Shown: positions 1 through 64,000 of the stretch, piece by piece
Numbering within the stretch: position 1 is the stretch's first letter
Layout: every line of letters begins with the position of its first letter
DNA from: Macrostomum lignano
Lineage: Eukaryota
Direction: 5' to 3'
NCBI GenBank assembly: GCA_002269645.1
Contig: NIVC01000073.1
Location: forward strand, 372,001 to 436,000
Length of the DNA stretch: 64,000 nucleotides
The notes under the pieces: model-generated
Seen by the model: the letters and a program-made list of their open reading frames with translations, nothing else
What the model was told of the DNA's origin: nothing
The model's database searches: none
Program-made: the position numbers and the translations under genes

Positions 1-120
1 GTGAGCAGTTGCCAGTTGCCCCAATGCGAGCTATATCTGGTTTGTTTGAATTGATGATTAATTTTTTTCCAACTATCTTGTTCAAATATTAAATTATAGA
101 CGTTTTAGATTTCTTCCCAG

Positions 121-3100
121 GTGCGTGTACGCATGCTACGTGTGCAGTTTAATCTGCTCAAACATTGGGATAGATATGCGTGTATAAATGGGCATGCAGA
201 TCTTACTAGAAAAAATCCGGATGAAGTCAAATTGAGTACACTGCAGTGTGAAACTGGCGATACACCAACAAACCATGCTGACCCAGGGCATGGAGACCAT
301 GCGCAGGTTGATCAACAATTTCACCGTGGCGTTCAGCGGCAAAACCCGGCCTGGCTTCGGGCATATTCTTGTCGGCGAGCCGTTGCCATGCGTGCAGAGC
401 GACAAGCTGAGGTGCCGCTTGGCGCCGACCGGGAGGCACGCAGTTCGGGTCGCGGCTGGTTTGGCAGCAACACAGACTGGTGAGTTGATGTGGCGCCGAT
501 ACGTCTGCAGCAGCTGTAGCTGCAGCTGGCGCCTCTGGTGCGGCGCCTCTGGTGCTGGCGCCTCTGGTGCTGGCGCCTCTGGTGCTGGCGCCTCTGGTGC
601 TGGCGCCTCTGGTGCTGGCGCCTCTGGTGCTGGCGCCTCTGGTGCTGGCGCCTCTGGTGCTGGCGCCTCTGGTGCTGGCGCCTCTGGTGCTGGCGCCTCT
701 GGTGCTGGCGCCTCTGGTGCTGGCGCCTCTGGTGCTGGCGCCTCTGGTGCTGGCGCCTCTGGTGCTGGCGCCTCTGGTGCTGGCGCCTCTGGTGCTGGCG
801 CCTCTGGTGCTGGCGCCTCTGGTGCTGGCGCCTCTGGTGCTGGCGCCTCTGGTGCTGGCGCCTCTGGTGCTGGCGCACGAAAATTGGCCAGGTGAGTTGT
901 CAGTACGATTCTCAGCCATGAGGGCCAACCCCCAAGGCACAGACAGTGTGGATCCCTGACCGATTAGAGAGTCGAAGGTCCGCTTTACACCCTTTGTGAG
1001 CGTGTGTGTGAGTGCGTTTCTGTGTACAGTATTGGCTGGTTGTGTGGGACGATGTCGCATTTTCACTGATAAAGCTCAGACTCAGAATTCAGAAACTCCC
1101 TACTAGTAGCGCTGCTGAGAACCTCAACCACTCCATCCAGGCGACCTGGTGATCTCAGACGCCGGCAGTCACCGAGTCCTTATCGTCACTCCGGTCGGCG
1201 ACGTTCGACTCGCTTTCGGCGAACCGGGCGACTCCGACTGGAACTTGAACGCACCCTCGGGAGTCGCCGTGATCAGCGACGGCAGCGTGGCTGTGGTGGA
1301 CACCATCCATGCTCAGCTCAAGCTGTTCAGCAGCGAGAACGGCGAGTTCCTGAGGCTGATCAACCAGTCCGTCAGCCTATTTCGCGAACCTCGAGGCGTT
1401 GCGGCTACTCAAAACGATTATTACCTGATTGCGGATGCTGGGCAGCACTGCGTCTTCATCCTGTGGCCCAGCGGTGCCCTCAGAAACCGGATCGGCCAGC
1501 TGGGCTCCGGGCCGGGCGACTTGAACCGACCGGAGGGTCTGGCGGTGACGCTGGACAGACGGATTCTGGTGACTGACAGGGGCAACTACAGCGTCAAGGT
1601 GGACTGCTTGCAAAGTTCAGGCATCCTTTACTCAAAGCCTGAAGGGAAAGATGAGAGGGGAGAGAGGAGAGGGGAGAGAGGAGAGGGCAGAGAGGAGAGG
1701 GGAGAGAGGAGAGGGGAGAGAGGAGAGGGGAGAGAGGAGAAGGGAGAGAGAAGAGGGGAGAGAGGAGAAAGGAGAGAGGAGAGGGGAGAGAGGAGAGAGA
1801 GGAGAGGAGAGGAAAGAGAGGAGAGGAGAGAGAGGAGAGGAGAGAGAGGAGAGGGGAGAGAGGAAAGGAGAGGGTAGAGAGGAGAGGGTAGAGAGGAGAG
1901 GAGAGAGAGGAGAGGAGAGAGAGGAGAGAAGAGAGAGGAGAGGAGAGAGGAGAGGAGAGGGGAGAGAGGAGAAGGGAGAGAGGAGAGGGGAGAGAGGAGA
2001 GGGGAGAGAGGAGAGGGGAGAGAGGAGAAAGGAGAGAGGAGAGGGGGAGAGGAGAGGGGAGAGAGGAGAGAGAGAAGAGGAGAGGAGAGAGAGGAGAGGA
2101 GAGAGAGGAGAGGGAGAGAGGAGAGGGGAGAGAGGAGAGGGGAGAGAGGAGAGGGGAGAGAGGAGAGGGATGGATGAGAGGGGAGAGAGGAGAGGGGAGA
2201 GAGGAGAGGAGAGAGAGGAGAGGGGAGAGAGGAGAAAGGAGAGAGGAGAGGGGAGAGAGGAGAGAGAGGAGAGGAGAAGGGAGAGAGGAGAGGGGAGAGA
2301 GGAGAAGGGAGAGAGGAGAGGGGAGAGAGGAGAAAGGAGAGAGGAGAGGGGAGAGAGGAGAGAGAGGAGAGGAGAGGAAAGAGAGGAGAGGAGAGAGAGG
2401 AGAGGAGAGAGAGGAGAGGGGAGAGAGGAGAAGGGAGAGAGGAGAGGGGAGAGAGGAGAAAGGAGAGAGGAGAGGGGAGAGAGGAGAGAGAGGAGAGGAG
2501 AGGAGAGAGAGGAGAGGAGAGAGAGGAGAGGAGAGAGAGGAGAGGGGAGAGAGGAGAGGAGAGGGTAGAGAGGAGAGGGTAGAGAGGAGAGGAGAGAGAG
2601 GAGAGGAGAGAGAGGAGAGAAGAGAGAGGAGAGGAGAGAGAGGAGAGGAGAGGGGAGAGAGGAGAAGGGAGAGAGGAGAGGGGAGAGAGGAGAAGGGAGA
2701 GAGGAGAGGGGAGAGAGGAGAAAGGAGAGAGGAGATGGGGAGAGAGGAGAGGGGAGAGAGGAGAGAGAGAAGAGGAGAGGAGAGAGAGGAGAGGAGAGAG
2801 AGGAGAGGGGAGAGAGGAGAGGGGAGAGAGGAGAGGAGAGAGAGGAGAGGGATGGATGAGAGGGGAGAGAGGAGAGGGGAGAGAGGAGAGGAGAGAGAGG
2901 AGAGAGAGACAGGAGAGGAGAGAGAGAGAGAGGAGAGAGAGGAGTGGGGAGAGAGGAGAGGAGAGGGTAGAGAGGAGAGGGTAGAGAGGAGAGGAGAGAG
3001 AGGAGAGGAGAGAGAGGAGAGGAGAGAGAGGAGAGGAGAGGGGAGAGAGGAGAAGGGAGAGAGGAGAGGGGAGAGAGGAGAAGGGAGAGAGGAGAGGGGA

Positions 3101-5231
3101 GAGAGGAGAAAGGAGAGAGGAGAGGGGAGAGAGGAGAGAGAGGAGAGGAGAGGAGAGAGAGGAGAGGAGAGAGAGGAGAGGGGAGAGAGGAGAGGGAGAG
3201 AGGAGAGGGGAGAGAGGAGAGGAGAGAGAGGAGAGGGATGGATGAGAGGGGAGAGAGGAGAGGGGAGAGAGGAGAGGAGAGAGAGGAGAGGGGAGAGAGG
3301 AGAGAAGGGAGAGAGCTGAGAAAAAACGCAAACATTGAGCGGGCCGGATTGCTATTGTGAACTTTCAGATGACCCGAGGGCCGGATAGAGAGGCTTCGAT
3401 GGCCGCGGGTGGCCCACGGGCCGAAGTTTGCCGACCCCCTGGTTTAATACAATTATGCTTCAATGACTGCAGGGTACCTTGAAACTTCAATCACCACCCA
3501 CCTCGCCCTGTCGCAGGTGTTCACCTTCGGCGGCGCGCCGCTGCACGTGTACAGCTACAAAGACTTTCGCCTGCTGACCGCCGAAGCTTTGGATCCGCCT
3601 CCAATCGGCATCGGCTGCGATCACGACGGCAACATCCTGGTGACGCTGCACGACACCGTCGGAATCGTGCTGCCCAGTGGCAGGATCTGGACCATCATTG
3701 ACTCGCAGGACGGCCTCCGGTCGCCCAGCTGCGTTGTCTACGTCCCCGCAGTCAGTGCATCGCCGTGCTCGAGCCCAATCCCGAGCAGGGTCGCGGCTAT
3801 GCCCTGCTGTACAATCACGAACCCGAAGCGTTCCATCCGTACCGATCCTTTGACGACGCAACCCCGGAGGGTCAGCACGGCGATGCCGCTGCCGCGGTGC
3901 ATCCCGCGGGTGTTATTGGCGGAAATCTGCCGCGAATGGCTGGAACTTTTGGCCGCTCAGTGGACTGCCTGCTGACTGACTCCTGTGCGAACTCCGGTGC
4001 GGAGCTGCAGCAGCATCGGGGACACCTGTCAGCCAGGTCAGGCCTGTTGTAGCTTGGCATATCTCACGGGTCTCTGAAGTGTGAGATACCGGGTCTCTGA
4101 AGTGTGAGATACCGGGTCTTTAAAGTACAAGATACCGGGTCTTTTAAATGTGAGATACCAGGTCTTTAAAGTGTGACATACCGGGTCTTGAAAGTGTGAG
4201 ATACCGGTTCTTAAAAGTAGATAATACCGGGTCTTTGAAGTGTGAGATACCTGGTCTTTGAAGTTTTAGATACCGGGTCTCTGAAGTGTTAGATACCGGG
4301 TCACTGAAGTGTGAGATCCCGGGTCTTTTGAAGTACAAGATACTGGGTCTTTGAATTGTGAGATAACGGTTCTTTTAAGTGTTAGATACCGGGTCCCTGA
4401 AGTGTTAGATACCGGGTCTCTGAAGTGTGAGATACGGGTCTTTTGAAGTACAAGATACCGGGTCTTTGAATTGTGAGATTCCGGGTCTTAAAAGTGTGAG
4501 ATCCCGGGTCTTCGAAGTGCGAGATACCGGGTCTCTGAAGTGCGAGTCTTTAAATTAGGAGATACCGGGTCTTTAAAGTGTGAGATACCGGTTCTTTAAA
4601 GTAGATAATACCAGGTCTTCAAAGTGTGAGATACCGGGGTCGTCGAAGTGCGAGATACCGGATCATTGAATCCTTTCAATGATCCGGTATCTCGGTTCTT
4701 TAAAGCCAGAGATACTGGGTCTTTAAAGCTATACATACCTGGTCTGTAGACAGCTTGATAGCTCGTAAACTAGCTATAGATCAATTGATGATCTAGCTAT
4801 AGATCAATCGATGATCTAGCTATAGATCAATTGATGATCTAGCTATAGATCAATCGATGATCTAGCTATAGATCAATTGATGATCTAGCTATAGATCAAT
4901 CGATGATCTAGCTATAGATCAATTGATGATCTAGCTATAGATCAATCGATGATCTAGCTATAGATCAATTGATGATCTAGCTATAGATCAATTGATGATC
5001 TAGCTATAGATCAATCGATGATCTAGCTATAGATCAAATGATGATCTAGCTATAGATCAATTGATGATCTAGCTATAGATCATGGACCCATGGGGCTCAG
5101 CGAGATCCTTTCCTACCTATCTAATATTTAATTTCTTCCCCTACAAACCATACACCTCATCAACAGGTGCTCCCCTATCAGCTTCTCTCCTGCGGAATGT
5201 GGCTCAACTCTGCTTCAAATTCAGCTTCATC

Positions 5232-5304
<73 letters not shown>

Positions 5305-5575
5305 GCAGCAGCAGCAGCAACGACAGCGACAGTTCGCCGATACCTGGCGATCAAACCTCGGAGTACCCGGTGTCCCAGGGTCACCGCTGGGTCACCGCCG
5401 GGCCTCAGGCGCCGCGGCCGTAGCCGCGGCCGAACCTTCGACTGGCACTGTCGTTAGCAATAGCTGGCATTCAGCTGGCGACAGCGAAGAGGACCCCCGA
5501 CTGGCCACGGGGAGAGGGGAGTTCGAGGACGCTGAGATGGGGGAACCACGCTTCGAGTACGATGATCGGTTCTAA
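121..5575 (+). CDS. NHL-repeat (beta-propeller) protein, TRIM-NHL-like, 5'-partial; join(121..179?,247..479,1141..1598,3517..4036,5167..5575), with an apparent 1-nt frameshift at 3744-3747
   Basis: GT/AG junctions join in phase: TQT-G|GDLVISDAGSHRV (479/1141), NYSVK|VFTFGG (1598/3517), SAR|CSP (4036/5167). NHL blade motifs include LNAPSGVAV, FREPRGVAA and LNRPEGLAVTLDRRILVTDRGNYSVKVF. The first small exon (121-179) is less certain, and upstream exons lie outside the window. Confidence 0.8.
526..876. repeat. 15-bp minisatellite (CTGGCGCCTCTGGTG), about 23 copies, in an NHL gene intron
   Basis: Direct reading of near-perfect tandem units; it explains the SGAGA/RGAST/VLAPL ORFs. Confidence 0.97.
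915..1065 (+). mobile_element. Unclassified interspersed repeat, copy 1
   Basis: Shares CCAAGGCACAGA..GTGT..ATxCCTGACCGATTAGA(G/A)AGTC..G..GCT.TxCACCCT..GTGAGCGTGTGT with 22130-22290 and 61405-61510. Confidence 0.6.
1648..3316. repeat. Purine-rich (GGAGA/GAGAG) low-complexity repeat in an NHL gene intron
   Basis: About 1.7 kb almost entirely G/A; it produces the spurious ER- and SPL-rich ORFs. Confidence 0.97.
3338..3441. mobile_element. Right end of a hAT (Charlie-like) MITE
   Basis: GGCCGCGGGTGGCCCACGGGCCGAAGTTTGCCGACCCCCTG; the reverse complement CAGGGGGTCGGCAAAC resembles Charlie-type TIRs, with GGGCCG subterminal motifs. No partner TIR found. Confidence 0.5.
4072..4745. repeat. About 23-bp minisatellite (GAGATACCGGGTCTYTGAAGTGT)
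   Basis: Degenerate tandem units in an NHL gene intron. Confidence 0.92.
4770..5083. repeat. 23-bp palindrome-rich minisatellite (TCTAGCTATAGATCAATYGATGA)
   Basis: About 13 tandem copies containing the ATCAATTGAT palindrome. Confidence 0.95.
5231..5320 (+). repeat. (CAA)24(CAG)5CAA coding microsatellite, giving poly-Q30 in the last NHL exon
   Basis: In frame with the spliced exon starting at 5167. Confidence 0.85.
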
Positions 5576-6332
5576 ATACCACTCATAAACTCAATAGTGA
5601 AGCATTAACTCACTCAGAAGCTCACTCATGAACTCACTTATGACTTCACTCATGACCTCACTTACTTGAGCTCACTTGAACTGATATCAAATTGCAAATA
5701 CTCTGCACTATTTATTCTCAGACAATTGTCAAATGTATTACTATTTCTCCAAAATGTAGGTAGTACAGTATGCTTGCATTATAGCAAAAATTAAAGTGAG
5801 AAATCAATAAAACACAAAAATTTTAGCCATTACTCATTAATAAATTTTTGATTTTTACTGACCCAGTCTTTAAAAAACAGTACGATTAGTGCACAGTATT
5901 TAAACACATTTTCTGCCATTATGAATTGCAGTCGTTAAGAAAACATAGTGAATGTATCATTTGTATTTCACTTTTACAAAATTTACACGTAAACATTTAC
6001 AATCTATTACAATCGTGTTTTTAGCTAAATAGAAAAAAAACATAATAGAACAGGAACCGCCATTCGCCCAACTTACATCATGCACTTACTATTAAGAAAA
6101 AACATGTTTACATAAATGTCGCACTGTGCTATGTAGTTAAACTAATTCTAGCTTAAGTATATGAATTTTTATAGGAAAACCATCGATTAATGTGTATTAA
6201 GCTCAATGTGTGATCAAATTTATAATAAGTGAACTAATTTTAGTAGCATAATAACAAAGAACAATTTCTGTTGAGATTAAAAACATTAAATTTTGCTGAG
6301 TTTTCATGTTTGAGAATGTACTAGTAAAAGCA

Positions 6333-6800
6333 TCAACCGGAAGTGCCACAACACACTAGTAACATCATCAACCGGAGAGTCACAACTTACTGATCAACGA
6401 GAAGTGTGACAACACGCTAGTAACATCATCAACCGGAAGTGTCACTACTTGCTGGTAACATCATCAACCGGAAGTGTCACAACTCACTAGTAAAATCATC
6501 AACCGGAAGTGTCACAACTCACTAGTAAAGTTATCAACCGGAAGTGTCACAACTCACTAGTAAAGTTATCAACCGGAAGTGTCACAACTCACTAGTAAAA
6601 TCATCAACCGGAAGTGTCACAATTCTCACTAGTAAAATCATCAACCGGAAGTGTCACAATTCTCACTAGTAAAATCATCAACCGGAAGTGTCACAACTCA
6701 CTAGTAAAATCATCAACCGGAAGTGTCACAACTCACTAGTAAAATCATCAACCGGAAGTGTCACAACTCACTCGTAAAATCATCAACCGGAAATTCTACA
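6333..6800. repeat. 35-bp minisatellite, each unit carrying ACCGGAAGTG
   Basis: Unit AACTCACTAGTAAAATCATCAACCGGAAGTGTCAC; about 13 copies between two convergent 3' ends. Confidence 0.93.
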
Positions 6801-6901
6801 ACTGGTTGATAGTCGACTAACCGATGCTATAAATTGGCATCGGTTGCTACTGACAGTAGCCAGCTAGGTCTATCGCAATGATCAACCCAAAAAAACTTTC
6901 G

Positions 6902-9900
6902 TCACTCGGGCGGCAAATCCAAGCGCAATTCCTGCAGCAGATCCGGCGACAGAAGCTCCTTCTGCCATCGGCGCCGCTGCATCTCCCGGTGCTGACTGGC
7001 GTCCAGACCATCAGCTACTGACAGGCCGGCTGGCAGCGAAGTCACCGTCGAAGAAGCCCCCGATTCCGACCTGGACGAATTCGACGCAACAGTCGCCCAG
7101 TCTTTGTCCTCGGTGGCGTCGTTGACAACGACAGTCAGGCAGCGGCCGCAGTTTGGGCACCAGGTCAGGTTGTCGCGAGCGTCGGTCGCCTCGCCGCATT
7201 CCGGACAGCGGATCAGCTCTGGTGCGCCTTTGGTGCCGTCACCTGCTGCATAGTCTGGCACCGGTTCAAACTGTTGAGCAATCTCCGATGCCTGCGTTAG
7301 CGATGTAGCAACCGGAAGTGTTCAAGTTTTGTCCCCACTTTGGCCTTTAATATCCCCAAATCCCCACTTAGATCTTTAATATCCCAAATTCCCACTTTAC
7401 CTTTAATATCCCGATTCCCCACTTTCGCCGTTAATATCCCAAATCCCCACTTTGGTCTTTAATATCCCAAATCCCTACTTTGAACTTTAATATCTCAAAT
7501 TCCTACTTTGAGCTTTAATTTCCCAAATCCCCACTTTGACCTTTAATATCCCGAATCCCCAATTTTGTCCCTAATATTCCTAAATATTTGGGCCGAATAA
7601 TCTTAAAATCCCAACCTCATTAATCTAGGAGCAATTGGAATAAACCACAAATTATTAATCCCACGCGAACCTCCGAGCGCGGGCTGATCTCCCTCAGGCT
7701 GGCGAAGTACCTCTCCAGCGAGGCTCGCGAGTTGCTCTCGCGCAGTCGCTGCTCAGTCCACTCCTCGGCTACCCGACGCTGAAGATCTTCGTGATGCCGC
7801 TTAACGGCGTTCAGGTGTTTGTGATAATCGACCTCCGGCTGATGCTGCGACTGTGGAGATCTGCGATCGGGATTGGCAGTCACGTGACCCAATTGGATTT
7901 TAAGGGAAATTAAAGTCTTAAAACTAAATTTAGAGGGGAGTCCAATTTGATTTAAAAAATTCAAAGCGGGAATCCCGATGGTGAGAAATCCCATATAGAG
8001 AATCCCAGCTACGTCAATCCCAAGCTGGGGAATCCTAAAAAGAGAATCCCAGGAGGGTTAAACCTACACTTCGGAGGAATCCCAAGTGAAGAATCCAAAC
8101 TGGGTGAATTCTAGAGCTGGGGAAATCCCAAGTGGAGAATTCTAACTGGGTGAATCTTAAAGCTGGGGAAATCCCAAGTAGAGAATCTAAACTAGGGGAA
8201 TTCCAGAGCTGAGGGAATACCAAATGGAGAATCCAAACTGGGTAAACTCTAGAGCTGGGAAATCCCAAGTGGAGAATTCTAACTGGGTGAATCTTAAAGC
8301 TGGGGAAATCCCAAGTAGAGAATCTAAACTAGGGGAATTCCAGAGCTGGGGGAATACCAAATTGAGAATCCAAACTGGGTAAACTCTAGAGCTGGGAAAT
8401 CCAAAGTGGAGAATTCTAACTGGGTGAATCTTAAAGCTGGGGAAATCCCAAGTAGAGAATCTAAACTAGGGGAATTCCAGAGCTGGGAAATCCCAAGTGG
8501 AGAATCCGAACTGGGTGAAGGGGAGAATCCAAGGAGACTAGAAAACAGTGAATTTTATCCACAACAATATTCGAAAAGATTGCCAACCGCAAGCTATAGC
8601 AGACCTCTGCTTCTGATTTTTTTGTTGGAATTGCTGTCTTTGAACCAAGTGCTTCTCGCTGCTGTGCACCGCCTGCTGCTGCTGCTGCTGCTTCACATCG
8701 ACTCCGACGCTGTCCAACTCGCTGTCGAGTTGGCGCAGAATGGCGTCATAATCTGGCAGTCGTCTCGATTGGCGCATCTTGTGGCGAGCTTCAAGCTCGC
8801 GCAAAAACTCGTCTGTGTCGTCAGCAGCAGCTCGCTGCTGCGTCGGACGCTGCGGCTGCTGATGCTGGTAGCTCTGGCTTCTTGAATGCGGTCTGGAACA
8901 GATGGCATGGTTTGCTAATCTATAGCCATATCTGCTGGATGAAGGAACAGATGGCATGGATTGCTAATCTATAGCCATATCTGCTGGATGAAGGAACAGA
9001 ATGGATTGCTAATCTATAGCCATATCTGCTGGGTGAAGGAACAGAATGGATTGCTAATCTATAGCCATATCTGCTGGATGAAGGAACAGATGGCATGGAT
9101 TGCTAATCTATAGCCATATCTGCTGGATGAAGGAACAGAATGGATTGCTAATCTATAGCCATATCTGCTGGGTGAAGGAACAGAATGGATTGCTAATCTA
9201 TAGCCATATCTGCTGGGTGAAGGAACAGAATGGATTGCTAATCTGTAGCCATATCTGCTGGGTGAAGGAATAAAATGGATTGCTAATCTATAGCCATATC
9301 TGCTGGATGAAGGAACAGAATGGATTGCTAATCTATAGCCATATCTGCTGGGTGAAGGAACAGAATGGATTGCTAATCTGTAGCCATATCTGCTGGGTGA
9401 AGGAATAAAATGGATTGCTAATCTATAGCCATATCTGCTGGATGAAGGAACAGAATGGATTGCTAATCTATAGCCATATCTGCTGGGTGAAGGAACAGAA
9501 TGGATTGCTAATCTGTAGCCATATCTGCTGGGTGAAGGAACAGAATGGATTGCTAATCTGTAGCCATATCTGCTGGGTGAAGGAACAGAATGGATTGCTA
9601 ATCTATAGCCATATCTGCTGGATGAAGGAACAGAATGGATTGCTAATCTGTAGCCATATCTGCTGGGTGAAGGAACAGAATGGATTGCTAATCTATAGCC
9701 ATATCTGCTGGGTGAAGGAACAGAATGGATTGCTAATCTATAGCCATATCTGCTGGGTGAAGGAACAGAATGGATTGCTAATCTATAGCCATATCTGCTG
9801 GATGAAGGAACAGAATGGATTGCTAATCTATAGCCATATCTGCTGGGTGAAGGAACAGAATGGATGCTAATCTATAGCCATATCTGCTGGATGAAGGAAC

Positions 9901-10941
9901 AGAATGGATTGCTAATCTATAGCCATATCTGCTGGGTGAAGGAACAGAATGGATTGCTAATCTGTAGCCATATCTGCTGGATGAAGGAACAGAATGGATT
10001 GCTAATCTATAGTCATATCTGCTGGGTGAAGGAACAGAACGGATTGCTAATCTGTAGCCATATCTGCTGGATGAAGGAACAGAATGGATTGCTAATCTAT
10101 AGCCATATCTGCTGGATGAAGGAACAGAATGGATTGCTAATCTATAGTCATATCTGCTGGGTGAAGGAACAGAACGGATTGCTAATCTGTAGCCATATCT
10201 GCTGGATGAAGGAATAGAATGGATTGCTAATCTGTAGTCAGAATTATCCAGGGCAGAATCCAGGTGCTCAAACCTCTTAGAGTTCTGCTTTTCCTGCAAC
10301 AGACTCGCAGCGGCAGCAGCAGATATTCTAGACTGCTGCACAATATCCTGCAGATGGTTGCGTTGCGTCTCCAACAGCAGCTCGGTGCTGCGAGATGTGG
10401 CCATTCCAGCCTCTCTAGTAGCTTCATCATCGTAATCTGGATCGAACTCTGGCCCCGGTCGATGAGTATGAAATTCGGACTCGATTGCGGCGTCCTCATC
10501 AGAATGTTGCGCTGCTCCTAAGTTGAAAGGGGCACTGATGCAGGGCCTCTGTGCAGTTGCTTCTGCTGAGCGCTGCCTGACTTTGTTGCCTGAGGCAGCT
10601 GTCTGACTGTTTCTGACTTGCCTCTCTTTTATTGTTGCTGTTGCTGTTGGCGCTGCCGCTGCTTTAGGCGTATTTTCTTTCGCACGCGGCGAGCTTAGGT
10701 TTGTACTTTTCGAGCTGTCAATCCTGTGGCTGCTGGGGTGACTGGAAAATTACCAATATTAAAGTCATTGCGTAAAGGCTTTGCAATATTTTTAGGTTTG
10801 TTTACTTTTTTACAATTAGTTAACAACTTACCCATTGCTACTAAGTAGCCGCTCGCCATTTCTAGCCAAGTAGTCCAACCTACGCTGGCAAATCTCTTGT
10901 CGCCTCTGAGTCCGAGGTGTGACAGTTGAATCGCTGTACAT
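6902..10941 (-). CDS. Uncharacterised 481-aa protein with Q-rich/coiled-coil middle and C-terminal Cys4 zinc ribbon (CPECG-x11-CPNCG); complement(join(6902..7291,7671..7860,8605..8892,10274..10741,10832..10941))
   Basis: ATG at 10941. Four GT-AG introns have matching phases (2,2,2,0) and give one open frame of 1446 nt ending in TGA at 6902. Exons are GC-rich against repeat-filled introns. The exon 4 donor could alternatively be at 7665. Confidence 0.75.
7332..7570. repeat. About 28-bp minisatellite (CCCCACTTTGACCTTTAATATCCCAAAT)
   Basis: Degenerate tandem units in an intron. Confidence 0.85.
7985..8530. repeat. About 46-bp minisatellite organised as a 137-bp trimeric higher-order repeat
   Basis: GTGGAGAATTCTAAC recurs at 8132, 8269 and 8406. 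Confidence 0.88.
8895..10240 (+). repeat. 45-bp minisatellite family A, locus 1 (TGAAGGAACAGAATGGATTGCTAATCTATAGCCATATCTGCTGGG)
   Basis: About 30 tandem copies; the same unit occurs at 41975-42597 and inverted at 48170-48413. Confidence 0.97.
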
Positions 10942-12069
10942 TGTTGCACATGAAAAGTCTGGGACTCTAGCATGAAGTTTTATGTTTCGATAAGTAGAAA
11001 ATACAATTTTGCTTACTTTATAGAGATCTTTTGATGCATGTAAAAAAATTGATTCTTGAGGCCTTAATAACTTAAAATTTCAAAATGTTAGCTAGCTAGT
11101 GCAATTGAAAAAATTGAAACATTATGATTATGACCTTTAAAAACTAAACAAGTGATTAGTTACCAAATACTACATAGTCATGGTATTAAACAAAATCATT
11201 ACAGATAGAAAAAAAGCTACAGGTTTGACATCGTCTATTTCAATACCAGATTAGAAACTTGTAGCCAGTCAATATATATTTTAAACATTGTATGTAATAT
11301 TAATTATTCACAATTAAAAAATTAAACATAACTGATATGCTTAACTGCTTGGTATTTTTAGATGCGATATAAACGAAATTTAATTAATATTTAGGTTTTT
11401 ATACTCAATTTTCAACTCAATTAGTTGAATAATAAATGCCTAAACTAAAGGGAATGGCGACGATTCTGCTTAGGCGATGCAATGCATATAAATTCGAATA
11501 AACAATCCCAAGTCAAAATGCTACTGTTTTTATGTGAAGACATTCAGCGCTAAAAAAAAATAAATATTTAAAGTATATCTTGAAAAAGTAGTTTGAATAG
11601 CGCATAGAAGTACTTTGAGCTTGTTTCTCACAAGTATAATTGATTTTTTGTTTTTGTAAACTTAAAGTTATTTTTTCAAAAATATAATTTAATTCCGTTT
11701 CTAAGAATAATCATGTGAAAAAACTATTAAAAAATTAACTAATAAACCGATTATCACTAACAAATGCGGCTTTAAGTTTGAATATTTACATTAAAAACTG
11801 GTCATAGCTTGAAAGTTGAAATAAGTTTATTTACCTTTTTTAGTCTCAATTGAATTAAGCAATTTATAAAACCTTCCAGGGTCAAAATCTATTTACTATT
11901 ATATGACACTTTATGAGTTCTATTATTATTGAACTGTTGGTGTTATGTTATCTATGGAAAATCAGTAAATTGATTTATGTGATTACATTTATACTTTTAA
12001 ACTTGCACTATTAAATCAGAAATTTTTCTATAGTATGATAATGTTATGGCTAAGAAATCGCTCTTTGCT

Positions 12070-12420
12070 AAAAAGATTAAATATTCATGAAAGGATTGAA
12101 AGCATGCTTTTTTATGAAGTTCAAGCAGAATTTTCAACTTTGAAATGCATTGTAAGATAAAGAATGCTAGTAAAAATTGACTAATTGGATTCTAATTATG
12201 ATGAAGATTATATTATATTACTATTAGGCTTCTTATTTATTACCAGTTTAGGGCCTACTTATTGAATTGTGACTTTGACTTGAATTGTTAGAATATTGAA
12301 AATATAAGTGTGGCAGTATATAGCACTTGACTTGATTGAAATTGTGTAACCATATTGTTAATTTTAATGAAAACTAATATTGACTAACATAGAAATCAAT
12401 TGCATCATAATTGCTTTGTA
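12070..12420 (+). mobile_element. Decayed copy of the internal 5' region of the Helitron-like element at 35975
   Basis: Collinear similarity with 36130-36370 (CATGCTTTTT..TCAAGCAG..TTCAAC..GAATGCATTGTAAG..GAATGCTAG; GACTTGATT.AAATTGTGTAACCATATTG). Confidence 0.6.
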
Positions 12421-12786
12421 TGGCAACCTGGGTTGTAATCTTGGACTTTGTTGTATAGTTTTTTTTGAATAAAAACTTCATTTAATAAAAGTGCCATGTT
12501 AAGCATAGAAGAAGTGTCATGTCAAATATACAAATAGCATCATTTAAAAATGTTGATGTCTTAAGATGGTAAGGCTTAGCGCTTAGAAGAATCACTAAGA
12601 TGTCAAGGGCTTATACAGGAAATTGCTATGATGTCAAAGCTTATTGGGGGGTTTTCTAAGATGTCAAGGCTTGGAAGGGGGATTGCTAAGATATTAAGCC
12701 TAAAGAGAATTCTTTTGTAAAAGCTAATAATGTGTAATATATATTTAAATTAAATCTAATACTTTTTTCATGTTCCATCTAAGGAA

Positions 12787-14864
12787 ATGCAACATGTTCT
12801 TGTATCAAGAGCACAACAGCCTGCCCTATATCTAAGATGGAACTATTTTAGGTAAAACATGAAGCATGAATTCTAAATCAATATTTCATACAATGTATTA
12901 AATGAACTATATTTCTCATTGCCATTCCCTTTTAGAAACAGCTTTCTAAAGCAGAATCGCCATTGTCTAAGCAGCAATGCAGCTTACAAGCAGTTGCATT
13001 TACAACACCAGCAGACACATTACTCGCCTCTCACTCTTAGATTGCATAATAATAACTCGTTGATTCGTTATACTACTATCGCCAGTAGTATAATCACTAT
13101 TAACAATCGCAATGCCAATTGTTTTCTTACTATCCGTTGTTTAAGTTCCACAAGCCCCGATAGTGATAAAAACAAGGATTCGAAATCCAATGAAGAGAAA
13201 GTTCCTCAAGTTCAACAGCCAAAGCCGTCTTTGCCTGCTAGGATTTGGCACGAAATCGTGCACTATTGGAATGGCATGCGACTGCTTGTGTTGGAGATTC
13301 GAATTGCCAGCAGAATCGGCTTCAAGTACATGCGCGGCAAGCCCATTAGTAGGCGAGAGAGGCGACATTTCGTTCGCACAGTTGCCGACCTGTTTCGCAT
13401 GGTGCCGTTCTTGTTCTTCATTGTGGTACCATTTATGGAGCTTCTATTGCCATTCTACTTGAAGTTTATGCCCTTCATGCTGCCCAGTACGTTTCAAGAG
13501 AAAGACAAAGAGGCTGAGAAATTGCGGGTTCGTCTTAAAGCCAAGCTTGAAACTGCCAAGTTTCTTCAGGCCACTTTGCAGGAAGGATTCAAGACTAAAG
13601 ATGCTACGGATGAGGTGATATGCTTCAGAATATTTTTTTCTAATGTTTTATGAGTCTTTCAACATCTACCTGTCCTTCAGGAGTAAATCAGCTAGCTTCA
13701 CTACCTGTCCTAGTGTCCTTCAGGAGTTAGTCAGCTAGTTTCCACTACCTGTCCTAGTGTCCTTCAGGAGTTAATCAGCTAGCTTCACTACCTGTCCTAG
13801 TGTCCTTCAGGAGTTAATCAGCTAGCTTCACTACCTGTCCTAGTGTCCTTCAGGAGTTAATCAGCTAGCTTTACTACCTGTCCTCGTGTCCTTCAGGAGC
13901 TAATCAGCTAGCTTCACTACCTGTCCTAGTGTCCTTCAGGAGTTAATCAGCTAGCTTTACTACCTGTCCTAGTGTCCTTCAGGAGTTAATCAGCTAGCTT
14001 CACTACCTGTCCTAGTGTCCTTCAGGAGTTAATCAGCTAGCTTCACTACTTGTCCTTCAGGTGTCCTTCAGGAGTTAATCAGCTAGCTTCACTACCTGTC
14101 CTAGTGTCCTTCAGGAGTTAATCAGCTAGCTTCACTACTTGTCCTTCAGGTGTCCTTCAGGAGTTAATCAGCTAGCTTCACTACCTGTCCTTCAGGTGTC
14201 CTTCAGGAGTTAATCAGCTAGCTTCACTACCTGTCCTAGTGCCCTTCAGGAGTTAATAAGCTAGCTTCACTACCTGTCCTAGTGTCCTTCAGGAGTTAAT
14301 CAGCTAGCTTCACTACTTGTCCTAGTGTCCTTCAGGAGTTAATCAGCTAGCTTTACCTGTCCTTCAGGTGGCATATAATTTCTCTCCGCTTCCAACTTCA
14401 TCAGAATGAAACAACCAGCCAAACCAGTGCCCGCACCTGCCCATTCGCTGTTGCATTCTCAGGTGCGCAAATCTCTGGACGACTTTCGTAAATTCGTTGA
14501 GAAATGCAGCACAGTCGGACGCTACGCCACCACAGATGAACTGCTGCGCTTCTCTCGCTTATTCGCCGACGAGCTGACTTTGGACAACCTGGAGCGGCCG
14601 CAACTGGCGGCCATCTGTAAACTGCTAGAAGTGCCAGCTGTTGGGTCCAAAGCTCTTATTGAACTGCAACTGGAGATTCGATTGCGCCAATTGCACGCCG
14701 ACGATCAGCTGATCCAATCAGAAGGCTTAGATAAGCTGAACGTGGCCGAGTTGCAGGCCGCCTGCCGGGCCAGGGGTATGCGATCTTTGGGCATGTCCGA
14801 GGAGCGCCTGCGGCAGCAGCTCGCGCAGTGGCTGGACCTTCATCTGAATAGCAAGGTTAGTGCA

Positions 14865-14938
<74 letters not shown>

Positions 14939-14979
14939 TGTTTGTTTGCTTGTCTGTCTGTCTGTCTTGTTTGTTTGCT

Positions 14980-15010
<31 letters not shown>

Positions 15011-18000
15011 TTGCTTGCCTGTCTGTCTGTCTGTTTGTTTGCTTGCTTGTCTGTCTGTCTGTCTGTCTGTTTGTTTGCTTGCTTGTCTGTCTGTCTGTCT
15101 CTCTGTCTGTTTGTTTGCTTGCTTGTCTGTCTGTCTGTCTTGTTTGTTTGTTTGTTTGCTTGTCTGTCTGTCTGTCTGTCTATCCTCACTGGCTGCAGGC
15201 TGTCTGTCACCTTGATCTTCGGCAGCGCCCAAAGCAACCCTGCAAACTAGCCAACTAATGACAATATCCTATGTACAAAGTCCCGTATAGCTTAACTATT
15301 AAACTGCCCCCCTTACCTCACTCAGGTGCCAACCTCTCTGCTGCTGCTCTCCCGCTCTTTGCACTTCCCCGACTCGCTAGACCAGGAGGAGATGCTCCGC
15401 AAGACCATCGCCGTATTGCCTCAACGCGCCGTAGCCTCCGTTGAGGCCAGCAGCGCTGGAGCCGACAATCGGACCCGGCTGGCCGCGCTGAAGTCCGCCG
15501 ACGCCGATGTGACCAAAGAGGCGGCCGAAATGGAGCTGGCTAAGACTGAGGAGGACCGACAGCGGCAGGCTGCCGTCCCATTGGATGGCGGATCGGCGCA
15601 GACAGACAAGTCGCTTGGAGTTTTTGGTTCTGGCGAGCTGAGACAGCTGGAGTCGGCCATCAGCCAGGTTTGTTGTGTGTGGCGCATTTTACAAGCGTCT
15701 TGACATTTTACAAGCCACGATCCACAGCCTAAAGGGCCACCCCCCCCACCTCAAGTAACAGAGAGTGTACATGGCCTGTGGTCAGTGAGCTTAGATAAGC
15801 TAGCGAAGGCAGATCAGTGATTCTAAGAAATTGGGCCCAAAAATTCTTGAATCAGTAGCAGGTCAGCAATTCTAACACCTGTTAGTCAGTTATTCCTAGA
15901 AAATTGTGTGCCTCGGTGATTTTTTTGGGTCCGTCAATAATTCTTAGAAAGTAGGTCAGTGAAGGTTAGTGATTCTTAGAAAGTAGGTGAGTGGAGGTTA
16001 GCAATTCTTAGAAAGTAGGTCAGTGAAGGTCAGTGATTCTTAGAAAGTAGATGAGTGGAGGTTAGCAATTCTTAGAAAGTAGGTCAATGAATTTTAGTGA
16101 TTCTTAGAAATTAGGTTAGTGAATTTTAGTGATTCTTAGAAAGTAGGTCCGTGAATTTTAGTGATTCTTAGAAAGTAGGTCAGTGAAGGTTAGTGATTCT
16201 TAGAAAGTAGGTCAATGGAGGTTAGTGATTCTTAGAAAGTAGGTCAGTGAAGGTTAGTGATTCTTAGAAATTAGGTCAATGATTTTTAGAAAGTAGGTTA
16301 GTAGCCTTTTGAAGTAGGCCAGTAATTCATAAATGTAGGAAGTAGGCCAGTAATTCATAAATGTAGAAAGTAGTTCAGCGATTCCTAGGAAGTAGGTCAG
16401 TGATTCTTAGGAAGTAGGTCAGTGATTCTTAGGAAGTAGGTCAGTGATTCCTAGGAAGTAGGTCAGTGATTCCTAGGAAGTAGGTCAGTGATTCTTAGGA
16501 AGTAGGTCAGTGATTCTTAGGAAGTAGGTCAGTGATTCCTAGGAAGTAGGTCAGTGATTCCTAGGAAGTAGGTCAGTGATTCCTAGGAAGTAGGTCAGTG
16601 ATTCCTAGGAAGTAGGTCAGTGATTCTTAGGAAGTAGGTCAGTGAATGCAGGTCATTGATTTTTGAAATGTAATTCAGTGATTCTTAGAATGCAGGTCAT
16701 TGCAGCTCAGTGATCCCTAGATAGTAGATCAGTGTTTCTTAAAAAGTAAGTTAGTGGGTTTTAGAAAGTAGGTCAATGATTCTTAGAAATTAGGGTACCT
16801 ACTACTGTATCCATTTGCTATGCTCTACAAAACTTGGCAGGTGGGCGGAGAGCGGCTTCTTCAAGACCAGGCAGTTCGCGATCTGAAAGATGCAGCCAAC
16901 TCTTCAACCGCCGAGTCTCCTGCCGCTGCTCCCACATCCAAAGCGGAAGCTTTGCTGAGCAAAAAATTACATCTATTAGTTGGCGAAATCGACGACATGA
17001 TGGGCAAAGTTCAAATCGAACGGCAAGACTTGCAGAGGCGAATTAACGAAGAATTGGAGTCTGAAGCCTCGGACAAACTGGCCGAACAGCTGCTGTCCTT
17101 GAACGAACTGCAATTGGCATTGAAGCGCTTCCAGCGCAACCCAGACGACAATCAGTGGGAGAAAATCCTGCCTCTGCTGGACGAGGATAACGACGGGAAA
17201 ATTGAAATTCATCACGTGACTAAGGTGAGACTTTGTGTTGTGTTTTTATTTGTCTTTTAATATGTGGAATCTGCTTTATGACTGATGCTCAATGGCTCGA
17301 ATAGTTAACTTTGTCTCTTGAAATGTTCTACTATTTATACTACTTATAGTGTTCTTATCTTTAGTAGTCTAAAGTAGTCTAACTAGCTAATTAGAGCTGT
17401 CTGCCAGCATCCAGAATTTTTATTGCTCCCCCCTTAAATGGTTACGCAAGTTAAATAGAGTAATTATCTGGGCAGTGGGGCTCAGTGAGTTTTCTTATCA
17501 GTTGGCTCCGATGCAATCATTAAAATTGGCTGTGAATTCTCTCACTGTGCACACGTTGATAAGAAACACACTAAAAAAGCCCATTCAAAACACTATTTCG
17601 AATATTTATTCCCTTTAGCTATGAGCTAGAGCTTAATAAAAAATGCATGTACCGATTCGGGAACATTTGACATCTTTTGGTGAAGAAACGACGAAAATTG
17701 GTTAAGCCGTTCGGGAGATAATCAATTACATACATACAAGCATACAAGCAAGATTTTCATTTCTAGTATAGGTGTTGGTGGTGGTGGTGGTGGTGGTGGT
17801 GGTGGTGGTGGAGGTGGATGGTGGATGGATGAATTTGTGCATATGCAATTCGTTATTCTATGAAGATTGTGTTGTGTAACTTTGAGTCTATGCTTGAGGG
17901 AGGGGGTTGTAGCCTAGCCTAGTGGTCAGAGCTTTTGTCTCACGACTGAAGGTCGGGGGTTCCACTAGGTCGATCCCACTCGGAACAATTTGTGTCCTTG

Positions 18001-18207
18001 AGCAAGACAATTAGCTCTGCATTGCTTCAGCTCACCCAACTGTAGAATGGGTGCCAGCATTAGCTGGGGTAATTGAGGGTGTGTGTGGCGACCCCCCCCC
18101 CCAGTCCTTGGACTGAACAGCCGTACGCAGCCTTCAGATGCGCCGCGCAATAGCTGCGGCTGAGCTGTCGGTTGCACATCTGCCTCACATGGTCGAATCA
18201 AATATTA

Positions 18208-18261
<54 letters not shown>

Positions 18262-18602
18262 GGATTTCTATTTCAAATTCCAGCTTAGGAAATATTACAC
18301 AATTTTGCATATATACATAAGCACAAACGTGTATAACACTGTATGTATCAATACTAGGTAAATAAATAAGTAAAGACCTATAAATATTTATGAATATAGC
18401 TTGTCTGTCCTTCATTTTCATCTATTGTAAATTTCTACTGTTAATGTTGCAGGTGATTGAGATGCTGGGCTCCGATAACTCCCGTCTGAGTTCAAGTGAT
18501 CTGGCTAAACTTTTAGAGGCGCTTGACAAAGAGCGACTTATTATGACAACTAAGGATTCTGCAACAAAGACTGATGGCAATTCCAGTAACAAGTCTGTAT
18601 AA
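12787..18602 (+). CDS. LETM1: LETM1 mitochondrial inner-membrane cation/H+ exchanger with EF-hand, about 670 aa; join(12787..12851,12936..13614,14463..14855,15326..15667,16841..17224,18453..18602)
   Basis: Hallmark sequences: HYWNGMRLLVLEIRIA..SRRERRHFVRTVADLFRMVPFLFFIVVPFMELLLP..MLPSTF; FADELTLDNLERPQLAAICKLL; LNVAELQAACRARGMR..LRQQLAQWLDLHL; EF-hand DEDNDGKIE. All introns are GT-AG and in phase. The exon 2 acceptor could be 12936 or 12942. Confidence 0.95.
13668..14368. repeat. 43-bp minisatellite in LETM1 intron 2
   Basis: Unit GTGTCCTTCAGGAGTTAATCAGCTAGCTTCACTACCTGTCCTA. Confidence 0.95.
14866..15182. repeat. (TCTG)n/(TTTG)n microsatellite in LETM1 intron 3
   Basis: Direct reading. Confidence 0.97.
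15730..15785 (+). mobile_element. Short fragment of the unclassified interspersed repeat
   Basis: AGGGCCAC..CCTCAAG..ACAGAGAGTGTACATG resembles 22132-22165. Confidence 0.35.
15940..16790. repeat. 22-31-bp minisatellite (GTGATTCTTAGGAAGTAGGTCA) in LETM1 intron 4
   Basis: Tandem units, most homogeneous at 16380-16645. Confidence 0.93.
17575..17771 (-). mobile_element. Helitron-like element terminal fragment
   Basis: The reverse complement CTATACTAGAAATGAAAATC..GTATGT..AACGGCTTAACCAATTTT resembles the start of the element at 35975 (TCTATATACTAAAAATGAAATG..ATGGCTCAACCGATTTT). Confidence 0.45.
17903..18260 (+). mobile_element. tRNA-derived SINE with V/Meta-like central domain and (ATT)n tail, in LETM1 intron 5
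   Basis: A-box-like TAGCCTAGTGG, degenerate B-box GGTCGATCCC, core TGTGTCCTTGAGCAAGACA..CAGCTCACCCAACTGTA; a homologous copy lies at 33442-33735; ends in (ATT)n. Confidence 0.75.
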
Positions 18603-19179
18603 TCTGACTTTGTTAATAATATCTTTATTGATTTTTTGGCATATCAATCAATATTGTTTGCTTAACCAGGCTTTGATAAAACGGCCCTTCTAGAGACAGT
18701 CGCAAGTTTTTTTGGAGCATCAGGAATTTTCTAGTAAAAGTTATTGTTAAATTTCAATAAGACGGCTTTTTAGGCGGAGTAGCATATTAACAAAATTTAT
18801 CGACTGTTCAACTACTCACTGGAGTAAGCTGTAGTTTTATCAAAGCGCTTAAGCTGATTGCACATAATGAGTTTTTCTTCTTAGCAATTTGTTTCCCAAG
18901 TTTTAAAGTTGTAGATTGTGCAATTAACTATTTTCGTTGAACTTAATTTATTTATACGGCTAGGATTGCTGTAACTGTGCATGTATTAAAAGCTGAAGCA
19001 ACCACAGCCGCTGTTTGAAAGTTGTGGATCGATAGATCGTCATTTGATTAAATAATTGTTGAAACTACGTGTAGTATAACTGTTTGAAATTCTTTTTAGT
19101 TCTTTTTAGTAGGCTCGGGTTTTGATTGTGTACTTTAAATTTAATGAATTCTTGTGTTTTTATTGAATATTCAATCATC

Positions 19180-19545
19180 CGCGACTTTCTACCCCTATCC
19201 TCTAAATGTACACTCGCCCACCACTTTCTAACCCTATCCTCTAAATGTACACTCGCCCGCAACTTTCTAACCCTATCCTCTAAAAGTACACTCGCCCGCC
19301 ACTTTCTACCCCTATCCTCTCAATGTACACTCGCCCACCACTTTCTAACCCTATCCTCTAAAAGTACACTCGCCCGCCACTTTCTACCCCTATCCTCTCA
19401 ATGTACACTCGCCCACCACTTTCTAACCCTATCCTCTAAAAGTACACTCGCCCGCCACTTTCTACCCCTATCCTCTCAATGTACACTCGCCCACCACTTT
19501 CTAACCCTATCCTCTAAATCTACACTCACCCGCGACTTTCTATCC
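19180..19545. repeat. 39-bp minisatellite
   Basis: Unit ACTTTCTAACCCTATCCTCTAAAAGTACACTCGCCCGCC. Confidence 0.93.
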
Positions 19546-20255
19546 CTTCCCCACATTGTACACTAGCCGAAGTCCCAGGCTCTGTTTAAATGGCGATCTA
19601 TCTAATGCACATTATCTAACGTTAACAATCAATTAATAATTTTTCTAATAGGAAAGCTTTTATAATTCGGTCAGGTATTTCGTTGCGATATATTTTTCGC
19701 CTTTTCTTTTTTTCCTTTGGCTTTCTTATCCAGCTTTTTGCACCTCCTATTTCGATTAAATTAATAGGTTTAATAAGATTCGAGCGTTTTCTTTGTAAAT
19801 GAACTGCAGATTAATACGAGTTGAGAGGTGCTTTAGTGCAAATATTTTACAGATCAACGTTATTGGCGTTTCGTGTACTACATGACCTAGAGGCCTGCGT
19901 GTCTACCGTACATATTTAGGATGTCCTGTCCAGCCATTGTGTTTTTCTTTGTTTAACTAAACAGCCCTCATATTTATTTAGTAGAAAATTGTTACATATT
20001 ATCCGACCAATAAATAAATATTAGCCTCCTTAATTTACTATGTTTTGTTTATTTTCTAGCTAATTTTTTTCTAGTTTCATTATTTTTAGGCTACCATATA
20101 TCTGAAAATGTCAAATATAATTAAAAACACTCAGCCTTTATAGTGGGCCCCAAGTTATTCTTAAAGAATAATTACTAGTCATAATTTATCTTGTCTGTTG
20201 TTACTTCCTGGTAGAATATTTACTCAGCTGAGTCTCTTATTGCGTGTTTATAACC

Positions 20256-20914
20256 ATCATGTCTAGTGCAGTGTGTTTATCATCCACCAAGTCTAGTGCA
20301 GTGTGTTTATCACCCACCATGTCTAGTGCAGTGTGTTTATCACCCACCATGTCTAGTGCAGTGTGTTTATCACCCTCCATGTCTAGTGCAGTGTGTTTAT
20401 CATCCACCATGTCTAGTGCAGTGTGTTTATCACCCACCATGTCTAGTGCAGTGTGTTTATCATCCACCATGCCTAGTGCAGTGTGTTTATCACCCACCAT
20501 GTCTAGTGCAGTGTGTTTATCATCCACCATGTCTAGTGCAGTGTGTTTATCATCCACCATGTCTAGTGCAGTATGTTTATCATCCACCATGTCTAGTGCA
20601 GTGTGTTTATCACCCACCATGCCTAGTGCAGTGTGTTTATCACCCACCATGTCTAGTGCAGTGTGTTTATCATCCACCATGTCTAGTGCAGTGTGTTTAT
20701 CATCCACCATGTCTAGTGCAGTGTGTTTATCACCCACCATGTCTAGTGCAGTGTGTTTATCATCCATCATGTCTAGTGAAGTGTGTTTATCACCCACCAT
20801 GTCTAGTGCAGTGTGTTTATCATCCATCATGTCTAGTGAAGTGTGTTTATCACCCACCATGTCTAGTGCAGTGTGTTTATCACCCACCATGTCTAGTGAA
20901 GTCTGTTTATCATC
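20256..20914. repeat. 30-bp minisatellite (CATGTCTAGTGCAGTGTGTTTATCAYCCAC)
   Basis: About 22 copies; explains ORFs 20237-20994. Confidence 0.96.
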
Positions 20915-22039
20915 CAAACTTAGCTCCTAATAGCCTTAACTTATTTTTCGAAGGCCAGAAGTTCCAGATCGTGCTAAACAACTCGATGTATTAAACCTAC
21001 CAAGTACATTCCAGTGCGTCATCTTAACACTGTGGTTACAAGTACATGCATTTCATGCAGTTTTCAAGGTTCAAACCGAGTGGCATTAAAATGCAGTGCT
21101 GATAGCTCATTGATTCGTGAGATTTTTCCCTGAAAAAAACAACGGCACACACTTTGGGTAACTATTTTTGGCGTTTAATCCGGAGCAGCTGCGCCGTTCT
21201 AAGGAAGGCATCAACATCTCAAGCACTGCTGTGCCCGCGTTCTGCATCGAATGCGGTTACTACACTCAGTCAGTCAGTCACGACAGTTAGTCAGGAAGCT
21301 GTGAAGATGCTATTTGTCGTGATCTTACTAAATCTAAGAATTTCTAAGGCATTCACCTCAGCAAAGAGCAGCGTCTGCAGTGGCCTGGCACGGACTGAGG
21401 CTTGGGCCAGTTTCAAATGTCATTGACAGCAGCCAGCATTCAGCTGTGACGCATATTTTGTCGTAATTTGACAGTTTGAAATAATCCTCAATCGAAACGA
21501 CGGTCGTTTAATCCCCCTTAAATATCGCGTCGTCTGTCATTCGTAGGGCAGAGGATTTCACTTCCCCTGACAGTTTTGGCGGCTTTCAACAACTGCAGAG
21601 GCTGTTAAGTCGATGTGAGCCCGTCTCTAATGACCCTCCTGCTCCACAGAGGGGAGGGGGCAGTCGAAATTCAAATTCAAAAGCCTTCGCTATGCTTTCC
21701 TCAGAGCTCTCAAGCTGTATTCGCTAAAAATCTGATTAGAGTGGCGAGGGGATTATAAGCTCGGGGAGGGGTAACTGTGAGGCAACCGTCGAGTCTGCTC
21801 TCTCTCTCTCTCTCTCATGTTTGCGCGTCCTTGCAGATTCGTTTTATTTGCCACACAATTAAACAACTCTCTGATTTCCTAGACTGCGACTTTAAATTGA
21901 TTGAATCAACTCAGACTAGATGCGATTTAATACTTAAAAAATCGAATGTTGAAAAGGTGAGAAAATTAGGCAAATTATTCGGGATATAGAATGAAAACTA
22001 TTTTTATCAAACTTTCTTATTCAAGTTAAAATGGCTAAA

Positions 22040-22320
22040 GGGACAGGAGCAGCACTCAGGCCACATTCATTTGGGGCTTGTGTGAGCAAAAATTGGCGTG
22101 GGGGTTGACGCGCGATTCCCCCACCCCCACGAGGGCCAACCTCCAAGGCACAGAAAGTGTACATGCCTAACTGATAGAAAGTCAGGGCTGCTGTGCACCC
22201 TGCGTGAGCGTGTGTACGACGCCCAGGAGTCAGCGGAATGAGCAGGATTTCCTCAGCTCAGGCTGTGGGACGATGTAAACCAAGGCGTTGCGTTAGGGTT
22301 CCCTGCGCAACTCTTCTGCA
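22040..22320 (+). mobile_element. Unclassified interspersed repeat, longest copy
   Basis: Similar to 915-1065 and 61405-61510; contains a GTGGGGG..CCCCCAC hairpin. Confidence 0.6.
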
Positions 22321-22329
22321 ACTATCTAT

Positions 22330-22499
22330 GAACTGACTAACTAACTGACTAACTAACTGACTAACTGACTAACTAACTAACTAACTAACTGACTAACTGA
22401 CTAACTAACTAACTAACTAACTAACAAACTAACTGACTAACTAACTAACTAACTGACTAACTGACTAACTAACTAACTAACTGACTAACTGACTAACTG

Positions 22500-22534
<35 letters not shown>

Positions 22535-22683
22535 GACTAACTGACTGACTAACTGACTAACTAACTAACTAACTAACTGACTAACTAACTGACTAACTAA
22601 CTAACTAACTGACTAACTGACTAACTAACTAACTAACTGACTAACTGACTGACTAACTGACTAACTAACTAACTAACTAACTG

Positions 22684-22730
<47 letters not shown>

Positions 22731-22934
22731 GACTAACTAACTAACTAACTGACTAACTAACTGACTAACTGACTAACTAACTAACTAACTATCTGACTAA
22801 CTGACTAACTAACTAACTAACTGACTAACTAACTGACTAACTGACTAACTAACTAACTAACTGACTAACTGACTAACTGACTAACTGACTAACTAACTAA
22901 CTAACTAACTGACTAACTAACTAACTAACTAACC

Positions 22935-22992
<58 letters not shown>
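22330..22992. repeat. (ACTA)n/(ACTG) microsatellite
   Basis: Direct reading. Confidence 0.98.
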
Positions 22993-23424
22993 GCTAAATT
23001 GAAATCCGTTCGGTATCTTACTCAACTAAACTGTCTCACGCAATTCGCAGACCATGTCAGTCATTAAAGTTTAATGAATAATGTCCATCAGTGCCAGTCA
23101 GATTAAATTTAATGCAACAATAATGACAAGATTGCGCATTCAGGTTGAGTGCACGGAGCGAGGAGGCGCTAATTCTCAGCGGCCCACAATGGGACGATTC
23201 AAATGGGAAAGCTAACATCCTTGAGCTGATGTAGTGTCTGCACGCCCCGCTGATCAGCCAGTTTCGTGAGCTCAAATAATTCGCTTATCATAAAATATTA
23301 AAATATAATTATTTCGAGTCGAAACTCATTAGTTTAATTTCTAGTGGACTCAACGCATAACAGTGGAACAACCTAGGGCTATTATTTTTACAGCGCCGGA
23401 ACGAAAAAGGTGCGCAAGCACGTG

Positions 23425-23620
23425 TTGTGCTGGAGCACCTTCTCAAACAAGAACCAAGTCGCCAGCCTTCCCGGACCGTCGTGATGTTCAACGATTCTTC
23501 CAGAAGGCAGCCTTGTCAAGCCTTCAAATTGCATCAGCACATCGACCACATGTGTCTGCATCAGCTCTGACTTCGTTGGTCACTGGCCTTCACCCAGGCG
23601 GAGCTTCTGGACCTTCAACG
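23425..23620 (+). mobile_element. Degenerate repeat, inverted partner of 24880-25145
   Basis: TCGACCACATGTGTCTGCATCAGCYCTGACTTCGTTG.TCA.TGGC.TTCA.CCAGGCGGAGCTTCTG is present in both orientations. Confidence 0.6.
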
Positions 23621-23829
23621 AGTTCTTGTTCTTGTTTATCCGGAATCTGAATTCAACTCAGCCCCCCCCACCCCGTCTGAATTTCTATTGGTCGGTTGGA
23701 ATGCTGACTGTGTTATACAGCCAGCTCTATATAGCTAGCCTAAAGTATGACGGGACTTGAAATTTCACTTTTTAATCTCTTCTGTGGCGTGGTAAACAGC
23801 TCGGGTGTTAGAATCACTAAAGAAGGTAA

Positions 23830-28882
<5,053 letters not shown>

Positions 28883-29276
28883 ATAATGATGACCTCGACA
28901 GGTTGTCGGCTGCAACAACGCGATACTGTGAACTTTTCTTCTCTGTTTAATGTTTACGGATCAATAAACTATTTAATCTTCATTAGAGATGGCATGGCAA
29001 TATGCGATTAACCCGTTAAAAACTGTTAAACTCATAGCTGGCCACCAAATTTAAACAGCTTAAAAATTTATTCAAACATACTGCATGTATCAATTGACAA
29101 GTACTAAAAGGGCTGATTTAGCTTAACTTAATACCTTAGTTTAATTTAGTTTAATTTATGAGTGGGTAGTCAAGCGCCTTTAAAACTGGGCCTTTAAATA
29201 TTTTCCATTTAAATCAACTATTATGTCCTGATACAACGATAACTTCTAGTCTAGCGGTCCTTGTTCCAAAACAGGG

Positions 29277-29700
29277 ATGGAATGGATGGAATGGCTGGCG
29301 CGAGCTGAGTTTGGCGGCGTGGGGTGGCAGCGGAGGGGTGTAGAAAATACAGATAAGACAAGCTTGTTGGTTAGGCCTTGGCGTATCAAAGAGAGTGGTT
29401 ATAGAGTAATTAGGTCAGCCAGTCGGAAGGATGGGTGTGAAAGTGATCCCGCTAAACGGAGGGAGAGAGAGAGGGATTGGCTGGTGTGGAGTGAGATTGG
29501 TCTCGTGGGGTGGCGGCGAAGGGGGTTTGGGGGTAGAAAATACAGATAAGACAAGCTTGTTGGGTAGGGCAAGGCGATCAAAGAGTGCGCGGTTTAGAGA
29601 AAATAGGTCAGCCAGTCGGAAAGGGTGTGAAATTGATTCCCGCTAACGGAGAGAGAGGGATTGGCTGGTGTGGGGTGAGATTGGTTTAGTAGGGGTGGTG
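29277..29700. repeat. About 190-bp tandem duplication (2+ copies)
   Basis: GTAGAAAATACAGATAAGACAAGCTTGTTGG and GGTCAGCCAGTCGGAA each occur twice. Confidence 0.8.
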
Positions 29701-31884
29701 GCGTGCGATTGAAAATAAAAACAAGGCAAGGTCAAGGTCATAAAACCGAACCAACCAAACTGGTTGCTCTTCCGGTGCACACTGGCTCGTATTTACCCAC
29801 TAATACTGCAGTTGAGGCATCAATTCATTGATGACACAAAGGTGACAAAGCTACAAAAGATCAAATGTAACAAAAGCGCATAATCAAGCAAATTTTGATC
29901 TCTTTTGATGACGATGCGAGGCTTAAAGCAATCGCATCTACGATACCAACTTAACACTTAGCACACTTAGTAGCAAGGATATAGGATTCAATGTGTTACA
30001 TGCATGTTGTCCTTTTCAAAAATATATATTCAACAGTTAGAAAGAAAGAAGCAATTATTCAATATGTTATTGCATTCCTATTATTTTTAAGGTCCACTCA
30101 AAGATTTTAAAAAAGAACCAAAAGGCGATATTCAAATGTCTTGGTCATCTTTATTAATAATGCCCTACTCCAAAATTGGCAAAAGTATTCAAGGTAATTT
30201 AATTAATTTTATCTTCGATACAGTATCGTATATTCTCTAGAATGCAATTTTTGTCTGCACACCTATACTTAGCTGTTTCGTGTTTTGGTTTAATCTGTTA
30301 ATCAGCAAAACAATCGATTTCTGAGAGGCCTCAATAAGTGATTTGCTATAAGCTTAATGTCTACACCGTTAAAAAAACTATTTTCGAGACATTTAAAGTT
30401 CGCCACAGATGCATATTGTGATCCATGCGACTGCAGTAAATTTAAGTACAAAAGATCTTTTTGAAGAAAAGAAAACACAAGCCAATTTGAGTCGCAATAA
30501 AGAAAATTAACATTCTTCATATGGTTCGTCATTTTTGCTAACTAATGTAGACTCGTAATTTACAAATTCTAAATGCTTCTATTTATAACGTAAAAAATAA
30601 GGAATGCATTACTTACCAGAAGGACTTGTAAGTAGCATGCAAAGCATTGTTAAAGAAGCAGGTAAAGTCTCACTTCTGATCCTGGTTTCGGTAAGTAATT
30701 AGAGAAACTCTGAAACTTCCAACAAAACGATATAATTGCATGATTAGCGAGAAACTATGAATTTTCCAAGTCGAAACGTGATGGAAAAAGATTGCTTGGA
30801 AAGTTATGACCCGCACAGAGGACGCTAAGGTGGCCACCACTTTTTGGAGGCGTGTCAGATATATGGAATAGAACTCTCTCATTGGCTGATGGGTCTCACG
30901 TCTCACCCGACTCTCACCATACTTCTCATACCTAGCTACACGACTTTAATGTACCTCAAACTACATTTACTTTTACATGTGTCTCAGTGTACTTTTCACA
31001 TTCATAGCATCTTAGACACACTACTCATAGTAAAAAATTACGTCAGTTTTAAAGATTTTTCAACAAGCGTTTGCACTTGTTTCGTGTTTTCTATACATGT
31101 AGTTACAGAACATGCACAAATAGAAAAGTATATTTGCATGAATGAAATTGCATGGTAAAAATAATACTTGCTCTTCATGTCAGAAAATCAGAAACTAAAA
31201 AACTTACAAGAATTCTGGGGTATTTTTAAATTTGAAAGCCCTAATTATTGAAATTCACTCGCGGTTGTAGTCATAGAATTGCGGCTGCCATGTGCCATCA
31301 CAGCAGACTCGTTTTGTGAGGACTCGCTGGTAGATCTTCACCAGCTACAGCGTCGAGATGGTGCAGTTCGTCTTTTTGCGCGGAAACTGCACCAGCAGAA
31401 CGCCGCCACCTTCAGCATCTTATCGTTGCGATCTCAAATCTCTGGAGTCAGCCGTCCTTGCCGAGCGTTCACCGAGTCCACACAGACAGCACCAATTCCA
31501 CCAAATGTACAAAACTTAATTGTGTGTGAAACACATCCAAATATGTTGGACGATCGGCCTAGAGTTCCAGAAATGTGTCCGCATAATCGGCAGCTGCTTT
31601 GCCGAGCTCCAGCGTGTGGTCTGCCTTGGAGTGCTGGCAATGACTGCACTGCATGCTGCTCGTTCCATGTAGATCCGCCACAGCACAAACACTTGCAGCT
31701 TCTTCTTGATCTGCATTGGCAACAGAGGGAATATGCAGCCGAGTCGGAGGGAGTACCGCGTGACCTTGCGATGCCAAAATACTACCAACTGGTGGGCATC
31801 AAGCTGATGGGTTGTCGGATATGCCGGGGATACCAGATCGGGAATTTTACCTTCTTGTTGACCGTGGGGGTAAAACGATACCTA

Positions 31885-32290
31885 GAAAAATTTACAAGCC
31901 CTGAATTCCCCGCGTCCAGCTGCCGCTCTAGCGTAGCCGTCAGCGGCCACTTCTCGGCGTTGCAGAGCAGGACGGTTTCGACCACCGCCTGCAACAGCCG
32001 AGCCCTCTGGAGATCGGACAGCGCTTCAGACTGGAGGACGACTCAGATCGAACGGGAAGGCCGCCCAGGCAAGTCCTCTGCGCCTCCTTCACGTGGGACA
32101 CCAGACCGCCGAGGTAGGTGAACCGCTGGCAGCGTGCGAGCCTGGTCGTCTGAACGTCTGTGCCGCGGCATGTCAAGTCCGCTGGGGATGTCGACCGCCA
32201 CGGCGTGCATGCGGAAGGCTTCGAATCTGCCGCCAAAAAGTGAACAAGCAGCTCCGTTTTAAACAATAAAGTTGAGCCTCTTCGCCCCGA
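31885..32290 (-). mobile_element. Degenerate RTE-like non-LTR retrotransposon RT/thumb fragment
   Basis: Frameshifted motifs RFTYLGG..RTCLGGL and QAVVETVLLCNAEKWPLTATLERQLDA are typical of non-LTR RT C-termini (F.YLG; A.VESVLLYGAE.W.LT..LE..LD). Confidence 0.65.
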
Positions 32291-33441
32291 CCGAGTTAAA
32301 AATGGGCTCCCACAGGAGTCGAACTGAAATTAGTGCTGGAAGACAACTGATTGAATTGCTCAGTGTCGTGTCGGTAGACTTGCACCAGAGACTGCCGAGA
32401 GACTGCAGCACAGCGTTGGTCCGGGCTCCTGTGGCTTATTAACGACTCAAACGACTAATGCGACGGAGAGACGACTTTTGAGTCACGAGCGCATCACGTA
32501 AGAGTCACTAAAGAGTCGTCCAAGATTCGTTGTGTTAGCGCTTAACTATCTACTAACTCAAGTCAGACTAAATAGAGTTGTAAAAATGCGAAATGCGATT
32601 CTAATTCATAGTGACTCAGATATGCTTTAGACGCAACTCAGTGATTCCACAGCGACTCCAGCAAGCCTCGGATACGACTCTACGGCCCCAGAGTCATATA
32701 GAAGCATCCCAAAAACAAACCAAACTTGCCAAGTACTTAGTAAGTCAACGACAACAATACAACCTCGTGGCAAGTACCCTAAGTACTTTCCAAGTACATA
32801 CAATAAGTAATTTCCAAGTATGCGATGTTTTCTTGAGTCACTTCTCAAGTACTTTCAAAGTATATTGCGTGCGCGGAAAATTTTACCGTGACTTCTTGTC
32901 GTTTTAGAATCGTCTATATGAGCTGCATAGAATGCCGCCATATTTCCGAAGCGCGGCTGCGCCTAAAACTTGCTGCGTAATTTGCATTTTTTCTATGTCC
33001 CCCCACAAGAGTTGTGGGGCATAAGAGTTTACGTTCCCACGCGCATGTTCTTCAGTGTTTCGAATAAAAAGGAGAGACAGTGGAGGCGCTCGCTTCACTT
33101 TTCTCTCGCCCGCATCTGCGGGCCTAAAGGCATGGCCATTTCCTCGGCTGGGCTGCAGAACCACAGCAGCCTGGGCCCAGAAAAACCGTGCTTCGAGTTC
33201 AATTCTTCGTTATCTGACGTGAGCAGAAGGTGCAGGCAGGACGCAAAATCCTACCTGCTACAGTCTAGAACTCCCTTTTTACCTATGTCACCAGCATTGA
33301 CTCTAAAACGAGTCTGGGGCGACGCAAGTGACTCTGAGACGCTCCTTGGCCTGGGTACCGTTTTTCATCAGACAGCGCCGCGGCCTTTGAATTGAAAATC
33401 CTGAAAGATGTTCGTTACCTCTTCTTGGGTCAACAAACATC

Positions 33442-33735
33442 TGGCGTTGGCGGTTGTGTAGCCAACAGGGGGTTGTAGTGCGTCGGACTCACGACTGAAA
33501 GGTCGGGGGTTCGATACCAGATCCCATTCGGAACGATTTGTGTCCTTGAAGACACAAATCGCGTTGCTTCAGTTAACCCAGCTGTACTTCGCAAAATGGG
33601 TTCCAGCATTAGCTGGGGTAATTGAGGGGGTGCGTGGCGACCCCCTCCAGTCCTTGGACTAAACAGCCGTACGCAGCCTTCAGATGCGCCGTGCAACAGC
33701 TACGGCTCAGCTGTCGGTTGCACATCTGGCCTATA
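33442..33735 (+). mobile_element. tRNA-derived SINE, second copy
   Basis: B-box GGTTCGATACC; long collinear similarity to 17920-18185. Confidence 0.75.
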
Positions 33736-34212
33736 GGGGAGGTGTATCTAATTATTTTGATTATATTCTTTATCAAGCCGGTGAGCAGAGCTACGAAAAG
33801 CTGGATTGCGCCTGCAGCGGCTGCTGTACGAAAAGTCCAACTTGCTCCTATTCAAGCAGCAGGCGGATGCCACCGTAGTTGCCGCAGGCCGCGCACCCCA
33901 AGTTGAGTACGGGCTGGCTGGGGCACCATTGAAAATTATGAATTTTGGTTGGTTCATTTCTTTCTCGTGTACCGACCTACATTCCTTGCACTGGTATTTG
34001 GATTTGTACAGGTGAGGTTGGACATAGTAGAAGCCTGGTGTAACGACTAAGAGCATATTTATTGATTCTGAAGACCCTGCGCTGATGGTTGAAAGTAGTT
34101 GAATCGGCTATTTGGTCAGCCAATTGAATGAGGTTTGAAGAATGCTTATTAAAAATGTATCATGTGATCATGTGATGTGAATAAACACTAAGAAAGCGAA
34201 ATTAGTAATCTA

Positions 34213-34241
34213 CTAGCCATTTAGCCCCCCGCTGGGGGGCT
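34213..34241 (-). mobile_element. Helitron-type 3' terminus (GC hairpin + CTAG|T)
   Basis: On the minus strand, AGCCCCCCAGCGGGGGGCT hairpin, then AAATGG, then CTAG, then T. Confidence 0.5.
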
Positions 34242-34719
34242 TTAAAATGACACCAAGTGGTTTTTATTTTGGCATAATAGTAACCATTAATTTCCATTTC
34301 CATTAATAAAAAATTACTTTTTCTCATTTTGAAAAAAATAAATTGCCATGAATCAAAACTTTCACCAGCAAAATAGTTTCCTTCATCAGCCCAAAACCCT
34401 TTTTCAATCAGCAAATAGTGCTTATCTTTTCAAGCACAAACTCTTAGAGCATATCGTCATTGGCCTGGGCATATTCTGGTCCGCAGCAGGAGCTCAATAT
34501 GTCAATTCCTGACGGCCTTTGACACCCATCTTTATTAGCCTAACTCAAAGAATCAAACCTTTAATAAATACGGTGGTATTTCCTATCAGCAAAAATCAAC
34601 ACCACTTGTGTGTACTATTTCATTATCTGAATTACATGAGCTACCTGAGCCGTACTACTTGACGATCTGACAATCGCTCAACAACCTAACACCCTCCCCC
34701 CAACAATTCAACCATCCCC

Positions 34720-34865
34720 ATGAGCCTTGACATCTCAGCAATTCCCCCAGTAAGCCTTGACATCTCAGCAATTCCCCCAGTAAGCCTTGACATCTCAGCA
34801 ATTCCCCCAGTAAGCCTTGAAATCTCAGCAATTCCCCCAGTGAGCCTTGAAATCTCAGAAATTCC
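34720..34865. repeat. 30-bp minisatellite (AGCCTTGACATCTCAGCAATTCCCCCAGTA)
   Basis: About 5 copies. Confidence 0.9.
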
Positions 34866-34879
34866 AGGAATCTCAGGAA

Positions 34880-35900
34880 CTACCTTAGCAGTTTGCAGTT
34901 TGTTCCCTTTGCAGTCTGCAATGATCCTTTAGACAATCTGCAGTTCTTCTGTCGGCCGGCTCCTCAGTCTCCTGCTTAGCAAACTGCAATGATTTTCAAC
35001 AATAAAAATTTGCTAACAATTTAGTACGGTTCACTAATCAATTTTCGATACATATTCGCAATGTTTTGCACAAATCAGCATTAAGCAATACCTTCATTCC
35101 TAAATCCCCCAAAAGAAAGCAATCTCAGCACTTCCTCCCCATAAGCCTTTGAAACCTCAATTCAAGCAATTCTTCCAGTAAGCCATGGCATATCAGCAAT
35201 TCCCCATGGGCCTTGAAATCTCAGAAATTGCCCCAAAAAGCCATGCCATCTCAGCAATTCCTGAGATATGCCCACAACAACCTGAAATTATTCCTTCTAA
35301 TCCCAAAAAACAGACTGCAGTTATTATCTTAGCAGCCTGGAGTTATCCCCTTGCAGTCTATAACTTTCATTAACATTAAGCATTTATCCCCTCAGCAGCC
35401 TAGAACTGTCCCGTCAGCAAACCACAATAATCCACTCAGCAGTCCACAGTTCTCAGCAATCCCCTAAACAACCTGCACTTAATCACTTAAACTGTACAGT
35501 TTTGAAACTGATGTCTTGCTATCCTATCTTCTCTGAGAGTTGTCCTGCTCAGAAGTCTACCAGTCCTCCAAGCAGCCCCCTCAGCAGTTTTCAGCTATAC
35601 GCTTATAAGTCTGGAGGAACTACCTCAGCAGTTTTAAGTTTGTCCCCTTTCAACAGTTTTCAGTTTGTCCCCTTTGCAGTCTGCATGAATGACCCTTTCG
35701 CCAATCTGCAGTTCCCCTCAGCAGTCTGCAGTTCTCCTCTCGGCCGGCTCCTCAGTATCCTCAGCAAACTGAAATAAAAAAAGGATCCTTTCAAAAATCT
35801 AATTTTTTTCTCAGCATTTATTACGGTTCAGTAATCAATTTTCGATACATATCGGCAGTTTTTTCACAATTCAGCCTTCATTTTAACAATAAATTTAGCA
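34880..35900. repeat. Local dispersed duplication (34880-35090 vs 35640-35870)
   Basis: Shared CCCTTTGCAGTCTGCA..GGCCGGCTCCTCAGT..TACGGTTCA.TAATCAATTTTCGATACATAT. Confidence 0.75.
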
Positions 35901-36574
35901 GCTTGGCAATTTGAATATTTCATGGAGCTAGGCAATACCCATTGATGCGATGAGTAATACTCGAAGCATTTTTTTCTATATACTAAAAATGAAATGTCTG
36001 TAACTAGCTATGCGATAGATTTCAGAAAAAATGGCTCAACCGATTTTCTTCAAACTTGCACCATTCGATCAGAAATTTTCCTGGGACGGTACATGCATCC
36101 TGGCTAAGAAATTGCTCAATTTTAAAGGGATTAAATATTCGAAAAACATGCTTTTTTGCAAAGGTCAAGCAGCTCTTTCAACCTGGAATGCATTGTAAGA
36201 ATGCTAGAGAAAAAACTGACTGGCTGAATTCCGATTGTGATAAAGATTGCATCACAACAATTTGAAAACAGTGTCGAAGAAATGCACACCCGACTTGATT
36301 AAAATTGTGTAACCATATTGCTAACTTCAATTAAGACTGATACTGGCTGACTGAGAAATTGATTATGTCATAAATTTTTACTCTAACCGACTTGCGACTT
36401 TCTAACCGAATTGAATTATAAGGGCCACAATTCATGTGCTCCAATTAAAAAAAGATAGCCTAGATGCGAACAGACTGGACTGCTAATGTAGCGAACTGGG
36501 TTCGAATCTTGGTAGCGCAAAATGATTTTTTATTAAAACACCTTAAAAAAAAACTGCTAAACATAAAAGAAGCG

Positions 36575-38820
36575 CTATGTCAAACATACAAGAGCCACAA
36601 TGTCAAACATTAAAGAGCCACCATTTCAAACCTAAAAGAGCCACCATGTCGAACATTAAAGAGCCACCATGTCAAACATGAAAAAGCCACCATATCAAAC
36701 ATAAAAGAACTACCATGTCAAACATTAAAGAGCCACCATGTCGAACATTAAAGAGCCACCATGTCAAACATAAAACAGACACCATTAAGAACATTAAAGA
36801 GCCACCATGTCGAACATTAAAGAGCCACCATGTCAAACATAAAACAGCCAACATTTCGAAAATTAAAGAGCCACTATGTCAAACATTAAAGAGCCACCAT
36901 TTCAAACCTAAAAGAGCCACCATGTCGAACATTAAAGAGCCACCATGTCGAACATTAAAGAGCCACCATGTCAAACATAAAAAAGCCACCATATCAAACA
37001 TAAAAGAACTACCATGTCAAACATTAAAGAGCCACCATGTCGAACATTAAAGAGCCACCATGTCAAAGATAAAAGAGCCACCATGTCAAACATAAAAGAG
37101 CCACCATGTCAAACATAAAACAGCCAACATTTCGAAAATTAAAGAGCCACTATGTCAAACATTAAAGAGCCACCATGTCGAACATTAAAGAGCCACCATG
37201 TCAAACATAAAACAGACACCGTTAAAAACATTAAAGAGCCACCATGTCGAACATTAAAGAGCCACCATGTCAAACATAAAACAGCCACTATGTCGAACAT
37301 TAAAGAGCCACCATGTAAAACATAAAACAGAGCCACATTTCGAAAATTAAAGAGCCACCATGCCAAACATTAAAGAGCCACCATGTCGAACATGAAAGAG
37401 CCACCATGTCAAAGATAAAAGAGCCACCATGTCAAACATAAAAGAGCCACCATGTCAAATATTATAGAGCCACCATGTCAAACATTAAAGAGCCACCAGG
37501 TCAAACATGAAAGTGCCACCATGTAAAACATTAAAGAGCCACCATGTCGAACATTAAAGAGCCACCGTGTCAAACATAAAACAGCCACTATTTCGAACAT
37601 TAAAGAGCCACCATTTCAAACATAAAACAGCCACTATGTCGAACATTAAAGAGCAACCATGTCAGACATAAAACAGAGCCACCATGTCAAAAATTAAAGA
37701 GCCACCATGTCGAACATTAAAGAGCCACCATGTCAAAGATAAAAGAGCCACCATGTCAAACATTGAAGAGACCCCATGTCAAACATTAAAGAGCCACCAT
37801 GTCAAATATTAAAGAGTCACCAGGTCAAACATATACATGACTCCATGTCAAACATTGAAGAGCCACCATGTCGAACATTAAAGAGACACCATGTCTAACA
37901 TAAAAGAGCCACCATGTCAAACATTAAAGGGCCACCATGTCAAACATTAAAGAGCCACCATGTCGAACATTAGAGAGCCACCATGTCAAACATAAAACAG
38001 ACACCATTAAGAACATTAAAGAGCCACCATGTCGAACATTAAAGAGCCACCATGTAGAACATAAAACAGCCAACATTTCGAAAATTAAAGAGCCACCATG
38101 TAGAACATAAAATAGTCACCATTACAAACATGAAAGTGCCACCATGTAAAATATTAAAGAGCCACCATGTCAAACATTAAAGAGCCACCAGGTCAAACAG
38201 GAAAGTGCCACCATGTCAAATATTAAAGAGCCACCATGTCAAACATTAAAGAGCCACCAGGTCAAACATGAAAGTGCCACCATGTAAAACATTAAAGAGC
38301 CACCATGTCGAACATTTAAGAACCACCATGTCAAACATAAAATAGCCACCATGTGAAACATATGCGTGACTCCATGTAAAACATTAAAGAGCTACCATAT
38401 CAGACATATACATTACTCCATGTCAAACATATACGTGACTCCATGTCAAACATTAACGTGACTCCATGTCAAACATTAAAGAGACACCATGTCTAACATT
38501 AAAGAGCCACCATGTCGAACATTAAAGAGCCACCATGTCAAACATTAAAGAGCCACCATGTCTAACATTAAAGAGCCACCATGTCAAACATAAAACAGCC
38601 AACATTTCGAAAATTAAAGAGCCACCATGTCAAACATTAAAGAGTCACCATGTCGAACATTAGAGAGCCACCATGTCAAACATTAAACAGACACCGTTAA
38701 GAACATTAAAGAGCCACCATGTCGAACATTAAAGAGCCACCATGTAGAACATAAAACAACCACCATTTCGAAAATTAAAAAGCCACTATGTCAAACATTA
38801 AAGAGCCACCAAGTCAAACA
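36575..38820. repeat. 23-bp satellite (AAAGAGCCACCATGTCAAACATT), about 95 copies
   Basis: Direct reading. Confidence 0.97.
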
Positions 38821-38934
38821 TAAAATTTACACAATTTCAAACGTAAAATTAAGCGTCATGCCAATTTTAAAGGAGCCACTATAGAGCTAAGGAAATTGTA
38901 GCACTAGCTACTTATTTTATGGTGGATGCTTACT

Positions 38935-39030
38935 TTTTCGGGATGCTTGCTATCTGGGGGATGCTTGCTATCTGGGGGATGCTTGCTATCTGGGGGATGC
39001 TTGCTGTCTGGGGGATGCTTGCTGTCTTGG
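38935..39030. repeat. 18-bp minisatellite (GGGATGCTTGCTATCTGG)
   Basis: 5 copies. Confidence 0.9.
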
Positions 39031-40509
39031 GATGATTTCTTTTTGCATTACACTTTATTAGAGCAGTTTGTCTGTCGTCTTTGTGATGGCTTTATTTGGC
39101 TGTCTTTTTGTTACTTGTAGAGAACAGAGATTCTATCCAGATGTCCCCCAACGGGGGGCGAAGATTGCTAGTTTTTTTCTACAAATCAAATTTGCTTAGT
39201 AAATTTGAATATTTTTGTATGGCAAAACTTATTCATTAAGTGTGCCTGCGAATTCCTATTAGTTGGGCCCGAAGCTATAAATGAATGAATAAATTTAATT
39301 TTAATCATCCGCCGAGGAGGCAGACTCGAACCTTGGACCTTACGCCTAGCCTAAACCTGGTCCTAGTGCCTACACTGCGGCTATTCCGCCTACTGATGGG
39401 AGGGCGCAAAAATCAGCCATATATGCTTCGGCACTGCAGTCAGATGCATAGCAGTGATAGGCTGCTCAGTGTGCACAGGTTGTGTGCAGGCAGAGCCAAT
39501 GCACAGTTGAGTGAAATCTATAAATAGCAATTGTCTATGCAGTCAGCCAGAGCACAATGTACACACGCCGCCAATGAGCATTATTTTTCTCTCCCTTGCT
39601 GCATCCAGTACTGAGGCCTACTACACAATGAAGAGAGAAAACACACAATCTCACAAGAATTTTCAATTGAATAAAGCTAGTTTGAAAAAAAAATCGGTTC
39701 AGGCATTCAGGCTGTAGACTGAAATACCAGTCAGACAGACAGATCTTAGAGATTTAATATATTGTGATGATATACTGGTACTAAAAATAATAATGCTAAT
39801 TTTTAGGAGGAATTTATGGATTTTTTACCATTCCAAAGCTACACAAGAAATTTCTACTTCGATCTGCTTGCAAAGTTCTACAAAGTTCTGCAAAGTACCA
39901 ATCTACTCTCTGATTGGTTGAAACTGTCTGGACCAATAGCAGCCCATGTACGCTTGTCCTCCACTAACCACTATTCCCATAAATTGGTTAAGCAGGAAGG
40001 CACTTCGAACTCTTCTCTTTGCCGTGTGAAAGACAATTTGAGCTGGCAAAGTCGATTTCTTTTCGTTTCTTCAGCCAAACGCCGACGTTTAAATCGGTGA
40101 GACATGCCGATCTCCTGCTGCTAATTAACCATTAACAATTGCAATTCACGCTTGACCTTTTAAAGCATGACTTGATTCATTAGTAATTTATGATCCGCAA
40201 ATTTCAATTTCATCTTGCACCAAAAATTGACTTTCTTCTAAATTTCTAATTTTTACGCGATCTGACCAGTATCCACTGAATAACATTTATTAATGTGACT
40301 GTCAAAAAAATGAAGGTTTAAGCTATTTGATGAAGCTTTCTGTCACTTTCACGCCTTCAGCTACGTAAACAGAGTTACAATTTTGATTGAAATTTCACTG
40401 AAATCTGTCCGATTTTCCAACATCTAAATCCCATCAGTTTTAAAGCCGCCCCTAAGCTCTTTAAGTACGGGACTAGGAGCTTTGTAAGCTTGCACAACCA
40501 CATTCGTTT

Positions 40510-41510
40510 CCCTCCCACTCCCTCACTGTCTACCCCAACCTCACTGCCACTCTCACTCTCTCACTACCTCACTGTCTACCCAACCTCACTGCCACTCTCA
40601 CTCTCTCACTACCTCACTGTCTACCCCTTCACAGTCTCCCTCACTCTCTGACTGTCTCCCTCACTTCCTCACTGTCTCCCTTACTCCCTCACTGTCTCCC
40701 TTACTCCCTCATTGTCTCCTTCACTCTCTCACTGCCCTCACTCTCTCAATGTCTCCCTCCCTCTCACACTGTCTACCTCACTCCCTCATTGTCTCCCTCA
40801 CTCCCTCACTGACTCCCTCACACTCTCACTGTCTCCCTCACTCTCTCGTGGTCTCCCTCACTCCCTCACTGCCTCCTTCACTCCCTCACTCTCACTCTCC
40901 CTCCCTCAATGTCTCCCTCACTCCCTCACTCCCTCTGTCTCCATCATTCCCTCACTGTCTCCCTCCCTCTCACACTGTTTACCTCACTCCCCCATTGTCT
41001 CCCTCACACTCTCACTGTCTCCCTCACTGTCTCCCTCACTCCCTCACTGTCTCCCTTACTCCCTCATTGTCTCCCTCACTCCTTCACTCCCTAACTTTCT
41101 CACTGTCCCCCTCACTCCCTCACTGCCCTCACTCTCTCATTACTCCCTCCCTCTCACACTGTCTACCTCACTCCCTCACTGTCTCCCTCACACTCTCACT
41201 GTCTCCCTCACTCCCTCACTGTCTCCCTCACTCCCTCACTGCCTCCTTCACTCCCTCACTCTCACCCTCACTCTCTCACTCTCCCTCACTCCCTCACTGC
41301 CTCCTTCATTCCCTCACTCTCACCCTCACTCCCTCAATGTCTCCCTCACTCCCTCACTGTCTCCCTCACACTCTCACTGTCTACCTCATTCCATCACTGT
41401 CTCCCTCACTCCCTCACTCTCACCCTCATTCCCTCACTCTCACCCTCACTCTCTAACTGTCTCCTTCACTCTCCCACTCTCTCCCTCACTCTCTCACTGT
41501 CTCCTTCATA
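40510..41510. repeat. CT-rich minisatellite (CTCACTCCCTCACTGTCTCC)
   Basis: Direct reading; explains the SLTP/PHS ORFs. Confidence 0.95.
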
Positions 41511-41846
41511 GCTGCCTCTGTCTCTATTCATATTTCCAAATTGTCTCCAAAGTAGATATTTTTATTCTCCAACATAAATGTATCTATAAAATTTAGTTAA
41601 ATTTGACTTCAAATGTTTTATTCCAATGGTATCATTTTAGAAATTTCCTGTCAATACTGTAATTAGCGATAATCAAGTTTGTATTTAGCAAGCATATTTT
41701 GAAAAACACAACTTGATCAACATACACAGCTATTTTCCTTTCTTCGCACCTTTATTGGCAGAATTTTATAGGCTATGGTATCAATTTTATCCAAAAACCG
41801 GGGCAAACTCTTCACTTCACCTACATTTTCAGGTTAAAAATCCATT

Positions 41847-44800
41847 ATGAAGATCACAATTCTGACACTCACCCTGTGCGCCCTGATGCTAGCTGGAATG
41901 GCCAACTGCCGGCCTAGCAACTATCCGCTGGATCATGAGGCAGAGGCTGCTGCAGTTCAACAACACAGGTTAGTGCTGGGTGAAGGAACAGAATGGATTG
42001 CTAATCTATAGTCATATCTGCTGGGTGAAGGAACAGAATGGATTGCTAATCTATAGTCATATCTGCTGGGTAAAGGAACAGAATGGATTGCTAATCTATA
42101 GCCATATCTGCTGGGTGAAGGAACAGAATGGATTGCTAATCTATAGTCATATCTGCTGGGTGAAGGAACAGAATGGATTGCTAATCTATAGCCATATCTG
42201 CTGGATGAAGGAACAGAATGGATTGCTAATCTATAGCCATATCTGCTGGATGAAGGAACAGAATGGATTGCTAATCTATAGCCATATCTGCTGGGTGAAG
42301 GAACAGAATGGATTGCTAATCTATAGCCCATATCTGCTGGATGAAGGAACAGAATGGATTGCTAATCTATAGCCATATCTGCTGGGTGAAGGAACAGAAT
42401 GGATTGCCAATCTATAGCCATATCTGCTGGATGAAGGAACAGAATGGATTGCTAATCTATAGCCATATCTGCTGAATGAAGGAACAGAATGGATTCTTAA
42501 TCCATAGCCATATCTGCTGGATGAAGGAACAGAATGGATTGCTAATCTATATCCATATCTGCTGGATGAAGGAACAGAATGGATTGCTAATCTATAGGCC
42601 TAACTGAGGGAAGCTAAGCAGTATCTTAGAACTCAAACGGATATCTGAATGTTTTACAGCCGACACCCAGCACAACTGTTTGCTTAAACCCAGAATCTGT
42701 TGGAAAAAGCAGTTTGTATTGTCAAAAATTCTCACTGTAGTTTTGCTGAAACGATATCTAAGGGTTGACTGACAGTTTTAACACGTAGAAAACAGTGTTT
42801 GCTCAGTGATGAAGCCAGAGTTTGGCAAGGAAATTCACACAGGCAAGCCATTCATAGCTTCTGATTCTGGATGCCAATTAAAACTACGACGCTTAATTTC
42901 AGCAGAGCTTCTCCTGTTGTAGCTTGCTGTAAGATGGTGCTGTAAAGTGCTGTAGGGGTACTGCAGGAAGTGCTTTAGAGGGTGATGTAAAAAGTGCTGT
43001 ATGAAGGGTGCTGTATGAAGTTCTGTAAAGGGTGATGTACATGTTAATGAAGTGCTGTACCTGTAGAGGCGTTGTAGAGGGTGCTGTAGAAAGTTCTGTA
43101 GGGGTACTGTAAAAAGTGCTATAGAAGTTGCTGTAAAAAGTCCTGTCATAGCGAATGCTGTAAAAGAGACTGTAGAGGGTGGCTGTATTTGACGCCATTT
43201 TGAAGGCGCTGCTAGACAGGCTGTCCTGTTTGAATGCTAATTAAGTCTTGGAACTGTCTACTCAAGAAGCCTGCTGCCAGCCCTGTAATTAATATTTATT
43301 TAATTACTCCAGACGCCGCTTCAAAATGTCTTTAATGATACAGCCAGAGATAGAATGTATCTATGCTCGTATTCTGACTGCCGGAATTCATTTGAAGCTC
43401 GACCAAGCTTGCACTGATCTACTTGCGTCACATAAATTTATAGGCCCATTCTGAAGCGTCTGAGCTCCGATCACCGCCTCGCCGACCTGCTGTCATCGAT
43501 AGAAAGGCTGGGATCCACCAGCGGACAGTACGGGATCGACCTGCAGGCCAAGTGCGACTTTTGGGGATTCTGCGTTGTTTGAGGAGTGCTCTTTGTTGTA
43601 GACATGGTGTAGGTGGTGTAAAGGCGGGTGTAGAGGGAGGTGTAGAGGGAGGTGTAGAGAGAGGTGTAGAGGGAGGTGTAGAGAGAGGTGTAGAGGGAGG
43701 TGTAGAGGGAGATGTAGAGGGAAGTGTAGAGGGAGACGTAGATGGTGGTGTAGAGGGAGGTGTAGAGGCAGGTGTAGAGGCAGGTGTAGAGGGAGGTGTA
43801 GAGGGAGGTGTAGAGAGAGGTGTAGAGAGAGTTGTAGAGGGAGGTGTAGAGAGAGGTGTAGAGAGAGGTGTAGAGGGAGTTGTAGATTATGGTGTAGAGA
43901 GAGGTGTAGAGAGAGGTGTAGAGGGAGGTGTAGAGGGAGGTGTAGAGAGAGGTGTAGAGGGAGGTGTAGAGGGAGGTGTAGAGGGAGGTGTAGAGGGAGG
44001 TGTAGAGGGAGGTGTAGAGGGAGACGTAGATGGTGGTGTAGAGGGAAGTGTAGAGGGAGGTGTAGAGGCAGGTGTAGAGGCAGGTGTAGATGATGATGTA
44101 GAGGGAGGTGTAGAGGGAGGTGTAGAAGCAGGTATAAGGAGCTGTAGAGGGTGCAATTTAAGGAGATCTAACGGTATTTTTCGCAAGAGTGGAGTACCAG
44201 TTAATACTCTAAAGCAGGTACGAGTACGAGTAGCTCGTAAATCTCCCCAACTTTCTCATATCCCAGCATCGATCCTCATCCTGCACCCAGTCTCGCTCAA
44301 TCTCTCTTAACTCTGACTGAAAAGTCAACACGTACACTCGAAAAGAAGCTTTTCATGTTTAAATCGAATACTGAATCGATTCCAGTATTGCAGCAGACGT
44401 GACGGATTATATATGATAGTCTCGATTCTCGGTGTTATCTTTACCCTCAGCACAGGGGTCTCTATTGCTCATGAATAATTCATTAGATACCAACTTGAGT
44501 GCCAATCTCTGTAGTAGTGTCTGCTCAGACTTCTCTTCAGTATTTCTCCCTGTTTGAGGGCTCCGGCAATAAGCTGGGTCCAGAATCCAGTCCCGATTGT
44601 TAAATCTCATCAGAGAGCTCTGCGCGTTGGCGAGTTAAACCTTTATCACCGGTTTATTAACCTTTGTAAACAAAACTGAATTTGTGCGCTCTCCTCTCTG
44701 CCCTCTCTGCCCTCTCCTCTCTGCCCTACCCTCTTCCTGCCTACTCCTCTCTGCCCTACCCTCCCTGCCCCACCCTCTTCCTGCCCTCTCCTCTCTGCCC

Positions 44801-45303
44801 TACCCTCTTCCTGCCCTCTCCTCTCTGCCCTACCCTCTTCCTGCCCTCTCCTCCCTGCCCTCTCCTCTCTGCCCTACCCTCCATGCCCTCTCCTCTCTGC
44901 CTCCCCCTGCAATCGCCTAGACTAGTAGGTCGGCTCCCTGATCCCATCACCAAGTCCCCACCCCCACAGCTCTTCCGCTTACCACCTTGCAGTCACGTGC
45001 GTGCAGCAGTTTTCAATATTCAATTCAAATTTTGAACTTCCCCGCAACCAAGCCGTGTAGCTGCTGTTGTATTGTTAATCTATCAAAATTCAGGTATTCC
45101 CATTTGTACAAAGCATGAGAGCGGGTTGATTAGAAAATCTCTGCCATAGGGTTAACAAAATACTTAATCGTGAATTTTTTCCTACAAAAAACTGCTTTTA
45201 ATCAAGCATGCTTAAGCCGGTTGTGTTTCTATCATATTTCTCTGTCACTGCTTCATTAATTTTCAGTGGACGAAAGAAACGCAGCGTTCGAATGGAGAAG
45301 TGA
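41847..45303 (+). CDS. Secreted neuropeptide precursor B (88 aa), PTH-like/PXXXamide-like candidate; join(41847..41968,43444..43551,45267..45303)
   Basis: Signal peptide MKITILTLTLCALMLAGMANC; two phase-2 GT-AG introns; [44 protein letters not shown]-stop; an acceptor TTTTCAG at 41832 precedes the ATG; paralog of the gene at 23938. Confidence 0.88.
41975..42597 (+). repeat. 45-bp minisatellite family A, locus 2 (neuropeptide B intron 1)
   Basis: Same unit as 8895-10240; begins immediately after the splice donor. Confidence 0.97.
43605..44135. repeat. 12-bp minisatellite (GTAGAGGGAGGT)
   Basis: Neuropeptide B intron 2; explains the GVEG ORF. Confidence 0.96.
44685..44910. repeat. CT-rich repeat (CTCTCCTCTCTGCCCTACC)
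   Basis: Direct reading. Confidence 0.9.
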
Positions 45304-45544
45304 CGAGACAGTCAGACAGACCAAGCTCTGAAAGCTTGTGACGAGGAACTTGAAATTTGACTAACGGTATTCTTGATCGAATTTCAGTTCGTTGTGAATG
45401 TCAGTAACTGTAATGAATTAACTAATAATTATTGAAACATCATTGAACTGCTACTATCAGTGAAATAAATTTGTTAAAAATCGTAACGCTGTTTTGACAT
45501 TGCACGTAGGTAAAAGAGGCATTTTGGTCCTTTGATAATTTGAT

Positions 45545-47330
45545 TGGGCTGCAGGTGCATCTCTATAGATTAGAGTTAATCAAAGCTAATTGGTCTGCAG
45601 GTGCATCTCTATAGATTAGAGTTAATCAAAGCTAATTGGTCTGCAGGTGAATTTCTATAGATTAGAGTTAATCAAAGCTAATTGGTCTGCAGGTGAATTT
45701 CTATAGATTAGAGTTTATCAAAGCTAATTGGTCTGCAGGTGCATCTCTATAGATTAGAGTTAATCAAAGCTAATTGGTCTGCAGGTGAACTTCTATAGAT
45801 TAGAGTTAATCAAAGCTAATTGGTCTGCAGGTGCATCTCTATAGATTAGAGTTTATCAAAGCTAATTGGTCTGCAGGTGAATTTCTATAGATTAGAGTTA
45901 ATCAAAGCTAATTGGTCTGCAGGTGAATTTCTATAGATTAGAGTTTATCAAAGCTAATTGGTCTGCAGGTGCATCTCTATAGATTAGAGTTAATCAAAGC
46001 TAATTGGTCTGCAGGTGAACTTCTATAGATTAGAGTTAATCAAAGCTAATTGGTCTGCAGGTGCATCTCTATAGATTAGAGTTTATCAAAGCTAATTGGT
46101 CTGCAGGTGCATCTCTATAGATTAGAGTTAATCAAAGCTAATTGGTCTGCAGGTGAACTTCTATAGATTAGAGTTAATCAAAGCTAATTGGTCTGCAGGT
46201 GCATCTCTATAGATTAGAGTTTATCAAAGCTAATTGGTCTGCAGGTGAATTTCTATACATTAGAGTTTATCAAAGCTAATTGGTCTGCAGGTGAATTTCT
46301 ATAGATTAGAGTTAATCAAAGCTAATTGGTCTGCAGGTGCATCTCTATAGATTAGAGTTTATCAAAGCTAATTGGTCTGCAGGTGAATTTCTATACATTA
46401 GAGTTTATCAAAGCTAATTGGTCTGCAGGTGCATCTCTATAGATTAGAGTTTATCAAAGCTAATTGGTCTGCAGGTGCATCTCTATAGATTAGAGTTTAT
46501 CAAAGCTAATTGGTCTGCAGGTGCATCTCTATAGATTAGAGTTTATCAAAGCTAATTGGTCTGCAGGTGAATCTCTATAGATTAGAATTTATCTAAGCTA
46601 ATTGGTCTGCAGGTGAATCTCAATAGATTAGAATTTATCTAAGCTAATTGGTCTGCAGGTGAATCTCAATAGATTAGAATTTATCTAAGCTAATTGGTCT
46701 GCAGGTGAATCTCTATAGATTAGAATTTATCTAAGCTAATTGGTCTGCAGGTGAATCTCTATAGATTAGAATTTATCTAAGCTAATTGGTCTGCAGGTGA
46801 ATCTCTGTAGATTAGAGTTTATCAAAGCTAATTGGTCTGTAGGTGAATCTCTATAGATTAGAGTTTATCAAAGCTAATTGGTCTGCAGGTGAATCTCGAA
46901 TAGATTAGAGTTTATCAAAGCTAATTGGTCTGCAGGTGAATCTCTATAGATTAGAGTTTATCAAAGCTAATTAATTGGTATGCTGGTGAATCTCAATAGA
47001 TAAGAGTTTATCAAAGCTAATTGGTCTGCAGGTGAATCTCGAATAGATTAGAGTTTATCAAAGCTAATTGGTCTGCAGGTGAATCTCTATAGATTAGAGT
47101 TTATCAAAGCTAATTAATTGGTATGCTGGTGAATCTCAATAGATAAGAGTTTATCAAGGCTAATTAATTGGTATGCTGGTGAATCTCAATAGATAAGAGT
47201 TTATCAAGGCTAATTAATTGGTATGCTGGTGAATCTCAATAGATAAGAGTTTATCAAAGCTAATTGGCCTGCAAGTGAATCTCTATACATTAGAATTTAT
47301 CAAAGCTAATTAATTGGTCTGTAGGTGAAC
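45545..47330. repeat. 46-bp minisatellite (CTAATTGGTCTGCAGGTGCATCTCTATAGATTAGAGTTAATCAAAG), about 38 copies
   Basis: Direct reading; variants change progressively along the array. Confidence 0.97.
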
Positions 47331-48169
47331 TTTAGACTCTGTATGACACTATGCTACTACATCTATTGGATTCAGTAGCATTTAAGCCTTAAATCGGTGA
47401 CAAGAACCAAAAAAACTTTTTTTAAATTTATAGATTTTAGCCATTGCAAAAGCAATAAAATTGAAGAGTTCAATATCATAATGCTTACTATTAGCAAACA
47501 GTGGAAAGCAAGTAAAATCTTTCTTTTATAGCATCTTTGATTTGATCTTTAAGGAAACGTCCTTAAACAATAAAAAGCAGCAAAAATATGTGAGGATGCC
47601 TTGAACAGATTCCTTTTTTGTAGCTTGAGTAGCTGGTTTCCGAATTTGCAAATTTGCAGTCGGTACTCCAATATCGTTAGGCTCTATATGCTTCTTATGA
47701 GTTTGATAAGCAGCTTATATACCACATGTAGATGGAAACTTAAGCCAGTCGAATAGTCGGGCTGATTATCGCAGGTTTCAATAATTTAAAAACAAGGAGT
47801 AGCCACAGTCGCGAGGGAGTCAAAGCATGCCTGGACTGCAGCTACTGAGGAAGAAGTGCTGGTAGATTCCTGCGAAATGGGGAGCTGGTATCAGAGGAGG
47901 AACTCACTAGCTCTAGCACAGATTAGCGCCAATCTAAATAAAACAGTGGAAGACCCGAATTAATGTGCTGCTTTTCTACAGAACTTTTTTCTACTAAAAA
48001 GCATGCCTAAATATTAGATATCCTAATTTTATAATATGGCATGCCTAAACCATAGATCTTATATAGAGCTTCTATGCCCATATAAGCCGTTAATGAGTGG
48101 CCCATCTTGTGTATATATGATCTTTGGCCTACCTAAACCATTGCATCGTAACGATAAAAGACGTACGTG

Positions 48170-48413
48170 TGTATTCCTTCACCCAGCAGATATGGCTATA
48201 GATTAGCAATCCATTCTGTTCCTTCACCCAGCAGATATGGCTATAGATTAGCAATCCATTCTGTTCCTTCACCCAGCAGATATGGCTATAGATTAGCAAT
48301 CCATTCTGTTCCTTCACCCAGCAGATAAGGCTATAGATTAGCAATCCATTCTGTTCCTTCATCCAGCAGATAAGGCTATAGATTAGCAATCCATTCTGTT
48401 CCTTCATCCAGCA
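48170..48413 (-). repeat. 45-bp minisatellite family A, locus 3 (inverted)
   Basis: Reverse complement of the family A unit, about 5 copies. Confidence 0.95.
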
Positions 48414-48682
48414 GTTTCTGCCAGCATGGTTCTACGAAGCAGACCTACGTTTATGACATTGGAATGACCAAGCAATGTCGACAGAAAGTGATCTGAAAGT
48501 CAGATTTAAAAGGGACAAAAACAGAATTATTTTTTCCAGGGTCTATTCGCTTCTTACCCGATGCTCTCGTCAACAGTTCGACTCGGCGAGTCTCGCCAGC
48601 CTTTGACTTAAGCCTTCAAGGATAGCAAGGATGGCAAGCAAAGCCCCACCCGCTACTATAGACTATGTCTTGTGTCTAAAAA

Positions 48683-48920
48683 GAAACTACACCTTTTCAC
48701 GTTCAATTTTGAACAAAGTCCAGTTCTAAAAAAACTAGCGGAAATTCAATTCAGACAATTCAGACTGGGGCAACAAAACCCAGTTCAAAACATTCTGCTA
48801 CGGAAGCGAGGTTTAGCCATAGACAAAATTGTCCCCAGTCTGAATTGTCTGAATTGAATTTCCGCTAGTTTTTTTAGAACTGGACTTTGTTCAAAATTGA
48901 ACGTGAAAAGGTGTAATTTC
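48683..48920. mobile_element. 238-bp foldback/MITE with 88-bp inverted arms
   Basis: 48683-48770 is the near-perfect reverse complement of 48833-48920, with a 62-bp spacer. Confidence 0.85.
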
Positions 48921-49514
48921 CAGGCAGTTAGTAGAGTTTTGGCCATAGACGACAGCATGTTTGGTCATCAACTATAATAGTTTCGTACCGCTCAATTAGC
49001 TGGCGTTAATGTATCTAATGGCTATTAACAAAGAGTGTCCAGTACAAAGTTCTAGTGCTAAAAATAATTTGATTTGGCAGCTTCGTGGCGCGAATTAAAG
49101 TTTCTGCCGTATTAAATGATTGTATATTATTATTTATAAAAGTCAATAGAGATTTCATACAAGTTGTGTTTTTAAACAATACAACTGATGCCAAATGCTG
49201 GATAGTTGGAAAAAATAACGCCGTGCGTGATATACTACTACTAAATACCAAGTAGCATAGAATGAAAATTAGTTGAAACAAAGGACACGAAAAAGGTCAA
49301 GTTCGTTGGTATAAAACAATAACTGAGCAGGAGTTAAAATGCATAGAAAAATATTGATGCTAACTATTAATGCTTCTGCAAGGCGAAAGAATATTAAGAA
49401 AATAAATATTAATTTATTGCACAGTAGATTATAAAATAGAAATTTGGAAATATATAAAACACGTTGGAGGCGTATCCGGACCAGACACAGGCTAAACAGT
49501 TTTTGTAGCGTTTC

Positions 49515-50000
49515 TAGGGAAGTCTGTGTACCTATTCTAGGGAAGTCTTTGTACCTATTCTTGGGGAGTCTGTATCGATTCTAAGTGAGTCTTTGTACCT
49601 ATTCTAGAGGAGCCTGTATCGATTCTAAGTGAGTCTTTGTACCTATTCTAGGGTAGTTTTTGTACCTATTCTAGGGTAGTCTTTGTACCTATTCTAGGGA
49701 AGTCTTTGTACCTATTCTAGGATAGTCTTTGTACCTATTCTAGGATAGTCTTTGTACCTATTCTAGGGTAGTTTTTGTACCTATTCTTGGGGAGTCTGTA
49801 TCGATTCTAAGTGAGTCTTTGTACCTATTCTAGAGGAGCCTGTATCGATTCTAAGTGAGTCTTTGTACCTATTCTAGAGGAGCCTGTATCGATTCTAAGT
49901 GAGTCTTTGTACCTATTCTAGAGGAGCCTGTATCGATTCTAAGTGAGTCTTTGTACCTATTCTAGAGGAGTCTTTGTAGCAATTCTAACGAAGTCTTTTT
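49515..50000. repeat. About 24-bp minisatellite (GTCTTTGTACCTATTCTAGGG) with higher-order variants
   Basis: Direct reading. Confidence 0.9.
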
Positions 50001-50158
50001 ACCCATTTCATGGTAGTCTCTGTAGGAGTTCTAGAGGCGCGTAAGTGCCATATTTGGGCAGTTTTCACCACATATAACTAAATTTATTACGAATCAAGTC
50101 AACTAATAAAGCAACGCAACACGCATAGAACCATAACGCATCATACAATAATAAGAGT

Positions 50159-53100
50159 TCACATAACAACATCCTCATCGATGCCAACCTGCTGAGCGCC
50201 GGCGCAATCACCGACGGCAGCGGCGGCGGCGGCTCCGACATCGGAAGGCTCTGAGCAGTCCATAAAACTCACGTTGCCCCCGCCATCGGCTGCAGCGGCT
50301 GAGGCAGCGTTATTAGTCGATGAATTCTTGGCATCAACTGCGGCTTTGAGCAGGCCGCACAACTCGTCGTCTTGGCTAATAATGTGCTTGAGCAGCGAGT
50401 GGAGCCGCTGATAGAACTGGCTAAATTGAAGGCCGCTGCCGGCTGTACGACGAAATTCCACCAGAATGTTGGAGTTGCGAACCAGATAGAGACAGATTTT
50501 AAATGACACCGGATAGGTGCCTGGCAGCGTGGTTGTCACCTGAGATATGGGTGGGTTGCTTATGATTTATCAACCAATCAATCATAGGTTGCTCATAATC
50601 AATCATATAGGTTTGCTCATAATCAATCATTGGGTTGCTCATAATCAATCATAGGGTTGCTCATAATCAATCATATAGGGTTGCTCATAATCAATCATTG
50701 GGTTGCTCGTAATCAATCATAGGGTTGCTCATAATCAATCATTGGGTTGCTCATAATCAATCATTGGGTTGCTCATAATCAACCATAGAGTTGCTCATAA
50801 TCAATCATTGGGTTGATCATAATCAATCATTGGGTTGCTCATAATCAATCATTGGGTTGCTCATAATCAATCATAGGGTTGCTCATAATCAATCATTGGG
50901 TTGCTCATAATCAATCATTGGGTTGCTCATAATCAACCATAGAGTTGCTCATAATCAATCATTGGGTTGATCATAATCAATCATTGGGTTGCTCATAATC
51001 AATCATTGGGTTGCTCATAATCAATCATTGGGTTGCTCATAATCAATCATTGTGTTGCTCATAATCAATCATTGTGTTGCTCATAATCAATCATTGGGTT
51101 GCTCATAATCAATTATAGGGTTGCTCATAATCAACCATAGGGTTGCTCATAATCAATCATTGGGTTGCTCATAATCAATCATTGGGTTGCTCATAATCAA
51201 TCATAGGGTTGGTCATAATTGATTATCGGGTTGCTCATAATCAATCATAGGGTTGATCAAAATTAATCATAGGGATGCTCATAATCAATCATAGGGTTGC
51301 TCATAATCAATCATCGGGTTGCTCCTAATCAATCATAGGGTTGCTCATAATCAGTCATAAGGATGCTCATAATCAATCAAAGAACACCCACTCACGTGAA
51401 TAGCTCCTCGATCCTGCTGGGTGACCCGGAGCTCGGACACCATGCCCAATGCCTTTAACAGTTCCTCCTGTGTAGCGGCCGCATCAGTGCTAGTAAAGAA
51501 TCGAGTCAATCTTAGCGCCATTCTGTGCAACCCGATTGGCTGCATCTCGGCTGAGTCCAATTGCGAGGCGGTAATCGGAGCGGCTGCAGCAGCGGCCGCG
51601 GCGGCCTGAGTGGCGGTGCCGAGGGGGATGGCTGCTAACCGGGCTGGCTGGGTGAAGCCGCCAGTCATCTGGGGCGGATTCTTGGCCGCGGCAGCGGCGG
51701 CTGCTACGGCCGCTTCGTCTTCGGCCGATTCAATCGGGGCGACAAATACGCCAGGGCTGAGCAGGGCCGGCGGGCCCGAGTTCGAATCGCCATCCAGGTT
51801 TAAGGATACGGGAGCGGCCTTGAGGGTGGGGAGGGTAAAAGGTGGCGGTGAAATTAAATTACAACACTGTTTTGCTTGAGCATAAACGATTGACGATTCC
51901 GTACAGTACTTACCCTAAAAGTACATGCACAATGTATTGTATAATTCTTCAAAGTGCATACCTTATTTAATTACCCTCTGAATTTTGAAGTACCTAAGAT
52001 CCGCAAGATACTAGAATGTCAGACTTTCTATCAGTAGTTTGTCTGCGCAGTGTCATTTAAATTTAATGTAGCAGATTAAATTTCTTTTCCTTCCTCGGGT
52101 TTGGCATATGGGGCTAAGAATAAACAACAAGCAATAAAGTTGATGTACGCAAATGAACGCAAAATGGATGAAACTCAAGTCAGTCTAGGGGGCAGGCCTA
52201 ATCTGGCTCAGCCAATGAGAGAGCAGGAAGGAGAGAGGTCAAAGTCAGACGGACGAAACTTAGCCTAGGGCAGGCCCAATCTAGCTCAGCCAATGAGAGA
52301 GCAGGAAGGAGAGAGGTCAAAGTCAGACGGACGAAACTTAGCCTAGGGGCAGGCCCAATCTAGCTCAGCCAATGAGAGAGCAGGAAGGAGAGAGGTCAAA
52401 GTTAGACGGACGAAACTCAGCCTAGGCGGTAGGTCCAATCTGGCTCAGCCAATGAGAGAGCAGTAAGGAGAGAAGTCGAAGTCACACACGAGCGGGCAAC
52501 AGGAAAGCTATTTAACTGTTTATCGGCCTGGCAGGGGCACCCATTTTCTCTCTCGCTCGCTATGCACACGCACTGGATATGGGTTTTCAAGTTTTCTTGC
52601 AATCTAGTCTTATGTACTGTAAGTCCGATAAAAGTACATTACCCCATATCAAACTTTATAGACAGCTCACCTGCGAGCTACTAATTTGCGGCGTCACACC
52701 TCTGGCCCTAGTTGGCTCGGGCAGGTCGCGGGATCGAATCCACGGATGCTGCAAAACGCTGTCGCCATACAGCCGCTTACTAGGCCTTAAGCACAGCAGC
52801 TTACGCAGGAAGGTCAATTGCTCGGCGGTCAGTCGATCGAACGGCATTTGATTGTTGTTGCCCTGAACCCAGGCGACAAAATGCGGCTCCGAGGAATGCG
52901 CCCGATCCCAGGGCATTTCGCCAGTGAGCATAGCGATCAGGACTACCCCGGCTGACCAATAGTCCACTGGCTCAGCTCTGTAGGGCCTGTCGGTCACGTG
53001 CATCTCCGGGCACATGTACGGCTCGGTGCCGGCCACGCCGACCAGGGTTCTGACTGCGCCCTGCTATAGTGGACAAGAGATGGGGAATGGTGCGGAGTAG

Positions 53101-53975
53101 AGGAGTGGCTATTCTCTGAGGTTTTGGGCGATTCTCTATGGGATTGTGGGGGATTCTCTCTATGAGATTGTGGGCGATTCTCCTCTATGAGATTTTAGGC
53201 GATTCTCTCTGATATTGTGGGCGATTCTCTTTATGGGGTTGTGGGCGATTCTCTCTATGAGATTGTGGGCAATTATCTCTATGGGATTGTTGGCGATTCT
53301 CTACATGTATGAGATTGTGGGTGATTCTCTATGAGATTGTGGACGATTCTCTGTATCGGATTGTGGGCGATTGCTAAGGGTGACAGGCAATTCTTAAGAA
53401 TGCTCACTCCAGACACTCACCTGACTCCTATAGATTGTAGCCCAACCGAAATCAGTGACCTTCAAAGTCCGCAAATCGCCAGTCAGCAAACAATTCTCGC
53501 ATTTAATATCCCGATGCGCAATGCCCAGAGTCTGCAGGTGAGCGATTGCCCGGCAAATTTGCACAAAGTACATCTTGGCCAGACTGGCCGGAATGCCAAC
53601 ATCCGGTACGATGTGATTGAACAGCTCTCCGCCCGTGAGCAACTCGAAGAACATGAAATACGTGTCGCCAGCCTGTCTGACGCCCAGAAATTTGCACACA
53701 TTCTCGTGCGGACTGGACTCCACCAATTTGAGCATCATGTACTCTTTACGCACCTGGCGTAGTCGATCTTGTCGTTGAGTTTCGAAACCCGGACCAGACA
53801 TGGAGTCTTTCGAGTCGAATATTTTGCAAGCCATTCGCTGCTCAGTTTGAGGATTATAAACCAGTTTCACTATGGAGTTGCCACCCTCGCCAAGAGTGTT
53901 GCCCCAGAAAAAGTTCTCGGCAAAGTGGCCGGTATAGGGCGATGAAGATTGGCTTGATGATGCTGATAATGACAT
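50159..53975 (-). CDS. CHEK1: Checkpoint kinase 1-like Ser/Thr kinase (583 aa); complement(join(50159..50539,51396..51818,52671..53063,53421..53975))
   Basis: Kinase domain (LGEGG, GGELF..IVPDVGI, HRDIK, DFGxATIYR, AEPVDYWSAGVVLIAMLTGEMPWD); SQ/TQ linker (SSSQ, GFTQP); C-terminal KA1-like RLTRFFT..ILVEFRRTAGSGLQF matching CHK1 RMTRFFT..ILVDFRLSKGDGLEF. All introns are phase 0, GT-AG. Confidence 0.88.
50570..51380. repeat. 22-bp minisatellite (GGGTTGCTCATAATCAATCATT) in CHK1 intron 3
   Basis: Direct reading. Confidence 0.96.
52185..52470. repeat. 78-80-bp tandem repeat, about 3.5 copies, with CCAAT boxes, in CHK1 intron 2
   Basis: GCCAATGAGA at 52211, 52289, 52368 and 52448. Confidence 0.9.
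53110..53370. repeat. About 24-bp minisatellite (GTGGGCGATTCTCTCTATGAGATT) in CHK1 intron 1
   Basis: Direct reading. Confidence 0.88.
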
Positions 53976-54074
53976 TGCTGATGCTGTGTTGGGCTTACAG
54001 AAATAGACAAATGTTTAATGGCGTGAATGTACTGTTCACGCTAAAACAAAATTTGCTATCTAGACCCACATCAA

Positions 54075-54685
54075 ACTTTAATCCCACCCCTCTATTTCTA
54101 ACCCCACCCTTGTATTCCAACTCCACCCATCCATTCCTAACCCCATCCCTGCATTTCTAACCCCACCCCTGCATTTCTAATCCCATCCCTGCATTTTTAA
54201 CACCACGCTTGCATTTCTAACCCCACCCTTGCATTTCTAATCCCATCCCTGCATTTCTAACCCCACCCCTGCATTTCTAACCCCACCCCTGCATTTCTAA
54301 TCCCACCCCTGCATTTCTAACCCCACCCTTGCATTTCTAACCCCACCCTTGCTTTTCTAACCCCATCCCTGCATTTCTAATCCCATCTAAGCATTTCTAA
54401 CCCCACCCCTGCATTTCTAACCCCACCCCTGCATTTCTAACCCCACCCCTGCATTTCTAACTCCACCCCTGCATTTTTAACCCGACCCCTGCGTTTCTAA
54501 CCCCACCCCTGCATTTCTAACTCCACCCCTGCATTTTTAACCCGACCCCTGCGTTTCTAACCCCACCCCTGCATTTCTAACTCCACCCCTGCATTTTTAA
54601 CCCGACCCCTGCGTTTCTAACCCCACCCCTGCATTTCTAACTCCACCCCTGCATTTTTAACCCGACCCCTCTATTTCTAACTCTA
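54075..54685. repeat. 20-bp minisatellite (CCCCACCCCTGCATTTCTAA) upstream of CHK1
   Basis: Direct reading. Confidence 0.94.
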
Positions 54686-55329
54686 CTCTTTTATTCCTAA
54701 ATTAAATACAAACTAAATTAAAGCAATCAAAGATCAGTAGTATCAGTGTTTTCTATTTTATTATTTAACTAACAAATTCTTTTGCCTAGCAGAGTGACAT
54801 ATGGGTATTTAGTAGTACAATAATCATATAACTATTGGAAAATTGCCACTTCTAATAATTAAAAAAACAGTTATAAATTATATATAGATTCTTAAGGTGG
54901 GCAAAAAACAACTAACAGGTGCACATGTATTCTACTTAACTTACGAAATAAGTATGATGAAACTAAAAGTGAAACAAAATTAACTCTAACAGTTAGAGAA
55001 ACAAAACAGTTCTTCGGTACTTGCAGTAAGCCACGCATAACTTTAATGAAATTTATTATGTTTGCAGGCAGAAGTTTAGCAAAACTAAATAAAGATTTAA
55101 GCTGGGAAAAGCACACCGGAAAACACTCTGAAATCTCCTTTTTGTAATACACTAGCTTTTATTTGAAAGAAAAATAAACACATACACTTCTTTTGGTTTC
55201 GGATTCCGTCATCATCAAGTGAAAGCTACTGGTTTATACGATGCATCGTTTTTTAATTCGAGTGCTCACATTGAGTAACATTAATTAGTTTGACTATACT
55301 GTTTTACATTGCCATAATTGATTTAATGT

Positions 55330-56035
55330 GAAGTGTGAGGGTGCTGGGGTGAGTACACTGAGGAAGGATGGGCGGGTGCTGGGGTGTGTACAGTGAGGGA
55401 GGATGGGTGGGTGCTGCGGTGTGTACACTGAGGAAGGATGGGCGGGTGCTGGGGTGAGTACACTGAGGAAGGATGGGCGGGTGCTGGGGTGTGTACAGTG
55501 AGGGAGGATGGGCGGGTGCTGGGGTGTGTACAGTGAGGAAGGATGGGCGGGTGCTGGGGTGTGTACAGTGAGGGAGGATGGGGTGGGTGCTGGGGTGAGT
55601 ACAGTGAGAGGATGGGGTGGGTGCTGGCGTGTGTACACTGAGGGAGGATAGGGTGGGTTTTGGGCTGAGTACACTGAGGGTAAATGGGTTGGGGCTGGGG
55701 AGAGTACACTGAGGGAGGATGGGGTGGGTGCTGGGGTGAGTACAGTGAGAGGATGGGGTGGGTGCTGGGGTGTGTACACTGAGGGAGGATGGGGTAGGTG
55801 CTGGGTTGTGTACAGTGAGGGAGGATGGGGTGGGTGCTGCGGTGTGTACCGTGAGGGAGGATGGGGTGGGTGCTGCGGTGTGTACCGTGAGGGAGGATGG
55901 GGTGGGTGCTGGGGTGTGTACACTGAGGGAGGATAGGGTGGGTTTTGGTCTGAGTACACCGAGGGAAATTGGGTTGGGGCTGGGGAGAGTACACTGAGGG
56001 AGGATGGGGTAGGGCTGGGTTGAGTACACCGAGGC
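55330..56035. repeat. G-rich minisatellite (GTACACTGAGGGAGGATGGGGTGGGTGCTGGGGT)
   Basis: Direct reading; explains the Pro/His-rich ORFs. Confidence 0.94.
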
Positions 56036-56828
56036 ACATTCGTAGAAGTGTGTAGAAGTCAAATTCTGATTTTTTAGCTACACTAACAAATTATTATAAC
56101 CTCATATTGTTAAGTAGAAGAATGAATTTTCTGAGTAGTAAAAAACATAGGAATATAGTAAGAAAATACGTTAAAAATTAATTAAAATCCAACAGCAGTA
56201 CCGCATTAAAGATTAAGGAAAAGCTACATACTATAAATAGAAGCCAGAAGGCTACTTTCAACAGGCCGGAATAGAATATATAAAGGAGCATACTTTTCTA
56301 CATACTACTTACACTACTATAATTAAAAACAATTTTGTCAAGCAATGGCACTATTTAACGCATTTTTTATTTAAACTTCCACGTTACTCATAGTACTGTA
56401 TTAACATTTCAAAAAGTTGAGATGGCTTCTATTATTATGACTTACCAACTATATTGAGCTACTGTGAGTAGTGAAAATCTGCCCAGTTTTTATCCAAAGA
56501 AGGAATTTGTTTCTTCGATAAACATTGAAGGCTGATTTATTTTATGCGGAAAATGCATTACTGAGATAGGAATTTTTCATTTCATCAGCACAAAAATGCA
56601 ATATAGTTTGTCATACCTTCTACTTTCAAGTATTAATTTTAGAATACGCATATCCTATTTTTTTAAATATTTTCTTTTTTTAATCATACTTAACTAGTCA
56701 GTGATCTTATCGAGCGCTGCGAGACAGATTCAAAAAAGACACAGTAGCTATTACTATCAGTAGCACTTTTGTCGGTTTTTAACATTGTTTGTAAAAAGAA
56801 GTATTTTTTAATTGCAAAAAATACTCGA

Positions 56829-59800
56829 TCAAGAGAACAGCTGCATAAGAGAGCTGCTGTAGGCCATCGGACGAACAGTCGGATGAGGAACGCAGTCGAA
56901 GCTGGTAAATTTTGGCGACAGATCTTTGCCGCCAGTCAGGGTGATGTAGGCACCTTTGTTGCCCATTGTGTCGCAATAGTTCGGCGCTGAGAATACCGTA
57001 ATACACCGACCGGAGTGAGCCACTTCATAGCCTTTCTCCTTCACTTCGTGACTGCGGACTATGTAGTCCAGGCCGTTGTTCTGCAGCGGAGAGGGGGCCA
57101 CAGGTTGCTCAACCAGTACAGTAGTGCATTATGCAGCTTTCCAATTATCTACGCTAATATATAGGAGCTCGTTTTAAATGAAGTGGAAAGGTTGATTCAC
57201 TTCAGGATCTAAGAGAGGAGGCCCATGCAGCAACTGAGGATCCGGAAGACAGGCTTGGCAACTGAGGATCTGGGAGGCTGGCCCAGCAACTGAGGATCTG
57301 GGAGGCTGAGCCAGAAACGGAGAATCTGGGAGGCTGGCCCAGAAACTGAGGATCTGGGAGGCTGGCCCAGCAACTGAGGATCTGGGAGGCTGGCCCAGAA
57401 ACTGAGGATCTGGGAGGCTGGCCCAGCAACTGAGGATTTGGGAGGCTGGCCCAGCAACTGAGGATCTGGGAGGCTGGCCCAGCAACTGAGGATCTGGGAG
57501 GCTGGCCCAGCAACTGAGAATCTGGGAGGCTGGCCCAGCAACTGAGGATCTGGGAGGCTGGCTCAGCAACTGAGGATCTGGGAGGCTGGCCCAGAAACTC
57601 AGAATCTGAGAGGCTGGCCCAGAAACGGAGAATCTGGGAGGCCGGTCCAGAAACTGACACTCTGGGAGGCGTTTATGGCTCACCTTGCAGAATCTTTCAG
57701 TCACATCCGGTCCAAACTGAACGGCTACGCCACGTTTAGAGGGCGCCCTGCCAGGAAGGTCCTGCGGATCGGACCAGAGCAGCTCGGACATCGGGCCCGA
57801 GTCCGGGATATCCATGTTGCGGTCGATCTTACGAATATCCTCCAAAGTGACATCGTCGGCTGAGAAAATCGGGGAGAAGGGCATGCAAAAAATATCGGTG
57901 TTTTTAATCGCAAGTCTTTCATTGGGGAAACCTGGTGCTGGCGTCCCCTCAAATGAAATGGCGTTCATTTTTTAATAATACATGCACAGAGGCAACAGTA
58001 TCGCCAAATACAGCACTTACAAGAGAACAGTCCACCATGCATGACAAGAATCCGACCGTCAATCAAATGAGCCAACGGCAACAAGTTGAAGACCTCCCGA
58101 AACAGTTGCACCATTTTGTCGGCATATTTGGCCTTCACCTCGCCTTCGAAGCCGTAAATCTTGTTCATGTACTCAGATTCGTGATTACCCCTGGCTAAGA
58201 AGAATGATTTAGGATACAACAGCTTCAGGGAGAACAGCGTGAAGATGCACTCAACAGAGAAGCTGCCGCGATCGACAAAGTCGCCATTGAAAAGGTAGGG
58301 ATTGGTCTCCGAGGGTAGGCCGTTGAGCTCGAAGATGTTGAGCAAATCGAAGAACTGACCATGCACGTCGCCGCAGATTGTGAATTTTGTGCCTTCGGGC
58401 ACCGCGACGTCAACTAGAGTGGCTTCTGCTGATAGTAGGGCCTGGGTAATTGGGGCCGGTTAGTAAGAGTGCATTGAGCTAGCACTATATATAAAAATAT
58501 AATAAAATTGATAACAGAATGTGCTACAGATCGTGCTAAAACACACAGGGGGGGGGGGTAATGTGCTAGTCTTAATACTAAAATACACAGGGAGGCTACT
58601 GCGCTAGTCCATATACTAAAATACACAGGGGGCTAATGTGCTAGTCCATATACTAAAATACACAGGGGGCTAATGTGCTAGGCCAAATACTTGAACACAC
58701 AGGGGGCTAATGCGCTAGTCCAAATACTTGAACACACAGGGGGCTAATGTGCTAGTCCAAATACTAAAATACACAGGGAGCTAATGTGCTAGTCTAAATA
58801 CTAAAATACACAGGGGGCTAATGTGCTCGTCCAAATACTAAAGCACACAGGGGGCTAATGTGCTAGTCCATATACTAAAATACACAGGGGGCTAATGTGC
58901 TAGTCTTAATACTAAAATACACAGGGGGCTAATGTGCTAGTCCATATACTAAAATACACAGGGAGGCTACTGCGCTAGTCCATATACTAAAATACACAGG
59001 GGGCTAATGTGCTAGTCCATATACTAAAATACACAGGGGGCTAATGTGCTAGTCCATATACTAAAATACACAGGGGGCTAATGTGCTAGTCCATATACTA
59101 AAATACACAGGGAGGCTACTGCGCTAGTCCATATACTAAAATACACAGGGGGCTAATGTGCTAGTCCATATACTAAAATACACAGGGGGCTAATGTGCTA
59201 GTCCATATACTAAAATACACAGGGGGCTAATGTGCTAGTCCATATACTAAAATACACAGGGGGCTAATGTGCTAGTCCATATACTAAAATACACAGGGGG
59301 CTAATGTGCTAGTCCATATACTAAAATACACAGGGGGCTAATGCGCTAGTCCATATACTAAAATACACAGGGGGCTAATGTGCTAGTCCATATACTAAAA
59401 TACACAGGGGGCTAATGTGCTAGTCCATATACTAAAATACACAGGGAGCTAATGTGCTAGTCCATATACTAAAATACACAGGGGGCTAATGTGCTAGTCC
59501 ATATACTAAAATACACAGGGGGCTAATGTGCTAGTCCATATACTAAAATACACAGGGGGCTAATGTGCTAGTCCATATACTAAAATACACAGGGAGCTAA
59601 TGTGCTAGTCCATATACTAAAATACACAGGGAGCTAATGTGCTAGTCCATATACTAAAATACACAGGGGGCTAATGTGCTAGTCCATATACTAAAATACA
59701 CAGGGAGCTAATGTGCTAGTCTAAATACTAAAATACACAGGGGGCTAATGTGCTAGTCCATATACTAAAATACACAGGGAGCTAATGTGCTAGTCCATAT

Positions 59801-62800
59801 ACTAAAATACACAGGGAGCTAATGTGCTAGTCCATATACTAAAATACACAGGGGCTACTGCGCTAGTCCATATACTAAAATACACAGGGAGCTAATGTGC
59901 TAGTCCATATACTAAAATACACAGGGAGCTAATGTGCTAGTCCATATACTAAAATACACAGGGGGCTAATGTGCTAGTCCATATACTAAAATACACAGGG
60001 AGCTAATGTGCTAGTCCATATACTAAAATACACAGGGAGCTAATGTGCTAGTCTAAATACTAAAATACACAGGGGGCTAATGTGCTAGTCCATATACTAA
60101 AATACACAGGGAGCTAATGTGCTAGTCCATATACTAAAATACACAGGGGGCTAATGTGCTAGTCCATATACTAAAATACACAGGGAGCTAATGTGCTAGT
60201 CCATATACTAAAATACACAGGGAGCTAATGTGCTAGTCCATATACTAAAATACACAGGGAGCTAATGTGCTAGTCCATATACTAAAATACACAGGGGGCT
60301 AATGTGCTAGTCCATATACTAAAATACACAGGGAGCTAATGTGCTAGTCCATATACTAAAATACACAGGGAGCTAATGTGCTAGTCCATATACTAAAATA
60401 CACAGGGGGCTAATGTGCTAGTCCATATACTAAAATACACAGGGAGCTAATGTGCTAGTCCATATACTAAAATACACAGGGAGCTAATGTGCTAGTCCAT
60501 ATACTAAAATACACAGGGGCTACTGCGCTAGTCCATATACTAAAATACACAGGGAGCTAATGTGCTAGTCCATATACTAAAATACACAGGGGCTAATGTG
60601 CTAGTCCATATACTAAAATACACAGGGGGCTAATGTGCTAGTCCATATACTAAAATACACAGGGAGCTAATGTGCTAGTCCATATACTAAAATACACAGG
60701 GGGCTAATGTGCTAGTCCATATACTAAAATACACAGGGAGCTAATGTGCTAGTCCATATACTAAAATACACAGGGAGCTAATGTGCTAGTCCATATACTA
60801 AAATACACAGGGGCTACTGCGCTAGTCCATATACTAAAATACACAGGGAGCTAATGTGCTAGTCCATATACTAAAATACACAGGGGGCTAATGTGCTAGT
60901 CCATATACTAAAATACACAGGGGGCTAATGTGCTAGTCCATATACTAAAATACACAGGGAGCTAATGTGCTAGTCCATATACTAAAATACACAGGGAGCT
61001 AATGTGCTAGTCCATATACTAAAATACACAGGGAGCTAATGTGCTAGTCCATATACTAAAATACACAGGGAGCTAATGTGCTAGTCTAAATACTAAAATA
61101 CACAGGGAGCTAATGTGCTAGTCTAAATACTAAAATACACAGGGGCTACTGCGCTAGTCCATATACTAAAATACACAGGGGGGGGGCTAATGTGCTAGGC
61201 CAAATACTTGAACACACAGGGGGCTAATGCGCTAGTCCAAATACTAAAATACACAGGGAGCTAATGTGCTAGTCTAAATACTAAAATACACAGGGAGCTA
61301 ATGTGCTAGTCTAAATACTAAAATACACAGGGGCTACTGCGCTAGTCCATATACTAACATACACAGGGGCGTTACTTCGCTAGGACAATTACGGTTAACA
61401 GGTGTAGAGAAGGTAAGCCTCCAAGGCTCAGAGAGTCTACATGCCTGACCGATTAGAAAGTCAGGGCAGCTGTACACCCTCTGTGTACGAGTGTGTGCCT
61501 GCGTACAGGATTGCCTTAGTACTGTTTGTGCAAGACGCAGTCGCCGAAGGCTTTGCACCAGGGTGTCCGCAAACCTGCTGCTGCTGCGATTATATCAGAT
61601 AGTTTTTTATCTGATAGATAGTTAATGAACGCTGCTCACCTTCATATCGACAAGTATCTGATAGGCGTAGCGCCGATGCAGCACCTTGGATTTCTTATAA
61701 TAGTCAAGCAGTTGGGTTACGAACTCTCGCGTCACTTTATTGCCTTCCTCCGATAGTTTGGGCCCGTCGTAGCTGTCTTCGATGGTCATTGATTGCAGCG
61801 ACTGGCTAATCTCGTCGCACGGGCTTACCTGGGAGATTTTAATTAAGAAGGGAAGATTGTAGTTTTAATTAAGACATATATTAACATTAATTAATACGTG
61901 GATTAATCAAGACTATAGCAGCATTCAGCTGTTTGCATGCTCCATAGGATACAAAGAACGGAATGAAATTATTAATAAAAAAATGAAGGTATCATTACTA
62001 TTATAGGCACACAGATTAGCAGAGACGGTAGTTAGAGAACGTACATAAAAGAGTTCCGATCTCGACCCTGTTCTATCAGTTATTAAAATACTTTTAAAAA
62101 GCTACTGGCAAAACCTGCTGTTAGTGAGATTACTCAGATTTGAAACCAGTCACTCCTATATGATGTCACTTCCGAATGGTCTATCACAACTAATTAATCT
62201 GTAATTCATTCATCCCTCATATTTAATTGATTTGTTACATTAAATTCATTTTTAACACCCAACTGATTTGTTAAATCAAATTAATCTGTCACACCAAATT
62301 GATTTATCTGTCACACCCAGTTCATCTATCACACCAAATTGATTTTATCTGTCACACCCAATTGATCTGTCGCACCAAATTAATGTCACATTAAATGAAT
62401 TAATTTTTGACACAAAATAATCCATCACACCAAATAAATTGATCGTCACACTGTAAACTGTCTGCTTAACTTGCAGTGCTGGTGGATCTAAGCTGAACGG
62501 CACTTTTATTAATTGTTATATTCGAGTCAATCTGTACCCCAGAGCAGACAACTCACCCTCTTCTCTTCGTAAGCAATAGCTTTCTCGAACGCTTTCTGTT
62601 GCACAATCTTCTTACACTCGGTATACTTGGCTTTAGCATCCGAATCGCCAGGCCGGCGCCTGTGCACCTGTTCAAAATCGGTAAGGGCCAATTTAAATTT
62701 GCCCAAAGCCATATTAGCCGAAGCGCGCCGATAATAGGCTTTGATATAGGACTGGTCGAGTGCGATAGCTCGGCTAGCGTCGGACAGGGCGTAGCCAAAG

Positions 62801-63030
62801 CACTCGGTTCTCAAGTAGGCAAAGCTTCTATTAGCATAGTAAATGGCGGATTTATCGTACAAATCGATAGCCTTGCTGTACAAATCGATAGCTTGATCGT
62901 AATGGCCCAAGTTGAAGGCTGAGTTGGCTTCAGTTTTAAATTGATCAGCCTCTGGCGGAGGCGAGGTCGGCCCCATCAGGGCGGTGGAAGTCGGAGACGC
63001 GACCGGAGCTTCGGACTCTGTTGATGTCAT
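56829..63030 (-). CDS. PPP5C: Serine/threonine protein phosphatase 5 (TPR + PPP catalytic domain), about 503 aa; complement(join(56829..57080,57684..57859,58021..58441,61640..61828,62557..63030))
   Basis: TPRs ([33 protein letters not shown]); linker [23 protein letters not shown]; GDVHGQ, GDFVDRG, RGNHE, HGGLF, SAPNYC; C-terminal [10 protein letters not shown]. Junctions are in phase. The start Met at 63030 is inferred; in-frame ATGs extend upstream to 63126. Confidence 0.97.
57225..57670. repeat. 28-bp minisatellite (GGAGGCTGGCCCAGCAACTGAGGATCTG) in PP5 intron 4
   Basis: Direct reading. Confidence 0.95.
58540..61370. repeat. 37-bp minisatellite (GGGGGCTAATGTGCTAGTCCATATACTAAAATACACA), about 75 copies, in PP5 intron 2
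   Basis: Direct reading. Confidence 0.98.
61405..61510 (+). mobile_element. Unclassified interspersed repeat copy in PP5 intron 2
   Basis: CCTCCAAGGCTCAGAGAGTCTACATGCCTGACCGATTAGAAAGTCAGGGCAGCTGTACACCCT matches 22140-22200. Confidence 0.65.
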
Positions 63031-63129
63031 TTTCTCACCTGAGGCTTGCTGGTTGTTTAATGCTATGGTTGTCGATGTTCGCATGAATGATGTAGAATAG
63101 TGCTTATAGGGAATCTGAAGATACACGTC

Positions 63130-63530
63130 TATCTATAGATGCTTCGATAGCGACTAGAGCTTTTTGAATGGTGAATCTATAGATGCTTGGATGGCAAATC
63201 TATAGACGATTACATAGCAAATCTAAAGATGCATGCTTGGATGGCGAATTTATAGATTATTAAATGGGGAATCTGCAAGTGCTTGGTAAATCTATGCTTA
63301 TAGAGTGAATCTATAGATGCCTTGATGGTGAATCTATATATGCGTATAGAGTAAATCTAGAGATGTTTGTGGAGTAAATCTATAGATGTTTATGGAGTAA
63401 ATATATAGATACCTATAGAGTAAATCTATAAATGTCTGGATCGTGAATCTACATATGCTTATAGAGTAAATCTAGAAATGTTTATGGAGTAAATCTATAG
63501 ATAGTAGTTATAGAGTGAATCTTTAGATGT
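63130..63530. repeat. Degenerate ~25-bp repeat (AATCTATAGATG...) upstream of PP5
   Basis: Direct reading. Confidence 0.8.
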
Positions 63531-64000
63531 TTATGAAACGAACACTTAAGGGAGTTTGTCTCGTATTATAACAAATAAAAAATAAAAAGCAGAACAAGGT
63601 GATAATCTGTTAGTTTACAAGTTCAAAGAAAATGTTTTTTTAAAGTTAAGCAGCGTTACCAGTTCAATCGCAGAAATATGTTTTATATGAATATACACGC
63701 AGGCAATAAAGCGAAAGCATTAGCAACAGTAATATTCTTGAAGAAGATTTTTTATCTCTCTTGTTTGTTGCGCTTCTTAGCAATGACCTTTTTTCGTCTA
63801 ACGGAAAAAGGAAAATGATAATATTGTTCCCATATATTTATATATATTTTTAAAAAGTAGGCCAATCTTTTAATCTTATTCCAGCTAATACAGCGGGCCT
63901 ATTCATAAGCAATATAAGAAACATATAAGAAGCAACCTAAAAAGAATTTGCTCTGTCTTAACTTTACTGTTCAAATATCTAAACAGAAAAATCGACTAGG

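Follow-up and report, generated by a model that had tools for sequence, protein, structure and literature searches.

The segment between positions 41847 and 45303 of a 64,000-nucleotide stretch of Macrostomum lignano DNA (contig NIVC01000073.1; the whole stretch is referred to here as the window) raises the question of whether three short exons, set apart by repeat-rich sequence, form a real gene, and what kind of product such a gene would make. The initial annotation proposed a neuropeptide precursor at this position, here called gene B. Little has been described of peptidergic signalling in M. lignano, a flatworm that serves as a transgenic model in regeneration and stem-cell research. Gene B is a genuine three-exon M. 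lignano gene; its product is a small precursor, predicted to be secreted, from which an amidated peptide of 31 residues would be released.

The gene lies on the forward strand. Exon 1 (41847..41968, 122 nt) supplies the start codon, the signal peptide (approximately residues 1–19/21) and most of the spacer; an in-frame TAA stands 12 nt upstream of the ATG at 41847. The exon closes with a phase 2 donor, CAG/GTTAGT at 41968, followed by intron 1 (41969..43443, 1475 bp; GT..AG), which ends in the acceptor tttatag/G. Exon 2 (43444..43551, 108 nt) contains the end of the spacer, a KR site at 43454-43459 and, from 43460, the mature peptide. Its donor, CAA/GTGCGA at 43551, is again in phase 2 and falls within the codon for the peptide's final residue. 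Intron 2 (43552..45266, 1715 bp; GT..AG) ends in the acceptor ttttcag/T, and the coding part of exon 3 (45267..45303, 37 nt) begins with the last base of the split Asn codon. It continues with the Gly that serves as amidation donor (45268-45270), RKKR (45271-45282), the tail SVRMEK and the stop codon. A candidate polyadenylation signal, the sequence match AATAAA, is found at 45464..45469, 161 nt past the stop.

The spliced coding sequence, with both introns in phase 2, is 267 nt long and translates into 88 aa, ordered as signal peptide, spacer, KR, 31-aa peptide, Gly-RKKR and a 6-aa tail. The exon lengths of 122, 108 and 37 nt, the GT..AG intron ends and the 88-aa translation given in the initial annotation match the re-derived coordinates exactly. 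Its description of the product as a textbook prohormone stands for the signal peptide, the KR site, the 31-aa peptide, G-RKKR and the short tail; the spacer, which had been called acidic, proves just mildly so, with a net charge of about -1.

Gene B had also been reported as absent from the open reading frame (ORF) track. Exon 1 is represented in the mechanical ORF list only by a 54-aa ORF and exon 3 by a 31-aa ORF, while exon 2 has no ORF of at least 30 aa. The gene is not visible at the 60-aa cut-off because its exon ORFs reach at most 54 aa, and its absence at that cut-off is thereby borne out. Its introns, on the other hand, are packed on both strands with ORFs of 65-252 aa that derive from the repeats. 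The minisatellite content of these introns is likewise confirmed: Tandem Repeats Finder places 57% of intron 1 in tandem arrays, and 43% of intron 2. Intron 1 holds 13.8 copies of a 45-bp unit at 41974-42597 and arrays with 47/12-bp units at 42925-43146; in intron 2, a 12-bp unit is repeated 45 times at 43615-44151, and a further array, with units of 30/44/74 bp, occupies 44701-44901.

The initial annotation expected such a gene to be missed or mis-modelled by automated annotation. This expectation fails, as public GenBank and UniProt/WormBase entries carry the 88-aa product. It is 100% identical to GenBank PAA66186.1 and PAA91788.1 (BOX15_Mlig002734g2/g1, Macrostomum lignano; UniRef A0A267H0I5), and PAA54611.1 and A0A1I8GG06 carry a single substitution relative to it, S83G, within the tail. 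The NIVC01 GenBank annotation is a genome-guided transcriptome built from RNA-seq with STAR, StringTie, TACO, TBONE and TransDecoder, and is not an ab initio prediction (PMC5730564). Because that annotation was RNA-seq-guided and its product is identical, a transcript-derived model with the junctions of gene B is already public, and the support for these junctions comes through the published annotation method. The lack of a transcript with these junctions had been named as the finding that would speak against the gene; the transcript-derived GenBank model has identical junctions, so the gene is favoured. Gene B thus shows that a prokaryote-style ORF track is blind to such genes, while RNA-seq-guided annotation caught it.

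A second genomic copy, on NIVC01001581.1, has all three gene B exons identical to those of the window, and the coding sequence annotated there uses the same ATG and the same stop. The DNA around the exons is 96-97% identical between the two copies; the number of repeat units in the introns varies from one copy to the other. The databases label the gene B product only as ‘hypothetical protein’ or ‘Secreted protein’, the latter being the name of A0A1I8GG06. The gene model is therefore already public and without a functional name in the databases, and what is new here is its interpretation; to that extent the gain is incremental. A literature search for the gene identifiers and peptide motifs returned no matches, and an earlier description may exist in flatworm neuropeptide surveys.

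Gene B is one member of a family of at least three genes. TBLASTN of its precursor against the window identified a paralogous exon at 26005-26154, which belongs to a gene, here gene A, extending from 23938 to 28882 on the forward strand. Exon 1 of gene A (23938..24107, 170 nt) encodes a signal peptide and spacer and ends in the phase 2 donor GAG/GTGAGC. Exon 2 (26005..26154, 150 nt) encodes KR and a 44-aa peptide and ends in the donor CAG/GTAAGT at a position homologous to that of gene B, and the coding part of exon 3 (28867..28882, 16 nt) finishes a Ser codon and adds Gly, RRR and the stop. An AATAAA, again a sequence match, occurs on the same strand at 28963. The product of 111 aa is identical to UniRef A0A1I8GKX0. 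Genes A and B thus lie in tandem in the same window, about 13 kb apart. The third paralog, gene C, is the PAA entry BOX15_Mlig026345g3, an 80-aa product encoded on a different contig by exons of 101, 105 and 37 nt. All three products are named ‘Secreted protein’ in UniProt.

A, B and C share a three-exon layout whose two introns, both in phase 2, occupy homologous positions. In every case intron 2 interrupts the codon for the final residue of the peptide, which leaves the amidation-donor Gly and the basic residues after it on an exon of their own, with 16-37 nt of coding sequence. In the alignment of A, B and C the signal peptides and spacers have diverged, whereas the KR, the ends of the peptide and the G-R are invariant; the unchanged stretches read KR-LSSDHR-x-AD-x-L-x-S and GQYGI-x-L-x-A-x-G-R. 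The family signature can be written as KR-LSSDHR[IL]AD[LM]LxS[IL], a Gly-rich linker of variable length, and GQYGI[DN]LxA[NS]-Gly-basic. The linker between the conserved blocks is 13 residues longer in gene A. Each peptide is preceded by KR and followed by its own variant of the basic site (G-RKKR, G-RRR or G-RRKR). The peptides end in ...LQAN, ...LKAS and ...LNAS, hence in Asn or Ser; the mature peptide is without Cys, and the computed pI values, 4.4-4.9, are acidic. The predicted mature peptide and processing sites on which the prohormone reading was built are exactly those conserved in the three paralogs.

On the peptide blocks dN/dS is 0.07-0.12, and pS values of 0.56-0.67 place synonymous sites near saturation. 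Judged from this substitution pattern, A, B and C are evidently old duplicates under purifying selection at the level of the peptide, a classic signature of bioactive peptides.

The predicted signal peptides of A, B and C have hydrophobic cores with Kyte–Doolittle (KD) values of 2.6-2.9 over 11 residues, and plausible (-3,-1) signal-peptidase sites occur at residues 17-24. With a predicted signal peptide, flanking dibasic sites that include Gly-basic, and selective conservation of the peptide, the family has the features of a generic amidated precursor. The AF2 model of the gene B precursor has no globular fold and a mean pLDDT of 57.6, which is low confidence. The helices in it, of equally low confidence, comprise the signal peptide and residues 44-63, i.e. 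the N-terminal half of the peptide. For the N-terminal 17 residues, helical amphipathicity is no higher than in shuffled sequences.

Relatives were sought well beyond M. lignano. An HMM of the mature peptide, run against 1.84 billion representative proteins, recovered just the clusters of the three M. lignano paralogs and two false matches, one to fungal ankyrin repeats carrying GGQYGTALQAAS and one to a repeat protein that is unrelated. Word-indexed searches with B, with A and with the profile gave M. lignano matches only, and 113 pattern matches in a scan of metagenome contigs yielded 0 confirmed cases. A Pfam scan of the gene B precursor, gene A exon 2 and the mature peptide found no family at E values up to 10, CRF, ELH, Pigment_DH, calcitonin and PTH included. 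CRF, urocortin, PTH, calcitonin and glucagon-type chains are expected among PDB entries; a profile searched against PDB with an E limit of 10 returned polymerases and a xylosidase only, with no peptide hormone and no CRF or urocortin chain. A motif search of the supplementary prohormone tables for Schmidtea mediterranea also found no relative (PMC2953531). With no homolog detected in other species, no characterised relative is available from which to transfer a function.

The architecture of the family is nevertheless a familiar one. The npp/spp prohormones of Schmidtea mediterranea have the same succession of signal peptide, spacer, dibasic site, one peptide, Gly-basic and short tail (PMC2953531). 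Like generic single-copy amidated precursors, the A, B and C products are small, at 80-111 aa, and M. lignano has PC2-type machinery; the family differs from such precursors in having the cleavage and amidation site on its own exon. The A, B and C peptides were also compared by Smith-Waterman alignment with 22 peptide hormones, giving 66 comparisons, with reference sequences not taken from database records. The best z values were 3.8 for CRH, 3.2 for PTH, 2.45 for Manduca DH41 and 2.43 for ELH, and the highest of these (reached by 0.6% of shuffles) is at chance level over 66 comparisons.

The CRH/DH44/ELH group likewise comprises long amidated peptides, comparable to the 44 aa of gene A, while the peptides of B and C have just 31 aa. 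CRH-type peptides start with (I/L)S(I/L)D, of which the LSSD N-terminus of the M. lignano peptides is reminiscent, and there is a weak local likeness between their IADML and the ITDML of ELH. The C-terminal half is charged and helical in CRH and ELH, but Gly-rich in M. lignano; membership of this group finds no Pfam or PDB profile match and no significant Smith-Waterman score. PTH, like the M. lignano peptide, begins directly after KR. Its N-terminus follows the pattern S-E-[IH]-Q-L, which S-[DE]-H-[RQ]-[IL] in M. lignano resembles, yet the best local alignment of B with PTH (z 3.2, not significant) covers 13 residues in mid-peptide. Vertebrate PTH is without an amide, in contrast to the predicted amidation of the M. 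lignano peptides, and a PTH profile match is absent from both Pfam and PDB.

Calcitonin/DH31 peptides resemble the M. lignano peptide in being 31 residues long and amidated at the C-terminus, with a C-terminal half rich in Gly, but the M. lignano peptides have neither the Pro-amide nor the N-terminal Cys ring, z does not exceed 1.4 and Pfam gives no match. PDF/cerebrin peptides are 18-22 aa long against 31-44 aa in M. lignano, with no Pigment_DH match and z of at most 1.5. NPY/NPF peptides are also amidated and 30-40 aa long. In NPY-family genes a conserved intron splits the codon just ahead of the C-terminal residue, the Gly and the basic site. This resembles the phase 2 intron of M. lignano, except that the split codon is that of the last residue in M. 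lignano and of the penultimate one in NPY. The NPY peptide directly follows the signal peptide, whereas the M. lignano peptide is preceded by spacer and KR; moreover, the M. lignano peptides lack an RF/RY-amide, a proline-rich N-terminus and any sequence similarity to NPY/NPF. The A/B/C family works like a generic amidated prohormone, and it cannot be filed under CRH/ELH/DH44, PDF, calcitonin/DH31, PTH or NPY/NPF.

Several other readings of the locus have to be weighed against a neuropeptide or peptide hormone. As each exon is short on its own and 40-60% of the region is minisatellite, gene B might be a chance juxtaposition of short ORFs. This has practically no probability left: the product is residue-for-residue identical to database proteins, the paralogs have the same structure and conserve the peptide at a dN/dS of about 0.1, and the two genomic copies, which differ by 3-4% elsewhere, have identical exons. 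A very improbable variant of the gene model is one in which the exon 2 donor is skipped. The frame is open past 43551 and ends in CDFWGFCVV before a stop, so that the product would end ...DLQAKCDFWGFCVV, with a C-terminal disulfide ring. A C-terminal Cys ring with F-W recalls somatostatin and urotensin II; here, however, the ring is part of the product only when the 43551 donor is disregarded, has no preceding basic site and lacks the Lys of the FWK core. The transcript-derived models are spliced at this donor, all three genes have the intron at the same position and in the same phase, and 43552-44700 contains neither AATAAA nor ATTAAA. Nor is the ring conserved, since read-through in A and C meets a stop after one codon (...AR).

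Two further readings accept the gene and concern the role of its peptide. Secreted, convertase-processed and amidated peptides are also found outside nervous systems, for instance as gland products and antimicrobial peptides, and gene B might encode such a non-neuronal peptide, of gland, seminal-fluid, adhesive-organ or antimicrobial type. The sequence of gene B does not indicate the expressing cells, and no homolog with known neuronal function was found. We nevertheless regard a non-neuronal role as unlikely. Precursors of hormones and neuropeptides typically have this layout, with a single peptide, dibasic and Gly-basic sites, conserved peptide ends and a linker that varies, and the old paralogs are strongly conserved, whereas reproductive secretions are usually fast-evolving. 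The acidity of the peptides speaks against the cationic type of antimicrobial peptide, and leaves other secreted roles unaffected.

The second of these readings would refine the preferred one: A, B and C might be very divergent flatworm ligands of secretin-type (class B) receptors, of CRH/DH44/ELH or PTH type. Amidated peptides of 31-44 aa in which a linker that varies joins two conserved segments, the N-terminal one predicted to be helical, are consistent with this, as are the start in LSSD, similar to that of CRH-type peptides, and the fact that the four best Smith-Waterman scores belong to CRH, PTH, DH41 and ELH. Those scores, however, peak at a z that 66 comparisons produce by chance, against references that did not come from database records; no Pfam or PDB profile matched at E up to 10, and the Gly-rich C-terminal half is unlike CRH and ELH. 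A place among class B ligands is accordingly possible but rather improbable, and it is doubtful that the conserved N-terminal helix would act as the activating end, and GQYGI[DN]LxA[NS]-amide as the binding end, of a secretin-type receptor ligand. If true, the class B assignment would connect a family that looks lineage-restricted with an ancient bilaterian signalling system.

The best reading of A, B and C is as precursors of amidated neuropeptides or peptide hormones that form a family restricted to one lineage. It is likely that gene B is expressed, as its RNA-seq-guided annotation implies, and that it encodes an 88-aa preprohormone belonging to such a neuropeptide or hormone family; to go by its sequence, a role as neuropeptide or hormone is the most probable one for the peptide. 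As a family without detectable relatives, A, B and C are candidates for receptor deorphanisation and could provide handles for labelling peptidergic cell types.

For the gene B peptide we infer processing, amidation, neuronal expression and receptor signalling. The N-terminal signal peptide would send the product into the secretory pathway, where a PC2-type convertase may cleave the precursor after K45-R46 and at R79-K-K-R82. In M. lignano the promoter of a PC2 homolog is active throughout the nervous system (PMC12435804). A carboxypeptidase would then remove the basic residues from the cleaved peptide, and peptidylglycine alpha-amidating monooxygenase would take G78 as the amide donor. The predicted final product of gene B is LSSDHRLADLLSSIERLGSTSGQYGIDLQAN-NH2, of 31 aa, with a calculated monoisotopic mass of 3314.685. 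Gene A would give a 44-aa Ser-amide and gene C a 31-aa Ser-amide, for which the calculated monoisotopic masses are 4446.183 and 2984.495, respectively.

Minisatellite copy number drives large structural differences between two near-identical copies of the gene B region, the window and L001 (NIVC01001581.1), a second genomic copy whose surrounding DNA is 96–97% identical to the window. The intergenic region between gene B, which encodes a predicted amidated-peptide precursor, and its tandem paralog, gene A, spans positions 31133–39889 in the window but 4849–7996 in L001, making the window ~5.6 kb longer; part of this extra DNA is a 2.3 kb array of a 23-bp unit (36559–38825). The coding span of gene B is 3457 bp in the window and 4194 bp in L001, and the lengths of its introns differ between the two copies.

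Intron 1 of gene B is filled by a 45-bp minisatellite unit, TGCTGGATGAAGGAACAGAATGGATTGCTAATCTATAGCCATATC (41974–42597, plus strand). The same unit forms a 1.3 kb plus-strand array ~32 kb upstream of the gene (8907–10237) and occurs again, inverted, 3 kb downstream (48174–48414). With these three sites in the window, the unit looks like part of a family of dispersed minisatellites that a mobile element may carry.

The first part of gene B intron 2 provides an in-frame extension on the plus strand, KCDFWGFCVV* (43552–43582), with a Cys-ring motif recalling somatostatin and urotensin II. Although the extension has the same sequence in L001, it is not present in gene A or in paralog C, a third family member on another contig, and the resemblance was therefore judged coincidental.

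Other genes flank this region. Positions 1149–3975 of the plus strand hold an exon for a protein with NHL repeats (Pfam NHL, E 7e-16) and, after it, ~1.7 kb of a G/A-rich repeat. This repeat has a GC content of 0.59 and strong GC and AT skew, and each strand carries long open frames, which are ER/G-rich on the plus strand and SPL-rich on the minus. A LETM1-like gene is represented by exons at 12919–17260, also on the plus strand (Pfam LETM1_RBD, E 4e-41 and 3.5e-27), where one ORF passes from coding sequence into an (SVCL)n repeat. Downstream of gene B, on the minus strand, a protein kinase exon (53394–53975; Pkinase, E 9e-29) matches the 590-aa Pkinase neighbour annotated next to gene B on L001, and exons at 57174–63126 encode a TPR and calcineurin-like phosphoesterase protein with the layout of a PP5-like Ser/Thr phosphatase. 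Gene A intron 2 contains long plus-strand (CTAT)n microsatellites (26880–27170 and 27390–27420) and a minus-strand open frame at ~27740–28300.
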